Origin: Acidimicrobiia bacterium | Lineage (GTDB): Bacteria > Actinomycetota > Acidimicrobiia > Spongiisociales > ZC4RG35 | Reading direction: 5' to 3' | Length of the DNA: 64,000 nucleotides | Assembly (NCBI GenBank): GCA_963665765.1 | Contig: OY762464.1 | Location: 233,741 to 297,740, forward strand | The notes under the pieces: model-generated | Databases searched by the model: none | What the model was told of the DNA's origin: nothing | What the model saw: only the letters and a program-made list of their open reading frames with translations | In this document: positions 1 through 64,000 of the stretch, piece by piece | How positions within the stretch are numbered: position 1 is the first letter of the stretch | Layout: each line of letters begins with the position of its first letter | Position numbers and translations under genes: made by a program

Positions 1-761
1 CCCCGGATAGCAGTCCGGTCCAAGTAGACCGCCTGATCCGCCGGCAGGGAAGGAAAGGGCGTCTCGAGCCACACCACGTCCCGGCCGGGCTGCAACTCCC
101 CCACCGTCCAGTTGGGTGTCCAGGTGAAATAAAGCACCGGTTGCCCGGCGCGATACCGGTCGAAGGTCTCCTTGATCAACGGAGAGTAGGCACCCTGCAC
201 CTGCTCCACGCTCCCCTCCAATCCATAAGCCTGCAGGTGATGATCGATGATCGCCGCGCATCCCCATGTGGCGTCACAGCCGATCAGGTCGGCCAGGCCG
301 TCATCGTCGAGGTCGAACAGCGCGGCCAGGTCGGGATCGGTCAGATCACCGAGGTTGGTGATTCCATAAGCCTCGGCAGTGGCTCTATCCACGAAGTATC
401 CCTGCAGCGCCCCGTCGTCCACCTGGGTTCCAACCGGTTCCACCAACCCTGTCCGAATGTGAGAGTCGTGGGTGGGAAACCACCCGTTGGCCCACAGATC
501 CACTTCGCCGACCGACACCGCCTCGTAGAACTCGTCATTGTCCATGGTGAAAGGGCCCTCGACCGCATAGCCCAGCCGCTTCACCAATAGCCGGTAAACC
601 TCGGCTTGAAACCAGCCGGTGTCCCAGGTGGCCCGCGCCATCCGCACCGGCCTTTTCTCAGCGCTATCGCCTTCCGACTGAGCCGGAGCCAATCCCGGAC
701 CGAACAAAGCAAGCAAAAGCACTGAGAGTATTCCCAACAATGGGATGGCAATTCTTCGCAT
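1..761 (-). CDS. glycine betaine/proline betaine substrate-binding protein (OpuAC/ProX family), partial; runs off the window start
   Basis: Own translation of the minus strand from the ATG at 759-761 gives MRRIAIPLLGILSVLLLALFGPGLAPAQS..VDLWANGWFPTHD..LIGCDATWGCA..LYFTWTPNW. This is paralogous to ORF 2750..3682. It has no stop inside the window, so it is missing from the ORF track. Confidence 0.75.
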   Translation of the reverse strand, partial: MRRIAIPLLGILSVLLLALFGPGLAPAQSEGDSAEKRPVRMARATWDTGWFQAEVYRLLVKRLGYAVEGPFTMDNDEFYEAVSVGEVDLWANGWFPTHDSHIRTGLVEPVGTQVDDGALQGYFVDRATAEAYGITNLGDLTDPDLAALFDLDDDGLADLIGCDATWGCAAIIDHHLQAYGLEGSVEQVQGAYSPLIKETFDRYRAGQPVLYFTWTPNWTVGELQPGRDVVWLETPFPSLPADQAVYLDRTAIR

Positions 762-986
762 GGACGGCACCGGGGTAGCGGTAAAAAATAGAGTAGCGCC
801 TCAGTTGGAAAGGCCGTACCAACCCCTGCTGGACAAAATCAGGGACGGTTTTGACCACCTGCCGGCAGGTTGATTGATTAGGGTTTTTACCAAGACCGGT
901 CACTACCGGTATGTATTGACCGGAAAAAACGTACGGCAAACCAAAGGAGGCGCATGTGACTGAACCGCAAATAAGGAAGGATTTGC

Positions 987-2753
987 ATGGCTGAGAAAAA
1001 AGATCTTGATCTCACTCAGATCGCCGAGGCATACGAGGATTGGGAGGAGGAGTCGGATCGCCGTCGCGAAGAGGCAGTCCGAGATCGACCCCAATTCGAA
1101 GGCCTCCAAATCGACCCCGACATCGACTTCTATCCGGAAGTGTCCGATCGAGAACCCGGCGACCGGAACATAGTCAGATGGGGATTCGACATACATCCCC
1201 AGGTGACTTTTTCCGCGGCGGGATTCCTGTTGGTCTTCATCCTCGCCACCCTGCTCTTCCCGGATCAGGCCAGCGACATCTTCGGCGCCATTCTCAACTT
1301 CATCAATGAGAAGGTGGGATGGCTGTACATAATCTCCTTCAACATCTTCATCGGCGCGGCGCTCTACTTCGCGTTGGGCAGATATGGCAAGATTCGACTA
1401 GGCGGTCCAGGGGCCCTTCCGGAGTTTTCCACCGGGGCCTGGTACGCAATGTTGATCTCGGCCGGTCTTGGCATCGGTTTGATGTTCTGGGGAGTGGCTG
1501 AGCCAATCTTCCACCTGACGTCACCGCCTCCCTTGTTCGATGCGGAACCGTTGTCAGCGTCCGCGGCCCGGGGTGCACTGGCGACCTCCTACCTCCATTG
1601 GGGGATTCATGGATGGGCGCTTTATGGACTGGTGGCTCTGGCCCTGGGGTTCTTCGCCTACAACCGAGGCCTGCCACTGACCTTCCGTTCGGTCTTCTAT
1701 CCGATACTCGGTCCGAGGATCTACGGCGCCTGGGGTAACGCGATCGACATCCTTACCGTGGTGGCCACCCTTTTCGGTCTGGCCACCTCACTGGGATTTG
1801 GCGCCGGACAGGCGGCTGCAGGGTTGAACAAGCTCTTCGGTCTCCCGTCGGGCACCGGTTTTCAGATCGTTCTCATTGCCTTTATCACCGGGCTGGCAAC
1901 CATCTCGGTGGTGGCGGGTCTGGATGCCGGGGTCAAGAGGCTGAGCCAACTCAACGTATGGCTGGCTGCGGCGTTTTTGGTCTTCGTGCTGGCGGTGGGA
2001 CCGACTTTGTTGGTTCTTTCGCTGTACGTGGAAAGCATCGGCGTCTACCTCCAGGTTCTTCCGGAGTTTTCGTTCTGGAACGCCGCTTTGATCGAGACCC
2101 AATGGCAGCAGTGGTGGACCATCTTCTACTGGGGATGGTGGATCTCCTGGTCTCCCTTCGTCGGCATGTTTATCGCCCGAATCTCCAAGGGGCGCTCGGT
2201 GCGGGAAATGATCGTTGGTGTGATCGTTCTCCCCTGCCTGTTGTGCTTCCTGTGGTTCGCGGTGTTCGGCGGAGCGGCCATGGATCTCCAAATGCGTGGA
2301 GAACTGGACGTTGCCACGGCGGTCAACGAAAACGTGGCGACCGCCCTGTTCGTGATGTTGGAGGCCTTCCCATGGACCTTCTTCGTCTCGATAGTCGGCA
2401 TTCTGCTGTTGGTTTCGTTCTTCGTAACCTCTTCGGACTCGGGATCTCTGGTGGTGGACCATCTCACCTCCGGAGGAAAACTCGACTCACCCAAGCCCCA
2501 GCGAGTGTTCTGGGCGTTGATGGAAGGCCTGGTAGCGTGCGTGTTGCTGTTGGGAGGTGGCCTGTCGGCGCTTCAAACGGCGGCAGTGGCCACCGGCCTG
2601 CCCTTCCTCTTCGTGCTCTTGATCATGTTGTGGAGCCTCAAGAAGGCTTTCGACGAAGAACTTGACCTCTTGGAGAGTCACTACGACGAAGCCATTTTCC
2701 AATCCCAGCACAGCGGCTTGATCGAGATGCTGGAGAAAGGAGATGGAAAGTGA
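987..2753 (+). CDS. BCCT-family betaine/choline/carnitine transporter
   Basis: 588 aa, multi-pass membrane protein with BCCT hallmarks (GWLYIISFNIF.., WTIFYWGWWISWSPFVGMFIARIS). RBS aaggaagga lies upstream. Confidence 0.9.
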   Translation: MAEKKDLDLTQIAEAYEDWEEESDRRREEAVRDRPQFEGLQIDPDIDFYPEVSDREPGDRNIVRWGFDIHPQVTFSAAGFLLVFILATLLFPDQASDIFGAILNFINEKVGWLYIISFNIFIGAALYFALGRYGKIRLGGPGALPEFSTGAWYAMLISAGLGIGLMFWGVAEPIFHLTSPPPLFDAEPLSASAARGALATSYLHWGIHGWALYGLVALALGFFAYNRGLPLTFRSVFYPILGPRIYGAWGNAIDILTVVATLFGLATSLGFGAGQAAAGLNKLFGLPSGTGFQIVLIAFITGLATISVVAGLDAGVKRLSQLNVWLAAAFLVFVLAVGPTLLVLSLYVESIGVYLQVLPEFSFWNAALIETQWQQWWTIFYWGWWISWSPFVGMFIARISKGRSVREMIVGVIVLPCLLCFLWFAVFGGAAMDLQMRGELDVATAVNENVATALFVMLEAFPWTFFVSIVGILLLVSFFVTSSDSGSLVVDHLTSGGKLDSPKPQRVFWALMEGLVACVLLLGGGLSALQTAAVATGLPFLFVLLIMLWSLKKAFDEELDLLESHYDEAIFQSQHSGLIEMLEKGDGK

Positions 2754-3682
2754 TGAAAAGAGCCAATATATTGGTGGCTTCTATGGCGGCCTTCGCGCTG
2801 ATGCTTTCGGCTTGCGCCACCGAGGAAGTTGCCGGGCCGGTGAAAATCGCTCGGGCCAACTGGAGTTCGGGCTACATGCAGGCTGCCGTCTACGCCGCTC
2901 TGATCGAGGAGCTTGGACACGAGGTGACCAACCCGGCCGCCGCGGAACTGAGCCCCTACTCGTTCTATCCTGCCCTGGCCACCGGTCAATACGACCTGTG
3001 GGCCAATGGTTGGTTCCCCCTCCACAACATCTATCTGGAGGGAGAGAACGTGACCGGCCAGGCGATCGAACTGCCCATCGAACCGGTGGGCTGGCAGGTT
3101 GCTGATGGAGCCACTGACGGTTTGATGGTCGACAAGGCCACCGCTGACCGCTTGGGAATCTCCTCGATGGACGGCGTGGCCGCCAACGCGGGCACCTTCG
3201 ACAACGATGGCGACGGTAAGGCCGACCTAATCGGTTGCAACGTTGGATGGGGCTGTGAAGCCAACATCAACGAGCAGATCGCCGATCTCAGTTGGGGCGC
3301 CGGGGTCGAGCAGATCTCCGGTGACTACAACGGCTTGATCCAAGGCGTCGTGGATAAGGTAGCGGCCGGGGACCCGGCGTTGTTCTACGCTTGGACGCCC
3401 AACTGGACAAACACCGTTCTGGTGGCGGGCGATAATGCGGTATGGCTGCAGTCCGCGGTGAACGACATTCGAGCAGTGGCCAACAGCGACTTCCTGGATG
3501 ACAATCCGGATATCCGCCGACTCCTCGAGGTGGTGGCGATTCCGTTGAGTGACATCGCAACTCAAAACGCCAGGATGGCCGCCGGGGATTATTCCGAGGC
3601 TGACGTCGAAGCTGACGCCGAGGCTTGGATAGCCGCCAACCGCGACAAAGTCGACAGTTGGCTGGCAACCGCCCGAGGCTAA
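2750..3682 (+). CDS. glycine betaine-binding lipoprotein (OpuAC/ProX family)
   Basis: Signal peptide and lipobox MMKRANILVASMAAFALMLSAC. Conserved DLWANGWFP, LIGCNVGWGCE, FYAWTPNW. Its ATG overlaps the BCCT stop as ATGA. Confidence 0.85.
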   Translation: MMKRANILVASMAAFALMLSACATEEVAGPVKIARANWSSGYMQAAVYAALIEELGHEVTNPAAAELSPYSFYPALATGQYDLWANGWFPLHNIYLEGENVTGQAIELPIEPVGWQVADGATDGLMVDKATADRLGISSMDGVAANAGTFDNDGDGKADLIGCNVGWGCEANINEQIADLSWGAGVEQISGDYNGLIQGVVDKVAAGDPALFYAWTPNWTNTVLVAGDNAVWLQSAVNDIRAVANSDFLDDNPDIRRLLEVVAIPLSDIATQNARMAAGDYSEADVEADAEAWIAANRDKVDSWLATARG

Positions 3683-3695
3683 CTTTCAATAATCA

Positions 3696-3747
3696 GGTTG
3701 GGTTGATCGACGCTTTCCGTCGGTCAACCCAACCACCCCCCTTTTTT
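3696..3747 (+). terminator. rho-independent terminator after the betaine-binding protein gene
   Basis: A 17-bp near-perfect inverted repeat ggttgggttgatcgacg / cgtcggtcaacccaacc with loop ctttc, followed by a T-tract (cccccctttttt). Confidence 0.6.
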
Positions 3748-3869
3748 CTCTCACCAACCCCGGTCACCCGCGGTTATCCCAACCGGATCCTTACGTTCCG
3801 ATGCCCGTGCCACCTGCTCCGGGGAAAGCCGCCTCTCTATCCACCCGGGGCGGGGTTCGACCCATCCCC

Positions 3870-5177
3870 TCAGGAGCACGAAAGTTCCAGACTGCGTAGC
3901 CGTTCGAAGACGACTCCGGTCTCGACCAGAAAGCGCTTGGGGTCGGAAAGCTCTTCGAGGCGGCCCGCCGGGATGGTCACCCCGGAATCGTCCGCCAGCT
4001 TCTGCCAGAGATTGCCACCGGTTTCCAAAACCTCGGCGGCGGCTCGCTGCACGATCCGATAGGCCTGGTTCCTGCTCAACCCCTGGTGTCGGATCAGTTC
4101 CGACAGAAAGGCCCCGCTCACCACCAGGCCACCGGTGGCGTCGAGGTTGGCCCGCATTAAAGTGGTGTTCACCTCGAGGTTCTGCATCACCCGATTGAAA
4201 GTGACCAGCATGTAATGCAGGATGGTGCAGGCATCGGGGATGATGACCCGCTCCACCGAGGAATGGCTTATATCCCGCTCGTGCCACAACGCCACGTTCT
4301 CCAAACCGGTCATCGAATAACCCCGCAGCAGACGGGCCATTCCGACCATTTGTTCCGAGGAGATCGGGTTTCGCTTGTGAGGCATGGCCGATGAGCCCTT
4401 CTGGCCGGGCCGGAAACCCTCCGCCACTTCCCCCACTTCGTTGCGCTGCAGCAGCCGGATCTCGGTGGCGAAACGCTCCAGTGAGGTCCCGGCCAGAGCG
4501 ATGGCCCCCAGCAACTGGGCATGACGATCCCGAGCGGTGACCTGAGTGGAAGCCGGCTCCGACCCGATGCCCAGCCGACGGCACACCATCTCCTCCACGG
4601 CCGGAGGACACTGTGCGTAGGTGCCCACCGCACCACTCACCTTACCCACCGCCACCGCCTTCCGGGCGTCTTGCAGTCGCTCATGGTCCCGGGCCAATTG
4701 AAAGGCCCAGTTGGCCATTTTGAGACCCCAGGAGGTCGGCTCGGCCCACATGCCGTGGGTGCGGCCCAAAATCAAGGTGCCCTGATGCTGAAGGGCCGCC
4801 TCTCTGATCACCGAAAAGAGCTTTTCGACCTCATCGATCAGCAAGCGAGCCGCCTCCCCCATGATTACGCCGGAAGCGGTGTCGATCACATCGGACGAGG
4901 TAAGCCCGTAATGCACCCACTCCCCTCCCTCTTCCACTCCCGCGGCCAGGACATCAACGAAGGCGGCCAGATCGTGATTGATAATCGCCTCCCGCTCCGC
5001 CACTTGCCGAGGAGTAGGGACCGCCGCCCTCCCAATGGCCTCCGCCGCCTCGGCCGGCGCCACGCCGAGTTCCGCCCAGGCCCAAAGGGCCAACTCCTCC
5101 ACGCGCTTCCAAGTAGCAAATCGCCGCTCAGCCGACCACAACCCGGCCATCTCCGGCAGCCGGTAGCGATCAATCAT
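3870..5177 (-). CDS. purB: adenylosuccinate lyase
   Basis: 435 aa with the fumarate-lyase signature GSSAMPHKRNP and full-length PurB similarity. Confidence 0.95.
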   Translation of the reverse strand: MIDRYRLPEMAGLWSAERRFATWKRVEELALWAWAELGVAPAEAAEAIGRAAVPTPRQVAEREAIINHDLAAFVDVLAAGVEEGGEWVHYGLTSSDVIDTASGVIMGEAARLLIDEVEKLFSVIREAALQHQGTLILGRTHGMWAEPTSWGLKMANWAFQLARDHERLQDARKAVAVGKVSGAVGTYAQCPPAVEEMVCRRLGIGSEPASTQVTARDRHAQLLGAIALAGTSLERFATEIRLLQRNEVGEVAEGFRPGQKGSSAMPHKRNPISSEQMVGMARLLRGYSMTGLENVALWHERDISHSSVERVIIPDACTILHYMLVTFNRVMQNLEVNTTLMRANLDATGGLVVSGAFLSELIRHQGLSRNQAYRIVQRAAAEVLETGGNLWQKLADDSGVTIPAGRLEELSDPKRFLVETGVVFERLRSLELSCS

Positions 5178-5238
5178 GTCATCCGCCGCGGTTGGTACAA
5201 CGCCACCGGAGACCCAACTCCACTTCCTCCAGAACCGC

Positions 5239-6228
5239 TCAGGCGCAGATGGGCTGTGCGGCGTTGGAGTCCCATCGGGAATTCAGATGCAGTGGTTCCT
5301 CCCCCAAAGCGATGCGGTCCCGAGCTTCCCACCAGAGCCGCGCCCACTCCCCGTAATCGGTGAGCATCTGATCGGGATGAGCGGCGCTTCGAGCCACAAA
5401 CCCCGGAAAAACCGACCGACCGGTGGGCTGTCCGATCGGCTGGTAGCGAAGATCAAAGCTCCATCGAATATCATCGCTGCGGTTGTCGAGCGAACCGTGC
5501 TCGGTCATTTTGTGAAGAAACACCGCGCCGCCCGCCCCCACTTCGAGAGGAACCACGCGGTCCCCGTCGATGATCGACTCGGGAATGTAAATCTCCGCCG
5601 CCACTCCCTTGCCCGGGCAGTGCAGCGAAAGCTCTCCATCTCGATGGCTGCCGCGCTCGGCGATCAGGCACCCATTTTGGATGGTGGCGTCGGTAACGGC
5701 GAGCCAGACAGTCAGCATATCGGTGGCATCCGCCTCTTGGGTGATCACCGCCGAATCCTGATGCCACATGGTGGCTGCGATATTCGAGTCGAGGGCGGTC
5801 TTGGGCAACCGATGGACGGGAGGCTTTATGCGGGTATGCTGCACCGGGTTGGAGTAGATCTCCGGTCCTATGATCGATTCGACCAGATCAAGAAGCCGGG
5901 GGTTGGTCAACAGGCGAAAAACCTCGGGACCGGCATTCATGGTGTGGGACGAGTCGAGCCGTTCCAGCAGGGGCAACGAGATGTCGAGATACTGGTACAG
6001 TGCGTAAACTTCGTCGACCTGCTGCAACGCTTGGATGTAACGCTCGGAAAAAGTGTCACCGGGCCGCGACTTGGCGCTCTGCTCGATCAAGACCTCCACG
6101 GCTTGGTCCAGAACCTCGCGATACTCGGCCTCCAGTCCGGTGAGTTCTTCCTCCGACAGCACATTCTCAACGATGAGATACCCGTCTTGTTCGAAGCTAG
6201 CCAGTTGTCGGGCATCCAGTGCAGCCAT
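5239..6228 (-). CDS. phytanoyl-CoA dioxygenase (PhyH) family protein
   Basis: FEQDGYLIVENVLSEEEL N-terminus typical of the PhyH family. The start was taken at the second Met (MAALDA); the ORF track begins at 6258. Confidence 0.75.
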   Translation of the reverse strand: MAALDARQLASFEQDGYLIVENVLSEEELTGLEAEYREVLDQAVEVLIEQSAKSRPGDTFSERYIQALQQVDEVYALYQYLDISLPLLERLDSSHTMNAGPEVFRLLTNPRLLDLVESIIGPEIYSNPVQHTRIKPPVHRLPKTALDSNIAATMWHQDSAVITQEADATDMLTVWLAVTDATIQNGCLIAERGSHRDGELSLHCPGKGVAAEIYIPESIIDGDRVVPLEVGAGGAVFLHKMTEHGSLDNRSDDIRWSFDLRYQPIGQPTGRSVFPGFVARSAAHPDQMLTDYGEWARLWWEARDRIALGEEPLHLNSRWDSNAAQPICA

Positions 6229-6443
6229 AGTCGCACCTCCAGATGTCGGAAGAAACAAGACTTATCGCTCAAGTCTACCCAAGCCCCACCGCGAAAGAGC
6301 CCCGGCATGGGCAATTGGTCGGTCCCCACCGGCGGTCGGTCCCCACCGGTTCCGGTTCACCTGCCGGCACGGATAGGCTCTCGGGGGATGGAGACTCCGA
6401 CCCCCTCCCCCACCGGCGGACGCGGCTTGCTCTTCGTGACGCA

Positions 6444-7622
6444 TTGACTCGACTCACTTTGTCCCAAGCTCGCCGCCTGGCGATTTCCGCCACCGGGCTG
6501 GGCGCCTCCCGACCGTCGGGGAGGATAGACATCCGCCACTACCGAAGAGTGCTCAGACACACCGGTCTTGTCCAACTCGACTCGGTGAATGTGCTGGCCA
6601 GAGCCCATTATCTTCCCTTCTTTTCCAGGCTGGGCGCCTATTCCCCCTCTCGCTTGGACCGGTGGCTGTGGGAATCGGGGGAAATGTTCGAATATTGGGG
6701 ACACGAACGTTCTCTGATTCCCATCCGGCATCGTCCTCTTTTCGTTCACCGCATGCACCAACCGGTGCAGGGATGGATCGAGTCGGTCAATTACGACCAC
6801 CCCGACTACGTGCAGCAGGTGCACCGGGAGGTGGAGACCAAGGGGCCGCTCCGCGCCTCCGACCTGAGCGAACCGGGGGAATCCGGCGGGTCGTGGTGGG
6901 GACATTCGATGGGAAAACGCGCCTTGGAGTGGTTGTTTTGGAAAGGCGCGGTCACGGTGGCGGACCGGCGCCGTTTCATCCGCCGGTATGACCTTCCCGA
7001 GCGGGTTCATTCCCCGTGGGCCATGGCCCAGCCGCCGGTCGAGACCCGGGAGGCCCACCGTCGGCTACTGCGACTGGCCGTTGCGCACTGCAGCGTGGGT
7101 ACTGCAGCCGATCTCGCCGACCACTATCGCATCGCGGTTCGGTCGGCCCGCGCCGCCCTGGCCGACCTGGTCGACTCCGGCGAGATCCGGGAAGTGGAAG
7201 TAACAGGCTGGCCGACGCCGGCCTATCTGGACCCGGATGCCGAATGTCCCCGCCAGGTGGGCGGGCGGGCGCTCCTCTCCCCCTTCGATCCCCTGGTCTG
7301 GTGTCGCCCGCGGCTGGAAAGGCTATTTCACTTTCGGTATCGGATTGAGATCTACGTTCCTCGCGCCAAGCGGATTCACGGCTACTACGTGCTGCCCTTC
7401 CTGCTGGGAGACACCATGGTCGCCCGGGTGGACCTCAAGCTTGATCGGAAGTCAAAGCGCCTGCTGGTGCTGGGCAGCTTTGGGGAAACCGACATCCCGG
7501 TGGACCGAGTGTGCCGGGAATTAGCCGGGGAATTGACCGATCTAGCCGAATGGTTGGACGCCCGGGAAGTCTCGATATCACCAAACGGCGACTTGGCGCC
7601 CCCACTCTCCCGCCATTTCTAG
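6444..7622 (+). CDS. YcaQ-family winged-helix protein (DUF1006; putative interstrand-crosslink DNA glycosylase)
   Basis: LSQARRLAI..LDSVNVLARAHYLPFFSRLGAY..YWGHE motifs. The ATG-initiated ORF from 6243 would overlap the divergent PhyH gene, so an in-frame TTG at 6444 is proposed, giving about 392 aa. Confidence 0.65.
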   Translation: MTRLTLSQARRLAISATGLGASRPSGRIDIRHYRRVLRHTGLVQLDSVNVLARAHYLPFFSRLGAYSPSRLDRWLWESGEMFEYWGHERSLIPIRHRPLFVHRMHQPVQGWIESVNYDHPDYVQQVHREVETKGPLRASDLSEPGESGGSWWGHSMGKRALEWLFWKGAVTVADRRRFIRRYDLPERVHSPWAMAQPPVETREAHRRLLRLAVAHCSVGTAADLADHYRIAVRSARAALADLVDSGEIREVEVTGWPTPAYLDPDAECPRQVGGRALLSPFDPLVWCRPRLERLFHFRYRIEIYVPRAKRIHGYYVLPFLLGDTMVARVDLKLDRKSKRLLVLGSFGETDIPVDRVCRELAGELTDLAEWLDAREVSISPNGDLAPPLSRHF

Positions 7623-7689
7623 AAGACCCGACTGACAGACCAAGGCTGGCGGCCCGGGCGCCGGATCCTTGCCCCCGTTGCTCCCAGCC

Positions 7690-8979
7690 TCAGCGAATCA
7701 CCAACTGGCTGCGTTCGGGGCCGACCGAGACCCATCCCACCTGCACCCCTACCGCCTCCTCGATAAAACGTATGTAGCTCCGGGCGGTCGGCGGCAGATC
7801 GCGGAACCTTCTTGCCCCGGTGATGTCCTCCTCCCAGCCCTCCAAATCCTCGTACACCGGAGTGCATCGGTACAACACCCGCTGCTGGCGGGGGAACTCC
7901 TCATGGCTTTGCCCGGCGCCGTGGTAGCCCACCGCCACTCGCAAGGTGTCCAAACCGGAGAGAATATCGAGCTTGGTGATGAACAGATGGGTCAACCCAT
8001 TGATCCGGGCCGCATACCGGAGAGCCACCAGATCGAGCCACCCGCAGCGCCGTCGGCGACCGGTGACCGTACCGTACTCCCGACCCCGGTCCACCAGCCA
8101 ATCCCCCACTTCGTCCGACAACTCGGTGGGAAAGGGACCGCTACCCACCCGGGAGATGTAGGCCTTGGCCACCCCAACCACCGTATCGATGGCGGTGGGG
8201 CCCAGTCCGGCGCCGATCAATGCGCCACCGGCCGTGGGATTGGAGGAGGTGACAAAGGGATAGGTCCCGTGGTCGATATCCAGCAGCGTCCCCTGCGCCC
8301 CCTCAAACAGAACTTCCCGTCCCTCGGCGACTGCCTTCCAGAGCAGGTGTGAGGTGTCGGTGACATGGGGAAGGAGCCGTTCGGCCATCTCCAGGTACTC
8401 CGAGACCACCTCATCGGAGTTCATCGGCAGGCGATTGTAGACCCTGGTCAGTATCTTGTTCTTGTCCGCCAAGGCCACCTCGACCTTTTCTCGAAAGATC
8501 CGCGGGTCAAACAGATCCTGAACCCGAATCCCCACCCGGGAATACTTGTCGGTGTAGGCCGGGCCGATCCCCCGTTTGGTGGTGCCGATCTGGTTGCGAC
8601 CCAGGTAGCGCTCCATCACACCGTCCAGCATCCGGTGATAGGGCATGATCAGGTGGGCATTGGAAGAAATACGCAGGCGCTTGACGCTGATCCCCTCTCG
8701 GGTGAGCATCTCGATCTCGCTCAGCAGCACCGCCGGATCGATCACGCAGCCCGAGGCGATCACCGGTACGCAACTGCCGTACATCACCCCCGAGGGAACC
8801 AGCGACAGGGCATAGGAGCGATCACCGATGGTGATGGTATGCCCAGCGTTGTTACCCCCCTGATAGCGGACGACATAATCGGCGGACTCCGCGAAAAAAT
8901 CGGTAACACGGCCCTTCCCCTCGTCGCCCCATTGTGCTCCCAACACGATGGTGGCTGTCACAACCCGAATACTAGCCAC
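7690..8979 (-). CDS. purA: adenylosuccinate synthetase
   Basis: GAQWGDEGKGRVTD P-loop and full-length PurA similarity. Confidence 0.95.
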   Translation of the reverse strand: MASIRVVTATIVLGAQWGDEGKGRVTDFFAESADYVVRYQGGNNAGHTITIGDRSYALSLVPSGVMYGSCVPVIASGCVIDPAVLLSEIEMLTREGISVKRLRISSNAHLIMPYHRMLDGVMERYLGRNQIGTTKRGIGPAYTDKYSRVGIRVQDLFDPRIFREKVEVALADKNKILTRVYNRLPMNSDEVVSEYLEMAERLLPHVTDTSHLLWKAVAEGREVLFEGAQGTLLDIDHGTYPFVTSSNPTAGGALIGAGLGPTAIDTVVGVAKAYISRVGSGPFPTELSDEVGDWLVDRGREYGTVTGRRRRCGWLDLVALRYAARINGLTHLFITKLDILSGLDTLRVAVGYHGAGQSHEEFPRQQRVLYRCTPVYEDLEGWEEDITGARRFRDLPPTARSYIRFIEEAVGVQVGWVSVGPERSQLVIR

Positions 8980-9085
8980 CGGCCGCCGGGTAGGGTAAAT
9001 CTCAGGTTTCTCTCATGTTCGCCGGCCAGGCTGGCAGAGATATGGAGTACATCACCAGAATGAACCGGTCGGAAACTGCCAAGCC

Positions 9086-9769
9086 ATGACTGTCGGACGA
9101 CTGCTGCTGGTGGAAGATGACCAGCGAGTGCGCGACTCGCTTCACCGGGCCTTGGATCTGGAAGGATTTGAGGTCTCCACCGCCGTTGACGGTGGGGCGG
9201 CGCTTCAGATGATCGCCTCACACCGTCCCGACGCCGTCATCTTGGATGTGATGATGCCGATCCTGGACGGATTGCAGGTGGCCCGGAGAGTCCGGGCAGA
9301 CGGAGACACCACCCCGATCCTGATGCTCACTGCCCGGCACGAGGTAACCCACCGGGTAGCCGGGCTCGATGCCGGGGCAGACGATTATCTGGTCAAACCG
9401 TTCGCTCTGGAAGAGTTGCTGGCGCGGCTGCGGGCCCTGCTGCGTCGTGGGGGGATAACCGGTTATGGCAAGACCTTGCAACTGGCCGAATTGTCTCTCG
9501 ATCCCGCCGCCCGGCGAGTGTTCCGCGGTCAACGAGAACTCACCCTCACCAAGACCGAGTTTGATCTGTTGGAATTTTTGATGTTCAATGCCAGGATCGT
9601 GCTTCCCCGGGAGCTGATTATGGAACGTATATGGGGCTATGACTTCGCAACCACCTCCAACCCCCTGGAGGTGTACATCGGGTATCTGCGCCGCAAGTTG
9701 GAGGCGGCGGGAGAAGGTCGGCTGATCCACACCGTCCGGGGCGTGGGATATGTAGCGAGGGAATCGTGA
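9086..9769 (+). CDS. OmpR-family two-component response regulator
   Basis: Receiver domain (LLVEDD..D54-like DVMMP) plus a winged-helix output domain ([12 protein letters not shown]). Confidence 0.9.
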
Positions 9770-11223
9770 GCCTGCGTTGGCGGTGGGCGCTCACCCTCGC
9801 CCTGGTGGCCGCTCTGGCCATCGGTCTCACGGCCTGGGCCGCCACTCTGTCGGCGGATCGTCAGCTTCGGGGCGCCGTGGACGCCAATCTTCGGGAACGC
9901 GCCGCCCACGTAAGCCGGGGAGAAATACCAGACAGCCATTCGGGGCCCGAAGTGCGGCGAAACCTCGGCGGCGACGTTCCCCAGCCGGAGGAAAGACCCT
10001 CCGTTCTCGACGATCTGCCGCGGGCCGCCGGACGATCCCGGATTGTGGATCTCGACGCGGTGTTGCAGGTCTTCGACCGCGAGGGCGGAGTGGTTCTCCG
10101 GATAGGTCCCGACCAAGTGAATCTCCCCATCGAGACCGTCGATCTGGGAGTGGCGACCGGAGCGGGCAGATCGGTGATACGAGATGTTCGCATCGGCGGC
10201 GTCGCCTACCGGATGATCACCGCCCGGCTCTGGGATCCGGCCCGTGACAACGCATCGGGGACCGCCTTCCAGATCGCCACGGACGTTTCTCGGGTCAATG
10301 CCAATCTTGCCGGGTTCACCCGTCGGATGGTGCCCATCGGGGTGATCGGCATCCTGCTGGTGGGGCTCACCGGATGGATACTGGCCTCCCGAGCTGTTCG
10401 ACCGGTCAGTGATCTCGCCGAGGCGGCCGAGCAGATCGCGGCAACGGAGCGACTCGACACCGAAACACGACTCAACCGCTCCGCACCTGGCGAAATCGGA
10501 CGTTTGGCCACCGCCTTCTCGGCGATGCTCTCCGCACTGGCCACCTCCCGGAAGCAGCAGCAGCGACTGGTCTCCGACGCCGGCCACGAATTCCGCACTC
10601 CCATCACAGCTTTGAAAACCAACCTCGAGACTCTTCTCCGCCAGAACCAAAACCTCACCGATGAGCAACGCCGCCGGATGCTGGAGGCTGCTCTGGCCGA
10701 ATCGAATCAGTTGGCGGGCTTGGCGACCGAACTTGTGGATCTCTCCACGGATGTCCACCAGAACAACGAGGACTACGACGACATAGAGACGGATGAACTG
10801 GCGTCCGACATCGCCCATCGTTTCCGGCGGATCGGCGGCAAGAAGGTGGTGATCACCGGAAAGGGCGCATCGGTCAAAGGCAGGCGATCGCAACTGGAAA
10901 GGGCCCTGGGCAACCTGGTTGACAACGCCGTCAAATGGGCAACGGAAAGGGTGGAAATCCACCTTGACGGCGGCCGGGTAAGGGTTACCGATGACGGGCC
11001 CGGAATCTCCGAGGAGGACCTGCCTCACATTTTCAATCGTTTCTACCGGTCAAGGGATGTCCGCTCCACTCCCGGTTCCGGTCTCGGCCTGGCCATTGTG
11101 CAGCACCTGGTGGTGGCCCACGGCGGAACAGTATTCGCCCGCAATGGCGCCTCGGGCGGTGCCCAGGTGGGCTTTGAACTTCCCGTGGAGCGAGTAAAGG
11201 AACCTCCGGATCGATCGGAGTAA
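9766..11223 (+). CDS. sensor histidine kinase (HAMP-HisKA-HATPase)
   Basis: H-box [10 protein letters not shown], HATPase G-boxes ([15 protein letters not shown]) and two TM segments. Its GTG start overlaps the response-regulator stop. Confidence 0.9.
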
Positions 11224-11334
11224 GTCCACCAAACCCAGGGCGATTCCACCTCAACCGGTGGATTTCACCCGGGCCGCACGGCCTCCCAAAGAGAAAGGGA
11301 CTCTAGACCCCCAAGGCGCCTAACATCCAACGGC

Positions 11335-12381
11335 ATGATCGAACGGGTGGTATTGGCCGAGCCGCGTGGATTCTGCGCGGGGGTGGAAATGGCCATCAAG
11401 GCCTTGATTTGGATGGTGCGCATATTCGATCCGCCCGTCTACTGCTACCACGAGATTGTTCACAACCATTGGGTGGTGGATGCTTTCCGGAAGGTGGGCG
11501 TTGTTTTCGTGGACGACGTGTCAGACGTCCCGGTGGGGGCGCCGGTCATGTTGTCCGCTCATGGCTCGGGGCCCCAGGTGATGGACTCTGCCCACGATCG
11601 GGCGGCGATAGTCATCGATTCCGTGTGTCCCTTGGTCACCAAGGTTCATCACGAGGTGAAGAGGATGTCGAAGAACGGGTACGACATCCTGTATGTCGGG
11701 CACGAGCAACATGATGAAGCCGTCGGGACTATGGCGATCTCTCCACAGACGATCACCCTGGTTACCCCCGAAAAAAGACTCGGGGATTTCCAACCCAAAG
11801 ACCCGGAACGGGTTGCCCTGCTGGCTCAGACCACTCTGGGGATGCACGAGTGGGAGGCTATTCACACCGAAGCCGACCTCCGGTTTCCCAACCTGTGGAC
11901 CGCCCGACGTTCCGACCTCTGCTATGCCACCACCAACCGCCAATCTGCTGTCCAGAGCATGGCGACCTATTGCGACTTGATACTGGTGGTGGGGTCGGCA
12001 AACTCCTCCAACACCCAGGCGCTGGTGCGAGTGGCCAAAGAGATGGGGACGGTCGCCTACCGCATCAACCATGCCGACGACATCTCCGCCGAGTGGCTGG
12101 AGAACGTGGAGACGGTGGGTTTGACCGCCGGCGCCTCGGCGCCCGATCATCTGGTCCAGGAGGTGATCGAAGCGTTGTCACCCCGCCAGGGGGTGGAACC
12201 GGCCCATATCACCGACGAAGAGGAGTACTTTCCGCTTCCCCGCCAGCTTCGGGTTTTCATAACGGTGCTCGGCCAGTTGGTGGAAGCCGCCCTCACCGTC
12301 CCCGCCTCCAATTGGAGCAGTTGGAATCAAAACGACCGCTCGTGGTCTGCCATAGCTGCGCTGAACAGCATCGTCAGCTAA
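11335..12381 (+). CDS. ispH: 4-hydroxy-3-methylbut-2-enyl diphosphate reductase
   Basis: EPRGFCAGVEMAI..SAHGS..SVCPLVTKVH..GHEQHDE conserved IspH/LytB blocks. Confidence 0.9.
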   Translation: MIERVVLAEPRGFCAGVEMAIKALIWMVRIFDPPVYCYHEIVHNHWVVDAFRKVGVVFVDDVSDVPVGAPVMLSAHGSGPQVMDSAHDRAAIVIDSVCPLVTKVHHEVKRMSKNGYDILYVGHEQHDEAVGTMAISPQTITLVTPEKRLGDFQPKDPERVALLAQTTLGMHEWEAIHTEADLRFPNLWTARRSDLCYATTNRQSAVQSMATYCDLILVVGSANSSNTQALVRVAKEMGTVAYRINHADDISAEWLENVETVGLTAGASAPDHLVQEVIEALSPRQGVEPAHITDEEEYFPLPRQLRVFITVLGQLVEAALTVPASNWSSWNQNDRSWSAIAALNSIVS

Positions 12382-12420
12382 CTCGGTCGGCGACCGCGGC
12401 CATCTGACTCCCTTCGGCCG

Positions 12421-13215
12421 ATGAATTCTGAAGATGCCCCCCGACGCCGGTCGATCAGATTGGTGCGGGACTCCTATCCTCACCATCCCGCCTTCGACAC
12501 GGCTGTGTCCCGCGCCATCCTGGAGGAGGTGTCGGTTGGCCGGTTGGGGGAGACCTTTCGCTTGTACACACCGGGCCGGGTGGTGGCTTTCGGACGGCAG
12601 GATGTGGTGGCCGAGGGTTATCGAGAAGCGGTGCAGGCCTGCCGCGCGGCGGGGTTCGAGGCGGTGGAGCGGCTGGCGGGGGGACGGGCGGCCGTGTTCC
12701 ACGAGGGAACTCTGGCCTTTTCGTGGGCGATCCCCACCTCCGATCCACTCGGGGGAATCAAGGAGCGATTCACCGAAATCGACGGGATCGTGGTCAAGGC
12801 TCTCCATCGGATGGGCTTCGATGCGCGGGTCGGGGAAGTGCCCGGCGAATACTGCCCGGGGCGTTACAGCGTGAACCTGGAGGGGCGGTGGAAAGTCATG
12901 GGAGTGGGACAACGCCTCCGCCGGGGGGTGGCGCATGTGGGCGGAGTGGTGGTGGTGTTCGGCAGAGAGCCCATCAACCGAGTCCTCATCCCGGTCTACC
13001 GAGAGCTTTCCTTCCCCTGGGATCCGAGCGCCACCGGGTCGCTTCGCGCCGCCCGCTCCGACATGACTACGGGGCAGGTGGCGGGTTCCCTGAGCGCAGA
13101 GTTGGCTTCTGTGGCAAAGATATCGGAAAGCGGCCTGGACGAATCGACCCTCCGGATGGCGGAGAGCTTTTTGCCCGACCATTTGTCGCCCGGCCGACCG
13201 ATGCCGGCCGAGTAG
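12421..13215 (+). CDS. lipoate-protein ligase / octanoyltransferase family protein (BPL/LPL catalytic domain)
   Basis: Family resemblance across the BPL_LplA_LipB catalytic fold (..RLAGGRAAVFHEG..KVMGVGQRLRRG..). Confidence 0.6.
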   Translation: MNSEDAPRRRSIRLVRDSYPHHPAFDTAVSRAILEEVSVGRLGETFRLYTPGRVVAFGRQDVVAEGYREAVQACRAAGFEAVERLAGGRAAVFHEGTLAFSWAIPTSDPLGGIKERFTEIDGIVVKALHRMGFDARVGEVPGEYCPGRYSVNLEGRWKVMGVGQRLRRGVAHVGGVVVVFGREPINRVLIPVYRELSFPWDPSATGSLRAARSDMTTGQVAGSLSAELASVAKISESGLDESTLRMAESFLPDHLSPGRPMPAE

Positions 13216-13225
13216 CCTCCGGGCC

Positions 13226-14356
13226 ATGGGCATGCGGATCGCCGTGGTCAACGGACCAAACCTCAATCTGCTGGGGACCCGGCAACCGGAGGTCTACGGT
13301 CACACCACGCTCGACCGGTTGATCAGGCTGCTGGCCGCGTGGGGCCGGTCGGTGGGCGCCGAGATAGCCCACTTCCAGTCCAACCGCGAGGGCGCCATCA
13401 TCGATCACCTCCACAGCCTGCGGGGTCAGACAGATGGCATCGTGATCAACCCGGGCGCTCTCACTCATTATTCCCGCAGTCTGGCCGACGCCCTGGCGGC
13501 AACAGAACTTCCCATTGTGGAGGTTCACATCTCCAACGTCATGGAAAGAGAACGGTGGCGGCAGCACTCGGTGGTGTCGCCGGTGTGCGTTCGCACCATC
13601 TATGGGAGAGGAGTGGAGGGGTACATGTGGGGAATCCGTCACCTCCACTACCGGCTGTTGGGCAATCCTCAGACGATCAGAGGCGCGGCGGGGGCGGTGG
13701 GCGACCTCCGGCTGCCCGAAGGTAGCAGTCCTCATCCGGTGGTGGTGCTGCTGCATGGCGGAGGATGGATGGGCCAATGGCGACGGGACCAGTTGGACGG
13801 GATGGCGGTGGACCTGGCCGACAGTGGCTATGCAACCTACAATTTCGAATACCTACCGCCCCGGGGGAGCGGCCGATTTCCAGTCACCATCGAAACCACC
13901 CGACAGGCTTACCGGGAGATCGCCGATCGGGTTGAGTTGGACGCCCAACGGGTGGCGCTCCTGGGCCACTCGGCGGGCGGAAATCTGGCCTTGATGGCGT
14001 CGGTGTGGTGGAGACGATGGGGGCACGCTCCCCGCTTGGCGATATCTCTGGCCGGCATAACCACTCTGCGGATGGACAGCGACCTCGATCGCGCCTATCT
14101 GGCGGGCCAGGACCCGAAGGCATCCTCCCCCGGTCGACTGATCCCGCTGGGGGTCGATTCCTTATTGATCCACGCCCAGGACGACGAATTGGTGCCGTCG
14201 GATCATTCAACCGGATTCGCCGGGGCGGCCACCGCGGCCGGTGACCGGGCGGAGACGTTGATTCTCAAAAACGGCGGGCACCTGGGTTTTCTGGATATAG
14301 GAAACCGCGCCTGGGCACAGGCCCGAGAAAGGATCGCCGCCGCTTTTCCGGCATGA
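13226..14356 (+). CDS. aroQ: fusion protein: type II 3-dehydroquinate dehydratase (AroQ) N-domain plus alpha/beta-hydrolase (esterase) C-domain
   Basis: Residues 1-145 are an AroQ-II core (IAVVNGPNLNLLGTRQPEVYG..HISNV..RE.WRQHS). After about residue 170 there is an intact hydrolase: HGGGW oxyanion hole, GHSAGG nucleophile elbow, and later D and H of the triad. The reading frame is continuous. Confidence 0.8.
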   Translation: MGMRIAVVNGPNLNLLGTRQPEVYGHTTLDRLIRLLAAWGRSVGAEIAHFQSNREGAIIDHLHSLRGQTDGIVINPGALTHYSRSLADALAATELPIVEVHISNVMERERWRQHSVVSPVCVRTIYGRGVEGYMWGIRHLHYRLLGNPQTIRGAAGAVGDLRLPEGSSPHPVVVLLHGGGWMGQWRRDQLDGMAVDLADSGYATYNFEYLPPRGSGRFPVTIETTRQAYREIADRVELDAQRVALLGHSAGGNLALMASVWWRRWGHAPRLAISLAGITTLRMDSDLDRAYLAGQDPKASSPGRLIPLGVDSLLIHAQDDELVPSDHSTGFAGAATAAGDRAETLILKNGGHLGFLDIGNRAWAQARERIAAAFPA

Positions 14357-15021
14357 CCTCGACTCAGGGCCGAACGTTCGACCAGCCCGAGAGGGATTGG
14401 CTTCAACAGTTGAGGCGCCGCCGGGTCATCTGGTTGAGCATCTCGTTGGTGGTGCTGGTCTTGACCGTGCTAGGGCTTTTCAATCTCTTCTCCCGCCGCC
14501 GCCCCGCGCCTCCGCCACCCCGAGAACCAGTGATCTTCGGTCTTCATGGTCGCAGCGCGGGCGGGGCGGCCGGGCAAATGCTGGTCTCGGCGCTCACCGG
14601 CGGCCCGGATTTGGTTTTGGTCGAGCCCGCTTTGGTGTCGAGCCCCTTGTCTGAACCGGCCGAGACCGGGGGGTTGTCCCGCCCGAGATCGGAGACCGGG
14701 CCGGGGGACGCTCCCTACCTGAGGCGAAAGACCCTCACCTCCGCGGAGATCACCGATCTTGCTTCCCGGTATTTTTTGGACAGCGATGTGGTTCGGGCGC
14801 TGCGACTGGCCTGGTGCCTGTCCGGGTTCGATCCCCAGGCCATCGACCCACGCACCGGTCGGGTCGGGCTGTTCCAACACGATCCGGTCTTCTGGCCCGA
14901 TCATGCTCAGCTCGCCGGGTTCCGGGGCTACGACCCTTTCGATCCCGTCGCCAACACGGCGGTGGCCGCCTATCTGATCTATGAGGGCGAGGGATGGCAA
15001 ACTTGGGACTGTCTCACATAA
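14353..15021 (+). CDS. membrane-anchored protein with a C-terminal Rpf/transglycosylase-like domain
   Basis: An N-terminal TM helix and a C-terminal ..AWCLSGFDP..GLFQ..WPDHA..GWQTWDC that resembles the Rpf CESGGNW..GL.F..AWP.C pattern. Leu stands where the Rpf catalytic Glu would be. Confidence 0.45.
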   Translation: MTSTQGRTFDQPERDWLQQLRRRRVIWLSISLVVLVLTVLGLFNLFSRRRPAPPPPREPVIFGLHGRSAGGAAGQMLVSALTGGPDLVLVEPALVSSPLSEPAETGGLSRPRSETGPGDAPYLRRKTLTSAEITDLASRYFLDSDVVRALRLAWCLSGFDPQAIDPRTGRVGLFQHDPVFWPDHAQLAGFRGYDPFDPVANTAVAAYLIYEGEGWQTWDCLT

Positions 15022-16054
15022 TGGACCGAAGATGACCCGCTCCCGTTCCCGGACCTCAGGACGCCGCACCAACCTGACCTTGGCGATTCTGCTGCCATTG
15101 GCGGCGCTGAGCGGATTCCTTTCCTTTGCGGTGGGCGTCGATTGGGATGTGAATCCGACCACCATCCATGCGGTGACGGCTCTGGCGGTGGCCTTGCTGA
15201 CCCCCTGGAAGTCGGCGGTGGTCCGCCGGGGCATGGCGCGCCGGCGGCCAACCCGCTGGATATCGGTGGCCTTGGGCAGCCTGGTGGCAATCACGCTGGT
15301 ATCCGGGCTGATCCAGGTCACCGGGCTAACCGATCGCATCGGGCCACTCACCGTAATGCAGGTGCACGTGGGGGGCGGAATAGCGACGGTGGTGATGGTC
15401 TGGCTCCACTACCGCTCGCATCCGGTGCGTCTCCGCCGCATGGACCTCGACCGAAGGGCTTTGCTACGCGGCGCCGGTCTGGTGGGGATAGCTGCCGTAG
15501 TGTGGGCCGGATGGGAATCCACCATCCGCGCGGCGGGTTTGCCCGGCGGTGAACGGCGATTCACCGGCTCCCATGAGCGCGGCTCGGGAGATCCCACCCA
15601 GATGCCGGTCACCTCCTGGCTCAACGACCGGGTCCCCCGCATGGACGGCGCCGCCTGGAGACTGGACCTGGAGACGGGTGAGAAACAGTTGAGCCTGGCG
15701 GATCTGGAACGCCTGCCTCAAGAGAGGTTCACCGCGGTGTTGGACTGCACCGGCGGATGGTATTCCGAACAGGAGTGGGAGGGTGTCCGCTTGGACCAAT
15801 TGTTGGTTCCCGGGGATGCCGAAAGTGTGGTGGTGAGATCGTCCACCGGCTATCAGCGGCGCTTTCCCGTCTCCGATCTCTCCCGTCTATGGCTGGCCAC
15901 CCGATTGCAAGGCAAGTCGCTCAGCCCCGGGCACGGGTTTCCCGCCCGTCTGGTGGTGCCCGGACGTCGGGGATTCTGGTGGGTGAAATGGGTGGTGGAG
16001 ATCCGGACTTCCACCCGACCATCCTGGCTTCAGCTGCCCTTTCCCCCCACCTGA
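14981..16054 (+). CDS. membrane-anchored molybdopterin-dependent oxidoreductase (sulfite-oxidase fold; MsrP/YedY-like domain)
   Basis: About four N-terminal TM helices containing His residues, then a Moco-binding domain (..LDCTGGWYSEQEWEGV..GFPARLVVPGRRGFWWVKWV). Confidence 0.8.
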   Translation: MRARDGKLGTVSHNGPKMTRSRSRTSGRRTNLTLAILLPLAALSGFLSFAVGVDWDVNPTTIHAVTALAVALLTPWKSAVVRRGMARRRPTRWISVALGSLVAITLVSGLIQVTGLTDRIGPLTVMQVHVGGGIATVVMVWLHYRSHPVRLRRMDLDRRALLRGAGLVGIAAVVWAGWESTIRAAGLPGGERRFTGSHERGSGDPTQMPVTSWLNDRVPRMDGAAWRLDLETGEKQLSLADLERLPQERFTAVLDCTGGWYSEQEWEGVRLDQLLVPGDAESVVVRSSTGYQRRFPVSDLSRLWLATRLQGKSLSPGHGFPARLVVPGRRGFWWVKWVVEIRTSTRPSWLQLPFPPT

Positions 16055-16204
16055 AATCGGCGCCGGGCACCGGCAGTGGTAACGGGGCGCGGCCCGGAAG
16101 CGGCCGGCCCCAGGAGATGTCAACCTATCCCTGCTCCAACACCCCATCCCGGCCGGAGGACACCGGGCCCGAGCAATCCCACCGCCGGCAATAGAATCTG
16201 GCGG

Positions 16205-16459
16205 ATGTGTCGAAACATCACCATATTGCGCGGGCTGCAGCCTCCCGCCACCCCGCAAGAGATCGAGTCGGCCGCCCGTCAGTATGTGCGGAAAGTAAGC
16301 GGCGTGCAAAAAACCTCGGCGGCGACCGAGCAAGCCTTCGAAAAAGCGGTGTCGCAGATCAGTCTGGCCACCGACCAGTTGCTGTCCACCCTTCCGCCTC
16401 GCAGGGTCCCTCCCCGTCACGGCCCGCCCCTTCGCCGGCGGACTCAAAAACCGGCTTGA
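16205..16459 (+). CDS. DUF2277-like small protein (MCRNI.. family)
   Basis: An internal Met of ORF 16076..16459 gives MCRNITILRGLQPPATPQEIESAARQYVRKVSG.. (84 aa). This recalls the conserved actinobacterial DUF2277 N-terminus. Confidence 0.55.
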   Translation: MCRNITILRGLQPPATPQEIESAARQYVRKVSGVQKTSAATEQAFEKAVSQISLATDQLLSTLPPRRVPPRHGPPLRRRTQKPA

Positions 16460-16537
16460 CAAGCTAACGGGGCTTTCTTCCCCGGTAAGTCAAATGGCGG
16501 ACCATTCTCTTTGGGCCGATCAACAGTCCCGTTATTA

Positions 16538-16552
16538 TGATAATGATTATCA
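16538..16552. promoter_or_regulatory. Zur/Fur-family operator (7-1-7 palindrome TGATAATGATTATCA) upstream of the znuA-like gene
   Basis: Perfect palindrome tgataat-g-attatca inside an AT-rich patch, 10 nt upstream of the RBS aaggagga. It matches the actinobacterial Zur-box architecture (TGAAAATGATTTTCA). Confidence 0.6.
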
Positions 16553-16568
16553 CTATTACTAAGGAGGA

Positions 16569-17639
16569 GTGATGCTGAAGGCAACAAAGAGTCGTATTTG
16601 GGTGCTTGCAGTGGCGATGATGTTATTGGGCGCCGCATGTGGTGGTGACGCTGATAGCGAACCGACCGTCGGTGTGACGGAAGATTCGGGATCTCCCGCG
16701 GCGGACGGCGCCGGGTCGGGCGATGAATTGTACGTAGTGGTCACCACCACCATTCTCGGTGATCTGGTGAAAGCATTGGTGGGCGACGCCGGAACCGTAG
16801 AGATCCTGCTTCCGGTGGGGGCCGATCCCCACGACTTTCAAATGTCTTCCCAGGATGGCACCAAGCTCCGGGAGGCGGATCTAGTGGTAGCCAACGGCCT
16901 CGGCCTGGAGGAAAGTCTGTCGGCGATCTTTGATTCCGCCCGCCAGGATGGGGCCCGAGTGCTTGAAGTGGGAGACCAGGCGGATCCCCTGGAATGGGGT
17001 GAAGGCAGGGGAGAAGATCACGAGGAGGAGGGCGACCACGACGAGGATGAAGGCGAAGGCGACCACGACGAGGAAGGCGACCACGACGACCACGGCGGGG
17101 CATTCGATCCCCACTTCTGGTTCGATCCCTCTCGGGTGGAGAAGGCTGTCCGGGCCATTGTCGGCGAACTGATCGACGTCGGCTCAGGCCTCTCATCCGC
17201 CGAATGGAACGAGCGGGCCGATAACCTGATAGCCCTCATCCGCCAAGCCGCCACCGAAGCTGAAGGGATACTGTCCGCAGTGCCCGCCGCCGACCGGATA
17301 CTGGTGACCAACCACGATTCATTCTTGTATTTCGGGGAGTATTTCGGGTTCGAAATCTTGGACACCATCCTTTCGGGAGGATCCACTCTGGCTCAGCCCG
17401 GCACTGCCCACCTGGCCGAATTGGTGGATGCGATAGCCCGGGAAGGGGTGCCTGCGATCTTCGCCGATACCACCGCCGATACCCGGCTTCCGCGGACCGT
17501 GGCTGCAGAATTTGATCCTCCCCTCGAGGTAGTGGAGCTGTACACCGGGTCGCTGGGGCCCGCCGGCACCGAAGCCGACACCTATCCGAAATGGCTGGTG
17601 AGCAACGCTCGCTTGATCGCCGAGGCGTTGACCGGCTGA
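16569..17639 (+). CDS. znuA: metal (zinc) ABC transporter substrate-binding lipoprotein, ZnuA/TroA family
   Basis: Lipoprotein signal LLGAAC (GTG start) and a His/Asp/Glu-rich loop GEDHEEEGDHDEDEGEGDHDEEGDHDDHG typical of ZnuA. Cluster-9 SBP fold. Confidence 0.85.
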   Translation: MMLKATKSRIWVLAVAMMLLGAACGGDADSEPTVGVTEDSGSPAADGAGSGDELYVVVTTTILGDLVKALVGDAGTVEILLPVGADPHDFQMSSQDGTKLREADLVVANGLGLEESLSAIFDSARQDGARVLEVGDQADPLEWGEGRGEDHEEEGDHDEDEGEGDHDEEGDHDDHGGAFDPHFWFDPSRVEKAVRAIVGELIDVGSGLSSAEWNERADNLIALIRQAATEAEGILSAVPAADRILVTNHDSFLYFGEYFGFEILDTILSGGSTLAQPGTAHLAELVDAIAREGVPAIFADTTADTRLPRTVAAEFDPPLEVVELYTGSLGPAGTEADTYPKWLVSNARLIAEALTG

Positions 17640-17642
17640 CGA

Positions 17643-18332
17643 TCAGGAGGAAGGATTCTCCTCGGACACCCTTGCCAACTCCGGACCGGTCAGGCGGCGG
17701 AAACACCGTCTGGCCGGTCCTCGCTCCAATACGGCCGCTTCCCAGCCGTCCAACGGGCGACGTTCGGTTTCGGCAAACACCTGCATGCCCAACCGGAGCG
17801 CGGCGTTTCGATCCAACCCTGGTTCAAAGCGGTCCCGGAGCGCCGTCCCCAGCACATCGGCCTTCCCTCCAATGGCCAGGGCCTCCCGCCCCTCCAGCAA
17901 GGTTCCGTCATAGCTGATCTGCAACATCTGGTTGGGCTGTCCCTCCAACCCCAATTCGCATATCAGAAGCTCCACCTCGAAAGGCTTGGCCTCGTGGGAG
18001 AAAATAACCCCCAGGGTCTGTGAAAAGGCGGTCGCCAGACCCAGGGCGGTGACATCGTCGCGGCTGTAGAGATACCCCATCACGTCGGCCTGGCGAATCC
18101 CCGCCTTCCGAAGCGTCTCGAATTCGTTGTAGCGACCCACGCCGGCAAACGCGATCCGATCGTAGACTTCGCTGATCTTGTTGAGAGACCCCCCGGGATT
18201 CTCGGCCAGCATCAGCAAACCATCCCGATACTCCATCGCCAGAATGGAACGCCCCCTGGCAATTCCCTTGCGAGCGAACTCGGCCCGGTCACGGACAAGT
18301 TGCTCGGGCGTGACATAGAAGCCCGGGTTCAT
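17643..18332 (-). CDS. prcA: proteasome subunit alpha
   Basis: Full-length PrcA similarity (..YDRIAFAGVGRYNEFE..). Confidence 0.95.
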   Translation of the reverse strand: MNPGFYVTPEQLVRDRAEFARKGIARGRSILAMEYRDGLLMLAENPGGSLNKISEVYDRIAFAGVGRYNEFETLRKAGIRQADVMGYLYSRDDVTALGLATAFSQTLGVIFSHEAKPFEVELLICELGLEGQPNQMLQISYDGTLLEGREALAIGGKADVLGTALRDRFEPGLDRNAALRLGMQVFAETERRPLDGWEAAVLERGPARRCFRRLTGPELARVSEENPSS

Positions 18333-19126
18333 TGACCTTCCCTCAGCGCCGCCTCGGCCACCGACGCCAGATGATCATCGGAGACCTCCCGCACCCCGCC
18401 GCGGTCGATCATCACCAGGTTGGGCAGAATGCCGCGCCGCAGGTCAGGACCACCGGTGGCCACATCCACATCGGCGGCCGCCACCAAAGCGCCCATCACC
18501 TTTTCGACAACCTCATCCTCTGCCATCTCCGGCTTCCAAGCGGTACGCAGATAGGCCCGGGCCTGCACCGCGCCCGAGCCGGCCGCCCCGTACTGTTTCT
18601 CTTCATAACGTCCCCCCACCACATCGAAGGTGTAAACCCTGCCCTGATCGGAGGTCTGATCGTAACCGGCGAACAGGGGCACCACCGCCAGACCCTGGAA
18701 GGCCAGAGGCAATTGCGAACGGACCAGCCGGGACAGGAAGTTGGCCTTCCCCTCCAAGCTGAGCATGGCGCCCTCGATCTTTTCGTAGTGCTCCAATTCC
18801 ACCGTGAACAACCGCACCATCTCCAGCGCCAGACCGGCGGTTCCGGCCACTGCCACCGCCGACATCCGATCTGACCGGTAGACCTTGCGGATACGACGGT
18901 GGGCGATCAGATGGCCCTCCGTGGCTTGACGATCACCGCCGATCACCACTCCGTCCCCATAGCGACAGGCCAGGACGGTGGTGCCTTCGGGCGGATTGAG
19001 AGTTTGCGCCGGGCCGGCGGGAACCTTCCAGCGAGGGGCCAGTCCCAAGGAGTCCAACAGGTCGGAGAAACTCGATCCGGGAGCGGGCGCGCCCAAGGGC
19101 AAACCCCAATTCGGCAACTCGGTCAC
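18329..19126 (-). CDS. prcB: proteasome subunit beta (with propeptide)
   Basis: Propeptide followed by the TTVLA active-site Thr context. Overlaps prcA by 4 nt. Confidence 0.95.
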   Translation of the reverse strand: MTELPNWGLPLGAPAPGSSFSDLLDSLGLAPRWKVPAGPAQTLNPPEGTTVLACRYGDGVVIGGDRQATEGHLIAHRRIRKVYRSDRMSAVAVAGTAGLALEMVRLFTVELEHYEKIEGAMLSLEGKANFLSRLVRSQLPLAFQGLAVVPLFAGYDQTSDQGRVYTFDVVGGRYEEKQYGAAGSGAVQARAYLRTAWKPEMAEDEVVEKVMGALVAAADVDVATGGPDLRRGILPNLVMIDRGGVREVSDDHLASVAEAALREGQ

Positions 19127-19329
19127 TCCCCTCCCTTCTGTACGTAGTTCTTTACGAACTCCTCGGCGTTCTCCTCCAGCACACTGTCGATCTCATCCAA
19201 CAGTTCGTCTATCTTCTGGGAATCCATCTGCGCCATCCCCAACCCCGATAGATCACTCTCCGAGGGCGGCGGTCCCTCCTTGGATCGGCGACGACGCCTG
19301 TTCCGTTCCTGATCAGCCATTTCTTTCAC
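19123..19329 (-). CDS. pup: prokaryotic ubiquitin-like protein Pup (C-terminal GGE)
   Basis: 68 aa ending ..NYVQKGGE, with a disordered N-terminus and a helix-forming C-terminus. Confidence 0.95.
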   Translation of the reverse strand: MKEMADQERNRRRRRSKEGPPPSESDLSGLGMAQMDSQKIDELLDEIDSVLEENAEEFVKNYVQKGGE

Positions 19330-20797
19330 CCAACTCGCGGATCAAACCGGCTGGATCGGATACCCGCTCCATCAGAGGGCCGGCGTTGATGCGGCTTCCT
19401 TTCAAAGGTTCCATCATAGACACCTTGACAAGGTCTCCCGGATTCCTTTCGAACAAAAGCGAATCCCAATTGGCGGCCACCAAAGAGGTCCCGAACCGGG
19501 AGACGCACGAGCCTCTGAACCAGGCTCTGGTGTCCTCCGGTGGACACCGCTCGGCCTCCTCGATCTCGGCGTCGGTGAACAATCGCCGCATCGCCCCGGT
19601 TTCCACCAATCGGTGGTAGATGCTGCGGGCCGGTTCCACATCGTGATACTGCAAGGCCAGGGCGGCCAACCGGGGATGCGACCAACTCATACTCTGCCGG
19701 GCCCGGTAGGCCTCCAACAGTCCGAGCTTGGCGGTCCAATCCAGCCGATCGGCAGTCAACTTGGGATCGCGTTCCAAATCCACCAACACCCCCTCCCATT
19801 CGTCCAGAACCACCTGCCAGACCTCTTCTTCCATCCGATGACGGGCGTATTCGGAAAGCCACTCCAGATACTGGAACTGCAGTTGGAGAGCGGTAGCGGC
19901 GCCGCCCCCCTCCATTTCCACCGGCTCGGAGAGGCTGAGATCGTGGCTGATCTGCCAACAGGCCTTCACCGGATCGGCCAACTCCAAGGCCGAAGGCAAA
20001 GCCTGGTCTTCGAAGGCATGCAGAAACAGGGCAGTGACGCCCAGTTTCAGAAAAATCTGAACTTCGGAGAGATTTGCGTCACCGATAATCACATGCAGTC
20101 GGCGGTAGCGGGTGGGATCCCCATGCGGTTCGTCGCGGGTGTTGACGATCGGTCTCCGCAGGGTGGTCTCCAATCCCACCACCTCTTCGAAGAAATCCGC
20201 CCGCTGGGTGATCTGGTAGGAACAGGGGGGACGGTAGTTTTCGGCGCCCACCTTGCCCGAACCGGTGAAGATCTGGCGGCTCACCAAAAAGGTAGGGAGA
20301 TAGCGGACAACCCTCCCGAAAGGCGTTAGACGGGAAAGAAGATAGTTTTCATGGGCGCCGTAGCTGCTGCTTTTGCCGTCGCTGTTGTTTTTGTAGAGAC
20401 GGATTTGCTGGTTGGGAGGGAGGGTCTTCTGAACCTGGCGAGCCGCCTTGGCCATCACCAATTCTCCCGCCTTGTCATAAAGCGCCCCTGCCCGGGGATC
20501 GACGCATTCGGGACTGGAGTATTCGGGATGGGAATGATCCACGTACAGACGGGCGCCGTTGGTCAACACCGAGTTGATCAGGGTCGATTCGGGTTCGGGC
20601 ATCCCGAAGTTCTCGTGGCCAAAGCCCCGCGAGTCGCTGCCCGGGGACTCGTGCTCATAGGACCATTGCACTCTCACCGGACCACCGGGGTAACCGTCTA
20701 TCACCGCCGCCGCGGCCAGAGCCTGGTGCTGATGGGCGCGATTGCGGATGATCACCCCGAATTCGGTTTCAGTGCCCAGCACCTTGGGGATGGCCAT
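19313..20797 (-). CDS. dop: Pup deamidase/depupylase Dop
   Basis: PafA/Dop fold (LGTETEFGV..). Called Dop rather than PafA from its position between arc and pup. Start placed at MAIPKVLGTE; the ORF track's 555-aa form carries 61 extra N-terminal residues. Confidence 0.85.
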   Translation of the reverse strand: MAIPKVLGTETEFGVIIRNRAHQHQALAAAAVIDGYPGGPVRVQWSYEHESPGSDSRGFGHENFGMPEPESTLINSVLTNGARLYVDHSHPEYSSPECVDPRAGALYDKAGELVMAKAARQVQKTLPPNQQIRLYKNNSDGKSSSYGAHENYLLSRLTPFGRVVRYLPTFLVSRQIFTGSGKVGAENYRPPCSYQITQRADFFEEVVGLETTLRRPIVNTRDEPHGDPTRYRRLHVIIGDANLSEVQIFLKLGVTALFLHAFEDQALPSALELADPVKACWQISHDLSLSEPVEMEGGGAATALQLQFQYLEWLSEYARHRMEEEVWQVVLDEWEGVLVDLERDPKLTADRLDWTAKLGLLEAYRARQSMSWSHPRLAALALQYHDVEPARSIYHRLVETGAMRRLFTDAEIEEAERCPPEDTRAWFRGSCVSRFGTSLVAANWDSLLFERNPGDLVKVSMMEPLKGSRINAGPLMERVSDPAGLIRELGERNG

Positions 20798-20819
20798 CAG
20801 CAGCCGGTGCGGGGAAAGA

Positions 20820-22532
20820 TCAGAGGTACTGTCCGGTGGTGACCGTTTCCACCATCCGACCGTCGCCATCCTCCAACAACGTGCGTACGTAAACGATCCG
20901 CTCGCCCTTTTTGCCGGAGATCTTCGCCCAGTCATCGGGGTTGGTGGTGTTGGGAAGGTCCTCGTGCTCGCGGAACTCACGACGGACCGCCGCCAGCAGA
21001 TCGTGGGCGCCGATGCCGGGATCTCCCCCGCTCAGATAGCGTTTGATGGCGCTTTTTTTGGAACGGCGGACGATGTTTTCGATCATGGCACCGCTGGAAA
21101 AGTCCTTGAAGAACAACACCTCTCGGTCGCCATTGGCATAGGTGACCTCCAGAAAGCGATTCTCTTTCTTTTCCGAATACATGGCGTCCACCACGTCCGT
21201 GATCAAATCCTCCAACATTCCGTCGGTGTCTCCCCCGGCTTTCGTCAGGCCGTCCGGGCTGTAGGGAAGATCCGAAGTCAAATAGATACGAAATATCTCC
21301 CGGGCGGCGACTTCGTTGGGACGGGAGATCTTGATTTTGACGTCAAGGCGGCCGGGCCGGAGGATCGCCGGATCTATCAGGTCCTCCCGATTGGATGCTC
21401 CGATAACGATCACGTTCCGCAAAGATTCCACACCGTCCAGCTCGGAAAGCAACTGGGGAACGATGGTCGACTCCACATCAGAGGATATTCCGGTGCCCCT
21501 GGTGCGGAACAGCGAGTCCATCTCGTCGAAGAACACGATCACCGGCACTCCTTCGGACGCCTTCTCCCTGGCCCGCTGAAAGATCAACCGAATCTGTCGT
21601 TCGGTTTCCCCCACCCACTTGCTAAGCAGTTCCGGACCCTTGATGTTGAGGAAATAGGAGTGGGTGTCCGGTTGGCCGGTCCGCTCGGCGACCGCCACGG
21701 CGAGACTGTTGGCCACCGCCTTGGCGATCAGGGTCTTGCCGCAACCGGGAGGACCATAGAGCAGTATGCCCTGGGGAGGCTTGAGGTTGTACCGGGAGAA
21801 AAGTTCACGGTGCACATAGGGAAGCTCCACTGCGTCACGGATCATTTCGATCTGGGAATGTAGACCCCCCACCTGCGTGTAGTTGACATCGGGAACTTCC
21901 TCGAGGATTAGTTCCTCCACCTCGGGGCGCGCCAGTCTCTCCAGGGCCATGGCGCCTTGCACATCCACCCGCACGTTGTCTCCCATGCGCAACGGCTCGT
22001 CCTGCAGCGGACCGGCGATCCACACCACCCGGTTCTCGTCTCCGTGAGCCTGCACCAAAAGTCGGTCCTGTCCCAGGCGGTCTCTCACCACCATCACTTC
22101 TCCCGTGCCGTCGAAATCGCGGACATCGATGATGGAGTAGGCCTCGTTCAACAGGACCTGCTGTCCGGGCTGGAGCTTTTTGACCTCAATGGAAGGCTGT
22201 GCGTCCACCCGGAGCTTGCGAGTACCGGTCACCAGATCCACTTTTCCGTCGGTGTGCACTCCCAACACCGTCCCGAAGGCGTTGGGGGGGCTGGTCAGCC
22301 GTTCGATCTCGGTCCGGAGCATGGCCAGTTGTTCGCGGGCTTCGGTCAGGAGGGCGCCCAGTTTCTCGTTCTGGCCGCGCACTCGATCGAGTTGCCGCCG
22401 AGTCTGGTCCATCTGGTGCTGGAGAGCGTCGATCCGACGGGGAGTCTGCGAACGCAACCGGGCCAGCTCACCCTCCAATTGAGCGATAACTGCGGAGGGA
22501 TCGGAGTAGTCGGGTCGGCGCTGTTCGAACAT
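20820..22532 (-). CDS. arc: proteasome-associated AAA ATPase ARC/Mpa
   Basis: N-terminal coiled coil, AAA module [16 protein letters not shown], and C-terminal ..TGQYL. Start placed at [11 protein letters not shown] (Met 102 of the track ORF). Confidence 0.9.
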
Positions 22533-22652
22533 CTTCCTGCTTCGAGGATTTTCCGGCGTGCGGATGAGTATACGAAATGTGTTTGTATTCTGGGATACCA
22601 AGCTTGTTATCATTGAACTCAACCATTCCAAGGACGGGAGACCACAAGGGCT

Positions 22653-22898
22653 ATGAAGGTTTGGATTGATCAAGACCTCTGCACCGGCGATGGGCTGTGC
22701 GAAGAGATTGCCCCGGATGTTTTCGTTCTCCTGGATGACGGCCTGGCCTACGTTCGGGACGGCGAGACCATCTATGCGGAAGCCGAGGGACACATACAAG
22801 GCGCCGGTGGGCTCGCAATCGTTCCCGCCGGCCAAGAAGACATCACCATCGAGTCTGCCGAAGAGTGCCCCGGGGAGTGCATCTTCATAGAGCCCTGA
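22653..22898 (+). CDS. small [3Fe-4S]/[4Fe-4S] ferredoxin
   Basis: 81 aa with the [26 protein letters not shown] cysteine pattern of single-cluster actinobacterial ferredoxins. Confidence 0.85.
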
Positions 22899-23253
22899 GC
22901 ACCGGACTCAGTGAGTAGGCGGTTAGCAACCGTCTATCGCCAAAAGCTGGCCACTAACCCGCGAAAATCGCGCCACGAAATTTTCGCCCGTTGGGCCCCT
23001 CCCCCGCCGCTCACCACCAGGATCGGGACACGCTTCGCCACGGGTTGGTGGCGGGAACCAGCGTCCCGAAAAGATTTATGACCTCCGGTGCGGTCCTGAC
23101 GACGTCGGACAGGGCCGGGGAGATGTTCGACCCATTCAATATGCGCCCCGGCATGTGACAAGTCAATCCCCACCGTTGCCTTTGTTTCGCGAACCCACCC
23201 ACACCTTCCCGCCCACGTTCTTATCGGAATAACCCGTTTCTTGGATCCGACGG

Positions 23254-24066
23254 TCAGGACGGGTGGTTGGGAAACCTGATTCTGGACACGACCAGGAAAC
23301 CGGTGTGTCCGATCATCTGATGCCGGGGCCGCACCGACGGACCATGCACGTTCCATTCCCGGTGAAGGGTCTCAAATACCTCCGTTTCGCAAAAGGCGTG
23401 GGTCGACTTCAGGGTGGACACCAGCTTCTCCACCTGCGGCACGGTCGGCAGGTAGGAGCAGAAAACCCCTCCCGGTGGCTGGGCGGACGCCGCCACGGCG
23501 GCCGCATGCCATGGTTCGGGAACATCCAGAACCACCCGTTCGGGTCCCACCACCCCGATCGCGTCCTCGACCCTGCCCCGGAAGAGCTCCAACTGGGCAG
23601 GTATCTCGCCGAACCATCTGGTGATCATCTTGCGGGCATGGGCGGCGTGATCATCCCGGATCTCCGCGGAGACCACCTGGCCCTCCGCTCCCACGGCCCG
23701 CGCCAGCGCCATCGCCAAGGCGCCCGATCCGGTTCCTCCCTCGACCACGGTCATCCCCGGTCCGATGTCCGCCCACATCAGAATCGGGCCGATGTCTTTG
23801 GGATACACGACCTGGGCGCCTCGTTTCATCTTCAAGATGAAATCGGCCAGCCGGGGACGAAGCAGCCGCAGCCGGGCACCCGACGACGAACTGAGCAGAA
23901 TGCCCTCGGATCGGCCGATGATCTCGGTGTGGGGCACCACCCCCATGTGGTATTCGAAGCGGCGGGACGGATGCAAAAGCACCAGGAAGCGCCGACCCTT
24001 CCCGTCGATCAGGAGCGCCGTTTCCCCTTCCTCGAACAAACGGTGACTTCGGGCGGGCGGCGTCAC
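23254..24066 (-). CDS. trmI: tRNA (adenine58-N1)-methyltransferase TrmI
   Basis: AdoMet fold VVEGGTGSGALA and an overall match to Rv2118c-type TrmI. A GTG start at about 24066 is proposed from N-terminal alignment; the ORF track extends to 24237. Confidence 0.75.
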   Translation of the reverse strand: MTPPARSHRLFEEGETALLIDGKGRRFLVLLHPSRRFEYHMGVVPHTEIIGRSEGILLSSSSGARLRLLRPRLADFILKMKRGAQVVYPKDIGPILMWADIGPGMTVVEGGTGSGALAMALARAVGAEGQVVSAEIRDDHAAHARKMITRWFGEIPAQLELFRGRVEDAIGVVGPERVVLDVPEPWHAAAVAASAQPPGGVFCSYLPTVPQVEKLVSTLKSTHAFCETEVFETLHREWNVHGPSVRPRHQMIGHTGFLVVSRIRFPNHPS

Positions 24067-24251
24067 GAGGATCGGTGGGCGGCTATGCCAAGCACAGTCA
24101 CCTCCTTCAACCGGCAAAAAGCGCCCGTCCGGCCGACAGTGGGCTGCCCGCATTGCCGATGCACATGGGCGACGAAATGCTCCTTGCAGAACCCGGCGTT
24201 GTGACGCCGCACAGAGATCACCGCCCCTTGGCAGCACACCCGACCCTTCAT
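24063..24251 (-). CDS. small Cys/His-rich hypothetical protein
   Basis: 62 aa with clustered Cys residues (CC..C..C..C). It sits exactly between the ThiS-like ORF stop and the proposed trmI start. No family assigned. Confidence 0.3.
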   Translation of the reverse strand: MKGRVCCQGAVISVRRHNAGFCKEHFVAHVHRQCGQPTVGRTGAFCRLKEVTVLGIAAHRSS

Positions 24252-24258
24252 GAGATGG

Positions 24259-24452
24259 TCAACCTCCCGAGCTAACCGGGCGCAACTCGATGACGTCGTG
24301 GGGGTGGAGACGCCCCCCGTCGGGAAGGAGTTGATCCTCCCTGCTCACCAGCACCGTCTCGGACATCAAGTCGAATCCGTTCAACAGGGCCTGAACTGTT
24401 TTCGGCCCCTGCAACTCGATCTCCGCCGTGGCTGATGCAATAGGACTTTCAT
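24259..24452 (-). pseudogene. ThiS/MoaD-like beta-grasp sulfur-carrier ORF ending in Gly-Gly, with an apparent -1 frame disruption
   Basis: Own translation gives MKVLLHQPRRR.. in one frame and ..IELQGPKTVQALLNGFDLMSETVLVSREDQLLPDGGRLHPHDVIELRPVSSGG* in the -1 frame. Joined they make about 65 aa, the ThiS size. Its ATG overlaps the stop of the upstream mini-ORF as ATGA. Confidence 0.4.
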
Positions 24453-24529
24453 TGGAAGACTGCCACCACCGAGCCCAGCAAGGTGAGTATCAAGGCCATC
24501 ACCAGGATCCATACCAAGGCTCTTCGCAT
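24449..24529 (-). CDS. 26-aa hydrophobic mini-ORF (MRRALVWILVMALILTLLGSVVAVFQ)
   Basis: Own translation: one predicted TM helix, an upstream aaaggag motif at sub-optimal spacing, and a stop overlapping the next ATG. Confidence 0.25.
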   Translation of the reverse strand: MRRALVWILVMALILTLLGSVVAVFQ

Positions 24530-24589
24530 CCGGTCGTTTCTCAAAGAACGCTCCTTTCGATAGCGTGTCTAGGCTTGTTTCAATACCTT

Positions 24590-24635
24590 ATACAAATATC
24601 GTGATAATCAACATACAAATATCGTGATAATCAAC
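24590..24635. repeat. perfect tandem duplication of a 23-bp AT-rich unit (atacaaatatcgtgataatcaac x2)
   Basis: Read directly from the sequence. Each unit contains a GTGATAATCA / GATAAT hexamer reminiscent of Fur-family half-sites. It stands out in a roughly 65% GC context. Confidence 0.85.
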
Positions 24636-24834
24636 CACCTCAAACGCCTGGCGAGGCGTAGCGCCTTCGGAGGGGCCCGCACCGGGGATGTCTGGCTGAT
24701 GATGGCCGGTCTGCTGGTGTGGCGCTGGGCGGCGGGGAAACGACGCCGGGGACGCTGATCCTCCAAACAACACGGCGGGGGGTCATCATCGGCCGGCAGC
24801 AACCTCGATTGGCTCTTTCGGGTCGTTTTCTCGA

Positions 24835-25053
24835 TCAAACCATGCGGGCCAGTTCGGAGATGGCCTTTCTTACCCGGCTTCGACCCCGGCGTCTCCCCAC
24901 CCAGTAGGCCACTCCCACCGCGGCCATCGCCCCCAGGCCCTTCAGAACCACCGGACTCTTCATCGACTCTCCGGTCTGGGTCAATACCTCGACGATCTCG
25001 CGGGCCTGCCGCTCGAGGTCCTCTCGAGTCACCGAGCCGTTTTGCTCACTCAT
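24835..25053 (-). CDS. small partner protein of the holin-like gene (DUF3618/YtxH-like?)
   Basis: 72 aa MSEQNGSVTREDLERQAREIVEVL.. with one C-terminal TM segment. Overlaps the upstream gene's stop. Confidence 0.45.
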   Translation of the reverse strand: MSEQNGSVTREDLERQAREIVEVLTQTGESMKSPVVLKGLGAMAAVGVAYWVGRRRGRSRVRKAISELARMV

Positions 25054-25348
25054 CACCGGTCCGGAGCCTTCCTGCCACAATCACCGTGGCCAAAAGGACA
25101 ACCACCGCCGTGAGGGCGGTCGAGGCGGCCGCCCACCACTGGCCCTGGGGGAGAATCTCACCGAGGAACTCATGCAGACCGAGCGCCAGCAGCACAACTC
25201 CCAGCCCCACCAGCAACATTGTGATGAGCGCCCGGGCAACTGATCGGCCGATGTTTTTCATCGGGTCCACGGTCTCTTGGCGCAGGTACTGTTTGGTGAG
25301 CTCGATCAAATCAGCCACCTGCTGGGGAAGTTCCTTGGGATCCGCCAT
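25046..25348 (-). CDS. phage-holin-family (actinobacterial Holin-X-like) two-TM protein
   Basis: About 100 aa: a charged amphipathic N-terminus (..LIELTKQYLRQE..) followed by two TM helices, as in PF07332-type chromosomal proteins. Confidence 0.55.
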   Translation of the reverse strand: MADPKELPQQVADLIELTKQYLRQETVDPMKNIGRSVARALITMLLVGLGVVLLALGLHEFLGEILPQGQWWAAASTALTAVVVLLATVIVAGRLRTGDE

Positions 25349-25447
25349 GAAGCACAAGGCTACACCGTCCCCGACGGTGGATGACCGGGGATCCTCGCCG
25401 ATGGGCGGTTACCAGGAGTTGTCTCATCCGCTCTTTATGATGGAACC

Positions 25448-26152
25448 ATGCCCACCGCAGCATCCGGCCCGGGGAGAATCTCAACCCGAACCTCTTCTTT
25501 TGGAGTTGGCCGACGCGAAAACCACGATTCGTCTGCTTTCTACGCTCGTTTCACCCCTCCTCTAATTGACCAGGTCGTCGCCCTCTACCTATCAGGTGAG
25601 ACTGGGACAGCGGCGCGACCGGTTGCCCACGGTGAAAGCCGAACACGAACAGAAACGCTTCGTCACGGCACCGGAGGTGCTATGAACCCGAATATTGAGG
25701 AACCCGAACGCCGCTTGATCCGCGACGCCATGGCCCGCCTACTGGACGGGGACCCCATCCGCTCCGACGGCAAACTCACCGTGAAGTCGCTGGCGGCCGA
25801 GGCTGGATTGAAGCGCTGGTACCTAACGCAAAAACACACCGATCTGCGCGATGAGTTCTACGACAGGGTCCGTGTCCAGGGCACCACACCCGCCGCCATG
25901 ACCCGGCTCTACGAAGAGATCGCAACGCTCAAAGAAGCCCACAAACGAGACCGACCGCGCTGCGCGACGCCATCGCAGAAAAGGAAATCTACGCCCGCGA
26001 GACACAGGTTCTCGCACTCGAGAACGCACAACTCAAAAAACAACCGAGCGCACCCGGGCTGGTGCGGCTCATCACAAGCGAGCCGAAGCCGCCCGACGAC
26101 TCTACCGCCTAACCGAGGGTTACCGGCTCTTCGGAAACGCATGGGGAAGTGA
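25448..26152 (+). pseudogene. chimeric/frameshifted ORF: duplicated 5' segment of the methyltransferase gene joined to an HTH plus leucine-zipper (IS OrfA-like) fragment
   Basis: Nucleotides about 25470-25560 are roughly 80% identical to 27640-27725 (protein ..TSSFGVGRRENHDSSAFYARF.PP). The downstream part (MNPNIEEPERRLIRDAMARLL..KLTVKSLAAEAGLKRWYL..) continues in another frame (..TALRDAIAEKEIYARETQVLALENAQLKK). Confidence 0.5.
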
Positions 26153-26324
26153 TGAGAGAAAGGATGACGGGAATCCGCCGTTTGTGTTGGGGGATACTCC
26201 ACAGCGGGGCTGGTGCCTTTGGCCGTGTCCACCCCGACAAACACCCTTGACCTCTTACCTGCCCACTGGAGGGGTGCTTTGCTAGCAACCCTGGGTTACT
26301 TGCGGCCCCTGTGCTCGAATGAAT

Positions 26325-27431
26325 CTAGTGGTGTGTCGCGGTTTTGGTTTGGGGGTTGAGGGCGGCTTTTCCTCGGCGTGCTTTGGTGATGATTTGTTGC
26401 GGGGTTTTGTGCCAGATGAAGGGTTTGGGATTTTGGTTCCAGTGGTCGGTCCAGGTGTTGATGGCTTCCACGAGTTGGTCTACGCTGATGAAACTGTCCC
26501 GACGGAGCCGTTTTTGGGTGAGTTCTCTGAACCATCGTTCGACCAGGTTCAGCCACGACGCCGAGGTGGGAGTGTAGTGAACATGCCAGCGGTGCTTGCG
26601 TTGAGGGGTTTCCAACCAGCGGATGACGTTTCGGTGTTTGTGAGCCGCGTAGTTGTCGATAACCAGGTGCACGTCCAGGTCGGGGGGAACATGACGTTCG
26701 ATCAGTTTCAAAAAGCCCAGGAACTCTTGATGACGGTGCCGTGGTCGACAATCGGTGATCACCCTCCCCGTGGCAGTGTCCAACGCCGCGTACAGGGTGG
26801 TGGTGCCGTGCCGTTTGTAATCATGGGTCATGGTTCCCGCCCGTCCGGGCTTGATCGGCAACGACTTCTGGGTGCGTTCCAAAGCCTGGATCTGAGACTT
26901 TTCGTCCACGCACAGGACCACCGCCCGTTCGGGCGGGTCCATGTACAAACCCACCACATCAACCAGTTTCTCCTCAAAACGGGGATCGTTAGACAACTTG
27001 AACGTCTCAGTACTCCAAGGTTTGAGGTTCCGAGCCCTCCAAATACGCGCTACCGTGTCTTTGCCTACCCCGTAACGAGCCGCCATCGTCCGGGTCGACC
27101 AATGTGTCGAACCGTCCGAAGGGCGGGAACGCAACGTGTCATCCACGATCTTGTTCACGACCTCCCCGCTGATCACCGGAGGCCGTCCCCGACCCGGTCT
27201 GACCACTCCCACACCCTCAACACCGTCCTCACCAAACCGTTTACGCCAAGCCCGAACAGTGTTAGCAGACACCCCCACCCGCCGACCGATCTCCTCGTTC
27301 GCTGTCCCATCAGCAGCCAACAACAACGCAGCAGCCTGACGAACACGACGAAACGGCGCCGAATCCGACCGGGCCATCACCTCCAACGCAGCACGCTGCT
27401 CAACCGACACCACCAACGGAGACGCAACCAT
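26325..27431 (-). CDS. IS630-family (Tc1/mariner-like) DDE transposase
   Basis: HTH N-terminus, then DDE core (..VLCVDEKSQIQAL..HLVIDNYAAHKH..SWLNLVERWF). Start placed at MVASPLVV. Confidence 0.9.
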   Translation of the reverse strand: MVASPLVVSVEQRAALEVMARSDSAPFRRVRQAAALLLAADGTANEEIGRRVGVSANTVRAWRKRFGEDGVEGVGVVRPGRGRPPVISGEVVNKIVDDTLRSRPSDGSTHWSTRTMAARYGVGKDTVARIWRARNLKPWSTETFKLSNDPRFEEKLVDVVGLYMDPPERAVVLCVDEKSQIQALERTQKSLPIKPGRAGTMTHDYKRHGTTTLYAALDTATGRVITDCRPRHRHQEFLGFLKLIERHVPPDLDVHLVIDNYAAHKHRNVIRWLETPQRKHRWHVHYTPTSASWLNLVERWFRELTQKRLRRDSFISVDQLVEAINTWTDHWNQNPKPFIWHKTPQQIITKARRGKAALNPQTKTATHH

Positions 27432-27482
27432 AGACACACACCCCAACACTAACACCCAAACCAAATAACAGACACACCACTA
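26326..27482. mobile_element. IS630-family insertion sequence (about 1.16 kb) with terminal inverted repeats and TA ends
   Basis: Left end tagtggtgtgtcgcggttttggtttgg matches the reverse complement of the right end ccaaaccaaataacagacacaccacta (CTAGTGGTGTGTC..TTTGGTTTGG). It encloses the transposase gene. Confidence 0.8.
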
Positions 27483-27588
27483 GCTTCCCTTCGTTCATTT
27501 GACCGCGATCCCTTGACTGGACATGTGTCTTTGGCAAGCACGTCTCTCGACCGGCGGATACCGGAAGTTGCCCCACCTGCCCTATAGG

Positions 27589-29052
27589 ATGACACCCATG
27601 ACGACAGAAGCGTTCGACTCTCGAAGGACCCCGACCGAGACATCTTCTTTTGGGGTTGGCCGGCGGGAGAGTCATGATTCGTCTGCTTTCTATGCGCGTT
27701 TCGATCCTCCTGTCATCGACCTGGACGAGCGTGTCGGTCGCCGCCCTCAGAGAGAAGGTCCGATCTTGGGCGATGCTAGGTCTATGAGCGATTTGCCGAG
27801 CAACTCGGTGGCGTTGGTGGTCACCTCGCCGCCTTATTTTGTGGGTAAGGAGTATGAGAACGAGGTGATGGTCGCTGCCCGGTCGGGGAATGTACTTTCG
27901 GAGGTTCCAGGCAGTTACAGGGAGTATTTGCGGCTGCTTCATGACGTTTTCCAAGAGTGCTATCGGGTGTTGGAACCGGGAGGTCGGATGGCGGTCAATG
28001 TGGCGAACCTGGGCCGTAAGCCTTATCGAAGCCTTTCTGCTGATGTGATCCGGATCTTTGGAGATCTCGGGTTGTTTCTTCGAGGTGAGATCATCTGGCG
28101 CAAAGCCGCTGCCAGTAGCGGTTCCTGCGCGTGGGGTTCGTTCCGCAGTCCCTCCAACCCGGTGCTGAGGGACGTGACGGAAAGGATCGTGGTGGCATCC
28201 AAGGGAAGGTTCGATCGTGCGCTGCCGCCCGCCCGCCGGCGAACTCTGGGGCTTCCCCATGTGGCCACGACCAACAGCGACGAGTTCATGGAAGCCACTT
28301 TGGACGTGTGGACAATCCCTGCCGAGAACGCCCGCAGAGTGGGTCACCCCGCCCCGTTTCCCGTCGAGCTACCCCTACGACTCATCCATCTGTACACCTA
28401 CGAAGATGACCTGGTGTTAGACCCGTTCTTAGGATCGGGAACTACTTTGCTAGCTGCCCTCCACGCGTCGCGAAGGGGCGTTGGGTACGACATCGACCCT
28501 GAATATGTTCAGATCGTCGAGGACAGACTTCAACAGGCCACGGTTGACGCCACCGATAATCGCCGAGTGTCTGTGTCGGTCGAAGGTGCCCGTTCCCTGG
28601 CACGGCGGACACTCGAGGAATCGGGATTCACCATCATCAAAACCAACCCGAAGTTAGGAGGCACCGGCGTCTCATACGACTTTCTTGTTGAGAACCGGTA
28701 CCGTCAGAGGTGGTATGTGGATGTGGCAGGAGGGTTCACCGCCGTCCAGCCGGGACTTCAACGCAGCACGGTGGTGTGGGAAACTCTCGGGAAGGCGCAT
28801 GTGCTTCACGGAACGGAAACCGCCAACGAGCCTCGGGTGCTGGTGATGACCCCCAAGTTGCCCAAGCCCGCAAGCCTGGGGCGGAAAGCCATCAATGCTG
28901 TTGGACCCCGGCGTCTGTTCGACCTCATTGAGCTTTCCAACGCTTCTGATCTTCTGCGGCTGCAGTGTTACGGGACGCAACTGACCGGCCGTCCCTCCCT
29001 TGGGTTCTGGACCACCGAGCAGATCAGTCAGTCCTTCTCGACCGACCGGTAG
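27589..29052 (+). CDS. beta-class N6-adenine/N4-cytosine DNA methyltransferase with an extra C-terminal domain of about 190 aa
   Basis: Motif IV SPPYFVGKEY precedes motif I DPFLGSGTTLLAA (PF01555-type order). Start placed at MTPMTTEAF; it lies immediately right of the IS630 end. Confidence 0.85.
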   Translation: MTPMTTEAFDSRRTPTETSSFGVGRRESHDSSAFYARFDPPVIDLDERVGRRPQREGPILGDARSMSDLPSNSVALVVTSPPYFVGKEYENEVMVAARSGNVLSEVPGSYREYLRLLHDVFQECYRVLEPGGRMAVNVANLGRKPYRSLSADVIRIFGDLGLFLRGEIIWRKAAASSGSCAWGSFRSPSNPVLRDVTERIVVASKGRFDRALPPARRRTLGLPHVATTNSDEFMEATLDVWTIPAENARRVGHPAPFPVELPLRLIHLYTYEDDLVLDPFLGSGTTLLAALHASRRGVGYDIDPEYVQIVEDRLQQATVDATDNRRVSVSVEGARSLARRTLEESGFTIIKTNPKLGGTGVSYDFLVENRYRQRWYVDVAGGFTAVQPGLQRSTVVWETLGKAHVLHGTETANEPRVLVMTPKLPKPASLGRKAINAVGPRRLFDLIELSNASDLLRLQCYGTQLTGRPSLGFWTTEQISQSFSTDR

Positions 29053-29100
29053 ATCCGAGACCGCCGGTCACCAAATTCCGGGCTTATAGCATCATCAACA

Positions 29101-30105
29101 ATGGCTTCTCTGCGAACCGAAATAACAGAGATCGTCACCGGACTGGGAATGTTGCCCCTGGGCAGCATAGAGGAAGCGCTCCAGGGCCGCCCCGCCGCCG
29201 TGGTGGGTGTTTCCGACAATCACTACGATCGCCTATCCGAAGCCCTTAGAAACCCTGCGAATCGTGGGCTGTTCGAAAGCGCGTGGGCGAACGGGAAAGC
29301 CTTCGCTCAAGCCAGGGAAGGACTGCGAGGCCGCACGCCTCTCAGGGTCGAATGGAAAGGACCTCACCAGCTGCCCGGCTACGAGCAGATCCCCGTGGAC
29401 CTGCGAGTGGACTACGTGTATCTGGTAAGTTGCAAATACGGCTCCAAACTGCTCCACAACGCCTCACCCTCTCACCTGTTTGACCGGCTTCTCGCTGTCC
29501 GCCGGGGACCAAGAGGGGACTGGTACAACGAAGTGGCCCCCGGCGGCTACCAGCGTTTCTATACTGCCTGCCGCGACCACCTGGGCGGTACAGACCTCCC
29601 AGAGAAGGTGACGGACCTGAACCGGGAGCAACGCAACCGCCTCAAGACATCATTCAAGCGCCACTGGCCTTCACCCCTCAAAAGCCCGTACCAACAGTTC
29701 ACTGCTCTGGTGTCAAACGCCTCCGCTCAACGTTGGGTGTCCGCGCTGGGAAACCGCGCCCAAACAAAGGAAGAACTTCTGTGGCGCCTGCTACGTCTCC
29801 AGCCCGCGCCTTACTTTGTGCTGGGAACATCCGGCAAGACTCCGGTGCGATACCGGATTGACACCCCCTGGGACTTCCGCCAACGCTACGAGTTCCGATC
29901 CTTTCACATCGAACCCGAGAAAACAGGACAACCACGAGTCCGATGGCAAGCTCAACTGAACGAGAAAACAACAGACAAACTCATCCAAGTAAAGGGACAT
30001 ATTGAAGTCCGATGGAGCCACGGACGCTTCCAAGGAGCCCCAGAAGCCAAGGTATATCTGGACACCAGTCCCTTGGAAACGGCCGGTTACAGAATACTGG
30101 TATAG
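29101..30105 (+). CDS. hypothetical protein; candidate cognate restriction endonuclease of the upstream methyltransferase
   Basis: 334 aa, same strand, 49 nt downstream of the methyltransferase gene. No recognisable family. Possible degenerate PD-(D/E)xK-like stretch ..PVDLRVDYVYLVSCKYG.. . The call rests on position only. Confidence 0.35.
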   Translation: MASLRTEITEIVTGLGMLPLGSIEEALQGRPAAVVGVSDNHYDRLSEALRNPANRGLFESAWANGKAFAQAREGLRGRTPLRVEWKGPHQLPGYEQIPVDLRVDYVYLVSCKYGSKLLHNASPSHLFDRLLAVRRGPRGDWYNEVAPGGYQRFYTACRDHLGGTDLPEKVTDLNREQRNRLKTSFKRHWPSPLKSPYQQFTALVSNASAQRWVSALGNRAQTKEELLWRLLRLQPAPYFVLGTSGKTPVRYRIDTPWDFRQRYEFRSFHIEPEKTGQPRVRWQAQLNEKTTDKLIQVKGHIEVRWSHGRFQGAPEAKVYLDTSPLETAGYRILV

Positions 30106-30284
30106 CCACCCTCAAACAGTCTTGCCTAGCCCGCCAGGGGAAGGTCTCCGCAAAGTGCCTGTCCGGTCAAGCACTAAATCGGCTCTTCGGATTTCTCGGG
30201 GGAGTTGGGTATCTATCGATTGTGATGGGGGGTCCTCCATAATTCGGGTGCTGAAGCAATTTCGCATCCGAGAAGGAGGACCCT

Positions 30285-31143
30285 GTGGAGACTGGTGGTA
30301 GGCGTATGTGCGAGGTGCTGGTTGGGCTGGGTGAGGTGGACCTGGTAGGAGTCGAGGAGCTGTCGGGAGACCGGCTGAGAGTCACTATTCGGTCTCGTGG
30401 GCCTCGCCCGGTGTGTGAGGGGTGTGGTGGGAGGGTGTGGTCCAAAGGTGATCGGCTGGTGCGATTGGTGGACTTACCGGCGTTCGGTTGTCCGGTGCGG
30501 CTGCGGTGGAAGAAACGCCGCTGGGTGTGCCCAGATGTGATGTGTGGTATGAAATCGTTCGCGGAGCAGGACCTGTCGGTGGTACCGGAGCGGGCGTTGT
30601 TGACGTCTCGAGCGGGACGTTGGGCAACCCAGCAGGTCGGGCGTCTTGGTCGCACGGTGTCGGAGGTGGCAGAAGAGTTGGGGTGTAGTTTGGCACACGG
30701 TCAACCGTGAGATCGTCCGTTGGGGAGACGCGCTGTTGGAAGCCGATGTTTCGCGGTTCGGTGCCGTGGAAGCGGTAGGTGTGGACGAGACCCTGTTCTG
30801 GCGCAAGGGCCAGTGGAGGAAGAGCAGTGGTGCACGTCGGTGGTAGACGTTGGTGGCCATCAGCTGTTGGATATTGTGCCTGGTAGAACAGCTGAAAGCG
30901 CCGCCAGTTGGTTCCGGAACCGACCCGATGGGTGGTGTGAGGCGATTCGGTGGGCGGTGCTGGACATGTCAGGCCCCTACCAGGTCGCCTACGACCGGGT
31001 GCTGCCCCACGCCCATTCAGGTGGCCGACCCATTCCATGTGGTCCGGCTGGCGAACCGCTGTGTTGACCTGGTACGCCGACGGGTCCAGAACGAAACACT
31101 GGGACAGAGCCTGTATACATGTCTGTGTGAGGTGGTTCTTTGA
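30285..31143 (+). pseudogene. ISL3-family transposase, multiply frameshifted and 3'-truncated
   Basis: Zinc-finger N-terminus (..CEGCGGRVWSKGDRLVRLVDLPAFGCPVRLRWKKRRWVC..). ISL3 blocks continue across three frames (..VGVDETLFWRKG.. / ..LLDIVPGRTAESAASWF.. / ..DPFHVVRLANRCVDLVRRRVQNETLG..) and end where the IS256 copy begins. Confidence 0.8.
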
Positions 31144-31187
31144 GCTTGGCTGGCGAGGTGGCTGGCCTGTGAAGGAGATGATTTGAA

Positions 31188-32230
31188 ATGACTGCTAGAG
31201 ATGTGACGGAACGGGCGGCTGTGGCTGTGGTGTCTGATGAGCTTGTGGAGGCGGTGGTGGCTGATGCGGCTTCTGGTGGTGTGGAGCTTTTGGGTCCTGA
31301 TGGGGTGCTGGCCGAGTTGACCAAGCGTGTGCTGGAACGGGCTTTGGCCGAGGAACTGACCGATCATTTGGGCTACGAGCATGGTGATCCTATGGGTCAT
31401 GGGACGGGTAACAACCGTAACGGGTCCACTCCCAAGAGGGTGCTGACCGAGATCGGAGCGGTGGATCTGGACGTTCCCCGTGACCGTAACGCCACGTTCG
31501 AACCCAAGATCGTTCCGAAGGGCGCCCGCCGGCTGGAACGTTTCAACGCCAACGTCGTGGCGTTGTACGCCCGGGGTCTGTCCACCCGTGACATTCGCTC
31601 CGAGCTGGCCCGCATGTACGGCGTGGACGTGTCGCCGGCGCTGGTGTCGAAAATCACCGACGGGATCGTCGAGGAGCTCACCGAGTGGCACAAATCGGCC
31701 TCTTGACGGGTGCTATCCGCTTCTGTACATAGACGCCATGGTGGTAAAGGTCCAAAAGCGACGGCACGGTCATCAACCGCCCAGCTTATGTGGTGGTCGG
31801 CGTGGACGTGGAAGGCCGCAAACACGTCCTCGGTGTCTGGTTGGGCGACGGCGGCCAAGCGCGCCAAACTTCTGGCTGTCGGTGCTGACCGAGAATGCGC
31901 CACCGAGGCCTCGAAGACGTGCTGATCGTGTGCTGCGACGGCCTCAAGGGACTCCCTGACGCGATTGAGGCCACTTGGCCCCAGGCGCTGGTACAGACCT
32001 GTGTCATACATCTGCTGCGGGCCTCTACGAGGCTTTGCAGCCGGGGAAGACCGCAAAATGATCGCCAAGGGGTTACGGGCTGTGTACACCGCGGTGAACG
32101 CCGAAGCGGCCGCCCAGGCGTTGGAAGAACTCGACGACCAGTGGGGAGATCGCTATCACACCGGGATGCTCCTATGTTTGATGGTCCCCGGGTTTTGTGG
32201 AGTCAGCTTACTTGGATCAGTGGTGTGACG
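31188..32230 (+). pseudogene. IS256-family transposase, frameshifted and 3'-truncated
   Basis: N-terminus ..LAEELTDHLGYEHGDP..NRNGSTPKRVLTEIGAVDLDVPRDRNATFEPKIV... Later blocks sit in other frames (..LYIDAMVVKV.. / ..[34 protein letters not shown]..), cut off by the IS3 insertion. Confidence 0.8.
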
Positions 32231-33115
32231 GTTTGGTTGTTGTGGTAGTGGTTGGTTTCGTATTCGATCGGGGTGAGCATGTTCAGGGACGTGTGGCGCC
32301 GTTGGCGGTTGTGGAAGACTTCTAGGTATTCGAAGATAGCGTTGGCGAGTTCGATACGGGTCCTCCAGCGTTGGCGGTCCAACAGTTCGACTTGCATACG
32401 GGCCCAGAACGCCTCCATCAGGGCGTTATCAAAGCAGTCGCCGACGGTCACCGATCGACGGTACGAGTCCGGAATCGTGGGCTCGTTGGGTGAACGCCCA
32501 GAAGGGTGCATCTGGGTGCCCTGGTCCGAGTGTATAACCGTTCCTGAGCGCGGCTGGCGGTTGCTGATTGCCATACCAAGTGCGGAGGTGACCAGTCCCG
32601 CGGTCGGAGAGTTGTCGATTGACCAGCCCACGACCCGGCGGCTGAACACGTCAAGCACTCCACGGCACAGTACACCCTGCCTTCCCGGGTGGGATGTTCG
32701 GTTATATCGGTCACCCACAACTGGTCCGGTTCGGAACGGGCCAAGGTTGCGGTCGACCAAGTCGACAGGGGTGTCCACGGGACGGGGGCGCCGCCTGGGC
32801 CGGCGGCTTCCACTAAGACCAGCTATGCCGGCTCGGCGCATCAGCATCGCTACCGCGTTGTGCCCGACGGTGATCCCATGACCCAATGCGAGTTCGGCAT
32901 GTACCCGCCGTGCTCCATAGATACCCCGTGACCCATGATGGATCTGACAGATGATGTCGGTGAGCCACGCGTGGCGAATTAGACCGGGCCGACGGAGGAC
33001 GGGACCTCCACACAAAGAATCCCGACTCCGACCACACCCAGCACGCCACCTGGGTGGAGAGCCCCTCGGTTCTCATGGTCTGGATCGCTTCGTAGCGTCT
33101 TTTGCGGTGCACCAC
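32203..33115 (-). pseudogene. IS3-family transposase OrfB (DDE integrase core, extra frameshifts) plus the C-terminal part of OrfA
   Basis: ..WVTDITEHPTREGRVYCAV.. / ..DVFSRRVVGWSIDNS..VIHSDQGTQ.. / ..DCFDNALMEAFWARMQVELL.. split over two frames. OrfA tail ..TELTVTKRAIELLKGKVVHRKRRYEAIQTMRTEGLSTQVACWV. Confidence 0.8.
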
Positions 33116-33180
33116 CTTGCCTTTGAGCAGCTCGATAGCTCGCTTCGTTACGGTTAGTTCGGTTTCCAGTTCTCTATCCG

Positions 33181-35133
33181 GCCCGAGTTTGGCGGGTCAA
33201 GGGGGTTTGGTGGGATGTGATTGGTGTGTTGACCTGGGGTTTTGTGTTGTGAGGGGTTGCTTCTGCACGATATTGTAGGGGCGACAGTTGGTTGGTGTTA
33301 GGGAGGTGGTGCTGGTAGTATTGTGGGGTATGTTCGTTAAGACGACCCGCCGTAGGAGGGGCGACAAGGTTTACGAGTACTTGTCGTTGGTGGAAACGGT
33401 TCGCAAGGGGTCGAAGATCGGCCATCGGACCCTGTTGCGCCTGGGAGAAGTCACCGCTTTACGCCAATCGGGACAGTTGGGACGGATCATCGCCGCGTTG
33501 GAACGTCACCTGCACAAAGAACGCGTCGACGTTGACAGCTTGGCCGCCGAGGGAGCACCCGCGGTAGGAGCAGTAGCCGCAGCGGCCGCGGTATGGAAAC
33601 AACTGGATCTCGGGGGGTTCTTCACAAAAGTAGGCGCGGAACGCCGTGCTGACGTTTTGGAACATGCAGTGTTCGCGATGGTGGCGAACCGGCTGGTAGC
33701 CCCGTGTTCGAAACGTCGTCTGCCCGAATGGACAGAACATGACGTGGTGATGCCCCAAGGCTGGTCAGCGCCGTCGTTGGACCAGTACTACCGGGCCTTG
33801 GACGCCGTCGCCGACACCAAGAACGAGACCGAGGAGCATTTGTATCGGCGGTTGTGCAACCTGACCAACCTGAACCTTCGGCTGGTGTGCTATGACCTGA
33901 CATCCACCTATTTTGAGGGTTCGACCCAAAAGTCGGAAGCGTTTCCGTCGCGGGTGTTCGGGTATTCGCGGGATCATCGCCCGGACAGGCCCCAGATCGT
34001 GATCGGTCTGTTGTGCACCACAGACGGGATCCCGATAGCCCATCATGTGTTCTCGGGGAACACCAACGACGCCTCCACCCTACCCGGGGTGTTGGAAGAC
34101 CTGGCGGGACGGTTCGCGGTGGGCAGGATCTGTGTGGTTTCCGACCGGGGGCTCATATCAGCATCTAACCTGGAAACGGTCACCCAAGCGGGGTTTGATC
34201 ACCTGCTGGCCACCAGACTCCGCCGCGATCGGATCACCGCCCAAGCGCTTTCGGCTATTGACCAGGACACTGTGTGGGTGCAGCTACCCGAACACGGTTC
34301 CAGGGCCGCTGATATCACCCTCGAAGACGGGACCCGCACGGTGGTGGTCGAGTCCGACGCTCGTGCCCGTCGGGACACACAACGCACCGCCGAACTTATC
34401 GCCGCTGCCGAAACGCAGTTGTTGGCGTTGGAACATCGTGTCCGTTCGGGGAGACTGAAAGACCCCGCCAAGATCGGGAGAGCCGCCCAACGCATCCTCG
34501 GCACCGGGCGGGTCGGGCGACTGTTCGACCTCGAGATCGGACCAGGTCGCTTTCTCTACCACTACAACGAGGACAACCAGGCATATGAGAAGCTGTTGGC
34601 GGGTCGCTATGTGCTGACCACCAGTCTCACATCCGCACAAGCCGACACCGCCGAAGTGGTGGCCTGCTATCGCCAACTGCAAACCGTCGAAACCCGCTTT
34701 CGGGTGCTCAAAGACTTCCTACGACTACGGCCGGTGCGGCACTGGACCGAGAAACGAGTCCGCGGTCACGTAGCGGTCTGTGTGTACGCCGCTTTGATGG
34801 AAACGCTCATCACCCAGGCTCTCACCGCAGCCGATGTCCGCGATCCCGACCTCGAACACCAACACCTCACCGCCGCACGGGCCCTCCAACAACTCAACCG
34901 CGTCCGCCGCGTGGAACTGACCACCAACAACCACCAGATCACCATAACCACCCGACGCACCCCCCTACAAACACGGGCACTCGCCGCCATCGGAGTCGAC
35001 ACCCGCACCTGGGACAAAGCCACCATCACCTAACCACCACACCGGCTCAAACACCGAATGTAGTGGAAACACCTTCTTCGCGTATGCCCCCTGACCTGGT
35101 AAAACACAAAACCACCCGCCAAACTCGGGTCCG
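33181..35133. mobile_element. IS1634-family insertion sequence (about 1.95 kb), apparently intact, inserted into the IS3 orfA
   Basis: Terminal inverted repeat (g)cccgagtttggcgggt at the left end, reverse-complemented as acccgccaaactcgggtc at about 35116-35133. Flanking IS3 OrfA reading frames resume on both sides. Confidence 0.75.
33330..35033 (+). CDS. IS1634-family transposase
   Basis: 567 aa uninterrupted with characteristic blocks (..YEYLSLVE..RLVCYDLTSTYFEG..VVSDRGL..). Start at MFVKTTRRRRGDKVYEY. Confidence 0.85.
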   Translation: MFVKTTRRRRGDKVYEYLSLVETVRKGSKIGHRTLLRLGEVTALRQSGQLGRIIAALERHLHKERVDVDSLAAEGAPAVGAVAAAAAVWKQLDLGGFFTKVGAERRADVLEHAVFAMVANRLVAPCSKRRLPEWTEHDVVMPQGWSAPSLDQYYRALDAVADTKNETEEHLYRRLCNLTNLNLRLVCYDLTSTYFEGSTQKSEAFPSRVFGYSRDHRPDRPQIVIGLLCTTDGIPIAHHVFSGNTNDASTLPGVLEDLAGRFAVGRICVVSDRGLISASNLETVTQAGFDHLLATRLRRDRITAQALSAIDQDTVWVQLPEHGSRAADITLEDGTRTVVVESDARARRDTQRTAELIAAAETQLLALEHRVRSGRLKDPAKIGRAAQRILGTGRVGRLFDLEIGPGRFLYHYNEDNQAYEKLLAGRYVLTTSLTSAQADTAEVVACYRQLQTVETRFRVLKDFLRLRPVRHWTEKRVRGHVAVCVYAALMETLITQALTAADVRDPDLEHQHLTAARALQQLNRVRRVELTTNNHQITITTRRTPLQTRALAAIGVDTRTWDKATIT

Positions 35134-35330
35134 GCGGCGAGCAGCCCGCAGTTCTGTTTGCTCTGCTGAAGTAGAGCCGGGTTCTACACCACGGTCAATC
35201 AAGTCCTGGCGCCGCCAGTTGTAGATGGTCTGGTCTGACACTCCAAGGTCCTTCGACAGAGATGCAACTGACCTGCCAGATGCAAGCAGATCCAACACCC
35301 TGCGACGGAACTCGGGCGGACATTTCGATA
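35134..35330 (-). pseudogene. N-terminal fragment of the IS3-family OrfA (HTH), separated from the rest by the IS1634 insertion
   Basis: ..PPEFRRRVLDLLASGRSVASLSKDLGVSDQTIYNWRRQDLIDRG..AEQTELRAARRR then runs into the IS1634 repeat. Confidence 0.6.
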
Positions 35331-35435
35331 CGGCATGAAGACCCTCCTTTTCGGGGTCGGTCACCACCAATTCAAATAACCCGACCCCACAAAAGCGGGG
35401 GCACACCTAACCCCCTCTATGAAACCCGGTGTGAT

Positions 35436-36230
35436 TCAGGATGGGCTCGGTGGCAGTTCGCTTGTAAGTTTGAGAGGTTGGGGCAATTCCGCATTCGATT
35501 CCAGTCCGAGTGCCTCCTTCAGGGACGATGCCAGCCCCGCCCAGTCGCTGTCCGGTTTCCGAAGGCGGTCAAGCGCATCTCGTAGGCTGTTGTCTGACGT
35601 AATAAACACATCGGCCCCGGCTCTTATGGCCGCGGCATAAATGTATGCATCCATCACTTCCATAAGAACGTGGGACCAGACCTCCTGTGCATCAACCCAG
35701 ATGCTATCGGGTGGTACCCATAATCCCGCGGAGGGGTCCTCCACGTCGATTACGTCAAGACGGTAGTCCACCCGGAGTTCGTCGCGGAAGGTCTGCAATT
35801 GATGACCCAACTCGGTGTAGTCTGTTTCCTCCAGGGCAACTCGGAACAACACTTGGGGGCGTTTCACCCGGAGGCTGTGCGGCACCCGTTGACGAATCAG
35901 GTGCTCCAAGCCACGAGCCTCAAGAAGCACGTGATGTAGTTCAGACCAGCAGACTTGTGATGAGAAGTAGAGGTAACCGTCGTCGGCTTTGAGGTGTTGG
36001 AATAACTTCATACCGTCCTTGACGAATTGGGCATCGGTCTTGTTGAGTGCGTCTGTAACCACGTCAGCGGACTCAAGCGCTGTCTTCAGTTCCCCCCAGT
36101 CCGAAACCGCATCGAGTTGGACTTTCGCAGTCGTGCAAGTATCCCAAAACTGGAATAGCCTCACTAAGACGTTGGTATCAAGGAATACGCTCGGCTGAAC
36201 CCTCACGCCGGACGCACTGGCAATTGTCAC
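35436..36230 (-). CDS. PIN-like nuclease-domain protein (gene 4 of the four-gene operon)
   Basis: 264 aa. N-terminus ..SVFLDTNVLVRLF.. and C-terminus ..DAYIYAAAIRAGADVFITSDNSL.. bracket a PIN-type fold with acidic residues. Start overlaps the upstream gene's stop by 4 nt. Confidence 0.55.
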   Translation of the reverse strand: MTIASASGVRVQPSVFLDTNVLVRLFQFWDTCTTAKVQLDAVSDWGELKTALESADVVTDALNKTDAQFVKDGMKLFQHLKADDGYLYFSSQVCWSELHHVLLEARGLEHLIRQRVPHSLRVKRPQVLFRVALEETDYTELGHQLQTFRDELRVDYRLDVIDVEDPSAGLWVPPDSIWVDAQEVWSHVLMEVMDAYIYAAAIRAGADVFITSDNSLRDALDRLRKPDSDWAGLASSLKEALGLESNAELPQPLKLTSELPPSPS

Positions 36231-37393
36231 GTCTTGGCGGGTCCCGGATACAAATCTGCCTCGGCGTCCTCTACGAGTGCTGCGGAGAGTGGAACGTCCT
36301 CTTTCCGTTCAAGGGCTAGGCCAATGGTGTGCCACATGATCTTGATCAATCGTCGCGGACTTGATCGGCTCGTCTCACGGAGCCCGTTCAAAGCGTCTTC
36401 AGAGAACGGCAGAATGCCCTCGCCGCCGTTGATCCGCGCTGGTTTTAGCCGCTGAGCAACGATGCCATAGGCTTCTTCCGCTGAAAGTGGGGGGATAATG
36501 TACCTGTTGACAAAACGCTGAACGAGAGACTTGTCGAGTTCCGACGTTCGAGCGAACCCTTCGGGAGTTGTTGACAAGATAATCCACAACTCTTCGCGCT
36601 GGGCAACATCAAGCAGCCGGCGCAGTGTAGTGGTGTATGCCGCAGCCTGGTTTTTGCTTAAGCGTCTAGCAAGTGCAATGTCCTCGAACTCGTCGAGCAG
36701 AAAGGCTATGCCGTCGGCGTCGAATATTCTCCTCAGGATGGTCACGATGGCTTGGAAGTACCCCGGCTCCTCTCGCTCGGCAACCAAAGACTTCCTAGCA
36801 CGAGGAACGAAGTCTCGATACTCGAAGTAGGGACGTTCACCAGTCTCGACAATGAGCCGCGAAAGCTTGTTCAAGATCTCATCGTCTGTTGCGATGCCTT
36901 GGTCTTTCATGGCTTGGGAGAGCGTCTGTATGGCCTGGTCGCGGAGCGTCCTGTTCCGAAGAGTGCCAAGCCACTGTCCGAACTCAGGCCAAAAGAGGGC
37001 CTGCTGGGCTGCTTCTGTGTTGTTCGGTTGGTACAGCATCTCCCAGAGAGCCTTCGTTACCTCGTAGCGTCCCACCTGACGCATGAGGCGGTTAGCAAGG
37101 TCATAGAACGCAACTCCGGGATTCTCAAAAAAATAGGATTTGACGCGATGTTCGGGAAGCACTTTGGCTTGAATCCAGTTGAGGATGAACGTCTTACCGG
37201 CTCCATACCCGCCCTCAATTATGAGTGCTTTGCTCCCTTGGGACTCGGCAAGGTTTTTAAATCGCATAAGTAGGTCTTTCTCCCAGCTGGGCGGGAGTGA
37301 GATATCATCCACGAATTCGGCCCCGGTGGTCGCAGGCGGAAAGGGATTACGGGTAAGGCCGAGATGGCTTAGTTGGGTATTGGCGACGGTCAT
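36227..37393 (-). CDS. ExeA/GspA-like AAA+ ATPase (AAA_22-type P-loop NTPase; gene 3 of the operon)
   Basis: N-terminal GLTRNPFPP motif typical of ExeA-like ATPases. Walker A IIEGGYGAGKTFIL and Walker B-like ..IAFLLDEFEDI... 388 aa. Confidence 0.6.
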   Translation of the reverse strand: MTVANTQLSHLGLTRNPFPPATTGAEFVDDISLPPSWEKDLLMRFKNLAESQGSKALIIEGGYGAGKTFILNWIQAKVLPEHRVKSYFFENPGVAFYDLANRLMRQVGRYEVTKALWEMLYQPNNTEAAQQALFWPEFGQWLGTLRNRTLRDQAIQTLSQAMKDQGIATDDEILNKLSRLIVETGERPYFEYRDFVPRARKSLVAEREEPGYFQAIVTILRRIFDADGIAFLLDEFEDIALARRLSKNQAAAYTTTLRRLLDVAQREELWIILSTTPEGFARTSELDKSLVQRFVNRYIIPPLSAEEAYGIVAQRLKPARINGGEGILPFSEDALNGLRETSRSSPRRLIKIMWHTIGLALERKEDVPLSAALVEDAEADLYPGPAKT

Positions 37394-38424
37394 GACCTTG
37401 GACCTCCGTTCTGCATGTGTTCGCTAAGCATCCGATGAATGCGGAGATGGGACAAGTAGGCACCGCTTGGTGAACGCAGGTAGCTTTTTAGCGCTAGGGC
37501 GTGCTGGCTATCGGGCAAACCTGCAGTGATGAATCCCACGCGTGTGGGAAGGCCGGCGACAAGACCGAAGTGGTCAGTCAGCCAACTCATGAGAACCCCC
37601 TTGGCCTGGTCAACCGAGACATGCTGCTTAATCCCCGTCGTCAAGGCGCAATCAGGGATCCGTATGGTCGCCCAGTCTCCAGCAAAATCCAGGGCAGCGA
37701 ACATTTCTACCGCTAGTTCGCGGTCGGTCATTCGTGGGACTATGTGTTTAGGATACGCGGTGTAGGTTCCGTTCGGTCTATACATGATGTCTAGGAAGCC
37801 AAGTTGGTCTACGCACCATGATCTGAGGCCGAAGTGAATTGCTTGAATGGCATCGACACCATTTAGGAGGCTCCATTTGGTGGTTCCGACGGGTCGAATC
37901 GCCACTTGCTTCCAGCGGTTCCGGCCAACATAGTGTTCTCGGTCGCTGTCGTGGTCGCCCCTTCGCTCAACACCTCTAGACTGGATAACGACTTCGACGG
38001 GACGCGCTCTCTCTACAAAAGATGTAGCATCGCAGGCCGCTTCTTGAGGTTGGAGGAAGTTCCTAAAGAACACGTCGTAACAGTCCTTGTTTCGGAGGAC
38101 TGCGTTAGCAAACGCCTCCTTCTCGGGTACCTGCAGTTCCTCCCCAAGTTTCGTTGTTGCAGTCAGAATACCTATTTCCGGATTCTGATAGTTGAGAACG
38201 AAGCGGCGCCCCTGCTTCTCCAGGAGATCTAATCGCACCAAGGTCCTCCGGTGGTGGTAATGGGTACTTTGGGCATAGGGCCGTCCGTCTCGGCGCAGGA
38301 GAACACCCTCCTCGGTGGCCAGTGTCTCGATTTCGTTTGCCCGGAGGCCGGGTGGGTGCTTATCAACCAAGAGGAGGAGGTCCCGTAGCGCCCGGAAGTT
38401 GAGCCAACGCATCCAGAGGTTCAT
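37390..38424 (-). CDS. hypothetical protein, possible N-terminal winged-helix domain (gene 2 of the operon)
   Basis: 344 aa with no confident family. 4-nt overlaps on both sides. Confidence 0.45.
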   Translation of the reverse strand: MNLWMRWLNFRALRDLLLLVDKHPPGLRANEIETLATEEGVLLRRDGRPYAQSTHYHHRRTLVRLDLLEKQGRRFVLNYQNPEIGILTATTKLGEELQVPEKEAFANAVLRNKDCYDVFFRNFLQPQEAACDATSFVERARPVEVVIQSRGVERRGDHDSDREHYVGRNRWKQVAIRPVGTTKWSLLNGVDAIQAIHFGLRSWCVDQLGFLDIMYRPNGTYTAYPKHIVPRMTDRELAVEMFAALDFAGDWATIRIPDCALTTGIKQHVSVDQAKGVLMSWLTDHFGLVAGLPTRVGFITAGLPDSQHALALKSYLRSPSGAYLSHLRIHRMLSEHMQNGGPRS

Positions 38425-39671
38425 GGGTTCGTGCCCTTCGACAAAAGGATCACCGATTCTCGGGATGGCTGTCGGCCGTAGCGCCCCATTTGCTGGGCAG
38501 CGTTTCCCCGGGTTCGCATCACCCAGACCGCCTCGAACTTTAGCCCCGCTTGGCTAGCTAATCCGGATACTATCTCATCGGCCGGCACCATGACCCCAGC
38601 GTGCCGGACGTTCCCCACGACGTAGGCTGCCCGCCCACCGGGTCGGAGAATTCGGTCGACCTCTACGAGGGATAGGTAGATGTCCTCAAAATATCCCTGC
38701 AGCAACCGCTTGACACGGTTGTCGGTATTCGCCGGCAGTGCCCGTAGAGTCTCCTGGAGCAACGCAATTGGCTTGTACGCTCCGAGTTGGCGCGTGAAGC
38801 CACGGGGTTTCTTAGCTTCCACATGAGAGCGGATGGAGCGATGCCGAAGCCTGGTGACTTCCGACTCGGCCTCTCCTAAAAGAAGCAATCCGATGTGGAA
38901 AACCCGAGAGTAATCGTGACGGTTCGCATAGGGAGGAGAGGTTATAAGACCGTCAACGGACAACGCCCCAATAGGGAGTTTCCGCGCATCAGCACATTTA
39001 ACCGATGCCGTGTGGTATTCCTCGGGCCAGTTGAGAGCCTCAACGTCGGCCATCATGACAGACACAGTCTCGTTGAAGACGTCCCTTATCTCGGTGCTGC
39101 GGTCGGGCCACTCCTGCCATCGGAACCATCCACCGTCGGGAACAGCCCGGCTAAAGCCCCGCATTGCGGACAAGAGCGCCACGAGGAAGAAGGAGCGGGG
39201 CGTTCCTTGTAGCCTGCGGATCGGTCGGAGGAGGGTAAATATCTCTCTCAATTCCGTCTCGGTAAAGGCTCGCGACAGCCTAGGCGAGACTTGTTGCGGA
39301 TCAACTGATGTGGCGGCGAGAATCCTACGGAAGGCCCGCTCAAGACTGTTCTGGTGGTAGGACGCGATTTTCGCGGTACCTACAGTTACAGACAGAGGGG
39401 AAATATCGAAGCCCAGAGCTGTCAATCCACGCTCCCGCGCGGTGAGCACAGTTGTCCCCGATCCCGAAAAATTGTCAGCGACGATGCCATCACTCGGAAA
39501 ATCCCAATAATCCAGAATCGTGTTAACTAGGCGGTACGAGTAGCTGTGTGGGAAGTAGAACCATCGGTGCCGCGGGGCGGAGCTGAGGTCTCGTGATGTC
39601 GCGGTGGCTGCCAGATCTGGTCTCTGGCTAAACCCTAGGGGAGCAGGTGATGTATCCATGGCTACGGTCAC
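38421..39671 (-). CDS. DNA methyltransferase (N6-adenine/N4-cytosine; motif I before motif IV; gene 1 of the operon)
   Basis: Motif I ..DNFSGSGTTVLTARERG.. near the N-terminus and motif IV ..LITSPPYANRHDYS.. about 190 aa later. 416 aa. Confidence 0.8.
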   Translation of the reverse strand: MTVAMDTSPAPLGFSQRPDLAATATSRDLSSAPRHRWFYFPHSYSYRLVNTILDYWDFPSDGIVADNFSGSGTTVLTARERGLTALGFDISPLSVTVGTAKIASYHQNSLERAFRRILAATSVDPQQVSPRLSRAFTETELREIFTLLRPIRRLQGTPRSFFLVALLSAMRGFSRAVPDGGWFRWQEWPDRSTEIRDVFNETVSVMMADVEALNWPEEYHTASVKCADARKLPIGALSVDGLITSPPYANRHDYSRVFHIGLLLLGEAESEVTRLRHRSIRSHVEAKKPRGFTRQLGAYKPIALLQETLRALPANTDNRVKRLLQGYFEDIYLSLVEVDRILRPGGRAAYVVGNVRHAGVMVPADEIVSGLASQAGLKFEAVWVMRTRGNAAQQMGRYGRQPSRESVILLSKGTNP

Positions 39672-40473
39672 GTCCGGCCCACACCAATGACCCGTATTGG
39701 AGAGAAGGTAGGTAGGAGATGCGTGGGCGAGGATGGGCGAGGCAGTGGTCCACTGCCCACCAGCGTTGGTTGAGTTCTTGGACGAACTAGCGCTTCTGTC
39801 TTTTGGGCCTCATGCAAGTCGTGCTCCCAGAGCCCGTCAAGCCACCCCATTTCACAAGGACCCTGTTTGATCACACCAAGCATCAGACCATGCAAGTCCA
39901 CCAATATCAGTCGAAAACCAACACCCATACATCCCCTCACATTAACGTCATTAGCCCCGCCACCATTAGGAGTGTTAGGGAGGACAAAGCGGTCCGGCTG
40001 GGGTATCGGGGTGTTTACACTACCTTTGACCCGGCGCCTAAGATGAGGGTTTGGGGAGAACACCACGGCTGGGGGAACACCACAATTCACCTTTTGGCTA
40101 CCCCACTTCCCTCACCTTGAGGCAGAATGGCTGGATACCGACCAGCCTCCGTCTGCCGCAGTGGACATTCCCGGCTCCCTAGTCGCACCAGGGACGTGGA
40201 CCGCCTTATGTGATGGAAGTTGCCGCTTGATATACCCCCGGGAGGCATGGATCCCAAGCATATCGCTTTCGATGACCGCTGGTGCACTCAGCAGCCGGGA
40301 AGAACCTTCGGGAACGCCATCACGCCATGACTGAGATGAAGGCCGAGTTGAAGCACGATATTCGTTCGACAGAGATGCGGACCAAGTGTTCCTGTGATCT
40401 TCGGTTTGTTTGAGTAGCGAAAGAGCCCCTTATCCATAACACGATCGTACCGTCCACAGAAGGAACCACCCTG

Positions 40474-41082
40474 GTGGCTGCCCGGCAGGCCTTGCGAAGA
40501 GGGGTGGGGTATGACATTGACTCCGAATATGTGCAGATCGCCGAAAAAAGATTGCAGGGCGTCACGGAGCAAACCTCCGAGGATCACCCCCTGGGCGAGT
40601 CCGGGGCGGTCAAGGGCGCCCGCGCCCGGGCGCGGCAGATACTTGAGGAATCGGGTTTCTCCATCGCCAAAACCTCCCCGAAGATCGGGCCAACCGGCGT
40701 CTCATACGAGTTTTTGATTGAAAACCAGCATCGTCAACGATGGTATGTGGATGTGGCCGGAAGTTTCACCACTGTCCAGCCGGGCCTGCAACGAAGCACG
40801 GTGGTGTGGGAGACACTGGGGAAGGCACATGTCCTCCACGAAACACCAAGCATCGATCAGCCTCGCGTGCTGGTCGTCACCCCCAAGCTGCCCAAACCCG
40901 CCAGTTGGGGCCGGAAGGCCATCACGGCGGTGGGACCCCGGCGCCTGTTCGACGCCATTGAACTCTCTGACCATTCCGACCTTCGGCGGCTTCGGTGGTA
41001 TGGAACCAAACCCGCTCCCCGCCCCGCCCCAGGATTCTGGACAAAACAACAGATCAGCCACTCCTTCCCCACCGCCCGGTAG
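40474..41082 (+). other. stand-alone paralog of the methyltransferase C-terminal domain (truncated methyltransferase copy; GTG start)
   Basis: 202 aa, about 80% identical to residues about 300-509 of the 27589..29052 methyltransferase (..RGVGYDID.EYVQI..ESGF.I.KT.PK.G.TGVSY.FL.EN..RQRWYVDVAG.FT.VQPGLQRSTVVWETLGKAHVLH..). Upstream 40420-40473 keeps a degenerate motif I (..TEGTTLVAA). Confidence 0.7.
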
Positions 41083-41168
41083 ATTCCCGGGCCCGGGCGG
41101 GGAGATTCCGGTCCATATGAAGCCAAGATCTATCAGTGCGGGGCAGTTGGGTGGTCTAACTTGCGGCT

Positions 41169-42560
41169 CTATCCGGCAGGTAGCAAATCCGGCGGATGGC
41201 GACGGTGCCAGTCGGTGAGCGACTGATAGGCGCGAGCCACCGACAGTATGGCGTTCTCCTCATAGGCCCTGCCCATCAGCTGGATTCCGGTGGGCAGGCC
41301 CTCGGCCGAAAAACCGCTCGGCACCGATATGGCGGGAAGTCCGGCGCCGTTTCCGACCGCCAGCATGGCGTCTCGCCAGGCGCGCCGGGACGTGTTGCGG
41401 AAATCCTGATCGAGTGGCATCGCCACACCGGCCCGCGCGGGTCCGACCAGGGCGTCGAATTGCGACATCACCTGGTCGGCGTTCTCGGCCATGAGTCTTC
41501 TCAGGCGCATCGCCTTGAGGTAGTCCTTCGCCAACACTGCCACCCGCGGATAGGCGCCGAAGTGGTCTTCGGGGGCGGTCAGTTCCGCCAGCATCCCGCG
41601 GTCCACCATCTCCTCGAAGGCGCTCGACGCCTCGGCGAACAGGACTGTCTCGTTGATTGCCTGGTGCGGCAGATCGGAGAACCGAGCCTCCTTGATGTCA
41701 GACACCTCTCCCAGCACTTCCAGCGCCCGCTCGAAGTTGTGGCACGTCGCCTCGTCGGCGTGGTCGGCCACGTTCTCCAGAACACCGAGCTTGAATCGCC
41801 GTGAGGACCGGTCGGAGTCGTCGTAGCGAAAACCGCGATCAGTCGTCGTCGGGTCTTTCGGATCCGGGCCGGCGATGGCCTCCAGCACGAGGCCGCAGTC
41901 GTCCGCGGTGAGGCACAACGGCCCCAACTTGTCCAGCGTCCAGGAAAGAGCCATGGCTCCATACCGGCTTACCCGCCCATAGGTGGGGCGCAGGCCGGCC
42001 ACTCCACAATTGCCGGCAGGCGAAATGATGGAACCCATGGTTTCGGAGCCCATGGTGAACGGCGCCAAACCGGCCGCGGTCGCCGCGCCGGATCCCGTGG
42101 ACGACCCGCCGCTCCATCTCTTCTTGTCCCAGGGATTGATGCCCGGACCGGTGAATGAGGCATCAGGTTGCCAGTAGCCCCCGCCGCCCGCCAGTTCCAC
42201 CATGGCCAGCTTGGCCGTCAGCACCGCTCCCGCGGCCTGCAGCCGACGGATCACGGTTGCGTCGTAATCGAAGGTCTGGTTGCGGAGCGGGGCGGCGCCC
42301 CAGGTGGTCGGGATCCCGTCCGAGGTGGCCAACAGGTCCTTGGCGCCATAAGGAATGCCGTGCAGAGGACCCCGGTACCGGCCGGAGGCGATCTCCTGCT
42401 CCGCGTGTCTCGCCTGCCGAAGCGCTCGCTCCCGGGTCACGGTGACCACCGCGTTGTAGTCGGGACCCAGCGTCTCCAGCCGGTCGAGGAAACACTCGGC
42501 CAGCTCGGTTGGCGACACCTCTCGGTCACGTACCAGGCGGCCCAGCTTCCGGACGCTCAT
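41169..42560 (-). CDS. amidase-signature family amidase (GatA-like)
   Basis: GGSS(T)G signature ..GGSSTGSGAATAAG..GSETMGSIISPA... Start placed at MSVRKLGRLVRDREVSPTEL. Confidence 0.85.
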   Translation of the reverse strand: MSVRKLGRLVRDREVSPTELAECFLDRLETLGPDYNAVVTVTRERALRQARHAEQEIASGRYRGPLHGIPYGAKDLLATSDGIPTTWGAAPLRNQTFDYDATVIRRLQAAGAVLTAKLAMVELAGGGGYWQPDASFTGPGINPWDKKRWSGGSSTGSGAATAAGLAPFTMGSETMGSIISPAGNCGVAGLRPTYGRVSRYGAMALSWTLDKLGPLCLTADDCGLVLEAIAGPDPKDPTTTDRGFRYDDSDRSSRRFKLGVLENVADHADEATCHNFERALEVLGEVSDIKEARFSDLPHQAINETVLFAEASSAFEEMVDRGMLAELTAPEDHFGAYPRVAVLAKDYLKAMRLRRLMAENADQVMSQFDALVGPARAGVAMPLDQDFRNTSRRAWRDAMLAVGNGAGLPAISVPSGFSAEGLPTGIQLMGRAYEENAILSVARAYQSLTDWHRRHPPDLLPAG

Positions 42561-42585
42561 GAAGACGAAGCTCTCCGACAAGAGG

Positions 42586-42846
42586 TCAGCCCTCTTCCCG
42601 GTGGGGAGTGAACACCCAAAACGGCTCATCGCCGTTGTCAAGCCTGACAGTTCTCAAAGCCTCCGACGCAGCCACAATCCCCTCGACGCCCTTCCGCACC
42701 TCGTCCAGTTGTTCATCATCCAGACGATCCCCGTAGAGACCCTTCACCAAGTTGAATCGTACGTCCACTTCCCGTTCGGTAGCTTCGTCGTTCAAAATGC
42801 TCCTCCACTTTCTCGCTCGCGTGATAGCCTCGCATTCGGCCCTCAC
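42586..42846 (-). CDS. small acidic hypothetical protein upstream of the amidase (possible GatC/AtzG-like partner)
   Basis: 86 aa, immediately upstream and co-oriented with the amidase. The assignment is speculative. Confidence 0.35.
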   Translation of the reverse strand: MRAECEAITRARKWRSILNDEATEREVDVRFNLVKGLYGDRLDDEQLDEVRKGVEGIVAASEALRTVRLDNGDEPFWVFTPHREEG

Positions 42847-42960
42847 CCAAGCCTCAGATGAGTGTTGATCAACCGCCGATCACGGCACCCAGGGGATGCT
42901 GCCAAGAGTATCACGCGGGTCGGCCTTCAATCCTTGCCGGCCTCTGCCCTTGAACTGGAG

Positions 42961-44121
42961 TTAACCTGCGGCCGCTATCTCGACCATTTTCTCGAGATTG
43001 GCGGCGATCCGGGCTCCGTCGCCGATCTGTTCGGCTGAGCAGGTCACCAAAAATCGCCGCCGGGCGCCCACCATGTCCGCCGCTTCGTTTAGACGGGCCA
43101 TGTCGGTTCGGCTCGGTCGGGTGGTCAGCTTGATCTCGATCGCCCAGAGTTCCCGGCCAAAATCGATGAGCAAGTCGATCTCGCGGCCGTCGGACGTGCG
43201 GAAGTGGCGAGCATCGGCATAGCGACCAGATTGCTGGAGGGCGGTGAGCACCTGCTCGATCACATGGCCTTCCCAGCTCGCTCCCACCCCTGGCGCCTTC
43301 AGCAGATCGTGGTCGGAGTCAACCCCGAGCAGGGCATGCAACAGGCCGCTGTCCCGCCAATAGACCTTGGGTCGCTTGGTAACCCGCTTGCCGATATTGG
43401 CATGGTGGCCCGGCAAGCGCCTTACCAGAAATGCGCCCTCCAGGTAGTCGAGGTACGAGTTGACCGTATGGTACGACAATCCGAGAGCTGCCCCGATGTC
43501 GCTGGCGTTCCAGGTTTGGCCATGGCGCGCCGCCAACAGTCGAAAAAGCCGACTCGTGTTCTGAGGGCTGGCGGGAAGACCCCAGGATGGGAGATCCCGC
43601 TGAGCGAGCAGACTCAGATAGTCCTGCTGCCATTGAGGAAAACTACGCCCGTCCAGCACCCCTCCGTCGGGATACCCACCGCACCGCCACCGCCGGTTGC
43701 GAACCGAATCGGGCAACTCTGTCAATGACAACGGGGACAGTTCCACGATACTGAGACGTCCGGCGAGCGACTCTGAAACATTCTTCATCAGAGCAGGCGA
43801 AATCGATCCGAGCAGCAGGAAACGCCCATTGCGGCGTCGGTCGGAGTCGATCACGCCTCGCAGTCGCGGGAAAATCTGCGGGGCGGCCTGAGCCTCGTCA
43901 ATGACTACCAACTCGTCGGCACGGGCAACCTCGTCCCATTCGAGGTCAATCCTCAGCTGGTCGGTCTCCTGCTCCATGTCGTAATAGCGGCCGCCTAAAG
44001 AACGCGCCAGGGTCGTCTTGCCACACTGACGCGATCCCACAAGAGCCACCGCCGGATAAGAGCCGAGCCGCTTCTCCAGCAAAGAATCCAGACCCGCCGC
44101 GGCGATATTTCGCGGTAGCAT
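42961..44121 (-). CDS. AAA-superfamily ATPase with a DUF4143 domain
   Basis: Walker A GSRQCGKTTL. The domain organisation matches the common AAA_14 plus DUF4143 ATP-binding proteins. Confidence 0.8.
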   Translation of the reverse strand: MLPRNIAAAGLDSLLEKRLGSYPAVALVGSRQCGKTTLARSLGGRYYDMEQETDQLRIDLEWDEVARADELVVIDEAQAAPQIFPRLRGVIDSDRRRNGRFLLLGSISPALMKNVSESLAGRLSIVELSPLSLTELPDSVRNRRWRCGGYPDGGVLDGRSFPQWQQDYLSLLAQRDLPSWGLPASPQNTSRLFRLLAARHGQTWNASDIGAALGLSYHTVNSYLDYLEGAFLVRRLPGHHANIGKRVTKRPKVYWRDSGLLHALLGVDSDHDLLKAPGVGASWEGHVIEQVLTALQQSGRYADARHFRTSDGREIDLLIDFGRELWAIEIKLTTRPSRTDMARLNEAADMVGARRRFLVTCSAEQIGDGARIAANLEKMVEIAAAG

Positions 44122-44335
44122 CCCCCGAGCCTACCAGCCAATTTCTATTTCGAGCCACAATATTTTCTATTTGGCAGAGGGCTACTTCTATTCAGGATGA
44201 TCTTCGCTTCTAAATGGTTTGGCGGTCGGAACTCCCGATTCCGGTTAAGAACGGGTCCAGCCATTGGTTGCTCGGTTCCGTATCCGAAGTCGTCACACAG
44301 CGCTATTTAGGCTTAAAGAAACCTAGCTACAGGTA

Positions 44336-45076
44336 TTGACCATGAAGCCAAACCCGCCCGACCCCCAAAGCGAAAAGAGCAATGGAGGGGCCACCATCGG
44401 ATATGAAGCCGACTTGTGGGCGATGGCCGACGCCCTGCGAGGGAGTATGGACGCCGCCGAGTACAAGCATGTGGCGCTCGGCGCCCAGGGCATCGCCGGG
44501 TTCGTGCTGGCCAACGGCTCGATGTCCTCCAAGACTTCTGTAGAGGGAAAGATCCGGGAAGCCATTGTCGAGGATGACTTGGTGGATTGCATGGTGGCCC
44601 TGCCCGGACAGCTCTTTTACTCCACCCAGATACCGGCGTGCCTCTGGTTCCTGGCCCGCGATCGAAGCGGAGGGGGGCACCGAGACCGAATCGGGGAGAT
44701 CCTGTTCATTGACGCCCGCAAGATGGGCCACATGGTTGATCGCACCCACCGGGAACTGAGCGATCAGGACATCGCTCGCATCGCCGACACCTACCACGCC
44801 TGGAAAAGCAGAGAGCGACCTTCCAAGTACGCCGATGCGCCGGGGTTCTGCAAGAGCGCCACTCTGGAGGAGGTGCGCAAACACGACCATGTGCTCACCC
44901 CCGGGCGTTATGTGGGATTCCAGCCCCCCGAAAAGGACCCTGAGCCCTTCGCGGAGAAAATGGTTTGCCTCAGCGCCCAATGGCGAGAGCAACAGAAAGA
45001 GTCGGCGCGTCTCGACGCTGCCATCGAAGCCAACCTAACCAGGCTGGGCTTTGGCTCACCGGTGGACAAGGCATGA
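44336..45076 (+). pseudogene. hsdM: type I R-M methyltransferase subunit HsdM with a large in-frame internal deletion (the catalytic core is absent)
   Basis: HsdM N-domain (..[23 protein letters not shown]) joins directly to the HsdM C-terminal region (..[47 protein letters not shown]..). The AdoMet/NPPF region is missing. Confidence 0.8.
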
Positions 45077-45495
45077 GGATCAACACCGACTTTCTCACCC
45101 GTTGCATCAGAGCCCTGGAAGGCGCCTACGATCATTTAAGAAAGTACGTGCCCGGCGACGTTTTCTATGACATATTCCGTGCGGCGTGCGTTAAAGAATT
45201 CGAGATCATCCTGGAACAAATCGGAAAACTGTTAAAAAAACGCCTGAGACCCTTCATGGTCTCGAATCGCAAGGCAGACACACTTACCTTCAAGGATTGT
45301 TTCAGAAAAGCCGCCCAGCACGGCCTTATCTCGGTGGACGCCTGCGAACGCTGGCTCATATATCGAGACACCCGTAACGACACCGCTCATGACTATGGTG
45401 CCCAATTCGCCGAAACCACCCTGAAACTGCTGCCGAGATTCATTTCCGACGCCAAGCAAGCGACCGCAGTTCTTTCGGAGCCCTTCGATGATTGA
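45073..45495 (+). CDS. HEPN-domain protein, HI0074 family (nucleotidyltransferase substrate-binding protein)
   Basis: Start MRINTDFL overlaps the hsdM stop. R-x4-H motif [10 protein letters not shown]. About 140 aa. Confidence 0.8.
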
Positions 45496-45841
45496 CCGGT
45501 TGGACCTTCCCACCCGTTATAGAGAGCAGGTTGAAGCCATCTTGCGCGAGCATGTCCCCGACGTGGAAGTGTGGGCCTACGGCAGCCGAGTCAACGGCAT
45601 GAACCATGAGGCCAGCGATCTGGACCTGGTGCTGAGAGGCCCCGACCTGGCGCCGATCCCTTTAGATCAACTGGTTGAACTGACCGAAGCATTTGAAAAA
45701 TCCAACATTCCAATCCTGGTCGAAGCTCGCGATTGGACGAGACTCCCGGAAAGCTTCCACAAGGAAATCGAACGAGACTATGTGGTACTCTTGGGCTGGC
45801 AAAAATTCGATCAGGCCTATTGCCCTCCAAGACTTTGCTAA
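45488..45841 (+). CDS. minimal nucleotidyltransferase (MNT) partner of the HEPN protein
   Basis: GSRVNG..SDLDLVL (GS-x9-DxD) nucleotidyltransferase motif. Its start overlaps the HEPN stop. Confidence 0.8.
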   Translation: MIDRLDLPTRYREQVEAILREHVPDVEVWAYGSRVNGMNHEASDLDLVLRGPDLAPIPLDQLVELTEAFEKSNIPILVEARDWTRLPESFHKEIERDYVVLLGWQKFDQAYCPPRLC

Positions 45842-46242
45842 TGTCATCCCGAGCTCCAATCGGATATTTGGCAATCACAGAAGTCCCCGTGGCAATCAAT
45901 CAGGGAATCATCGCAATCCGCTGTGATAAAAGGACTGGCCCTGTTTACACATTGCACTGGATTGAAGCACATCTTGACGTCATAAAGGCCTGGGCAAGTG
46001 GCACTACCTTTCTGGAAATAAGCAAGTCTTCTTTTCGAACCTGGCCCTTTCTAACATCAACGCAGGAAATTCATGCCGCCTACGAGTCCATTACAGCCCT
46101 TCTGCATAGGCAAATGGCAAGAACCACAAGACAATCCAGCGCGCTTTCCACCCTGCTACCCAAACTTTTATCAGGAAAATTGCGGGTGGGTCGATCCAAA
46201 GGCCTGACGCATCGAGGACAGTGGAACAGATGCCACAGCTAA
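45733..46242 (+). pseudogene. hsdS: type I R-M specificity subunit HsdS fragment (end of one TRD plus the conserved C-terminal region)
   Basis: ..SRAPIGYLAITEVPVAINQGIIAIRCDK..EAHLDVIKAWASGTTFLEISKSSFRTWPFL..LLPKLLSGKLRV. Its 5' part overlaps the MNT gene. Confidence 0.75.
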
Positions 46243-47405
46243 AGAAGACCCTGACCTTGCAGCCCGCCGTCTTGAGATGGGCGCGGGAGCGGGCTGGTTT
46301 AGAGCCCGATGAGCTTGCGGCGCGTCTCAAGGCCCAAACCCGAGACATTGAAGAATGGGAACGCTCGGGCAGGATTAGCTTCGCCAGAGCTGAAGCCTTG
46401 GCCAAAAAAACATATACGCCCGTTGGTTTTCTCTATCTCGACGAGCCGCCCATTGAGAGTCTCCCCATCGCCGATTTTCGCACTCGCGCGGGAACTACAC
46501 CGCCAAGACCCAGTCCCAACCTGTTGGACACCGTCTACCTCATGCAACTGCGGCAGGCTTGGATGAGAGAGGAGCTGATTGGTCAGAAAAGTGCTCCCTT
46601 GCCCTTCGTTGGAGCCTTCGGCTTGGATGCGCCTCCCTCGGAAGTTGCCGCCGCAATGAACGACGCCTTGCAACTGAAAGGAGGTTGGGCAGCGGCAAGA
46701 GGAACTTGGACCGACGCATTACGAACCTTTAGAGACCATATTGCTGCAGCAGGGGTATTGCTCTTCTTCAATGGCGTGGTGGGGAACAATTCCCACCGCA
46801 AGTTGCAAGCTGATGAATTCCAAGGGTTCGCAATGGTGGATGACTATGCACCGCTTATCTTTATCAACAACGCCGATTACAAGACCGCTCAGATGTTTAC
46901 ACTGGCCCATGAGCTGGTTCACCTTTTCGTCAGCGAATCCGGGGTCTCCAAATTGGAGGCCCTGAGTCCATCGGACCATGTCGTTGAGCAAGCGTGCAAT
47001 AGCATCGCAGCCGAATTCCTTGTGCCGAGTCGGCAGTTGCGCCAAACCTGGATCACGGCGAGGCATTCAGACGATCCCTTTCAGCATCTTGCCAGATACT
47101 TCAAGGTCAGCACGGTTGTAGCTGCTCGGCGAGTTCTTGATGCCAACCTAATATCACGAAAGGCCTTCTTCGAATACTACGAAGAAAACAAAGCCAAACA
47201 TTGGGGCGGGACACAGTCGACAGGCAGCAGTCGGGGCGGAAATTTTTGGAATAACCAACGCTGGCGGGTGGGCACTCGATTCGCCACGGCCGTCAGTCGT
47301 GCGGTGATGGAAGGGCGCCTGTCTTACACCGAAGGATACACCCTGACCGGATTGCGGGGCGATACCTTCGCGAACATACCGGCAAAAATGGGCATTGCCC
47401 TGTGA
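46221..47405 (+). CDS. XRE-family HTH fused to an ImmA/IrrE (DUF955) zinc metallopeptidase
   Basis: N-terminal HTH (..LRWARERAGLEPDELAARL..) and the HEXXH motif LAHELVHLF. Confidence 0.8.
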   Translation: MEQMPQLKKTLTLQPAVLRWARERAGLEPDELAARLKAQTRDIEEWERSGRISFARAEALAKKTYTPVGFLYLDEPPIESLPIADFRTRAGTTPPRPSPNLLDTVYLMQLRQAWMREELIGQKSAPLPFVGAFGLDAPPSEVAAAMNDALQLKGGWAAARGTWTDALRTFRDHIAAAGVLLFFNGVVGNNSHRKLQADEFQGFAMVDDYAPLIFINNADYKTAQMFTLAHELVHLFVSESGVSKLEALSPSDHVVEQACNSIAAEFLVPSRQLRQTWITARHSDDPFQHLARYFKVSTVVAARRVLDANLISRKAFFEYYEENKAKHWGGTQSTGSSRGGNFWNNQRWRVGTRFATAVSRAVMEGRLSYTEGYTLTGLRGDTFANIPAKMGIAL

Positions 47406-47935
47406 CGAGTCGTTCTCTCTCAACGTTGGGCTTGGCTACCAGGTATTTGCTGGACACCAACATTTTTATAGCTGCTTGGCGTGATCACTATCCAATAGAT
47501 CTTTACCCAGGATTCTGGGCCTGTCTTGAGCGCTTCGTTCATGAGAAGAGAATTCTGAGTCTTGATAGGGTCCAAAAGGAGATCGCAGGTCCGAAGGAAC
47601 TTGTCATCTGGCTTCGGCACAACTGGCGCGGCGCGTTTGCCTCTACAAGAGACCCCGATGTGACGGGAGCGTTCTCGAAGATACACGATTGGGTGCAATC
47701 AAACAGCCAGTTCTTGTCTGCGGCCAAGCACGAGTTTGCGAGAAACGCTGATGGGTGGCTTGTGGCATACGCCAAGGTGCATAGCGCCATCTTGGTTACT
47801 AACGAGGTCTACAACGAGGAAGTGCGAAGAAGGGTCCCTCTACCCAACTTGTGCAGAAAGTTTGGCGTTGAGGTTTGCAACACGATTGGAATGCTACGCG
47901 GACTCGGGGTCGCATTCGACCTACGGGTCCTTTGA
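47402..47935 (+). CDS. DUF4411-family PIN-like protein (partner of ImmA/IrrE)
   Basis: N-terminus ..RYLLDTNIFIAAWRDHYP... Start overlaps the upstream stop. Confidence 0.7.
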   Translation: MTSRSLSTLGLATRYLLDTNIFIAAWRDHYPIDLYPGFWACLERFVHEKRILSLDRVQKEIAGPKELVIWLRHNWRGAFASTRDPDVTGAFSKIHDWVQSNSQFLSAAKHEFARNADGWLVAYAKVHSAILVTNEVYNEEVRRRVPLPNLCRKFGVEVCNTIGMLRGLGVAFDLRVL

Positions 47936-48920
47936 TGCCCATGGTCGCAGAGTCCGTGGTGGAATTTGCCGCTGTCGATTGGTTCACAGCCTTGGGGTAC
48001 CAGCACATAGCGGGCTCGGAAATGGTGCCGGGGCCTTCCGGCCGGCGTAAGAAAAGCTATGAGGAAGTGGTGTTGAAGCAGGTCCTGCAAGAACTGCATC
48101 GACCGGCTCAACCCGCATCTCGACCCCGGCGCCCGGTTTGGAAGCTTTCCGAAAGATCACCCGGCCGGAGGGGGCAAGCACGGTGGCTCGGAACCGAGAC
48201 TTTTCATCCTTCCAAGAGGTTCGGGCAGTGCTGTCCAAGCCGGCTCCGGGACAATTGCGATCGGACGAGAGGTTGGATTTGGCGGTACGTCAGATAATTT
48301 CCCGAGCCGTGGCACCCGACGGCGTGCTGGACATATTTGCGGCCGCCGGGTTGAAGAAACCGGACATCTCCATCTTGTCGGACGAGTTCCTGGCCGAAGT
48401 GCGGGCCATGCCTCACCGCAACCTGGCCGTGGAACTACTCCAAAAGCTTCTCAAAGGTGAGGTCGCCACCCGCCACCGCAAGAACCTGGTGCAGGCGCGT
48501 TCTTTTTCCGAAATGCTCGAACGGTCTCTACGGCGCTATCAGAACCGCTCAATCGAGGCTGCGCAGGTCATCGAAGAATTGATCCAGTTGGCCAAAGAGA
48601 TGCGAGAAGCGAACGCTCGGGGCGAAAAACTGGGCCTCTCCGAAGATGAACTGGCCTTCTACGACGCCCTGGGAACCAACGACAGCGCCGTGAAGATAAT
48701 GGGCGATGAGGTGCTAAGCGCCATCGCCCGGGAACTGGTGGAGACAGTCCGCAACAATGTCACCATAGACTGGACTCTTCGAGAAAACGTCCGCGCCAAC
48801 CTGCGCCGCCTGGTCAGACGCACCCTGAGAAGGCACGACTATCCCCCCGACAAGCAGGAAAAAGCCACCCGCACCGTCCTCCAACAAGCCGCACTGCTAT
48901 CCGAAACCTGGGCTGCTTGA
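47935..48920 (+). pseudogene. hsdR: type I R-M restriction subunit HsdR remnant: N-terminal about 55 aa joined (with a frameshift) to the C-terminal DUF3387 domain; the helicase/nuclease core is absent
   Basis: [51 protein letters not shown].., then in another frame ..[22 protein letters not shown].. and ..[43 protein letters not shown]... Confidence 0.75.
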
Positions 48921-48970
48921 AATCAGCTCCCTTGTCTCTTGGTACGTTACCTGATGTGTATGATCGGTGT

Positions 48971-49183
48971 ATGGCCCGCACCAACGTAGACATTGACGAT
49001 CGGGCATGCGCCGAGGTCATGCGGCGTTATCAATTCGCCACCAAGCGGGAAACTGGCAACTTCGCTCTGCGAACTCTGGCGACCGAATCCGCTTCGGTTG
49101 ATGAGGCCCGTGCTCTTCGAGGCATAGGATGGGAGGGAGATCTAGGCGCAATGCGCTCTGACCGAACGTCCCGGCTAGTGTGA
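48971..49183 (+). CDS. VapB-family type II antitoxin (DUF2191-like) with no adjacent VapC
   Basis: MARTNVDIDDRACAEVMRRYQF.. N-terminus. About 70 aa. Confidence 0.6.
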   Translation: MARTNVDIDDRACAEVMRRYQFATKRETGNFALRTLATESASVDEARALRGIGWEGDLGAMRSDRTSRLV

Positions 49184-49194
49184 AACGCTGAACC

Positions 49195-49743
49195 ATGGCA
49201 CGCATCAAGGTCATTCCCGACGACTCTTGGGACGACGCACTCGGTGAGCTTTATCCGCGGGTTGTTGATCCGACCTATGGCCGGGTCGACAACATTCTCG
49301 CCGTGCACTCGATTAACCCTCGCGGCATGGCGGCACACCAGGGTCTGTACGAATCGGCCATGGCCGGGACGGCCACGCTCCGCAAGGTCGAGCGGGAGAT
49401 CCTCGCTCTGGTGGTGAGCCTCGAGAACGAATGCCACTATTGAGTTGTCCACCACCGGCGCGGTCTGCGTCGGTTGCTCCACAACGACGACCTCGCCGCG
49501 GCGATTGAACAAGACTGGACAACTGCCGCGCTGTCGCCAAAGCGGGTGGCGATGCTGAATTTTGCGGTCAAACTGACGGTAACGCCGGGCGCGATGAATG
49601 ACGAGGATGTCAATTCCCTACGAACCGCCGGTTTCTCCGATCGTGACATCCTCGACATAGTCGAGGTGGTCGGCTACTATGCATACGCCAATCGGATCGC
49701 CGATGGTCTGGGCATCGACACCGAAACGTGGATCCCCGATTGA
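49195..49743 (+). CDS. AhpD-like / carboxymuconolactone-decarboxylase-family peroxidase-related protein with an in-frame TGA (selenocysteine candidate) at 49441-49443
   Basis: Tracked ORFs 49195..49443 and 49474..49743 are in the same frame and together match one CMD-family protein. The TGA falls on the second Cys of the redox motif: ..ENECHY-[TGA]-VVHH.. corresponds to C-x-x-(C/U)-x-x-x-H. The C-terminal half ..LSPKRVAMLNFAVKLTVTPGAM..DVNSLRTAGFSDRDILDIVEVVGYYAYANRIADGLGI is well conserved. Confidence 0.6.
49455..49473 (+). promoter_or_regulatory. candidate bacterial SECIS hairpin 11 nt downstream of the in-frame UGA
   Basis: ccggcgc-GGUCU-gcgucgg forms a 7-bp stem (one G-U pair) around a GGUCU loop, which is like the fdhF SECIS apical loop. 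The spacing from the UGA is as expected for SelB-dependent recoding. Confidence 0.5.
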
Positions 49744-49894
49744 TCCACCAGAGGTAGAGCAAAAAGACCAAACGGGCCGCAAAGGAAGGGTATGGATCGG
49801 ATGCCTTTCCTGCCGGATCAGTTCAAGTGGCTGTTCGGAATTCACAGGGGAGTGATGGTGGAATCCGTAGAGCCGCGACCGGTGAGTTCGGTGA

Positions 49895-51154
49895 TCAGGC
49901 CCCTCCTGCCGCCCCGGCCATCTTTCTGATATCCGTCTTGCCGGTGGCTCGTCGTGGCATCCAACTGACCGCCTTCTTGAATCCCTCGTTGACCAAGAAG
50001 AAAGTAGTGAGAGAATAGAGAGCCACGACAAACGCCACTATCAACAGCCGGGCGGTGTTGGTTTCCTGCACCGCCCGGTCGGCCAGGTACCCCAGCCCGG
50101 CGCCGAAACCCAAAAACTCGGCGACGATCGCCAGGGACCAGCCACTCCCCAGGGAGAGCAGCATGGCGGTGCGCAATTCTGGAATCGACCCCGGCACAAT
50201 CACTTTGTAATAGGTGTGCAGCCGGGAGGCGCCCAGGGTACGGGCACTTTCGATGTACCGGTCGGGCACGTTGGCCACCGCATTAATGGTGGCCACCACC
50301 AGGATCGTCCACACTCCGAAGGCTATATAGATGGTGATACCAAAGACGGTGGAGCCCACGACAATCTGCAACCAGGGAGCCGCCACCAGGAGGGGGATCA
50401 TCCGTAACAAGTTCATGGGCGCCCACGCGGTCCGGCCCACCGCCGGCCAGTAGGGAAGGGCCAGACCGGTCAGAAGACCGAGCGTCATGCCGACCACCAT
50501 GCCACACAACAGCCTGAAAAGAGTCGCACCGGAGTGATAAGCGATTGCGAGGAACACGGCCGGCCAGGTCGCCTCACCACCATAGATGGGAAGGGGCGCC
50601 AGTCCCTCAAGATTGAAAGTGGCGAACCCAAGGTTTAACTCGCGGACGGTCCAGAAGCCGGACATTTCGAAAAAGGTTTCACCGAACACGTAGTCCCATC
50701 CGGGAACCAGGGGATGCTCGAGAGTTCCCGGAGGCACAACATATGACGCCACCTGCCATGCCAACACCAGCACCGCCCAGGAGACAAAGAAGAGCGGGCT
50801 ACGGCGCATGCCGGCCCACAGCATCGGCGGCCCCGCCGCTATTCCCCGTCCCGCCCTGAACAGAACATCCCTGACCCGGGCCGTGCGAAACGCAACCGGC
50901 CAGGCCCAGAACAACACCAACCCCGAAACGATCAAGGACCATGTGACGCTGATCACACCCTCATCATGTGTCCAGGTAACCAGAGGAAGGCCTTCGGGCA
51001 ACCGAAGCAGCAACCACGGAATCAGGACAGCCCAGATCAGCCATCCAATCCAGAAGGGGCTTCGGAGGATGGCAGGTTGATTCAAACCGTCGTCGCCTCC
51101 TCCTCGGTCATACCCCGATAGGCCGGGATCTTGAGGGCACCCACCGCTTCTCAA
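49895..51154 (-). CDS. ABC transporter permease (TauC/SsuC/NrtB-type)
   Basis: EAA-like loop ESARTLGASRLHTYYKVIVPGSIPE.. and ..WSLAIVAEFLGFGAGLGYL. Multi-TM. Confidence 0.75.
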   Translation of the reverse strand: MRSGGCPQDPGLSGYDRGGGDDGLNQPAILRSPFWIGWLIWAVLIPWLLLRLPEGLPLVTWTHDEGVISVTWSLIVSGLVLFWAWPVAFRTARVRDVLFRAGRGIAAGPPMLWAGMRRSPLFFVSWAVLVLAWQVASYVVPPGTLEHPLVPGWDYVFGETFFEMSGFWTVRELNLGFATFNLEGLAPLPIYGGEATWPAVFLAIAYHSGATLFRLLCGMVVGMTLGLLTGLALPYWPAVGRTAWAPMNLLRMIPLLVAAPWLQIVVGSTVFGITIYIAFGVWTILVVATINAVANVPDRYIESARTLGASRLHTYYKVIVPGSIPELRTAMLLSLGSGWSLAIVAEFLGFGAGLGYLADRAVQETNTARLLIVAFVVALYSLTTFFLVNEGFKKAVSWMPRRATGKTDIRKMAGAAGGA

Positions 51155-51186
51155 GGCTCACGACAGTTGACATGGTTCCTCCCTTC

Positions 51187-52230
51187 CTACAAACCCAGTT
51201 GGCGACCGGCCTCGGACCATCTGGTGAAGGAGCGTATCACCATTACCAGGATCCCGTCGACCACTGCAGCCAGCACGCCAAAGAAGAGGATCAGGGAGAC
51301 CACCGCGGTCGGCCCCCCCGAGTGGACCATCACGTAGCTCCACATGCGGATCAGGAACCCTCCTCCCATCTGTGGTCCCAGCACCTCCACCAGCGTTCCC
51401 AAACCCCAGGCTCCTCCCAAGGCGATCCGAAAGCCTCCCGCGATCTCCGGAATCGTTCCCCGCAGGTAGACCCATCGGAAGATGGTGCGGCGATCTCCTC
51501 CCAGGGTGAGGGCTGATTCAATGATCCCCACCGGTATGTTCTCTGCCGCCCGGCGGGTGAAGAAATACATGAGGAGCGTGGTGTAGAAGGCAACCACCCC
51601 GATGGTGGTCAACAGGGGGTACTCGATCCCGAACCAGATCACAAAGAAAGGCGCCACGATAAAGATGGGGGTGGTCCCAAAAAAACCGGCTACCGGTGTG
51701 ACCAGATCGGCAATCCACGGCAACAGCAGAGTGCTCAGTCCAACTCCCAAACCGATGACTGTCCCCACCGCAACTGCGATCAGGATATTGCGGATGGTGT
51801 GCAGCAGATGGAGAATGTACCCGAAACAGTGATCAGGAAGGGCGGACAACCTACCCCTCTTGAACTCCAACCCTTCCGACAGGTCCGGACAGGCGTGAAC
51901 GAAGCGGTCCTTCATCGGCTCGCTGAAGAACAGGTGCTCCTTGAAGTGGGCGACGGCATCGATCGGCGTCGGAATGAGAGAGAAGAGCGGCGAGAAGGGC
52001 GCGGCCAACAACTGCCAGAACAGCAGAAAGAGCACCATCCCCAGGACCAGGTAGATGACGTAGGAGACCTGGCGCCGCCGCCTATTTCGGCGCGCCGCCG
52101 CTCTTACCTCAAGAACATCGGTGTTTGTCGTGGTCAACTGTACCTCTTCGTCGCCCTCGCGGTCTTTGGATTCGCCCACATGGGCGAAGCACGGAGCGCC
52201 CTCGGCGTCTTCCATTTGCCTACTGGGCAA
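51187..52230 (-). CDS. ABC transporter permease (TauC/SsuC-type) with an unusual Cys-containing loop insertion
   Basis: ..IESALTLGGDRRTIFRWVYLRGTIPEIAGGFRIALGGAWGLGTLVE... Inserted segment ..HFKEHLFFSEPMKDRFVHACPDLSEGLEFKRGRLSALPDHCFGY... Confidence 0.7.
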   Translation of the reverse strand: MPSRQMEDAEGAPCFAHVGESKDREGDEEVQLTTTNTDVLEVRAAARRNRRRRQVSYVIYLVLGMVLFLLFWQLLAAPFSPLFSLIPTPIDAVAHFKEHLFFSEPMKDRFVHACPDLSEGLEFKRGRLSALPDHCFGYILHLLHTIRNILIAVAVGTVIGLGVGLSTLLLPWIADLVTPVAGFFGTTPIFIVAPFFVIWFGIEYPLLTTIGVVAFYTTLLMYFFTRRAAENIPVGIIESALTLGGDRRTIFRWVYLRGTIPEIAGGFRIALGGAWGLGTLVEVLGPQMGGGFLIRMWSYVMVHSGGPTAVVSLILFFGVLAAVVDGILVMVIRSFTRWSEAGRQLGL

Positions 52231-52335
52231 ACGTTACCGGGAGCCTACCCGATGAGGGCAGCGTCCAGATAGCACTCAGCCTTCGCTGTCGAGCGCCGCC
52301 ACCGTCTCCCTCACTATCGACTCGGTCAACGACTC

Positions 52336-53370
52336 TCAATCCTTGGGATCGAATTGATGGCAGGCTACCAGATGACCAGGCCGGACTTCGATGAGCTCCG
52401 GTCTCTCGGTTACGGTTCTCTTGTAGAAGATCGGGTCGTGGCTCCTCGCTGCTACCGAGACCGGACAGCGGGCATAGAAGGCACAGCCGGAAGGGGGCTT
52501 AACAGGCGACGGGATGTCGGAAGCCAGAAGACGTGCTGCCTCTTCATCTACCATTGTCGTCGATCGTGAGCCGGCAATTAGCGCCTGGGTATAGGGGTGC
52601 ATCGGGTTCTCGAATAGCTCTTCTGAAGGAGCCACCTCTACAAGTCTTCCGAGATACATCACAGCCACTCTGTCGCTCAGATAGCGGACGGTGGCGAGGT
52701 CGTGAGCGATGAGTAGATACGATATACGGAAGCTCTCTTGGAGATCACGGAGGAGGTTCATGATCTGCGCCCGGATCGAGACATCGAGTGCTGAGACGGG
52801 CTCGTCGAGGATGATGACGGATGGATTGAGCGCGAGTGCCCGGGCAACCGCAATGCGCTGACGCATTCCCCCACTGAACTCATGCGGGTAATGCCTCATG
52901 ACAGTGGGACCGAGCCCTACGGCCGCAAGAAGTTCCTCAACACGAACCTGAAGCTCCGCCTTTGGCAACGGTTGGTTGATGACTATCGGTTCAGCGATGA
53001 TCGATTCGGCTCGCTTGCGGGGATTGAGAGAACTCCAGGGGTCCTGGAACACCGCCTGAACCGATGCTCGATAGCGTCTTAGCTTGGTGCCCCGTAACTC
53101 CGCCACGTCTTCCCCCTCGAAGACGACACGGCCGGACGTGGGGGCGATGAGCCGGAGGATCATACGAGCAGTGGTCGTCTTTCCTGATCCGGATTCGCCA
53201 ACCAGGCTCAAGGTTTCTTGTGCATAGAGGTTGAACGTCACACCATCTACGGCACGCACAAACTTCCTCTCCTTCCGCGGCAACAGAGTTCCACCACCAA
53301 CCGGAAAGTGTTTTTTGAGTTCTCTAACGCCGATGATGGGGTCGGGGTGGTTCATTCGAGCAGCCAACAA
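52336..53370 (-). CDS. ABC transporter ATP-binding protein, oligopeptide/dipeptide type (DppF/OppF-like)
   Basis: Walker A GESGSGKTT, signature LSGGMRQR, and a C-terminal oligopeptide-ABC extension. Confidence 0.85.
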   Translation of the reverse strand: MLAARMNHPDPIIGVRELKKHFPVGGGTLLPRKERKFVRAVDGVTFNLYAQETLSLVGESGSGKTTTARMILRLIAPTSGRVVFEGEDVAELRGTKLRRYRASVQAVFQDPWSSLNPRKRAESIIAEPIVINQPLPKAELQVRVEELLAAVGLGPTVMRHYPHEFSGGMRQRIAVARALALNPSVIILDEPVSALDVSIRAQIMNLLRDLQESFRISYLLIAHDLATVRYLSDRVAVMYLGRLVEVAPSEELFENPMHPYTQALIAGSRSTTMVDEEAARLLASDIPSPVKPPSGCAFYARCPVSVAARSHDPIFYKRTVTERPELIEVRPGHLVACHQFDPKD

Positions 53371-54308
53371 CTCACTGAATGATCATCGGCGATATCGAAT
53401 TGAAGAGGATAGGATTCTCGGCAACGGTCCATGGCGTACGAGCATCGCGGTTCGAACGTGCATCCCTTCGGCAGATCGTAGATAGACGGTGGACTCCCCC
53501 CGATGGAGTTGAGCCGCTTTCTGCCCCGGTCGACAGACGGAACGGATTCAAGGAGCGCTTGCGTGTAGGGGTGTTCCGGAGAGGAGAGCAGCTTAGCGGT
53601 GGGTCCGGTCTCAACGATCTTTCCTGCGTACATGACAGCCACCCTGTCACACATCTTGGCGATGATGCTGAAGTCATGAGTGATGAACAGAATCGCAAGA
53701 CCTCGCGCTCTCTGTATTGCTCTTAGGTGAGCGAGAAAGGCAGCCTGGAGCGTAACATCCAGCGCGGTGGTTGGTTCGTCCGCGATGAGCAGATCAGGGT
53801 CTGCGGCCAACGCGATCGCACCCACCACTCTCTGACGCATTCCACCGCTGAACTGGTGGGGGTGATCATCGAGCTTCGACTCGGGTCCCGGGATGTGTAA
53901 CTGACGGAGCAACTCGATCACCCGATTGCGCGACGCCGACCTGTCCATGTTGCGATGGAGCCGCAGCGGCTCGCCGACCTGCTTGCCAATCGTGAGAACG
54001 GGATTCAGCGACGTCAAGGGATCCTGGAGAATCATCGAAATTCGTTCTCCTCGAACCTTGCGCATCTCCCGCTTCGAAAGCGCGAGAATGGACTCCCCAT
54101 CCAGTTCTATCTCACCGCAAACAACCCTTGAGGCGGGCCTGGGATGCAGCCCGATGATCGAGAGGGCGGTGATGCTCTTACCGCATCCCGACTCACCGAC
54201 CAACCCCAACGTCTCGCCTCGCTCCAAGTTAAAGGAAACACCGTCGACAGCTCGCCCGGTTCCCTGCCTCGTTGTGAAGTGGACCTGAAGATCGGTGACT
54301 TCAAGCAC
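53352..54308 (-). CDS. ABC transporter ATP-binding protein, oligopeptide/dipeptide type (DppD/OppD-like)
   Basis: GESGCGKS, FSGGMRQR, C-terminal extension. Overlaps the downstream ATPase gene. Confidence 0.85.
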   Translation of the reverse strand: MLEVTDLQVHFTTRQGTGRAVDGVSFNLERGETLGLVGESGCGKSITALSIIGLHPRPASRVVCGEIELDGESILALSKREMRKVRGERISMILQDPLTSLNPVLTIGKQVGEPLRLHRNMDRSASRNRVIELLRQLHIPGPESKLDDHPHQFSGGMRQRVVGAIALAADPDLLIADEPTTALDVTLQAAFLAHLRAIQRARGLAILFITHDFSIIAKMCDRVAVMYAGKIVETGPTAKLLSSPEHPYTQALLESVPSVDRGRKRLNSIGGSPPSIYDLPKGCTFEPRCSYAMDRCRESYPLQFDIADDHSVSCWLLE

Positions 54309-54390
54309 AGCAGTGCTCTTCGGTTCGGAGTCCGTGGATGGCTAGTCGACCGTGCTATTCCGGCCCGGTGTGCAGCGTGAATACATCATC

Positions 54391-55392
54391 TCACCAGCCT
54401 TCCAACATCAGGTCTACTGCTCGGCGCATATAAGTGATGTTATCGGGCACGAGCAGAGGCGTCGTGATTCCGGCCGCCATGTACTCACGGATCCTTCCGC
54501 GCACTTCCTGGTGGTCACCGTAACACCCGAGGCTTTCGACCAGACTATCGGGGATCAAGTCAGCCGCCCCGATGGCCTCCCTCTCGGATGAAGGCCAGGA
54601 CATCATCGACCTTAGACGGGCCACCAGCCGAGGATCAGCTTCAGAGGACCGGGCGATGTGAGCTTGTTCGGCAATGTACCGCGCAACTTCCGGTTTGTGT
54701 CCGGCAATCGCCCTCTCCTTGTTGTTATCGACACGGATCCGCACCATCTTGAGAATGTCAATCTCGTCATAGGGGCGGCCTACCTTCTTCGCTTCCTCGC
54801 GGATGACCTCAACCTCGCGGCGGGTTGCCGCCACCGTGTGACCGCCGTTCAACACGATGCCATCCGCCACGCGGGTAGCCAAACGCAGAAGCTCAGGACC
54901 CACTGCGCCTATGTAGATACGGATCTTGTGCGTGTCATCAACCCGGTTCTCCAGCCGTACCTCCCGTAGCCGAACGAAGTCGCCGGCGTAACTTACGGGA
55001 CCCTCCGCAGTAAGAAGGAGCCGGATCGATTCGATAACCTCGCGCATGGCCGTAACGGGCTTCTTCAGGCTGAGACCCACGCGAGTCGCCAGCGGGTTCC
55101 ACCAAGCGCTCAGACCGAGTACTACTCGCCCGGGCGCCAGCGCGTGAAGTGTCGCGAACGTCTGAGCAACCAGCGCGGGATGCCGTGTCCAAATGGGGAG
55201 CCCGGCCGTGCCTACGCGGATCCGGGCTGTATTGGCTGCGTACACCGAAAGTGGGGTGATCGCATCTCCTGTCAGCCGCGTTTCGATGGTCCAGAGCGAA
55301 TCGACCGACTCGGCGTCCGCCAACTTGGCCAATGGAATGGCTTCCCTGATGTGATTGCTCGGCAGAGCCACAGCGAAGCTGCACTCGGACAT
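54391..55392 (-). CDS. LLM-class (luciferase-like) F420-dependent oxidoreductase
   Basis: TIM-barrel LLM family hallmarks. Paralogous to 57368..58363. Confidence 0.8.
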   Translation of the reverse strand: MSECSFAVALPSNHIREAIPLAKLADAESVDSLWTIETRLTGDAITPLSVYAANTARIRVGTAGLPIWTRHPALVAQTFATLHALAPGRVVLGLSAWWNPLATRVGLSLKKPVTAMREVIESIRLLLTAEGPVSYAGDFVRLREVRLENRVDDTHKIRIYIGAVGPELLRLATRVADGIVLNGGHTVAATRREVEVIREEAKKVGRPYDEIDILKMVRIRVDNNKERAIAGHKPEVARYIAEQAHIARSSEADPRLVARLRSMMSWPSSEREAIGAADLIPDSLVESLGCYGDHQEVRGRIREYMAAGITTPLLVPDNITYMRRAVDLMLEGW

Positions 55393-55599
55393 ATCCCGAT
55401 GGTACTCAGCGTAGCCATCAGGAAAGCATCACCTCGCCACCTATGCCAACACTGGCTTACCCCCGGTTTTGTAAAACATAGGAGCATCGAAGAGCCGTCC
55501 AAACACCGATTTGCAAAATATAGAAGCATCTGGTAAGGCCAGGATCCGATTGCTACTACTAGGGTTCGGTTGACGCGATCCCGAAATGGAGAATTGATC

Positions 55600-57330
55600 A
55601 TGCGACGGTACCTGGCTCTTTTGTCCTCACTCCTGATCCTGGTCGCTGCTTGCGGAGACGGTGACACGGACCCACCCTCCACCTCCACCACCACTGCAAC
55701 CGCCCAAACCCAAGCACCGACTACCGCTGCACCTACCACCGCGTCCACTGCGCCGGAGGCCACAACCGAAGAATCGGCTGCCACGACCGCGCCGCCGACT
55801 TCAACAACGTCTACCACCCTTGGCTCACCGGAAGCTGCGCCCACCGGAACCGTGACCGTCGCCATTCCAACCTTCGGCAATGAACTCCTTGATCCGACCC
55901 GGTCCTCGAACCCCGACCTGCCGTACTGGGGCAACTCCTTTGATTTCCTAATGGGTATGGATGCGAACGGAAACCCGACGACCGAGACCGGTGCAGCCAC
56001 GGCTGTCGAATCCTCCCCGGACGCCAGGGTTTGGACGATCACACTCCGCGAGGGCATGACATTCCACGACGGTGTGGAGGTTACCGCTGAGGATGTCGCA
56101 TTCAGTTTTGAGTTGTACGCGGGTGAGGACTCTGCCTGCACCTCCTGTGGAAAGATGCAGAAGAACTTCGATTCGGCCGTTGTCACGGGCAAATACAGCC
56201 TCGAAGTGACCTTCAAGGAGCCAAACGCCCTGTTCCTTCGCGACCTGACCAGAGTGAATGACACTCTTGCCATCATCCCGAAACACCATTGGGAAGCAAT
56301 GGGGGGCGCCGACGGGTTCAACGCCAATCCTCTCGGAAGCGGACCCTATGTCTTCAGCGATCGCGCCATTGGAGAGTTCGTTGAGTTCAAGGCGAACATC
56401 GAATATTGGAACCCTGACCGGGTACCCGGATTCGAGACTCTTCGCATAGTCCTGGCTCCTGAAGCGACCAGCCGATTGGCTCTGCTTGAGCGCGGAGACG
56501 CCGATCTTGCGTTGATGGACCCGTTTACGGCCCCCGACGTGTTGGCGGCCGGCCTGGAAATTGCCGGGCCCAAACGCGTCCAGACCTTGAGTCTCGCGTT
56601 TGGTATGCCCTGGAAGACCGAGTTCTTCTACAACAACCAAGCTGCCCGCGAAGCTCTGATCAAAGCGGTTGACGTCGCAGCGATCGTATCCGCTATCTAC
56701 CCCGAGGGGACCGCGACGCCGGCCGCCAGCTTTGCAGCGGTTCCGAGCCAGGAAGGGCACGACCCCAGCCTGACGCCATACGCGTACGATCCCGGTGCCG
56801 CCGCGCAAGCAATTCAAGACCTGGGGCTAGCCGGCCAAGAGATCACGATGTACCAATATGCGTTCGGCGCGACGCCGGAGTTCCCGCGGATACAAGAAGC
56901 TGTTGCAGCCTTTTGGACCATAGCCGGGCTTAGCCCCCAGTTGAGGCCCACAGACTTCGCCACTATCCGTCCGAATTTCCTCGAGGCTCCGTACTTCACC
57001 GAGCCCTTCACGCACCTTTGGTTCGTTACAGCCGGCACAACCACGGAGAACGCCCTGAGGATCGGGGTCATCAGCAAGGATGTCGGTGGCTTCTACGCGG
57101 CTCTCGGCGATCCTGCACTCGACGATATATACGGTCAATACCGGTCTGAAGTTGACCCTGCGAAGAGAGCGGATCTCGCCGGCAGCGCCGTCAGCCTGAT
57201 CTACGACACCTTCGCGGTGCTTCCTATCGCCACTACGGACATGATTTGGGGTAAGGGTTCTCGGATATCCGGTTGGTCACCAACCAACGGATCCATAGCG
57301 GCCGTGAACTTCGAGACCCTCCGGCCATGA
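55600..57330 (+). CDS. ABC transporter substrate-binding lipoprotein, family 5 (peptide/nickel/opine-type)
   Basis: Lipobox LVAACGDG, then a Thr/Ala/Pro-rich linker, then an SBP_bac_5 fold. Start placed at MRRYLALL; the track starts at 55570. Confidence 0.85.
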   Translation: MRRYLALLSSLLILVAACGDGDTDPPSTSTTTATAQTQAPTTAAPTTASTAPEATTEESAATTAPPTSTTSTTLGSPEAAPTGTVTVAIPTFGNELLDPTRSSNPDLPYWGNSFDFLMGMDANGNPTTETGAATAVESSPDARVWTITLREGMTFHDGVEVTAEDVAFSFELYAGEDSACTSCGKMQKNFDSAVVTGKYSLEVTFKEPNALFLRDLTRVNDTLAIIPKHHWEAMGGADGFNANPLGSGPYVFSDRAIGEFVEFKANIEYWNPDRVPGFETLRIVLAPEATSRLALLERGDADLALMDPFTAPDVLAAGLEIAGPKRVQTLSLAFGMPWKTEFFYNNQAAREALIKAVDVAAIVSAIYPEGTATPAASFAAVPSQEGHDPSLTPYAYDPGAAAQAIQDLGLAGQEITMYQYAFGATPEFPRIQEAVAAFWTIAGLSPQLRPTDFATIRPNFLEAPYFTEPFTHLWFVTAGTTTENALRIGVISKDVGGFYAALGDPALDDIYGQYRSEVDPAKRADLAGSAVSLIYDTFAVLPIATTDMIWGKGSRISGWSPTNGSIAAVNFETLRP

Positions 57331-57367
57331 TGACCAGTCACTGCTGAGCTGGAGAAGGCGTAGCCTG

Positions 57368-58363
57368 ATGAAAACATCCAAGAGATTCGGAATCAAACTG
57401 CCGGGTGCCGGAATTCGCAACAATATTGATCTTGCTCAATATGCTGATGACGTTGGTGTGGATTCAGTTTGGATGGCGGAAGGGCGTCTCACCAATGATG
57501 CGATAACTCCGATGGCCGTATATGCGGCTTACACGGAGAGTGTCAGGGTCGGATGTGGTGTGCTCCCCATCTTTACTCGCAATCCGGCCCTAATCGCACA
57601 GACCTTTGCTACCTTGGACTTCCTGGCGCCGGGGAGGATAATTCTCGGTCTAGGCGTATGGTGGGATCCGATCGCCACGAAGGTTGGCATTGACCGCGGG
57701 ACCAAACTTATCCGAGCGGCCCGTGAATACGTCGAGGCGATTCGACTCCTGCTCGAACGCAGGGAACCGGTCACGTATGAGGGCGAATATGTACGGTTCG
57801 ATGACGTGTTCCTCGATCACAGTTCAACTGGTCCACACCATGTTCCGATCTACCTGGCCGCCGTCGGACCGCAGATGCTCAGACTGGCCGGTCGCGTTGC
57901 CGACGGTGTGGTCCTGAATAGCAGTCACACAGTTGAAGCCACGCGGGACGAGGTTCAGCAGGTACTGGTGGGGGCCGAGGCGGCAGGCCGCAGCCTCGAC
58001 GACATAGATATCGTGCAGCCATGCACCATTCGCCTGACCAACGACAAGCCGACCGCCATCGCTTCGGACAAGGTCGTCGTCACGCAGTTCATCGCCCAGC
58101 AACCACACGTTGCGGGACCTACCGGAATCGAACCGGAGTTGGCTGATCGAATCCGAGAGGTAGTGGGAGGTTGGCCGGCGAGCCGAAGCGCCATTGTGGA
58201 GGCGTCCAAGCTCGTTCCCGACGAGATCATTGAGAATATCGGTTGTTACGGGGACGATGATGAAGTGAGAGAGCGGCTGCGCGCATACGAAAATGCCGGG
58301 GTGGATTGCCTCTATGCCGCAGCCGACAAGGCACTGATTGACTTCCTAGCGCAGGGCTGGTGA
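57368..58363 (+). CDS. LLM-class F420-dependent oxidoreductase (paralog)
   Basis: Same family as 54391..55392 (..LGLGVWWDPIATKVGID..). Confidence 0.8.
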   Translation: MKTSKRFGIKLPGAGIRNNIDLAQYADDVGVDSVWMAEGRLTNDAITPMAVYAAYTESVRVGCGVLPIFTRNPALIAQTFATLDFLAPGRIILGLGVWWDPIATKVGIDRGTKLIRAAREYVEAIRLLLERREPVTYEGEYVRFDDVFLDHSSTGPHHVPIYLAAVGPQMLRLAGRVADGVVLNSSHTVEATRDEVQQVLVGAEAAGRSLDDIDIVQPCTIRLTNDKPTAIASDKVVVTQFIAQQPHVAGPTGIEPELADRIREVVGGWPASRSAIVEASKLVPDEIIENIGCYGDDDEVRERLRAYENAGVDCLYAAADKALIDFLAQGW

Positions 58364-58381
58364 CCTGAACAAGTCACTCCG

Positions 58382-59197
58382 ATGCTCACTGTAGACACCC
58401 ACTGCCATGTCCTCGACACATGGTTTGAACCGGTCGAGGTACTCCTGTTCCAGATGGCGCGAGCTGATGTCGACAAAGCTGTATTGGTTCAGCTGTCCAC
58501 CAACTATGACAACAGCTATCTTGTCGAGTGTTCCGATCGATTCCCGGGGCGGTTCGCCATCGTGGGCGCGGTCGACACCTCTGCACCAGACTGCCTGGAG
58601 AAGCTCGAATACTGGGCCGGCCTTGGTGTGATAGGAGTGCGGCTCACTCCGATGCAGAAGTCAGCAGGCAGAGATCCGCTCGCTGTTTGGAAGAAGGCGA
58701 ACACCTTGGGCATGTTGGTGGACCTGTGGGCTTGGCATGGCCCTGACGCCATGAAGGGATTCGTGTCCGACGAATACGCCGGATTGGTGGAACGCTTTCC
58801 GCAGATGCCATTTGTCATCGAACACCTCGGGTTCGTCGCCAATGACCCCGATCCTCCTTATGCTGACTTCAAGCGGATCCTGGCGCTGAATCGATACGCC
58901 AATGTCTTTTTGAAATTGCCCGGGATCGGCGAGTTCGTTCCCAGACCGGTCCCTCACCGCAGTCCGCCATTTGACTTTGACGCTATCCCACCCTTCATCG
59001 ACATGGCTCTCGATGCTTTCGGGCCGGATCGGGTAATGGTCGGCTCTGACCATCCTCGCTGCTCGGATTGGGAAGGATATTCGAACGTCTTCGGATACCT
59101 GCGGGAATACCTCGGGCGCTTGCTGAACGCTGATGAGATGGCCGCGGTCTTGGGGGCTACCGCCGAACGGATCTATTTCGCCAACCACATGGAGTGA
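58382..59197 (+). CDS. amidohydrolase-2-family metal-dependent TIM-barrel hydrolase
   Basis: N-terminal HxH-like TVDTHCHV.., an internal His, and a C-terminal Asp (..GSDHPR..). Confidence 0.7.
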   Translation: MLTVDTHCHVLDTWFEPVEVLLFQMARADVDKAVLVQLSTNYDNSYLVECSDRFPGRFAIVGAVDTSAPDCLEKLEYWAGLGVIGVRLTPMQKSAGRDPLAVWKKANTLGMLVDLWAWHGPDAMKGFVSDEYAGLVERFPQMPFVIEHLGFVANDPDPPYADFKRILALNRYANVFLKLPGIGEFVPRPVPHRSPPFDFDAIPPFIDMALDAFGPDRVMVGSDHPRCSDWEGYSNVFGYLREYLGRLLNADEMAAVLGATAERIYFANHME

Positions 59198-59319
59198 AAT
59201 CGTTGGAGCGTGATATGACACCCTCACGCCAAGAGGGATGCACGGTCGTGAGTCGGCGTGGCGGCGATGGCGTGACCAGACCTGAAGGGTCCGCCAACAG
59301 AACCCTCTGCCGTGCCTAA

Positions 59320-60462
59320 ATGAGGCGGGCACAAGTTACGACAGTCGCCTCGAGCGTGGTCGCCCTCGGTGCTGTACCGGTATTCCTAACCGGCGCCATG
59401 GGCGTTCAGATACGCGCCGAATTCGGACTCGGTCCTGCCGGATTCGGTCTAATGTTGAGCGCGTTCCATGTCAGCTCTGCTTTGGCATCCCCGGCATTGG
59501 GCCGAGCTGCCGAAAGACGCCCGGCGATGTCAATGCGATGGGCTGTGACACTCACTCTTGTATCCCTTGTCGGTGTCGCGCTGGGCGGGAGAAGTCCCGT
59601 CCTGTACGCAGGCTTCCTAATCGGAACCGGGCTGGGGTTCGCACTGGCGCAGACTTCTACGAATCTCTTCATCACGCGAACTGTGCCGGCCGGCAACCGG
59701 GCCACGGTACTGGGCATCAAGCACGCTGCCATTCCGCTCGCCGCCTTGTTGGCGGGATTAGCCGTGCCGACGGTTGCCGTAACCATCGGCTGGCGCTGGG
59801 CCTTCGCCATCGCAGCAGGCGGTGCGACTCTCCTTTGGGCACGGCTGCCGAAATCATTCAATGAGTTCGGCAAACCTCCTGCAAAAGATGGCGGAGGCAG
59901 TCCCCCGAAGGAACTTGTCGTGCTGGTGTTGGCAACCATTCTGGCGATGGCCAGCAGTTCTGCCCTGAGCGCCTTCCTGGTCTCTTTCGCGGTCGCAACG
60001 GGCATCGGCGCGGCTTCTGCCGGATTCTTACTCGCCGCCGGCGGTGCTTCAGCCATTGCCATGCGAGTCATGTGGGGATGGTTAGCCGATCGCCGGTCGA
60101 TCCAAGGTTACATTGCCATAGTGTGGCTGCTGACTGTTGGTAGCGTAGGCTATTGGCTGCTCAGCACGGAGCAACCAACGCTGGTCCTCATCGGCGCCAT
60201 GACCTCGTTCGGAGGGGTTTCAGGTTGGTCCGGGCTTCTCGCTCACGCGGTAGTTGACAGGAATCTGAAAGCTCCCGCTCGTGCCACGGGGGTGACCCAG
60301 GTCGGGTTCTACGTCGGAGGCGGTGTCGGGCCGCCGTTCTTCGGTTTTCTGATTGATCAATTCTCATATCGTTTGGCGTGGTTGACAGCCGCAGGCTTCG
60401 TGCTTGTCGCAGCCGGTCTCGCGCTGGCAGTGGAGTTGAATAGTCGCGCCAAGCAGACCTGA
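59320..60462 (+). CDS. MFS transporter
   Basis: 12-TM topology and MFS-like loops. Confidence 0.8.
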   Translation: MRRAQVTTVASSVVALGAVPVFLTGAMGVQIRAEFGLGPAGFGLMLSAFHVSSALASPALGRAAERRPAMSMRWAVTLTLVSLVGVALGGRSPVLYAGFLIGTGLGFALAQTSTNLFITRTVPAGNRATVLGIKHAAIPLAALLAGLAVPTVAVTIGWRWAFAIAAGGATLLWARLPKSFNEFGKPPAKDGGGSPPKELVVLVLATILAMASSSALSAFLVSFAVATGIGAASAGFLLAAGGASAIAMRVMWGWLADRRSIQGYIAIVWLLTVGSVGYWLLSTEQPTLVLIGAMTSFGGVSGWSGLLAHAVVDRNLKAPARATGVTQVGFYVGGGVGPPFFGFLIDQFSYRLAWLTAAGFVLVAAGLALAVELNSRAKQT

Positions 60463-60894
60463 CCCAGCCAGGCCGCGCCCGCCCTGCGGAGTCAGGGAAG
60501 ATCGAGACGTGAACCCCGCTGGACCCCAACAAACACTCTCCGATGAACCCGGGCGACTCACCGACACAACGACTACCTTCGAAGTCGACACAAGAGTTCA
60601 TGAAACCACTATCCTCAACTCACACTGAGGTAGGTTTTCCATCCTGAACAGGAGGTCTGGTCGGATGGGCCCAGCTATTCCAGAGATGGAACGTTACCGC
60701 CGAAACACCCACGGGTTCTGTAGCGCTCTGGGAGCGATCCGCACATGTCCTGCCGGGCGGGGACACTCGATCAGCATCTATTGGCGACCTTATCCGATCT
60801 ATCCCATGGACTCTGGTGATATCGCCACGTATTCCGAGAGCCTGGGACGCGTGGTGACTCACCTCGGATCAGCACTGTCGAGGGTCGGGACCTG

Positions 60895-62472
60895 ATGGTC
60901 GAAACTCTCATCAAGAACGGTAGGGTCTACGACGGTACGGGTTCAGATTGGTTCGGCGCCTCCGTTGCCATTGAGAAGGCCAAGGTGCAACTTATCAGGG
61001 GTGACACCTCGAGTCTGAAGGCCAAGCGCGTGATCGATGCCACAGGCAAGATAGTGTGCCCGGGTTTCGTCGATATGCACGCCCACTCGACAATGGTCAT
61101 CCTCAAGCATCCGGAGCACGAGCCAAAGGTGCGCCAGGGTGTCACCACCGAGTTGATCGGTGTTGATGGCAATTCCTACGCCCCCTTCCTTTCTGCTGAG
61201 GACCTTCGTCACTGGGGGATGCTCAACGGGGGCCTGGATGGTCACTTGCCCGAGAACCCGCAATGGCTCACCGTCGACGAGTACCTTTCTCGATACGATC
61301 GACGAGTTGCCGTCAACATTGCGTATGTCATAGGGAATGCTCCTCTTCGAATCTCGTCCGTGGGCTGGAACAACCGTCCTCCCTCGGACTCCGAGGCAAA
61401 GAAGATGCTGGAATTGCTGCGTTCCGGGATGCGTGACGGCGCATTCGGCATGTCCACCGGGCTCACCTACCCACCAGGCAGCTATGCGACATCGGATGAG
61501 ATAGCAGCGCTCTGCGAGGTTGTCCGCGACATGGGAGGTGTGTACGTCACTCACATTCGTTACGGGTCTGGCGATGGCTTCATCGATCCCAATCTGGAGG
61601 CACTCGATGTCGGGAGAAGAACGGGAGTGCCGGTCCATGTCTCGCACTTCGCCAGCACTTGGAAGCGCAACGGCCAGTTCCGTCCCTTGCTCAGACTGGT
61701 GGAGAAGGCAACTGCCGACGGTGTCGACGTGACATTCGATGCCTACCCGTACGTGCACACCGGCAGCCGTGCTCTGGTGATGATCCCCGAATGGACGCAT
61801 GAGGGTGGGCCGCAAGCCCTTCTCGCCAGGCTCCGCGACCCGAAAGTTCGCAGTCGCATGCGTCAGGAAACCGATCCGCGGGCAGCTCGCTGGCGAGCGG
61901 GCGACGGAATCACCCTGGGCGGGTTTCGCAAGCCTCAGAACAAGAAGCTTGACGGGATGACCATCGGGCAGATTGCGGACGAGCTGGCAAAAGATCCGCT
62001 TGATGCCCTATGCGATCTCTTGCTAGACGAGAATCTTGGCATCTCAGAGGTAGGTCTGTACGCCAACAACGCCACGAACAACAGGAAAGTCCTGGCCCAC
62101 CCCAGATGCATGGTCGGAAGCGATGCCCTTCTGTTGGGCGACTACCCCAGCCCGCGTTCCTATGGCACGTTTCCGAAGGTGCTCGGTGATCTCGTGCGTG
62201 ACGAAGGGCTGTTGTCGATGGCGGATGCGATTCGCAAAATCACGTCCCTGCCGGCGCAGCGACTTGGGCTCCAAGATCGAGGGATTCTGCGCAATGGCTT
62301 CGCAGCCGATCTGGTCGTATTCGATCCGCTCGAGATTCACTCGCCGGCAACCCTGGAGAGTCCGCGCCAGTTCCCTCTGGGGATTTCGCACGTCATGGTC
62401 AATGGTGTCCTCGTGATAGACGATGGGGAGCACACCGGCGCTCTCCCGGGCCGAGTCTTGCGGAACGGATGA
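60895..62472 (+). CDS. N-acyl-D-amino-acid deacylase (D-aminoacylase) family amidohydrolase
   Basis: ..IKNGRVYDGTG..PGFVDMHAHS.. N-terminus and D-aminoacylase-type length and blocks. Confidence 0.8.
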   Translation: MVETLIKNGRVYDGTGSDWFGASVAIEKAKVQLIRGDTSSLKAKRVIDATGKIVCPGFVDMHAHSTMVILKHPEHEPKVRQGVTTELIGVDGNSYAPFLSAEDLRHWGMLNGGLDGHLPENPQWLTVDEYLSRYDRRVAVNIAYVIGNAPLRISSVGWNNRPPSDSEAKKMLELLRSGMRDGAFGMSTGLTYPPGSYATSDEIAALCEVVRDMGGVYVTHIRYGSGDGFIDPNLEALDVGRRTGVPVHVSHFASTWKRNGQFRPLLRLVEKATADGVDVTFDAYPYVHTGSRALVMIPEWTHEGGPQALLARLRDPKVRSRMRQETDPRAARWRAGDGITLGGFRKPQNKKLDGMTIGQIADELAKDPLDALCDLLLDENLGISEVGLYANNATNNRKVLAHPRCMVGSDALLLGDYPSPRSYGTFPKVLGDLVRDEGLLSMADAIRKITSLPAQRLGLQDRGILRNGFAADLVVFDPLEIHSPATLESPRQFPLGISHVMVNGVLVIDDGEHTGALPGRVLRNG

Positions 62473-62490
62473 CCAAGCCCAACGCTCGAT

Positions 62491-63882
62491 GTGTCCAGAG
62501 ATTCGGATGACGCCAACGTGATTATCAAGGGCGGCCGTGTTGTGACAGAAGTTGGCGTTGTCGACGCAGACATCCTCGTCGTCGATGGGTCCATCGAGTC
62601 GATCGGATCTGGCTTTTCCGGGGGTCCGGTCGTGGATGCTCGCGGAGCATGGGTGTTGCCCGGCGTCGTTGATCCGCATGTTCACACATCGGTGGGTGGT
62701 TTCCACACGATCGATCCTCTCGCCGAGGATCTGAAGCAGGCGACCGCTGCGGCTCTCATGGGCGGCGTCACGACGGTCGGAGCCTATGTCAGTCGTGGAC
62801 CCGAGATGGGATTGATCGACACCGTCAAATATCAAATCCAGTTCGGGACCGAGCATTCTGCGGTCGACTTCGCTATCAACGCTCTGTGTCTTCCGGGAGA
62901 CCCGCTGACCGAGGTGGTTGATGCAGGCATCGGGTTGGGTGTAACCACATACAAGGCCTTTCTCGGGTACTACGTGCGTGGCGCCATGTTGGAAGATGAC
63001 GAACTGGTCGAGTTGATGGTGGCAGTAGCCTCCCACAATGGTCTGCTCCTGATACACCCGGAGAACGGGAGAGCAACCAAGTACTACCACGATATCGAAT
63101 ACGCACGCGACCCGACCGGCCTTGAGGGCTATATGCGATGCTCGCCGGGAATACTCGAAGCCGAAGGCATGTTCCGGGCAGCCGCGCTGGCCGAACTCAC
63201 CGGGTGCGATCTGCTGTTTGTTCACCTGTCCGCAGCCGAGACTGTTGGCGTGCTCACTCGGCTCAAGGATGGTGCGGCTTCAGTGCGGGTATGGAGCGAG
63301 ACGCAGCCGCACTACCTCATATTGACGGAGGACGCCCTTCTCAAGCACGGTTCCCTCGCCAAGATAGGCCCCCCGCTTCGCGGAAGTGAGGATGTGGCGG
63401 CAGTCTGGGACGCTGTCGACGCGGGGCACGTTGATTTGCTCTCAAGCGATCACTCGCCTCGCACCAAGGCTATGAAGCAAGCTACACCGGCCATATTCGA
63501 CGCCCCCTACGGTGGCATCACGTCGTCGGAGGCCCTACTTCCGCTGGCGTACGCACTCGGTATTGAGACGGGTCGATTCGACATATGTAGGTTGGCGGAA
63601 CTGACAGCGACCAACGCCGCAAAGGCATACGGTCTCTTCCCTCGAAAAGGCGCCATACGAGTTGGCGCCGACGCCGATTTTGCCATCGTCCCGATTGAGG
63701 GGGAACCCCGTGAGATAGGGCCACACACTCTGCACGGTCGCTCGGACTACTCGCTTTACGCAGGCCTCACATCCAGAGGGTTCCCAAAGTACGTGGTGAG
63801 GCGTGGGTACTTGGCAGTATCGGAAGGTGAGGTGTTGGACAACCCGAGCGGCAGATATCTGGCTCGAGGTATGAAGTCGTGA
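62491..63882 (+). CDS. cyclic amidohydrolase (hydantoinase/dihydropyrimidinase/allantoinase-type)
   Basis: ..PGVVDPHVHT.. metal ligands, carbamylated-Lys context TYKAFLG, and downstream His and Asp. Confidence 0.8.
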   Translation: MSRDSDDANVIIKGGRVVTEVGVVDADILVVDGSIESIGSGFSGGPVVDARGAWVLPGVVDPHVHTSVGGFHTIDPLAEDLKQATAAALMGGVTTVGAYVSRGPEMGLIDTVKYQIQFGTEHSAVDFAINALCLPGDPLTEVVDAGIGLGVTTYKAFLGYYVRGAMLEDDELVELMVAVASHNGLLLIHPENGRATKYYHDIEYARDPTGLEGYMRCSPGILEAEGMFRAAALAELTGCDLLFVHLSAAETVGVLTRLKDGAASVRVWSETQPHYLILTEDALLKHGSLAKIGPPLRGSEDVAAVWDAVDAGHVDLLSSDHSPRTKAMKQATPAIFDAPYGGITSSEALLPLAYALGIETGRFDICRLAELTATNAAKAYGLFPRKGAIRVGADADFAIVPIEGEPREIGPHTLHGRSDYSLYAGLTSRGFPKYVVRRGYLAVSEGEVLDNPSGRYLARGMKS

Positions 63883-63919
63883 TTCTAGCTCCCGCGTCGA
63901 GTACCGCCAGACTCCGGTA

Positions 63920-64000
63920 ATGACAAGAGTTATAGCAAGTCGTGCACTACAAGCGTTGGTTACCCTCCTCGGTGTCAGCGTGGTTGTATTCGCGTTGAGC
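63920..64000 (+). CDS. ABC transporter permease (DppB-like), 5' end only
   Basis: MTRVIASRALQALVTLLGVSVVVFALS.. matches DppB/OppB N-termini. Runs off the window end. Confidence 0.5.
   Translation, partial: MTRVIASRALQALVTLLGVSVVVFALS

Follow-up and report, generated by a model that had tools for sequence, protein, structure and literature searches.

The locus described here raises the question of whether a DNA methyltransferase gene and the 334-amino-acid open reading frame behind it (ORF334) constitute a restriction-modification system with a new kind of endonuclease. The window, i.e. the whole stretch of 64,000 nucleotides analysed, carries at 26321..27487 (minus strand) an IS630-family insertion sequence bounded by 37-nt inverted repeats (26321-26357 and 27451-27487), and its 379-aa transposase (26325-27464, minus strand) matches Pfam DDE_3 (E 1.5e-20) and HTH domains. 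The methyltransferase ORF extends over 27523-29052 on the plus strand. As the alignments with homologues begin at about residue 32-38 of this long ORF, translation is taken to start at 27589 or 27598; the ATG at 27589 gives a protein of 487 aa and lies 101 nt past the right repeat, in agreement with the distance of about 100 bp from the insertion sequence given in the first-pass annotation. The catalytic part (27589..28557, plus strand) is of the N4-cytosine/N6-adenine type according to both Pfam N6_N4_Mtase (PF01555; residues 96-333, E 5.7e-39, 134.8 bits, curated cut-off 26.7) and PADLOC MTase_II (PDLC03350, E 4.3e-88). Motif IV, (T)SPPY, is located about 200 residues N-terminal of motif I, DPFLGSGTT, which is the beta-class order, and family models and motif order thereby agree with the original assignment as a beta-class N6A/N4C methyltransferase. 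The SPPY form of motif IV in turn suggests N4-methylcytosine. Identities between the window methyltransferase and its homologues range from 46 to 94%.

Behind the catalytic part, the methyltransferase possesses an extra C-terminal domain (28558..29052, plus strand), which is kept in most homologues. The unusual domain recognised previously is therefore real, although its length is about 165-170 aa rather than about 190. Neither Pfam nor PHROG contains a match for it. Its AlphaFold model (pLDDT 91.5) is most similar in the PDB, as searched with Foldseek, to NucS/EndoMS (2vld; prob 0.99, TM 0.39, E 0.024), followed by 5gke, BsoBI, XisH, SfsA and LmuA with E-values of only 0.02-0.1. The nine best matches are, as we take it, all restriction-endonuclease-like with the exception of a low-probability LmuA chain (rank 8). 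Judged from the model, the domain has the restriction-endonuclease-like alpha-beta-beta-beta-alpha-beta fold that is common to the NucS/EndoMS nuclease domain and other PD-(D/E)xK-fold proteins. However, the canonical catalytic D...(D/E)xK is absent in the homologue alignments, where a single acidic residue is conserved (D/E55) and the first aspartate varies (the diverse alignment proved too variable for a pattern scan, and a narrower one was used). In the motif WYV(D/E)V(A/S)G the position of the lysine is occupied by A/S and followed by an invariant glycine, so that A/S-G replaces the lysine of ExK found in NucS/EndoMS, and the domain is probably non-catalytic. No relation between this domain and ORF334 was detected by hhalign.

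ORF334 (29101..30105, plus strand), the candidate endonuclease partner, is a basic protein (pI 9.85) and belongs to an uncharacterised family of 3496 homologues, mainly from Acidimicrobiia and all named hypothetical, with 660 representatives at 50% clustering. The earlier statement that it has no recognisable family is upheld: it lacks a match in Pfam, NCBIfam and PHROG, and 39 family members compared with Pfam at E <= 5 showed no common family. No match was obtained among PDB sequences with either the single protein or the family profile, nor by tblastn against plasmids and phages, and the profile retrieved only the family itself, and no remote annotated relatives, from 1.84 billion representatives. 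The sole family match is a weak one (E 2.2e-5) to PADLOC REase_II PDLC03456, a REBASE-derived type II restriction-enzyme cluster; the model itself may stem from uncharacterised REBASE entries. The match recurs at E <= 0.01 in 24 of the 39 members, and in all eight further members scanned singly (E 5.8e-5 to 0.09) it falls on the segment E.RWSHGRF.G.PEAK. It is profile positions 349-370 of 387 that align to this segment, a core some 22 residues long, while the aligned part of the window protein covers residues 225-322; the likeness to this cluster (E 2e-5 to 0.09) is thus limited to the C-terminal quarter of ORF334. Among longer family members checked for domain fusions, one (P0210) carries an additional class-I methyltransferase-like region, which may be a gene-call artefact.

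Structure prediction, which had been put forward as a check for a nuclease fold, yielded a confident AlphaFold model (pLDDT 91, pTM 0.85) that matched no solved nuclease, be it of the PD-(D/E)xK, HNH, GIY-YIG, PLD or half-pipe kind. Foldseek against the PDB found neither a nuclease nor any other solved structure at E <= 0.001, and no PD-(D/E)xK protein was among the significant matches, the best being a PDDEXK-like viral protein (prob 0.13). The confident structural matches comprise only six uncharacterised viral proteins. Uncharacterised look-alikes of ORF334 are present in phages and giant viruses.

The best-conserved segment of the family is a hairpin (PxD-x9-SCK) encoded at 29392..29436 (plus strand), P98-V-D100-L-R-V-D104-Y-V-Y-L-V-S110-C-K112, which is invariant in 39 sequences. 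When 67 sequences down to 29% identity are considered, D100 is retained in 66, and S110 and K112 in 63 each. The degenerate PD-(D/E)xK-like segment singled out by the first-pass annotation, PVDLRVDYVYLVSCK, accordingly shows the top conservation in the family and is situated on a predicted beta-hairpin, but it is not accompanied by a match to any nuclease fold. In the model the hairpin strands span residues 101-103 and 107-110, with PxD opening one strand and SCK closing the next. PD-(D/E)xK sites are usually arranged in this way, and enzymes of the Cfr10I/NgoMIV type carry SxK too. On the basis of the model, this first hairpin is a candidate PD-(D/E)xK-like site in which serine takes the place of the second acidic residue, as in the PD...SxK sites of Cfr10I/NgoMIV/Bse634I-type enzymes. 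It differs from these in its D-to-K spacing (12 residues versus about 47-53), and ORF334 has neither their R-D-R recognition motif nor any sequence or structure match to them. The canonical alpha-beta-beta-beta-alpha-beta core is not seen in the model either, as the strands that follow the SCK hairpin come in another order. A second hairpin (30004..30051, plus strand), E302-x-R-W-S-H307-G-R-F-x-G-x-P-E315-A-K317, stands out by its invariant columns and by the PDLC03456 match, and offers E302 ... E315-x-K317 as another candidate site. Other motifs were rejected on reading the sequence: a PLD HxK motif at H307 (wrong spacing, and mostly R instead of K), a His-Me finger (no helix after the motif) and the R-D-R motif of the CCGG family (absent).

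ORF334 follows the methyltransferase stop codon on the same strand after 48 nt, and no terminator-like site was found between the two genes; the downstream, co-oriented position reported before is thus correct, with a gap one nucleotide shorter than the 49 nt then given. Viewed from ORF334, 53 of 80 genome loci (53 of the 78 informative ones) have a homologous methyltransferase gene immediately upstream in the same orientation, and the pair can therefore not be a chance juxtaposition. Of 71 informative metagenome loci viewed from the methyltransferase, 41 have an ORF334 homologue downstream. Methyltransferase and ORF334 constitute a real, conserved and co-oriented pair across the Acidimicrobiia, and the label 'orphan-looking' is wrong for the window copy. 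The spacers are short or absent in many loci, most loci hold an acidic ORF of about 100 aa between the two genes, and in one locus of the Planctomycetota (L076) the order is methyltransferase, ORF334 homologue, second methyltransferase. It had been envisaged that homologues of the ORF might never be linked to methyltransferases, which is not the case, yet the linkage is far from obligatory. About a third of the informative loci (25 of 78) have an ORF334 homologue with no methyltransferase within 6 kb; these solitary homologues keep every invariant residue and include a whole Poriferisocius clade. Conversely, about 40% of the methyltransferase homologues (30 of 71) have no ORF334 downstream (within 1.4-4 kb).

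The genomic surroundings of the family are conserved as well. In distant Acidimicrobiia the order is carD, methyltransferase, small ORF, ORF334, a PolB-exonuclease-like gene and glutaminyl cyclase, and the identity of ORF334 follows that of carD (Pearson 0.96). As judged from these sequence comparisons, the pair appears to be inherited mostly vertically at a fixed locus between carD and glutaminyl cyclase, rather than distributed patchily like selfish restriction-modification systems. While most of the family stays syntenic, relocated copies are represented by the window pair and by its closest relative, L001 (83% identity), which resides in a different genomic context; both have moved without the small ORF and without the exonuclease gene. 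Owing to its convergent orientation, the latter may be a mere syntenic neighbour.

In the window, the pair is part of an inserted segment of about 14.9 kb rich in insertion sequences (25578..40461), which splits a resident, diverged methyltransferase gene. Upstream (25446..25577, plus strand), the promoter region of this gene is preserved along with roughly its first 41 codons; this remnant shows 73-77% nucleotide identity to 27596-27727 and is collinear with locus L081, whose orphan gene is intact. Downstream (40462..41082, plus strand), residues of about 306-509 including the C-terminal domain remain, which are 69-73% identical to those of the intact copy and collinear with L081 6841-7557. 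The window and L081 share synteny on either side, and the methyltransferase gene of L081 is uninterrupted. The gene broken by the IS-rich insertion with the pair was thus a resident paralogue, an orphan, of the methyltransferase in that pair. In addition to the IS630 element and the intact pair, the island contains a second methyltransferase operon and further ORFs read by eye as ISL3-, IS256-, IS3- and IS1634/IS4-like transposases. A homology query with the resident remnant gave two fragment matches among those listed.

The explanation which we tentatively prefer, at somewhat less than even probability, is a restriction-modification-like module whose nuclease belongs to an undescribed family. 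The methyltransferase would mark the host genome, and ORF334, co-transcribed with it, would be a Mg2+-dependent endonuclease that cleaves DNA lacking the mark, with an active site formed by one or both of the invariant beta-hairpins (E84/D100/D104/S110-x-K112, and E302/E315-x-K317). We infer this from the linkage, the REase_II match, the PxD-x9-SCK hairpin, the basic pI, the 48-nt gap, the mobile copy and the L076 locus, against which have to be set the missing match to a solved structure, the non-canonical strand order, the weakness of a match of about 22 residues, the solitary ORFs and the vertical inheritance. The novel type II restriction-modification pair proposed at first is thus partly sustained, by a conserved co-oriented pair, a weak but recurrent REase_II match and a mobile island, and partly weakened, by the want of a nuclease-fold match, by vertical inheritance and by facultative linkage. 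A toxic restriction enzyme should not occur without its cognate methyltransferase, save where the DNA is protected by one encoded elsewhere in the genome, and vertical inheritance at one locus is unusual for restriction-modification systems.

An alternative is a vertically inherited housekeeping system with no role in defence, in which the methyltransferase would write a class-wide mark and ORF334 would read or act on it, for instance as a nuclease for methyl-directed nicking or repair comparable to MutH with Dam, in cooperation with the acidic small protein (where present) and the neighbouring 3'-5' exonuclease-like gene. The carD...glutaminyl cyclase synteny across distant Acidimicrobiia and the parallel divergence of ORF334 and carD are consistent with such a role, and methyltransferase and ORF334 each occur alone, as do dam and mutH. 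Moreover, SMRT sequencing has revealed CGCG (m4C) and BAAAA (m6A) methylation in every marine Acidimicrobiia genome so examined (Hiraoka et al. 2022, PMC8919816). On this view, the cassette of methyltransferase, acidic small ORF (where present) and ORF334 would be an ancient chromosomal system, ORF334 a nuclease or reader of unseen fold acting on the CGCG m4C or the BAAAA m6A mark in strand discrimination, repair or chromosome maintenance, and mobile restriction-modification-like copies such as that in the window derived from it. We regard this as unlikely, since Pfam, Foldseek/PDB and profile searches disclosed no relationship of ORF334 to MutH, Vsr or other repair nucleases, the convergent exonuclease gene may only be syntenic, the window copy and L001 relocate without it and without the small ORF, and the tie of this methyltransferase family to the published CGCG/BAAAA marks is only putative.

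It is similarly improbable that ORF334 is no nuclease at all and instead binds DNA or has a regulatory task alongside the methyltransferase, for example as a factor for specificity, targeting or control, with hairpins for binding rather than catalysis. A model that matches no nuclease fold, the basic nature of the protein and the serine in the second acidic position of the putative motif would fit this role, and a non-toxic protein would tolerate persistence without an adjacent methyltransferase. However, a catalytic role is more typical of invariant acidic residues and lysines on hairpins, and the PADLOC restriction-enzyme model does match. The methyltransferase is also found alone in many lineages, and the 30 of 71 loci without an ORF334 homologue indicate that it needs no specificity partner. 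That the adjacency is meaningless, the genes being neighbours from an ancestral arrangement and carried together onto the island, is very improbable. Although each gene is alone in many genomes, and the positions of carD and glutaminyl cyclase are equally conserved, the pair has remained adjacent and co-oriented where it was relocated to unrelated surroundings, as on the window island, in L001 and in L076, and the spacers are short or absent in many loci.

The methyltransferase genes accompanying the CGCG and BAAAA marks were scored as orphans, those for BAAAA having been confirmed experimentally (PMC8919816). By description, they resemble the window methyltransferase family in being class-wide in the Acidimicrobiia and often without an adjoining recognised restriction gene, and differ in that the window family often has ORF334 adjoining. 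The ORF334/methyltransferase family may explain the writer or the reader of these class-wide marks. If ORF334 is an endonuclease, it represents a new restriction-enzyme family of thousands of members with no solved structural relative. The occurrence of methyltransferase and partner as linked, unlinked or alone, or on an island that replaces a resident orphan, constitutes a natural experiment, and the family bears on the interconversion of orphan methyltransferases and restriction systems.

Among classical type II restriction-modification systems, PvuII and BamHI use a beta-class N4-cytosine methyltransferase. The present pair deviates from systems of this type as ORF334 matches no nuclease fold, the family is mostly vertical at one locus and the linkage is facultative. 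The window methyltransferase also carries an extra nuclease-like domain, and the ORF between the genes in most loci encodes an acidic protein of about 100 aa, not a helix-turn-helix controller protein. In common with them, methyltransferase and candidate nuclease are encoded by separate, adjacent and co-oriented genes, motif IV is of the SPP(Y/F) type and, as in classical type II systems, the pair in the window is a mobile copy.

The methyltransferase gene lies in an open reading frame at 27523-29052 (plus strand) that encodes 487 amino acids from the ATG at 27589; as homologue alignments begin at about residues 32-38 of the long frame, translation likely starts at this ATG or at the one three codons further on. 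Residues 96-333 match N6_N4_Mtase (Pfam, E 5.7e-39) and residues 33-339 the PADLOC MTase_II model PDLC03350 (E 4.3e-88), while the translation carries TSPPY followed by DPFLGSGTT, the motif order of the beta class. SPPY is commoner in N4-cytosine than in N6-adenine enzymes, and the motif thus suggests N4-cytosine rather than N6-adenine chemistry. Upstream lies an IS630-family element with a DDE_3 transposase and 37-nt inverted repeats (26321-26357 and 27451-27487), and downstream on the same strand the 334-aa partner (ORF334; 29101-30105, plus strand). The spacer separating the two genes contains no terminator-like site. The first-pass annotation, which proposed a candidate type II restriction-modification pair here, described this arrangement accurately: the beta-class assignment is borne out by the motif order and both profile matches, the distance of about 100 bp from the right end of the element to the methyltransferase ATG measures 101 nt, and the spacer between the genes is 48 nt instead of 49.

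ORF334 was likewise rightly described as lacking a recognisable family: searches of Pfam, NCBIfam and PHROG gave no match, and PDB sequences yielded no relative. It belongs to a large, compact family of 3496 homologues (E <= 0.001; 660 representatives at 50% clustering), all named hypothetical and chiefly from Acidimicrobiia metagenome-assembled genomes, and assemblies of sponge-associated Acidimicrobiia contain the identical protein. Thirty-nine aligned members, which are 50-91% identical, share the invariant blocks E84-W-K-G87, P98-x-D100-L-R-x-D104-x-V-x-L-x-S110-C-K112-Y, T-P-W-D258 and G299-H-x-E302-x-R-W-x-H307-G-x-F ... E315-A-K317. Among 67 full-length sequences with identity down to 29%, the best-conserved positions are D100 (66/67) and S110, K112, R304 and W305 (63/67 each). 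The protein is basic (pI 9.85), and its sole positive family signal is the PADLOC REase_II model PDLC03456 (E 2.2e-5, residues 225-322 on profile positions 278-370 of 387). This model also matches 24 of the 39 aligned members at E <= 0.01 and all eight further members on E.RWSHGRF.G.PEAK.YL (profile positions 349-370), which is real but weak evidence that ORF334 may share homology with the C-terminal part of a type II enzyme family listed in REBASE.

The AlphaFold model of ORF334, built from the 39-member alignment, has a pLDDT of 91 and a pTM of 0.85. In it D100 opens strand 101-103 and S110-C-K112 closes the next strand (107-110), while a second hairpin carries E302 and E315/K317 on its two strands (294-305 and 314-320); the geometry of both predicted hairpins is similar to that of PD-(D/E)xK sites. 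A Foldseek search against the PDB gave no match at E <= 0.001, and the nuclease fold of a type II restriction enzyme was thus not found. The possible degenerate PD-(D/E)xK-like segment noted earlier lies on the first predicted hairpin, with the conserved D100, S110 and K112, but is backed by no nuclease fold match. In a library of viral predicted structures, ORF334 matches six uncharacterised phage and giant-virus proteins (probability 1.0, TM 0.36-0.49), and a PDDEXK-annotated protein reaches a probability of just 0.13.

The association of the two genes was surveyed from both sides. With one genome per species, at least 589 genomes hold a relative of ORF334; in 53 of the best 80 loci a homologous methyltransferase lies directly upstream on the same strand, two are uninformative owing to a contig end, and 25 have no methyltransferase within 6 kb. 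The two genes thus form a real pair, and the family does not turn out to be one never linked to methyltransferases, a result that the first-pass annotation had named as telling against it. Twenty of the 25 unlinked loci belong to one Poriferisocius clade, in which the ORF334 homologue lies between carD and a DUF429 gene, and the others (L038, L048, L071/L078 and L074) are in different contexts; solitary copies retain all residues invariant in the 39-member alignment. From the other side, a search of JGI metagenome contigs with the methyltransferase C-terminal domain gave 71 informative loci, 41 of them with an ORF334 homologue downstream. Of the 30 without it, 20 run straight into glutaminyl cyclase, which is the same syntenic locus minus the module, and solitary methyltransferases stand in complete-looking contexts at L081 and L082. 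Two variants of the arrangement were also seen. A Planctomycetota metagenome-assembled genome (L076, 7036-7737) has its ORF334 homologue between two methyltransferases in an M-R-M-like order, the second being 33% identical to the first. In a close relative (L085, 4212-6985; also L084; about 80% identity) methyltransferase and ORF334 are about 2.7 kb apart, and the spacer, which contains an ORF of 464 aa on the minus strand and a second copy of the methyltransferase 3' end, looks like an insertion.

Many distant Acidimicrobiia share the order carD(-) ... methyltransferase, small ORF, ORF334, PolB-exonuclease-like gene(-), glutaminyl cyclase(-). Across 37 loci, pairwise identities of ORF334 follow those of the carD gene beside it (Pearson 0.96, Spearman 0.81), as do those of the methyltransferase (Pearson 0.93), two large clades contributing part of this correlation. 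The picture suggested by these comparisons is one of vertical inheritance of both genes at a fixed locus, which would be unusual for a restriction-modification system. The small ORF is acidic (pI 4.3, about 100-115 aa) and lies between the two genes in 36/71 metagenome loci (36/41 with ORF334) and in about 40/80 genome loci, for example at L079 5654-6001, but the window copy lacks it. The small ORF matched no known family, and no helix-turn-helix controller protein was found with Pfam; a role as inhibitor or immunity protein is conceivable. Many syntenic loci also have, convergent to the ORF334 homologue, a gene for a PolB-exonuclease/RNase H-like 3'-5' exonuclease (on the minus strand at L079 6990-7643, and equivalents elsewhere); both genes are missing where glutaminyl cyclase comes straight after the methyltransferase.

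The window copy differs from these vertically inherited copies. Apart from the methyltransferase, ORF334 and methyltransferase remnants, no window ORF between 12 and 46 kb that encodes 100 aa or more has a counterpart near related loci, and the closest relative (L001, 83% identity) is set in yet another context. The remnants flank the pair: at 25446-25577 a 5' piece with 73-77% nucleotide identity to the methyltransferase 5' end and upstream region, and at 40462-41082 the last roughly 200 residues, including the C-terminal domain, with 69-73% amino-acid identity. A related assembly (L081) has an intact, solitary methyltransferase at 6001-7587, with a TrmI/holin-X block on one side and an AAA_14 ATPase gene on the other. 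Window 19447-25377 is collinear with L081 5-5839, the two ends of the L081 methyltransferase gene have their counterparts at window 25409-25570 and 40462-41076, and window 42970-44111 matches the L081 ATPase gene. This collinearity on both sides shows that the resident orphan methyltransferase was broken by insertion: a central portion of about 720 bp is gone, and the two ends surround about 14.9 kb of IS-rich DNA comprising the IS630 element, the intact pair, transposase-like ORFs and a second methyltransferase operon. The incoming island brought a paralogue (69-73% identical in amino acids) of the very gene it broke.

Several other features occur here. Between the 5' remnant and IS630, a short ORF (25679-26152) starting MNPNIEEPERRLIRDAMARLL has no Pfam or PADLOC family and is in frame with the remnant, giving a 234-aa chimeric ORF (25448-26152). 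Directly 3' of ORF334, transposase-like ORFs at 30285-35033 were assigned by eye from their translations to a split ISL3-like element, an IS256-like fragment, an IS3 OrfB-like gene (minus strand) and a 581-aa IS1634/IS4-like gene. The second operon (35436-39671, minus strand) has four genes, encoding a 416-aa methyltransferase (MTase_II PDLC03224, E 4.8e-52, PADLOC), a 344-aa protein without family match, an ATPase of 388 aa that weakly matches BrxD and mad8, and a 264-aa protein likewise without family match, and may be another methylation-associated defence system. By translation alone, an ORF at 44336-45076 resembles an HsdM-like type I methyltransferase in its C-terminal part, which suggests a region rich in DNA-modification genes.

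The unusual C-terminal domain noticed earlier in the methyltransferase is real but comprises about 165 rather than 190 residues. It has no Pfam or PHROG match and is kept in most homologues, and its model (pLDDT 91.5) has the order alpha-beta-beta-beta-alpha-beta-alpha-beta-alpha. The top Foldseek PDB matches are almost all of the restriction-endonuclease fold (NucS/EndoMS, 2vld with probability 0.99 and 5gke; BsoBI, XisH, SfsA, LmuA, EcoO109I), at E-values of just 0.02-0.1. As the first canonical aspartate is unconserved and the ExK lysine is replaced by A/S-G in WYV(D/E)V(A/S)G, the domain is probably degenerate, nuclease-like and non-catalytic, and might serve in DNA binding, dimerisation or partner contact. 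The 53 paired methyltransferases usually carry it, but six paired loci lack it, and it is thus not required for the association.

Marine SMRT metagenomics found CGCG and BAAAA methylation in every Acidimicrobiia genome examined, with m6A and m4C as the methylation types in one of them; the methyltransferase genes were scored as orphans, and two were demonstrated to make BAAAA (PMC8919816). We assign m6A to BAAAA and m4C to CGCG. Being class-wide and syntenic, the present family is an obvious candidate writer of one of these marks, although this is a lead only.

Taken together, the pair most likely works like type II restriction-modification, and a restriction-modification-like module is our favoured, if tentative, reading. 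It is favoured by a co-oriented adjacency conserved even after relocation, the REase_II match, the invariant acidic and lysine hairpins of a basic ORF334, and the location of this copy on a mobile island. It is weakened by the lack of a nuclease fold match, by a facultative linkage with intact solitary ORF334 copies, and by vertical inheritance at class level. ORF334 could instead be a methylation-linked housekeeping nuclease or reader, or a non-catalytic partner of the methyltransferase, both of which we consider unlikely, to the same degree; that the adjacency is meaningless appears highly improbable. Returning to the restriction-modification-like module, type II membership is not established, since the nuclease fold was not found. 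The pair is distinctive in the size and conservation of a family with no solved structural relative, in the nuclease-like appendage of its methyltransferase, in the acidic ORF between the genes at most loci, and in the coexistence of linked, unlinked, solitary and mobile forms. Compared with PD-(D/E)xK sites, the first hairpin of ORF334 has a serine at the second acidic position and reaches the next strand via a short loop instead of the usual helix crossover.

Follow-up and report, generated by a model that had tools for sequence, protein, structure and literature searches.

Methylation-based immunity reaches well past classical restriction-modification, and includes BREX, DISARM, MADS and MANTIS. 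How an ATPase couples the reading of a DNA site to modification or restriction is a mechanistic question on which the cassette described here bears, and its logic comes closest to that of MANTIS and to the pairing of a triple-wHTH protein with an Orc/Cdc6 ATPase in Ssp and BREX. SspB and SspC, a triple-wHTH protein and an Orc/Cdc6 ATPase, are a proposed DNA-scanning/recognition dyad coupled to a DNA modification enzyme, and DndG is treated alongside the SspB-SspC dyad of SspABCD as a comparison (PMC10853773). BREX pairs BrxA, which has FokI/BpuJI-like HTH modules, with BrxC (PMC12839542). MANTIS (Gao_RL, BREX-related type 2) comprises the AAA+ ATPase MtsA, MtsB, the methylase MtsC and the helicase-nuclease MtsD, and its AAA+ ATPase loads the alpha-class methylase and triggers the nuclease (bioRxiv 10.64898/2026.09.23.753747). 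VapC-like PIN effectors have been validated in the defense systems HEC-03 and DS-3/DS-5 (bioRxiv 10.1101/2024.01.29.577857; PMC13092281). PIN is not known as the catalytic domain of any restriction enzyme, and the 2017 survey of the PIN superfamily stated that PIN-like nucleases had not been demonstrated to serve as restriction modules (PMC5499597).

The cassette occupies positions 35436-39671 of the window, by which we mean the whole 64,000-nucleotide stretch of DNA that was analyzed, and consists of four open reading frames that are followed by a possible terminator:

38421-39671, minus strand: gene 1, DNA methyltransferase, 416 aa (ORF list and profile matches)
37390-38424, minus strand: gene 2, predicted multi-winged-helix protein, 344 aa (ORF list and predicted fold)
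36227-37393, minus strand: gene 3, probable Orc/Cdc6-ExeA-like AAA+ ATPase, 388 aa (ORF list and motifs)
35436-36230, minus strand: gene 4, VapC-type PIN nuclease, 264 aa (ORF list and fold)
35397-35415, minus strand: terminator-like GC-rich hairpin, then a T-run (consensus scan only)

Adjoining genes share 4 nt at each of the three junctions, as the original prediction had stated. Its reading of the shared letters as ATGA is correct for 38421-38424 and 37390-37393, but the junction at 36227-36230 reads GTGA. The start codon of genes 1 and 4 is GTG, and gene 1 has an alternative ATG start at 39659. The operon probably has its 3′ end at the hairpin, ~20 nt past the gene 4 stop, as predicted from a consensus that matches the region no more often than expected from shuffled sequence. 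A further ORF upstream of gene 1 (140 aa, 39668-40090) also shares 4 nt with that gene; however, we left it out of the operon because none of the related loci compared has an equivalent ORF. The GC content of the cassette (0.55-0.57) is lower than that of its surroundings (~0.60-0.62), and the catalytic motifs of all four proteins are intact.

As judged from its sequence, gene 1 is an alpha-class DNA amino-methyltransferase. The FSGSGTT and SPPY motifs from which it had originally been named a DNA methyltransferase are present, as motif I (D66-FSGSGTT) and motif IV (TSPPY at 244-248), and neither TSPPY nor the glycines of motif I vary among 18 loci. Profile searches agree with this identification, with matches to Pfam N6_N4_Mtase (36.2 bits, cut-off 26.7), PADLOC MTase_II PDLC03224 (full-length, residues 31-412, E 4.8e-52) and PHROG 18146 “DNA methyltransferase” (E 1.9e-36). 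The invariant SPPY predicts N4-methylcytosine as the product. The protein is most variable between motifs I-III and IV (residues 101-160 and 201-240).

Gene 2 had been described as without a recognizable family. This holds for its sequence, which has zero matches in Pfam, NCBIfam, PADLOC, PHROG and PDB, but not for its fold, as the model (pLDDT 90.5) is made up of winged-helix domains and has the FokI recognition domain as its best multi-domain structural match. Based on this model, we propose that gene 2 encodes a triple winged-helix DNA binder that is a candidate DNA or site reader. The recognition helix of its first winged helix is highly conserved, with Y56, H57 and R59 invariant, which speaks against gene 2 using this helix to read a variable sequence.

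The motifs GLTRNPF, GYGAGKT and LLDEFED of gene 3 bear out the earlier report of an ExeA-type motif together with a Walker A/B P-loop. The N-terminal L-x2-NPFPPA is invariant, as are G61, G64, G66 and K67 of Walker A (G61-x-YGxGK67; 25 sequences) and D234 and E235 of Walker B (18 sequences), and the protein thus has both the GxxGxGK[ST] and the hhhhDE patterns of AAA+ ATPases. Its Pfam matches are weak and of P-loop type, namely BrxC_BrxD (PF10923; 26.5 bits over only 33 residues around the P-loop), AAA_22 and NACHT, and there was no significant sequence match to solved structures. Two members of the family have been named “ExeA” by JGI. We consider gene 3 to be a putative Orc/Cdc6-ExeA-like AAA+ ATPase, the clade assignment resting on the weak profile matches.

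Gene 4 has a VapC-type PIN fold with ~130 residues of helical insertions and conserved acidic active-site residues (D18, E97, D194, and D213), the features that define the VapC group of the PIN superfamily; this is in keeping with its proposed identity as a PIN-like nuclease, for which the FLDTNVL and ITSD motifs are both present. No PADLOC or NCBIfam matches were found for this protein. A VapBC toxin-antitoxin pair was rejected, as there is no small VapB gene, the upstream gene encodes the 388-aa ATPase, and the PIN protein has 264 aa versus ~130 aa for the toxin.

In several bacterial phyla, the four genes are inherited together as a single block. Twenty-four further distinct loci were identified, and every one with enough flank, except for L019, has the same genes. 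All four genes are in order in 12/12 genome loci, and 10 further metagenome loci carry the cassette wherever their flanks allow, all informative ones but one having the full set. The hosts include Actinomycetota, Chloroflexota and Acidobacteriota MAGs along with unassigned low-GC contigs, in which the ATPase identity is only 22-25% and the gene set is still kept. Pairwise identities of the four proteins correlate (r 0.84-0.97), and the DNA similarity between loci is confined to 35513-39683 and stops at the cassette edges. The original prediction had called for a test of neighborhood conservation, and these data show that the genes are strongly co-conserved; since the arrangement recurs in independent loci from several phyla, it is far beyond chance. 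In permuted loci genes 2-3-4 are followed by the methylase, so that all four genes are kept, and in P0320/L033 gene 2 and gene 3 are fused, with the methylase and PIN genes flanking, a fusion found in two independent assemblies. Among all loci examined, the genes were found apart only in contig-end fragments, in L008, a decayed copy which has kept the methylase and gene 2 and partly lost the ATPase and PIN, and in L019, where genes 2-4 are present and the PIN site is intact but the 3.5 kb upstream and the 5 kb downstream contain no methylase.

In the window, the cassette is flanked by a truncated methylase paralog and, at its other end, by an IS3 element that is interrupted by a DDE_Tnp_1 IS. 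The defense-island setting proposed earlier is confirmed both in the window and in the related loci, in which the neighbors are predominantly defense genes. In independent loci these include DISARM DrmD/A/B, HKD-Snf2, Type ISP, GmrSD, an AriA-like ABC ATPase, a Schlafen helicase, PDC-S01, and an RmrA-like peptidase.

Searches of Pfam, NCBIfam (June 2026), PADLOC 2.0 and PHROGs identified no model that places the four-gene set in a described system, as the original prediction had anticipated, and our literature search found no description of the cassette. Neither the gene 2 family nor the gene 4 family is represented by a model in NCBIfam or PADLOC, and the gene 2 family is missing from Pfam as well; therefore, current defense-finding tools cannot recognize the cassette as a system. 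The claim that its layout is unlike any established architecture stands with regard to these matches, but needs to be modified with regard to logic, which has precedents in the Ssp dyad, in BrxA plus BrxC of BREX, and in MANTIS.

The cassette shares with BREX a putative Orc/Cdc6-like ATPase comparable to BrxC/BrxD, a methylase that would mark self DNA and predicted HTH modules comparable to those of BrxA (PMC12839542), and BrxC_BrxD and BrxD are the best, though weak, Pfam/NCBIfam matches of gene 3. However, the BrxD match (NF033438) is at 23.1 bits versus a cut-off of 350 bits, none of the cassette proteins matches PglZ or BrxC, BrxB and BrxL are likewise lacking, and the borders of the cassette exclude further conserved genes. 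In addition, the BREX methylase is the gamma-class PglX, whereas that of the cassette is a short alpha-class PF01555 protein. Like MANTIS, the cassette has four genes and appears to discriminate self from non-self by methylation. Unlike MANTIS, its proteins are far smaller (the 388-aa ATPase and 416-aa methylase), its methylase has SPPY and not DPPY as motif IV, its accessory protein is a predicted multi-winged-helix DNA binder, and its effector is a VapC-type PIN, an SF2 helicase motor and a PLD nuclease being absent. The two are unrelated in sequence at PADLOC sensitivity: Gao_RL was not matched by genes 2-4 at E <= 0.1, nor was it among the best 25 of 40 matches of gene 1. Similarly, with no helicase gene, the cassette does not belong to the DUF499-centered systems such as MANTIS/Gao_RL (DUF499 ATPase, DUF1156 methylase, SF2 helicase-nuclease).

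The likeness to Ssp is one of architecture, a predicted FokI-like wHTH stack plus an AAA+ ATPase, with no sequence match to SspB/SspC models or PDB, and the cysteine desulfurase and DndC/SspD PP-loop ATPase of the Ssp/Dnd phosphorothioate systems are absent. MADS, an eight-gene operon (mad1-mad8), had only weak partial matches (mad2, E 3e-4; mad8, E 6e-4). Gene 1 has motifs I and IV, as expected for Type II restriction-modification; however, there is no endonuclease that has a known restriction fold, whether PD-(D/E)XK, HNH, GIY-YIG, PLD or half-pipe, and acts without NTP. Gene 2 is predicted to consist of winged helices only, the sole nuclease is the PIN protein, and an AAA+ ATPase is always present. 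In contrast to FokI-type (Type IIS) enzymes, no cleavage domain is attached to gene 2; the nuclease is a PIN protein of its own, with the ATPase interposed. HEC-03 and DS-3/DS-5 also pair a VapC-like PIN effector with an NTPase and not with a VapB antitoxin, but theirs is an ABC-type ATPase rather than AAA+, and they have neither a methylase nor a winged-helix reader; gene 4 did not match HEC-03B in PADLOC.

The most likely interpretation of the cassette is a restriction-like immune system that has not been described before, one that probably tells self from foreign DNA by methylation and that, as part of the same overall explanation, we would expect to be self-contained and horizontally mobile. 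Gene 1 would mark the host DNA, and the winged-helix stack of gene 2 and the AAA+ ATPase would form a physical reader complex, with ATP binding or hydrolysis as the switch on meeting unmodified target DNA. By analogy with MANTIS, this complex may load the methylase too. The PIN protein, once released or recruited, would then cut nucleic acid. It is likely that gene 2 and the ATPase are the sensor and the PIN protein the effector, since gene 2 is a predicted DNA binder and is fused to the ATPase in L033. We infer the order of events given above and, for the PIN target, either DNA of the invader, which would be true restriction, or RNA, which would be abortive infection. More tentatively, an ATP-gated Orc-like/triple-winged-helix reader could couple methylation status to PIN cleavage of DNA or RNA, which would make this the first R-M-like system with a PIN effector.

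We regard as unlikely a purely abortive role, in which the gene 2-gene 3 pair detects foreign DNA that is unmethylated, or else a phage protein, the PIN RNase attacks tRNA, rRNA or mRNA and the infected cell stops growing, and the methylase serves only against self-triggering. Because solved VapC-type PINs are mostly RNases (PMC5499597), DNA cleavage by gene 4 is not the default expectation. The methylase-free L019 sits uneasily with the restriction-like reading favored above if self-protection depends on the methylase.

Many Type II endonucleases are without detectable sequence families, as is gene 2, and the full-length gene 1 protein fits a Type II methylase profile, so the cassette might be read as two neighbors, a Type II R-M pair (gene 1 plus a gene 2 endonuclease) and a separate ATPase-PIN toxin/abortive-infection module. 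This is very improbable: the confident gene 2 model has only winged-helix domains and no nuclease fold, the gene 2 family has no conserved PD-(D/E)XK, HNH or GIY-YIG motif, and the genes are never apart save in the exceptions noted above. Moreover, in the permuted loci it is the methylase that moves, gene 2 remaining next to genes 3 and 4, and the L033 fusion joins gene 2 to the ATPase. The flanking genes, which differ in every locus, and the predominance of defense neighbors argue against a non-immune replication, partition or epigenetic-control module of a mobile element (Orc-like initiator, DNA-binding partner, and methylase, with the PIN as addiction toxin), to which we give very little credence. 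Among the loci compared there is no integrase, transposase or replication gene that accompanies the cassette from locus to locus, and no copy was found in the viral contigs searched, nor a gene 2 match in the plasmid collection. On the other hand, Orc/Cdc6-clade and AAA_22 ATPases are also used by transposons and replicons, there is a weak PHROG match to a Mu-type transposition protein (E 0.0086), and the cassette adjoins IS elements in the window and serine recombinases in L005.

For the restriction-like immune system that we favor, DNA cleavage by the PIN protein would represent a new, sixth catalytic fold for restriction, and RNA cleavage a hybrid in which epigenetic self/non-self discrimination triggers an abortive-infection effector. 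The cassette is compact, with four small proteins encoded in ~4.2 kb, and its small size, together with the Orc/Cdc6-like ATPase, FokI-like winged-helix reader and methylase predicted for it, makes it an appealing target for reconstitution and structural studies.

The four minus-strand open reading frames (ORFs) that the original prediction assigned to the cassette were all found at exactly the positions claimed, and at 3/3 junctions the stop of one gene overlaps the start of the next by 4 nt. The overlap is ATGA at the first two junctions, as claimed, but GTGA at the third.

38421-39671, minus strand: gene 1, 416-aa ORF (methylase)
37390-38424, minus strand: gene 2, 344-aa ORF (multi-winged-helix protein)
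36227-37393, minus strand: gene 3, 388-aa ORF (AAA+ ATPase)
35436-36230, minus strand: gene 4, 264-aa ORF (PIN nuclease)
35415-35397, minus strand: GC-rich hairpin and T-run after the gene 4 stop

The GC content of the cassette is 0.55-0.57, versus ~0.60-0.62 in the neighbouring DNA. Nucleotide similarity to relatives is limited to positions 35513-39683 of the window, and the genes flanking the cassette differ at every locus. A scan for promoters upstream of gene 1 gave nothing useful. An upstream ORF of 140 aa, which has a 4-nt overlap with gene 1, was considered as a fifth gene and is not counted as part of the operon because it is absent from all relatives.

The gene 1 product scored above threshold for Pfam N6_N4_Mtase, matched a PADLOC Type II methylase profile along the full length (E 4.8e-52) and also matched a phage methylase PHROG. 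Its motif order (FSGSGTT, ~150 residues, TSPPY) is that of the alpha class, and TSPPY is invariant in 18 loci and found too in distant low-GC versions. In PF01555 enzymes, SPPY is associated with N4-cytosine rather than N6-adenine methylation; the motif points to the gene 1 product being a putative N4-cytosine methylase. The methylase core hardly varies among close relatives, but the segments between motifs I-III and IV do, based on which the enzyme may carry a target-recognition region of its own.

Searches of Pfam, NCBIfam, PADLOC, PHROGs and PDB sequences found nothing for gene 2, and profile comparison with solved structures gave nothing usable for either gene 2 or gene 3. The AlphaFold model of gene 2 is nevertheless confident (pLDDT 90.5, with 24 homologues in the alignment), and neither the model nor sequence conservation revealed a nuclease fold or catalytic motif. 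The first recognition helix is invariant and the middle domain and wing are variable. The family is rare, comprising 227 clusters at 50% identity among 1.84 billion representatives, yet it occurs in at least three phyla as well as in unassigned low-GC contigs. H57, C115, H326 and H330, which are distributed across the first, middle and last domains, are invariant or nearly so and could form a candidate metal site linking the domains; Y56, R59, D114 and W251 are likewise invariant.

Gene 3 encodes a P-loop AAA+ ATPase in which Walker A, Walker B and an N-terminal NPFPP motif are all invariant. Its profile matches are weak (BrxC_BrxD, AAA_22, NACHT and BrxD), and two members of the family have been named "ExeA" by JGI. 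No relatives of the ATPase were found on viral contigs.

Gene 4 scored above threshold for Pfam PIN, has conserved acidic residues (D/E18, E97, D194 and D213) and has ~130 additional residues that are mostly helical. Its substrate may be DNA or RNA. The nearest neighbours of the modelled fold are VapC RNases, and the top match, PcrIIC1, is from a DNA-bound Cas9 complex whose structure was solved. In pairwise comparisons of nine close relatives, the PIN protein differed most, with a mean of 0.50 against 0.24 (methylase), 28% (ATPase) and 32% (gene 2), such that the predicted effector is changing at roughly double the rate of the modifier. This fastest divergence of the PIN protein would fit an exposed effector.

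The original prediction depended on the four genes being conserved together, and they are. A genome scan seeded with the gene 2 family yielded 12 loci, in Acidimicrobiales (including the sponge symbiont Candidatus Poriferisocius), Bryobacterales, Tepidiformaceae, Dehalococcoidia, other Chloroflexota and Caldilineaceae MAGs, and the four genes were present in the same order in 12/12. A metagenome scan seeded with the ATPase yielded 14 further loci, and the same neighbours were found at every one with enough flank except locus L019 (3578-6589). There, genes 2-4 are present with the PIN acidic site intact, and the 3.5 kb upstream and 5 kb downstream contain no related methylase; the methylase is either encoded elsewhere or dispensable. 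One of the 12 genome loci, L008 (9029-9968), has decayed, with an internal deletion fusing the ATPase at residue ~200 to the PIN protein at residue ~144 and leaving the methylase and gene 2 intact, a pattern reminiscent of a restriction system that has lost its toxic half.

In three very distant low-GC loci (L027, L028 and L029), ATPase identity is only 22-25%. L027 and L028 still encode an SPPY methylase, a gene 2-like protein with the same C-terminal SH-x-K/R-L/I motif, an NPFP/Walker ATPase and an FLDTN PIN protein, and in the shorter L029 the methylase and ATPase are visible. Two loci, L013 (7007-11333) and L014 (7004-11679), have a permuted order of gene 2, gene 3 and gene 4, then the methylase after a gap of 150-500 bp; relative to the window, their methylase is 60% identical and their gene 2 30%. 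At L033 (2253-4391), a single 712-aa protein is a fusion of genes 2 and 3; it lies between a methylase, longer here at 549 aa, and a 253-aa PIN protein. The fusion is present in two independent assemblies, the second having a 717-aa member in the same cluster as the L033 protein. In addition, pairwise identities of the four proteins correlate across 18 loci (r 0.84-0.97). From the shared gene set, the permutation, the fusion, the correlated divergence and the borders, the four genes are therefore the unit of inheritance.

The surroundings of the cassette were also as predicted, with a nested IS stack on one side and a methylase-gene fragment on the other. The IS stack abuts the putative gene 4 terminator.

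27523-29052: complete beta-class Type II methylase, 509 aa (PADLOC MTase_II, E 4e-88)
27523-30105: span of this methylase and the 334-aa ORF of no family that follows it
32203-33015: IS3 rve orfB
33288-35033: DDE_Tnp_1 transposase gene on the other strand, interrupting the IS3 element
35047-35406: IS3 orfA-like gene (the element spans 32203-35406)
40474-41082: truncated methylase paralogue, 68% identical to the C-terminal 200 residues of the 509-aa methylase
42961-44121: AAA_14/DUF4143 ATPase (PADLOC candidate PDC-S01, E 8e-84)
46221-47405: M78-peptidase protein matching RmrA/CapP models
20820-22835: proteasomal ATPase of the Mpa/ARC type (OB domains and AAA domain)

The 509-aa methylase and the 334-aa ORF may be a separate restriction-modification pair, and the PDC-S01 ATPase and RmrA/CapP-like peptidase are further defence-type genes in the same island. 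Defence or mobility genes also lie beside relatives: DISARM DrmD/A/B-like genes (L006), an HKD-Snf2 protein and a Type IIG-like enzyme (L007), an AriA/PD-T4-4-like ABC ATPase (L012), HigB (L013), a Type ISP enzyme and a GmrSD-like gene on either side of the cassette (L014), a Schlafen-type helicase (L028) and serine recombinases (L005). Such neighbours are the defence-island signature. Separately, the Mpa/ARC ATPase indicates an actinobacterial host, in agreement with the closest relatives of the cassette being from Acidimicrobiales MAGs.

Profile searches did not place all four genes in a described system, the other outcome on which the prediction had been staked. PADLOC 2.0 and NCBIfam (June 2026) gave no system assignment for the cassette, and defence-related matches were limited to generic Type II methylase profiles and weak P-loop matches (BrxD, mad8, PDC-S20, SngB and PtuA). 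MADS, raised by weak mad2 and mad8 matches, was rejected since it is an eight-gene operon. BREX differs in requiring PglZ and a large BrxC, and gene 3 scores 23 bits against a BrxD cut-off of 350 bits. The closest four-gene analogue is MANTIS / Gao_RL, in which an Orc/Cdc6 AAA+ ATPase is combined with an accessory protein, a nuclease and an alpha-class methylase, but which is distinguished by its DUF499 and DUF1156 proteins and PLD-helicase (bioRxiv 10.64898/2026.09.23.753747). For SspABCD, the proposed scanning core pairs a FokI-like multi-winged helix-turn-helix (wHTH) protein with an Orc/Cdc6 ATPase (PMC10853773), to which genes 2 and 3 may be comparable; BrxA and DndG contain HTH modules of a similar kind (PMC10853773; PMC12839542). 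Defence activity has been validated for HEC-03, in which a PIN effector is paired with an ABC ATPase, and for DS-3 and DS-5 (bioRxiv 10.1101/2024.01.29.577857; PMC13092281). According to a 2017 census, no PIN-like nuclease had by then been demonstrated to be a restriction module, and the census saw none in a Type II context (PMC5499597). This gene set was not found described in the literature searched, although absence there is not proof of novelty.

We classify the cassette as a candidate methylation-based, ATPase-assisted restriction-like defence, distinguished from others of that kind by its PIN effector and stand-alone FokI-like reader. The original observation is confirmed overall, save for the third junction, and its interpretation survives both refutation tests, with defence, methylation specificity and nuclease substrate being predictions only. 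In the mechanism we propose, the methylase would mark self DNA, genes 2 and 3 would form an ATP-switched, DNA-reading complex, their physical association being supported by the L033 fusion, and the PIN protein would be engaged on unmodified DNA.

No gene 2 relatives were found in the plasmid collection, and the only plasmid match to the ATPase was on Halorientalis litorea plasmid NZ_CP095485.1 (L031, 131312-140250). This ATPase is distant (25% identity) and annotated as "BREX system ATP-binding domain-containing protein". Its gene follows those for QueE, a 6-pyruvoyl-tetrahydropterin synthase and an uncharacterised 298-aa protein, and two tRNA-guanine-transglycosylase-like genes. We set L031 aside as a different system, based on the fact that the 298-aa neighbour is unrelated to gene 2 (hhalign probability 0.1%) and that 7-deazaguanine modification genes adjoin. 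The locus suggests that 7-deazaguanine DNA modification is another partner of this ATPase superfamily.

Follow-up and report, generated by a model that had tools for sequence, protein, structure and literature searches.

We propose that a Type I restriction-modification (R-M) operon has been pseudogenised through deletions filtered by selection against antitoxin loss, and that two gene pairs embedded in it, HEPN-MNT and ImmA-DUF4411, have survived; we put the probability of this reading at roughly 0.8. The locus occupies positions 44336-48920 on the + strand of the window, the whole 64,000-nt stretch of DNA analysed, and all coordinates are window positions on the forward strand. It is a single operon of overlapping genes, in the order hsdM remnant, HEPN, MNT, hsdS remnant, HTH/ImmA, DUF4411 and hsdR remnant, and by profile and structure matches every part of it appears to belong to a known family. 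All eight open reading frames lie where a sequence-only reading had placed them, and its view that hsdM, hsdS and hsdR are gutted around intact pairs is borne out by domain content and homologue alignments. The GC content is, as that reading also noticed, lower in the locus (0.561) than in the left (0.636) and right (0.592) flanks; the whole window has 0.601. The features are as follows.

44336..45076, + strand: hsdM remnant, 246 aa from TTG 44336 or 244 aa from ATG 44342
45073..45495, + strand: HEPN protein, HI0074/NTase_sub_bind family, 140 aa, R-x4-H motif (RNDTAH)
45488..45841, + strand: minimal nucleotidyltransferase (MNT), HI0073 family, 117 aa, GS..DLD motif
45790..46242, + strand: hsdS remnant, distal part of the second target-recognition domain (TRD2) and C-terminal conserved helix
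46230..47405, + strand: HTH and ImmA/IrrE M78 zinc-peptidase protein, 391 aa, HEXXH motif (HELVH)
47402..47935, + strand: DUF4411 PIN-like protein, 177 aa
47935..48203, + strand: hsdR N-terminal remnant, ~89 codons in three reading frames
48198..48920, + strand: hsdR C-terminal remnant (T1RH-like_C, formerly DUF3387), ~240 codons

Gene overlaps of the forms ATGA, TAATG and TGATG keep translational coupling along the operon: the end of hsdM and the first codon of HEPN share bases (ATGA), HEPN and MNT overlap by 8 bp, and a possible 133-aa hsdS reading frame from ATG 45841 overlaps the MNT stop (TAATG). A scan for sigma-70 promoters gave no match, a result that is uninformative for this taxon.

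Each of the three hsd genes has lost a large internal segment. The hsdM remnant aligns with residues 20-46 and 334-524 of the 527-residue HsdM of the related locus L007. The counterpart of residues 47-333 is missing from the window, and the remnant matches only positions 2-26 of Pfam HsdM_N followed by positions 173-307 of the 311 in N6_Mtase, positions 1-172 of the latter profile being absent. At the DNA level, mapping against L037 placed the junction at 44480-44483, in frame, with ~289 codons (~0.87 kb) gone. AdoMet motif I and the catalytic NPPF/NPPY motif IV, which a functional Type I HsdM carries, are among the lost parts. The in-frame loss of the core and the retention of the C-terminal region were thus read correctly from sequence, but the N-domain said to be kept is reduced to ~27 homologous residues. 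The hsdS remnant aligns with residues 300-436 of the 440-residue HsdS of L006 and matches Pfam Methylase_S at positions 49-131 only; PADLOC Specificity_I models match it solely by their C-terminal ends. A functional Type I HsdS has two target-recognition domains and two conserved regions, and the remnant does not. Mapped against L037 and L040, the deletion starts directly after the MNT domain (~45786-45790) and has removed ~290 codons (~0.87 kb) of an ancestral MNT::hsdS fusion, leaving the remnant out of frame with the upstream MNT. The end of one target-recognition domain and the tail had been recognised earlier; the fusion and the out-of-frame deletion are additions to that description.

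The N-terminal hsdR remnant matches the HsdR of L005 in tblastn searches at residues 1-53 (frame 1) and 63-89 (frame 3). Single-base insertions at 48089/90 and within 48135-48139 cause two +1 frameshifts, and DNA alignments showed this region to be in frame in L002 and L040. The C-terminal reading frame (48138-48920) matches positions 86-327 of Pfam PF11867 (E 1.7e-101), and the remnant aligns with residues 805-1044 of the 1045 in L005 HsdR at 78% identity. The two remnants are joined at ~48203. Missing between them are ~715 codons (~2.15 kb), equivalent to L005 residues 90-804, including the PD-(D/E)xK nuclease and the SF2 helicase motor of a functional HsdR. The kept C-terminal domain, lost core and frameshift agree with the sequence-only reading, although its ~55 N-terminal residues are in fact ~89 codons with two insertions. 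Because the required domains are missing, the locus would have no remaining restriction or modification activity.

The alternative that these are full-length members of short hsd-like families was rejected: their closest homologues are full length, near relatives carry the missing segments, and the window genes are deletion derivatives with boundaries mapped on L005, L006, L007 and L037. The full-length architecture is present in L005, L028, L006 and L007, and a complete operon was found in L005, L007 and L028; in L007 it encodes a 527-aa HsdM, a 565-aa MNT::HsdS fusion and a 1051-aa HsdR. In L037 (82% nucleotide identity) the core of hsdM is present, and MNT::HsdS is undamaged at 539 aa. As the fused reading frames in L007 and L037 show, the MNT was the N-terminal domain of an MNT::HsdS fusion in the ancestor. 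L040, a sister genome in synteny with the window and 96-97% identical to it in the flanks, carries other lesions at the same site: an IS insertion, an in-frame fusion of hsdM residues 1-185 to hsdS that removes HEPN and MNT, and an hsdR truncated after 239 in-frame codons. The ancestor therefore had the missing parts, and the two loci decayed independently. Three further decayed hsd loci (L002, L003 and L004) retain intact ImmA-DUF4411 genes.

Within the window, the motifs of the HEPN-MNT pair are intact, as claimed from the sequence, and both proteins are full length relative to their homologues. The HEPN protein, a predicted RNase toxin, matches Pfam PF08780 (NTase_sub_bind, E 5e-15, score 56 against a cut-off of 31.8) and PDB 1JOG (HI0074, E 2.8e-9, its best PDB match), and is 66-68% identical over its full length to the L006 and L007 homologues. 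The MNT matches Pfam NTP_transf_2 (score 31.9 against a cut-off of 21) and Polbeta, PDB 1NO5 (best PDB match, E 3e-14), and positions 6-96 of the PADLOC Specificity_I model PDLC03138. Residues 1-101 are homologous; the final 16-17 come from hsdS read out of frame, a product of the deletion. The pair shows the arrangement of HEPN-MNT toxin-antitoxin systems, an R-x4-6-H HEPN gene adjoining a GS-x-DxD MNT gene, and its NCBIfam scores are below the cut-offs (HI0074, 39.8 vs 55.8; HepT, 17.3 vs 60; MntA, 24.8 vs 60).

The ImmA-DUF4411 pair is likewise intact, with HELVH present and both proteins full length compared with homologues. The HTH/ImmA protein, predicted to be an RmrA-like antitoxin or regulator, matches Pfam Peptidase_M78 (E 2.5e-16), PADLOC RmrA (E 5e-20) and the HTH protein in chain A of PDB 9VZY (E 3e-18). 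It thus resembles the HTH and M78 zinc-peptidase (HEXXH) regulators of RosmerTA and Xre-COG2856 systems, with a weak HTH (HTH_31, E 0.002, below the cut-off). The DUF4411 protein is a predicted nuclease toxin. It matches the DUF4411 Pfam family (E 2.4e-45) and chain D of PDB 9VZY (E 1.7e-5), and an alignment of 29 homologues showed that all four conserved acidic residues (D18, E60, D117 and E135) are kept. It has no PADLOC hit, to RmrT or any other model; instead it is a PIN-like protein of the DUF4411.1 class, for which Matelska et al. 2017 (PMC5499597) describe a role as toxin alongside HTH-DUF955 proteins. In all 28 loci found to hold full-length homologues of the ImmA protein, DUF4411 lies directly downstream of its gene. 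About 19 of these 28 have no hsd gene within 10 kb of the pair, which makes autonomous function plausible, in line with the earlier suggestion that the cassettes may work alone.

These observations suggest the following history, in which we infer that the toxins are toxic, that their partners counteract them and that selection is the cause. On this reading the locus is what is left of a seven-gene Type I R-M operon (hsdM, HEPN, MNT::hsdS, HTH-ImmA, DUF4411, hsdR), inactivated recently, after its lineage had split from that of L040. Illegitimate recombination produced three separate deletions (~0.87, ~0.87 and ~2.15 kb), which took away the HsdM methyltransferase core; TRD1, the central region and half of TRD2 in HsdS; and the HsdR nuclease and helicase. 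The hsdR gene additionally gained its two +1 frameshifts. Deletions that lose or silence an antitoxin (MNT or HTH-ImmA) while its toxin (HEPN or DUF4411) is still made would be lethal, and those fixed would be only the cassette-sparing ones, mostly in frame and preserving translational coupling. The MNT, cut free of HsdS, would presumably hold the HI0074-type HEPN in check in the way of HEPN-MNT systems, where the MNT neutralises the toxin by AMPylating it. The ImmA-DUF4411 pair is presumably a RosmerTA-like or three-component-like toxin-antitoxin or abortive-infection module. Among the compared loci, we saw HEPN lost with MNT kept (L037) and the entire pair lost (L040), and no loss of an antitoxin alone.

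The remnants could instead have been kept, without catalytic activity, to scaffold or regulate the embedded toxins, comparable to EcoprrI silencing PrrC, which we consider improbable. The parts left over (HsdM N-terminal helix and C-terminal region, HsdS C-terminal helix, HsdR C-terminal domain) are those that hold a Type I complex together, and the ancestral MNT::HsdS fusion implies that cassette and complex were functionally coupled. The hsdM deletion preserves the reading frame, stops and frameshifts are absent from the hsdM, hsdS and hsdR C-terminal remnants, which could still be translated, and the overlaps keep them coupled. Between two haplotypes that have the same hsdM junction, the remnant shows 11 substitutions, 5 of them nonsynonymous and 6 of them synonymous (pN/pS 0.25; binomial p = 0.023 against neutrality), a weak hint at a constrained gene rather than a pseudogene that comes from a very small sample (n = 11) and that recombination could explain. 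In-frame core-deleted HsdM proteins have also arisen independently in other lineages and persist across several MAGs; the search query could find in-frame forms only, however, and one of these proteins (P0006) has a frameshifted C-terminus. The two hsdR frameshifts and the out-of-frame hsdS junction also argue against a scaffold. Furthermore, related loci keep different remnant sets (the HsdM N-domain and HsdR N-terminal part in L040, just ~95 hsdR codons in L003), and no remnant is therefore consistently conserved. The independent in-frame core-deleted HsdM alleles of several other lineages hint at what would be a recurrent fate, in which cassettes actively steer R-M decay so that only cassette-sparing, coupling-preserving, mostly in-frame deletions survive and the leftover Hsd pieces are selected as a dead scaffold or regulator; this too is a long shot.

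Somewhat less probable still is that the whole locus is decaying neutrally and the cassettes have merely not been reached yet. The HEPN-MNT pair is clearly dispensable, since L040 has lost all of it and L037 its toxin. Similarity to relatives (63-78% aa) is no lower in the remnants than in the cassettes, which marks the deletions as recent, and dN/dS between the window and L040 is alike for both (0.09-0.26). Against chance, the cassettes are spared non-randomly: when three non-overlapping deletions of the observed sizes were placed at random, all four cassette genes were spared in only 0.8% of trials, under a crude null of uniform placement and fixed sizes. Of the six junctions whose discovery did not depend on reading frame, five are in frame (p = 0.018, from a post hoc count), and the hsdS deletion begins no more than a few bases from where the MNT domain stops. 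ImmA-DUF4411 retains every conserved residue and is intact in five loci that decayed independently; in this comparison it is the module spared every time. Finally, an assembly artefact or chimera of mis-joined contigs from mixed strains is very nearly out of the question and the deletions are real, because the same junctions recur at 99.6-99.9% identity in four independent metagenome contigs (L001, L030, L031 and L032) that come from different assemblies and assemblers and cross all three without gaps, and the window sits on a 2.94-Mb contig, although several related contigs end near 48490-48533, where L030 has a scaffold gap, which suggests strain heterogeneity.

Selection against antitoxin loss remains our preferred reading. 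Among the closest known systems are intact operons in Dehalococcoidia MAGs (L007 and L006; L005 and L028 without HEPN-MNT), which share the gene order, embedded cassettes and families, with 63-78% aa identity; theirs encode full-length HsdM (527 aa), MNT::HsdS (~560 aa) and HsdR (~1050 aa), whereas the window has lost ~3.9 kb in three pieces. Seen in the light of immunity/suicide coupling (Makarova et al. 2013, PMC3632139), the locus also resembles EcoprrI-PrrC, where a HEPN anticodon nuclease is embedded in a Type I R-M operon, in having a HEPN-family toxin gene inside an hsd operon. The ancestral MNT::HsdS fusion suggests that the R-M complex may have controlled the HEPN partner. Unlike PrrC, the HEPN protein in the window belongs to the HI0074 type and is paired with an MNT instead of being fused to an ABC-ATPase, and with a dead R-M partner any such coupling would be lost. 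HEPN-MNT systems (HI0073/HI0074 and the HepT-MntA type VII toxin-antitoxin system) share the adjoining, overlapping genes, both motifs and the PDB 1JOG and 1NO5 matches; the window differs in its gene order (HEPN then MNT), its sub-threshold NCBIfam scores and the junk tail of its MNT. RosmerTA (Millman et al. 2022) similarly has a zinc-peptidase/HTH gene upstream of a small toxin gene, though the DUF4411 protein of the window matches no PADLOC RmrT model. The three-component Xre-COG2856 and PIN-like systems (Matelska et al. 2017, PMC5499597) pair a DUF4411.1 toxin with an HTH-DUF955 protein. PDB 9VZY is a crystal structure of a homologous HTH protein in complex with its DUF4411 partner. The locus shows how toxin-antitoxin-like pairs can outlast the R-M operon that hosted them.

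The locus at 44336-48920 is a chain of overlapping open reading frames on the plus strand, with ATGA, TAATG and TGATG overlaps throughout. Its features, with domain content concordant between Pfam, NCBIfam and PADLOC, are as follows.

44336-45076, plus strand, hsdM remnant, 246 aa (the public data call is 244 aa from the ATG at 44342)
45073-45495, plus strand, HEPN, complete NTase_sub_bind domain
45488-45841, plus strand, MNT, complete NTP_transf_2 domain
45790-46242, plus strand, hsdS remnant, possible ORF from the ATG at 45841
46230-47405, plus strand, HTH/ImmA, complete Peptidase_M78 domain
47402-47935, plus strand, DUF4411, complete domain
47935-48203, plus strand, hsdR N-terminal remnant
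48198-48920, plus strand, hsdR C-terminal remnant, T1RH-like_C (DUF3387)

The hsdM remnant matches HsdM_N at positions 2-26 and then N6_Mtase at 173-307 of 311. The hsdS remnant matches positions 49-131 of Methylase_S, and the sole match in hsdR is to positions 86-327 of T1RH-like_C (DUF3387). The sequence-only reading had described R-M genes hollowed out around complete HEPN/MNT and ImmA/DUF4411 cassettes. This anatomy stands, with three details corrected: hsdM retains just ~27 homologous residues of its N-domain, hsdS was ancestrally fused to MNT, and the N-terminal part of hsdR comprises ~89 codons spread over three frames. The lower GC content it had noted was also borne out (0.561 in the locus, against 0.636 in the left flank, 0.592 in the right flank and 0.601 in the whole window).

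A search with the ImmA protein as query, keeping one genome per species, yielded 28 loci, and DUF4411 lies directly downstream of ImmA in 28/28. The best-matching ImmA is from an Acidimicrobiia MAG, and in the closest clade the ImmA-DUF4411 pair is embedded between hsdS and hsdR. Two relatives, L005 and L028, carry hsdM (529 aa), hsdS (418 aa), ImmA, DUF4411 and hsdR (1045 aa). Another, L007, has the architecture of the window at full length: HsdM of 527 aa, HEPN, an MNT::HsdS protein of 565 aa, ImmA, DUF4411 and HsdR of 1051 aa. MNT is fused to the HsdS N-terminus in L007 (8304-10001) and in L037 (1501-3120), the closest less-decayed relative. The PADLOC Specificity_I model PDLC03138 (485 positions) resembles the window MNT at its N-terminus and the hsdS remnant at its C-terminus; the fusion is therefore an established architecture. 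These comparisons show that the ancestral HsdS included MNT as one of its domains, implying a physical link between the HEPN/MNT pair and the Type I complex. Our literature search found no paper discussing the MNT::HsdS fusion.

The boundaries of the internal deletions could be placed against L005, L007 and L037. Compared with L007 HsdM, the hsdM remnant keeps residues 20-46 and 334-524. In the alignment with L037 (82% nucleotide identity), the left homology extends to 44482 and the right homology starts at 44480, giving a GGC overlap at an in-frame junction with ~867 bp missing. This GGC (possibly GGCGCCC) is the sole exact microhomology visible, and the relatives are too diverged for certainty. 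The hsdM gene of L037 carries a single frameshift close to NPPFNISDWGG. MNT homology stops at ~45786-45790 (…ERDYVVL), and HsdS homology picks up directly after it at the position corresponding to residue 300 of 440, with ~871 bp missing. The hsdS homology resumes in a different frame, and MNT therefore gained a tail of 16-17 junk residues whose stop codon, TAA at 45839-45841, overlaps an ATG in the hsdS frame. The idea that the TAATG overlap (45839-45843) is newly selected was rejected, as the CTA codon is ancestral and also found in the sister genome L040. The hsdR remnants correspond to residues 1-89 and 805-1044 of L005 HsdR, with ~715 codons missing. Two single-base insertions, one at 48089/90 and the other within 48135-48139, distribute the N-terminal part among three frames; both are absent in L040 and in another decayed locus, L002.

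The remnants could instead belong to families of short hsd genes. Many short HsdM homologues do exist, but each is either a fragment or an independent deletion allele whose junction differs, and near relatives of the window carry full-length genes; the original description of the remnants as deletion derivatives is upheld. An assembly artefact is ruled out by four independent contigs from other metagenome assemblies: L001 (2 mismatches in 3265 bp) and L030 and L031 (17 mismatches in 4397 bp, no gaps) have the same junctions, L032 likewise matches them, and the window itself is part of a 2.94-Mb contig. An apparent extra 84-bp deletion in the L030 hsdR remnant is actually a run of Ns at a scaffold gap. 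A contiguous tblastn match (6-244) suggested that the hsdM junction was shared with L002, but the N-terminal part of that alignment is spurious; hsdM of L002 runs off the contig end and NPPF is present.

At least five other lineages have independent in-frame HsdM alleles without the methyltransferase core (P0003, P0006, P0012, P0024, P0033), in a set of hits whose ascertainment is biased towards in-frame forms. Their junctions all differ, for example …PPEARW joined to QYGVPP… and …ADALR joined to DDKRW…. Some such alleles persist over several MAGs, and P0006/P0128 occurs on 13 contigs in Steroidobacteraceae; within-cluster variation is too small for a selection test. Other embedded accessory genes are kept in the decayed hsd loci L033 and L038 (YhcG, GmrSD; Fic, AAA_13, a Schlafen-AlbA protein).

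The sister genome decayed differently at the same site. L040 is a 2.84-Mb contig syntenic with the window, with flanks 96-97% identical that carry an N6_N4 methylase, an amidase and an AAA_14/DUF4143 ATPase on the left and a CMD-like gene and an ABC permease on the right. An IS5-like insertion lies at the equivalent of window 44210-44212 (L040 7540-8352, IS5 family, ~0.8 kb, DUF4096 and DDE_Tnp_1 ORFs), just upstream of hsdM, in the interval that separates the ATPase gene from the hsd promoter region. An in-frame junction links HsdM residues 1-185 to the middle part of TRD1 in HsdS, removing the methyltransferase domain, HEPN and MNT. The hsdS gene is split, ImmA and DUF4411 are intact, and hsdR keeps its frame over 239 codons, after which a deletion reaches into the vapB-like gene. 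L040 retains parts lost from the window, and L005, L007 and L028 are full-length, so the comparison with related genomes favours the deletion reading. Its different lesions mean that the common ancestor still had the segments missing from the window and that the two lineages decayed independently.

ImmA-DUF4411 survives in five independently decayed hsd loci. Besides the window and L040, it is intact in L002 (an hsdM::hsdS-tail fusion, hsdR cut after ~190 codons), L003 (hsdR reduced to ~95 C-terminal codons) and L004 (hsdM absent, hsdS partial, hsdR internally deleted), and the pair also occurs in ~19 further loci where hsd genes are absent from the surroundings covered. HEPN-MNT was lost either toxin-first or as a whole pair. 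In L037 (1501-3120), HEPN is deleted in frame, with its first 6 codons joined to MNT codon 4 (MRLNTD joined to RLDLPTGYREQ), and hsdM is followed immediately by an intact MNT::HsdS fusion; L040 has lost both HEPN and MNT. Antitoxin-only loss was not seen among the decayed loci compared. Toxin-first and whole-pair losses are the patterns permitted by toxin-antitoxin logic.

The sparing of the cassettes appears non-random. When three non-overlapping deletions of the observed sizes were placed randomly on an 8.5-kb ancestral layout, a crude null, all four cassette genes were spared in 0.8% of trials. Five of six junctions are in frame (window hsdM, window hsdR, L040 hsdM::hsdS, L002 hsdM::hsdS and L037 HEPN; the window MNT::hsdS junction is not), giving p = 0.018 for junctions not ascertained by frame and a count made post hoc. 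Since the genes all overlap, translation would still reach the antitoxin and toxin genes that lie downstream of an in-frame deletion. Of the 17 differences that separate the window from L030/L031, 11 fall in the hsdM remnant (5 nonsynonymous, 6 synonymous; pN/pS 0.25, binomial p = 0.023, n=11), a weak hint of constraint on it. The rest of the locus is near-identical between these haplotypes, a mosaic pattern that points to recombination. The central block is just 89% identical to L040. Divergence between the two is mosaic (window 45790-48208 vs L040 9549-11976): dS falls from 0.74 for DUF4411 through 0.33 for the hsdS and hsdR remnants to 0.14 for ImmA, compared with 0.03-0.07 for the flanks. 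Recombination appears to have replaced the DUF4411 toxin gene by a more distant allele. Window-L040 dN/dS was uninformative for telling remnants from cassettes: omega is 0.09-0.26 everywhere, because most divergence predates the deletions.

In an alignment of 29 homologues, the window DUF4411 retains all columns with conservation of 90% or more, D18, E60, D117 and E135 among them. DUF4411.1 is a predicted VapC-group PIN-like toxin and partner of HTH-DUF955 (ImmA) proteins (Matelska et al., PMC5499597). The ImmA protein matches PADLOC RmrA models (5e-20). RmrA is the zinc-peptidase antitoxin of RosmerTA, and an RmrA deletion was not transformable (bioRxiv 10.1101/2022.05.11.491447). Whereas the window ImmA resembles RmrA, its DUF4411 has no match to RmrT models. 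In PDB 9VZY, an HTH protein (E 3e-18 to ImmA) is complexed with a DUF4411 protein (E 1.7e-5). The closest solved relatives of HEPN and MNT are HI0074 (1JOG) and HI0073 (1NO5); their scores are above Pfam and below NCBIfam cut-offs. No sigma-70-like promoter sites were found in a scan that is uninformative for this taxon.

Several neighbouring features were also observed. Directly 3' of the hsdR remnant is a VapB-family antitoxin gene (48973-49183, plus strand, Pfam E 2.8e-9) with no adjacent vapC; it is partly deleted in L040, and L006, L007 and L008 instead have a PIN (VapC-like) gene just upstream of hsdR. An AhpD/CMD-family ORF (49195-49743, plus strand; L040 12491-13039) has a single in-frame TGA at 49441-49443, in place of the second Cys of the CxxC motif (ECHY-TGA-VVHH), which the Pfam CMD match (residues 45-123) spans and L040 keeps (…NDCHY*). 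Rather than being a pseudogene, this ORF is a candidate for encoding a selenocysteine protein; a hairpin downstream of the TGA was not significant (z -0.87). The AAA_14/DUF4143 ATPase gene (42961-44121, minus strand, PADLOC PDC-S01 match) is intact in the window. At L030 2727 and L031 2970, a deletion of ~83 bp (window 44055-44136) removes its start and first ~22 codons, leaving a called gene of 338 aa without the P-loop; deletional decay is ongoing in the island. About 11.4 kb of the window (29054-40462) is absent from L040. Transposase genes, some perhaps fragmentary, lie in this segment at 31188-31706, 32203-33015 and 33288-35033, the last a DDE_Tnp_1 gene. The segment also has a minus-strand cluster of four genes, encoding a PIN-domain protein (35436-36230), a BrxC/D-like ATPase (36227-37393), an unknown 344-aa protein and an N6_N4 DNA methylase (38421-39671), which may be another defence system in the variable island. 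Dop depupylase and a Pup-proteasome ATPase (Mpa/ARC) are encoded at 19313-22835 on the minus strand; with the Acidimicrobiia match of ImmA, they point to a probable actinobacterial host (Actinomycetota).

The anatomy and comparative pattern documented here are probably explained as follows. The R-M genes are pseudogenes made by illegitimate-recombination deletions, and the lethality of antitoxin loss would have filtered these deletions, whittling the scaffold to the cassette edges. MNT, freed from HsdS, would act with the HI0074-type HEPN RNase independently of R-M, and HTH-ImmA and the PIN-like DUF4411 would likewise act alone, with toxicity and neutralisation predicted for both pairs. R-M loci that harbour toxins (PrrC, HEPN) have been described, as has the idea that immunity is coupled to suicide (PMC3632139). 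All components are from known families, and the locus adds a new, well-controlled example to the kinds of system already known.

All three hsd ORFs should be annotated as pseudogenes, and the genome should not be counted as Type I-bearing at this locus. The locus provides a clean natural case, controlled by comparison with a sister genome, in which addiction-type modules have outlived their host defence system. It supports predicted toxin-antitoxin behaviour of HI0074-type HEPN/MNT and DUF4411/Xre-peptidase pairs, both poorly characterised, and the ancestral MNT::HsdS hints that such cassettes were once wired to the R-M complex.

Follow-up and report, generated by a model that had tools for sequence, protein, structure and literature searches.

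The window, the whole 64-kb stretch of DNA that was analysed, very probably encodes a selenoprotein: on the comparative sequence evidence assembled here, the single UGA codon that interrupts an AhpD-like gene would be decoded as selenocysteine (Sec), and the gene would thus specify one AhpD-like oxidoreductase of the TIGR01926 family with a length of 182 residues. A preliminary description of this DNA had preferred Sec recoding over a nonsense mutation, and this preference is upheld by the conservation of the TGA among the relatives of the gene, by purifying selection that is equal on both sides of it, by the presence of TGC at this codon in forms of the protein that have Cys instead, and by a covarying hairpin downstream. 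The gene anatomy, the family assignment, the conservation of the TGA, the selection on the two halves of the gene and the conservation and covariation of the hairpin were all computed directly. Taken together, the gene almost certainly adds a new member, of the typically mis-annotated sort, to a known selenoprotein family, and it would use the canonical bacterial mechanism.

Structure and family of the gene

The gene is complete and comprises 182 sense codons, including that of Sec83, followed by an ordinary TGA terminator (49741-49743). It had been noticed as two open reading frames (49195..49443 and 49474..49743) that were thought to share one frame and to make up one protein. Translation confirms that they do, reading through from MARIK...ENECHY*VVHHRRGLRRL...WIPD* with the UGA as the only internal in-frame stop, and the start (MARIKV) agrees with that of the orthologues in the alignment. 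For scoring against family models Cys was put in place of the UGA. The resulting product of 182 amino acids matches the NCBIfam family TIGR01926 ('peroxidase-related enzyme') with 136.7 bits as compared to a curated cut-off of 81.8, the match extending over positions 23-173 of the 178-position profile, and the Pfam domain CMD (PF02627) with 39.3 bits as compared to 23, in agreement with the AhpD-like/CMD identity originally proposed for the joined frames. Membership in a further family, NF041238 (AhpD_rel_CFYUT), was considered and rejected, as the score of 37.6 bits compares with a cut-off of 175 and only the C-terminal part of the 357-position model is matched.

The UGA codon lies within a motif (Table 1) that begins with the codon of Glu68 (49396-49398) and ends with that of His87 (49453-49455), and of which E68, C80, Y82 and H87, as well as the neighbouring H86, are invariant in the alignment of the homologues. 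The spacing of E68, C80, Y82, U83 and H87 is identical with that of the relay residues of PA0269 (Glu36/Cys48/Tyr50/Cys51/His55) and of the Mycobacterium tuberculosis AhpD protein (Glu118/Cys130/His132/Cys133/His137) (PMC3141380), all three conforming to E-x11-C-x-(H/Y)-C/U-x3-H.

Upstream of the gene lie an orphan VapB antitoxin reading frame and the remnants of a type I restriction-modification locus, and downstream, on the opposite strand, a peptide-type ABC transporter. This neighbourhood is not conserved among the orthologous loci. No conserved operon partner was found in them, as none of the neighbour families is shared by more than 15 of 58 loci, and the gene therefore appears to stand alone, without ahpC or another evident partner beside it. 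In several relatives the gene is present twice within 4-12 kb, both copies containing the TGA.

Table 1. Features of the AhpD-like gene, in positions of the window
Feature	Position	Strand	Basis
AhpD-like (TIGR01926 / CMD PF02627) gene, predicted selenoprotein	49195..49743	+	Open reading frames, family scores, alignment, dN/dS
Predicted proton-relay motif E68-x11-C80-H81-Y82-U83-x3-H87	49396..49455	+	Translation, alignment, structures
In-frame UGA, predicted Sec83, second Cys of CxxC	49441..49443	+	Alignment of homologues with TGA, TGC or Cys
Putative bacterial SECIS hairpin	49455..49473	+	Local fold, covariation, synonymous entropy

Conservation of the UGA codon and selection on both sides of it

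A protein search returned 561 homologues, and the entries of the close ones are mostly fragments of about 100 amino acids that correspond either to the first 43-45% or to the last 54% of the query. Gene callers give such halves if the orthologues, too, carry a stop at this place. DNA was taken from one genome per species, which yielded 57 close loci of 62-90% identity. Nearly all of these are from metagenome-assembled genomes of Acidimicrobiia, many of them assigned to Ca. Poriferisodalis, Ca. Aldehydirespirator or Ca. Spongiisocius or derived from sponge metagenomes. Another 83 loci, 80 from metagenomes and three from short contigs, extend the range of identity down to 45%. TGA occupies the homologous codon in each of the 57 genome loci and in each of the 83 metagenome and short-contig loci, and thus in 140 of 140 loci of 45-90% identity, which for the most part belong to marine or sponge-associated Acidimicrobiia.

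Beyond the TGA the frame of the relatives is intact and contains no additional stops. In pairwise comparison with the window gene (dS of about 1) dN/dS amounts to 0.155 upstream and to 0.177 downstream of the TGA, and these nearly equal values imply that the downstream half is translated in the same frame and is subject to the same selection as the upstream half.

The TGA had been described as replacing the second Cys of the CxxC motif, and it had been proposed to ask whether Cys-containing homologs carry TGC or TGT at this codon. The alignment bears out this position and answers the question, as the close homologues with Cys (P0007-P0012, 54-56% identity) have TGC at the UGA codon. More distant homologues read CHYCVPAH at the site (n=17), and a Cys of the CxxC motif is likewise aligned to the UGA position in the nearest solved structures (3c1l, 2pfx, 6k40, 2oyo and 2prr), the motif being CYYC/CFYC in 3c1l and 2pfx. 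Three apparent Trp forms (P0004, P0013 and P0027) were discarded, since in them the TGA had actually been translated as W under code 4. Genuine variants at this codon are TGG in P0001 (locus L001) and TTA in P0002 (locus L002), both of them single sequences with an intact hairpin.

A conserved hairpin downstream of the UGA codon

The hairpin (ccggcgc-GGUCU-gcgucgg) starts 11 nt past the TGA and consists of a 5' arm (49455-49461), the apical loop GGUCU (49462-49466) and a 3' arm (49467-49473). It is the local minimum-free-energy fold, at -13.6 kcal/mol, and forms a perfect helix without a bulge, which in the window, and only there, is extended to 8 bp by an additional A-U pair (49454/49474). 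The stem of 7 bp with a GGUCU loop that had been put forward earlier thus folds as predicted, but it is conserved only in its inner 5-6 bp and in its loop, whereas the outer pairs are specific to the window. The conserved core is made up of 49457-49461 paired with 49467-49471.

Judged by its folding energy the hairpin is not exceptional, with z-scores of -0.3 to -1.9 relative to shuffled versions of a sequence of about 60% G+C. In the same test the verified SECIS element of Escherichia coli fdhF has a z-score of -0.63. Energy thus does not discriminate even for this element, and the decision rests on comparative data.

For this comparison 110 distinct sequences of 48 nt, each starting at the UGA, were used. 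The GGUCU loop is invariant in all 110 of them, they all share one register, and 98.9% of the cells of its 5-bp core are paired. In the numbering that begins with the U of UGA, the pair 18-30 joins the third position of codon 88 to that of codon 92; it is GC in 81 sequences, GU in 18, CG in five, AU in four, UA in one and unpaired in one, and the closing pair 21-27 is CG in 106, UG in two and UA in one. In covariation score as well as in number of pair types the observed helix surpasses all 500 shuffles and all slid registers, and RNAalifold recovers the hairpin core independently. The sequences might also form a lower helix (columns 4-8 with 41-45), which is paired in 57% and is not conserved among the 110.

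Because the peptide encoded over the hairpin, HHRRGLRRL, is itself conserved, the synonymous sites were examined. The synonymous entropy of codons 88-91 (CGG CGC GGU CUG) is 0.21, 0.12, 0 and 0 bits, respectively, as compared to a mean of 1.08 bits for the other conserved codons with at least four synonyms. Codons 88-91 hold four of the five lowest values among 68 conserved codons of this kind, and the glycine codon GGU is invariant despite the G+C-rich genome. Part of the sequence conservation of the hairpin is nevertheless due to the peptide, which is encoded also by Cys forms that have a partial hairpin.

L083 (49% identity) encodes the peptide HHSAGLRRL and has its stem in a shifted register (UCGGCG/CGCCGA), giving a hairpin of 6 bp with a z-score of -3.5 in which GGUCU keeps its distance from the UGA. 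L085, which at 45% identity is the most divergent of the forms with TGA, folds into another hairpin, from which GGUCU is absent. Rfam, in which bacterial SECIS elements are poorly covered, gave no match of the SECIS type and chance matches only, both at gathering and at permissive thresholds. Within the window, 111 pairs of reading frames are joined in the same frame by a TGA, and a comparable hairpin at this offset occurs in the AhpD-like pair only; by this measure none of the other pairs is a candidate for recoding.

Other explanations of the UGA codon

Could the UGA be a genuine stop? It would be in a pseudogene, in which a Cys codon had changed to TGA, the product were cut off at 82 residues and the hairpin were a by-product of Arg-rich, GC-rich coding. 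Such a change takes no more than a single transversion from TGC or TGT, the Cys forms encode RRGLRR as well and with a partly similar hairpin, the energy of the hairpin is unexceptional, and the gene adjoins decayed restriction-modification genes. However, the TGA is found at every one of the 140 loci, which represent about 57 species genomes plus metagenomes, the part of the gene beyond it is constrained about as strongly as the part before it and has acquired no further stops, and synonymous variation is suppressed over the hairpin in particular, in which compensatory changes are present. The conservation of the TGA together with the dN/dS values effectively refutes decay of the gene, whose probability we consider negligible. 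Alternatively, the UGA might end the first of two genes or the first half of a split protein, with a second polypeptide starting from the TTG at 49474, or from GTG in some relatives. The databases hold mostly halves of about 100 amino acids, some of them named 'peroxidase-related enzyme', and GTG directly follows the TGA in many orthologues. In the relatives as a whole, though, the codon after the TGA may be GTT, GTC, GTA, GTG, ATC, ACC or CTC, so that no start codon is conserved there. In the window it is GTT, and a start at the TTG, the first one possible, would lose HHRRGLRRL with His87. Moreover, in solved relatives the CxxC/His motif, which here spans the TGA, is placed on one helix, and the homologues with Cys are single polypeptides. 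We therefore regard two separate products as extremely improbable.

A third explanation retains read-through of the UGA but dispenses with selenium, either by a near-cognate tRNA for Trp or Cys or by some other suppression, possibly stimulated by the hairpin, or by reassignment of the UGA codon. That residues other than Sec can occur at this position is indicated by the TGG of L001 and the TTA of L002, each with an intact hairpin, and the window together with about 1.5 Mb of related flanks yielded no gene of the Sec machinery. Reassignment is contradicted by the use of TGA as the terminator in 13 of the 20 Pfam-confirmed genes of the window, the AhpD-like gene included. Since TGA is an ordinary stop here and the code has not been reassigned, recoding must depend on the local context, and this context offers a hairpin whose loop agrees, in sequence and in its exact distance from the UGA, with that of the fdhF element bound by SelB, at the site of a catalytic Cys, in a family documented as CxxU selenoproteins. 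The TGG and TTA variants, for their part, are single cases beside TGA-bearing sisters. Read-through of this kind is thus very improbable, and even when all three explanations are combined they remain unlikely as compared to the decoding of the UGA as Sec.

Sec machinery and proposed mechanism

Neither the 64-kb window nor 59 related loci contain a tRNA-Sec that is recognized by ARAGORN. Searches by tblastn with E. coli sequences as queries gave no match to SelA or SelD in the window or in 82 loci, which provide about 1.5 Mb of related flanks, and nothing convincing for SelB in the window or in these flanks. A SelB-like match beside the orthologue at L009 was rejected as TypA/BipA, which scores 896 bits on TIGR01394. 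In the literature, SelA and SelB co-occur in most bins of sponge symbionts, and an Acidimicrobiia bin from a sponge, bin76, is listed with two SelA, one SelB and one SelD (PMC5649159, Table S4 for the bin). All of 84 complete genomes of Actinomarina, which also belongs to the Acidimicrobiia, contain selC, selA and selD along with a divergent selB (bioRxiv 10.64898/2026.04.03.716425). From these reports at the level of the lineage we infer that the genome studied here possesses the Sec machinery, too.

The following course of events would be consistent with the data. As the ribosome nears the UGA, SelB carrying Sec-tRNA(Sec) would bind the hairpin in the mRNA and hand its tRNA to the UGA codon in competition with release factor 2, upon which translation would run on to the ordinary terminator at 49741. 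The product would be a thiol/selenol oxidoreductase, in which Sec takes the place of one of the two catalytic cysteines of CxxC and C80-x-x-U83 forms the redox centre within a Glu68/Cys80/Tyr82/Sec83/His87 relay. The protein most likely alternates between a selenol/thiol and a selenenylsulfide form and may thereby reduce either a peroxiredoxin-type partner or peroxide directly. The insertion of Sec, the binding of SelB and the physiological substrate are all predictions.

Possible loss of Sec and significance

But why do close homologues with Cys at the UGA codon still encode the peptide of the hairpin? The hairpin sequence, CGG-CGC-GGU-CUG-CGY-CGN, translates essentially into R88-R-G-L-R-R93, a peptide that distant Cys homologues do not have; they read CVPAHTGIAK instead. 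The close Cys forms (L079-L082) keep RRGLRR along with a decaying hairpin, the closing pair being lost or the loop altered in three of the four that were examined. In a rough neighbour-joining tree, which carries no support values, their position is within the Sec clade, and the TGG and the TTA variant, one sequence each, are placed beside TGA-bearing sisters. This suggests that the close Cys forms have lost Sec secondarily and that their hairpins are fossil SECIS elements, and it likewise suggests that the RNA structure has left its mark on the protein in the form of RRGLRR. A more comprehensive proposal would be that the SECIS element has left its imprint on the peptide, that the Cys forms are Sec-to-Cys revertants and that dependence on selenium is a consistent trait of the sponge symbionts, the gene being taken as present throughout the sponge-symbiotic Poriferisodalaceae and Aldehydirespiratoraceae, often in duplicate. 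We put this combination forward tentatively, as a possibility that falls a little short of being probable. If it applied, Sec would have been lost even more recently in the lone TGG and TTA variants, and selenium dependence would be a trait that has gone unreported for these sponge symbionts.

In public databases this gene and hundreds of its orthologues are stored either as two fragments of about 100 amino acids or as 'Trp' read-throughs under code 4. Their recognition as one selenoprotein corrects the annotation and marks the host genomes as users of Sec. It also implies a need for selenium, and a Sec-based redox enzyme, in marine and sponge-associated Acidimicrobiia, the enzyme probably serving against peroxide or disulfide stress. 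Our search of the literature found neither a published description of a selenoprotein for Ca. Poriferisodalis, Aldehydirespirator or Spongiisocius nor a paper that describes a Sec-based redox enzyme for these genera of Acidimicrobiia. What is known of the mechanism of Sec decoding, and of which protein families use Sec, is left unchanged by our results.

Comparison with known systems

The loop of the hairpin had been said to resemble that of the E. coli fdhF SECIS element. We used as reference an fdhF sequence that 5,419 genomes of E. coli match at 100% identity over 47 nt, where its annotation is that of the selenocysteine-containing formate dehydrogenase H. The resemblance is real with respect to loop nucleotides and spacing. 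In both cases the hairpin lies within the coding sequence, just 3' of the UGA, the GGUC nucleotides of the loop are identical, and GGUCU begins 18 nt after the UGA, at nucleotide 22 counted from the U of UGA. It does not extend to loop size, closing pair and bulge: the window has a loop of 5 nt, GGUCU, closed by C-G, whereas fdhF folds with a loop of 4 nt, GGUC, closed by A-U, and the 5' arm of fdhF contains an unpaired U while that of the window has no bulged U. This bulged U, on the 5' side of the upper helix, is a contact to SelB that is specific to fdhF, and we know of no general requirement for it in bacterial SECIS elements. Further differences are that the stem in the window is G+C-rich, that its lower helix is not conserved and that the gene belongs to a family other than that of fdhF. 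In fdhF the minimal functional element is the upper stem-loop, at a distance of about 11 nt from the UGA, and among the relatives of the window gene it is the upper hairpin alone that is conserved.

At the protein level the predicted product belongs by sequence to the helical CMD/AhpD family, together with AhpD of M. tuberculosis, PA0269 (2o4d), Mlr4105 (3c1l), 2pfx and 6k40, and its matches to entries of the PDB have E-values from 2.5e-27 down to 1e-3. Different from these proteins, it would have Sec in place of the second Cys, and its gene is accompanied neither by an adjacent ahpC nor by a conserved partner gene. The alkylhydroperoxidase-related (seleno)protein family NF041238, which the Sargasso Sea study called 'hypothetical protein 1', is likewise a CMD-related CxxU selenoprotein family, of which the product of the window gene is not a member.

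The closest known system is that of the AhpD-like CxxU proteins. In 2005 a study of the Sargasso Sea added them to the known selenoprotein families, with 27 sequences assigned to COG2128 (PMC1088965). They were among the most abundant selenoproteins of the GOS data in 2008, where 'AhpD-like 1' is represented by 299 sequences (PMC2398784), and are entered in a review of 2026 as 'AhpD-like protein, TIGR01926, CxxU' (PMC13188914). Judged from its sequence, the window gene is one of them by its TIGR01926 score, its predicted CxxU motif, its relay residues and its conserved UGA with selection downstream. It shares with this family the HMM family, with a score above the cut-off, the predicted Sec at the second Cys, the widespread occurrence of homologues with Cys, the putative SECIS element inside the coding region directly past the UGA, and the marine origin. 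Nothing essential sets the two apart, the hosts in the present case being sponge-associated or marine Acidimicrobiia.

Genomic surroundings of the AhpD-like gene

Upstream of the gene for the AhpD-like protein lies a decayed type I restriction-modification locus (window 45733-48920), which looks like a broken system with a peptidase/DUF4411 gene pair inserted into it or associated with it (see the table). The VapB-type ORF, whose true start is likely the ATG near 48971, stops 11 nt short of the AhpD-like start codon, and no VapC/PIN toxin gene follows this ORF (48917-49183). Farther away, the pairing of the Pup ligase and Mpa/ARC genes fits an actinobacterial origin of the window.

Features of the window and of homologous loci (locus:position) and database proteins (P)
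Feature	Location	Strand	Remark
Pup ligase adjoining proteasomal ATPase (Mpa/ARC)	19313-22835	-	
DDE transposase gene	33288-35033	+	
HsdS fragment	45733-46242		part of decayed type I locus
IrrE/M78 peptidase	46221-47405		within decayed type I locus
DUF4411 protein	47402-47935		paired with IrrE/M78 peptidase
HsdR, C-terminal part only	48138-48920		T1RH-like_C profile positions 86-327
VapB-type antitoxin ORF, orphan	48917-49183		Pfam match, residues 21-56
TGA translated as Trp, short contigs	P0004/L084:518, P0013/L083:492, P0027/L085:854		
Cys-form (TGC) homologues	L079:3247, L080:3268, L081:1138, L082:3265		
Duplicated TGA gene, L023	6245 and 10247		
Duplicated TGA gene, L050	2707 and 10247		
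Duplicated TGA gene, L020/L022			one contig, copies about 12 kb apart
Duplicated TGA gene, L054	10247 and 16833		second copy truncated upstream

Annotation and duplication of the TGA-containing gene

Public gene calls mishandle the AhpD-like TGA gene. On the short contigs L084, L083 and L085 (proteins P0004, P0013 and P0027) the Trp placed at the TGA apparently results from translation with genetic code 4; elsewhere the gene is broken into two pieces, each about 100 amino acids long, some of which are labelled 'peroxidase-related enzyme' in the list of homologue matches. The database protein P0015, from Ca. Poriferisodalis, seems to be an internally deleted copy. In several Acidimicrobiia genomes the gene is present twice within 4-12 kb, with the TGA in both copies.

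Variation of the candidate Sec codon and of the SECIS-like hairpin

The most divergent TGA form, L085 (45% identity, peptide HHGESLRLE), contains a different hairpin, GGGGAG-UCU-CUCCGC (L085:854-901), which is without the GGUCU loop, and the SECIS sequence is therefore not uniform family-wide.

At two loci a sense codon occupies the Sec position, namely TGG (Trp) in a hydrothermal-vent contig (L001:701-703) and TTA (Leu) in the metagenome-assembled genome GCA_024275815.1 (L002:3247-3249), yet the SECIS-like hairpin is intact in both. L002 shares a rare U-A variant of the stem with its sister L141, which has TGA. The two sense codons may represent very recent losses of Sec or sequencing errors.

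The four Cys forms have retained the HHRRGLRRL peptide encoded across the hairpin, while the hairpin itself is partly decayed, its loop having changed to GGCCU or its closing pair having been lost. Their gene neighbours, ApbE and a SulP/STAS transporter, are not those seen beside the Sec forms. Since a rough neighbour-joining tree places them inside the Sec clade, the Cys forms may carry a 'fossil SECIS' left by Sec-to-Cys conversion.
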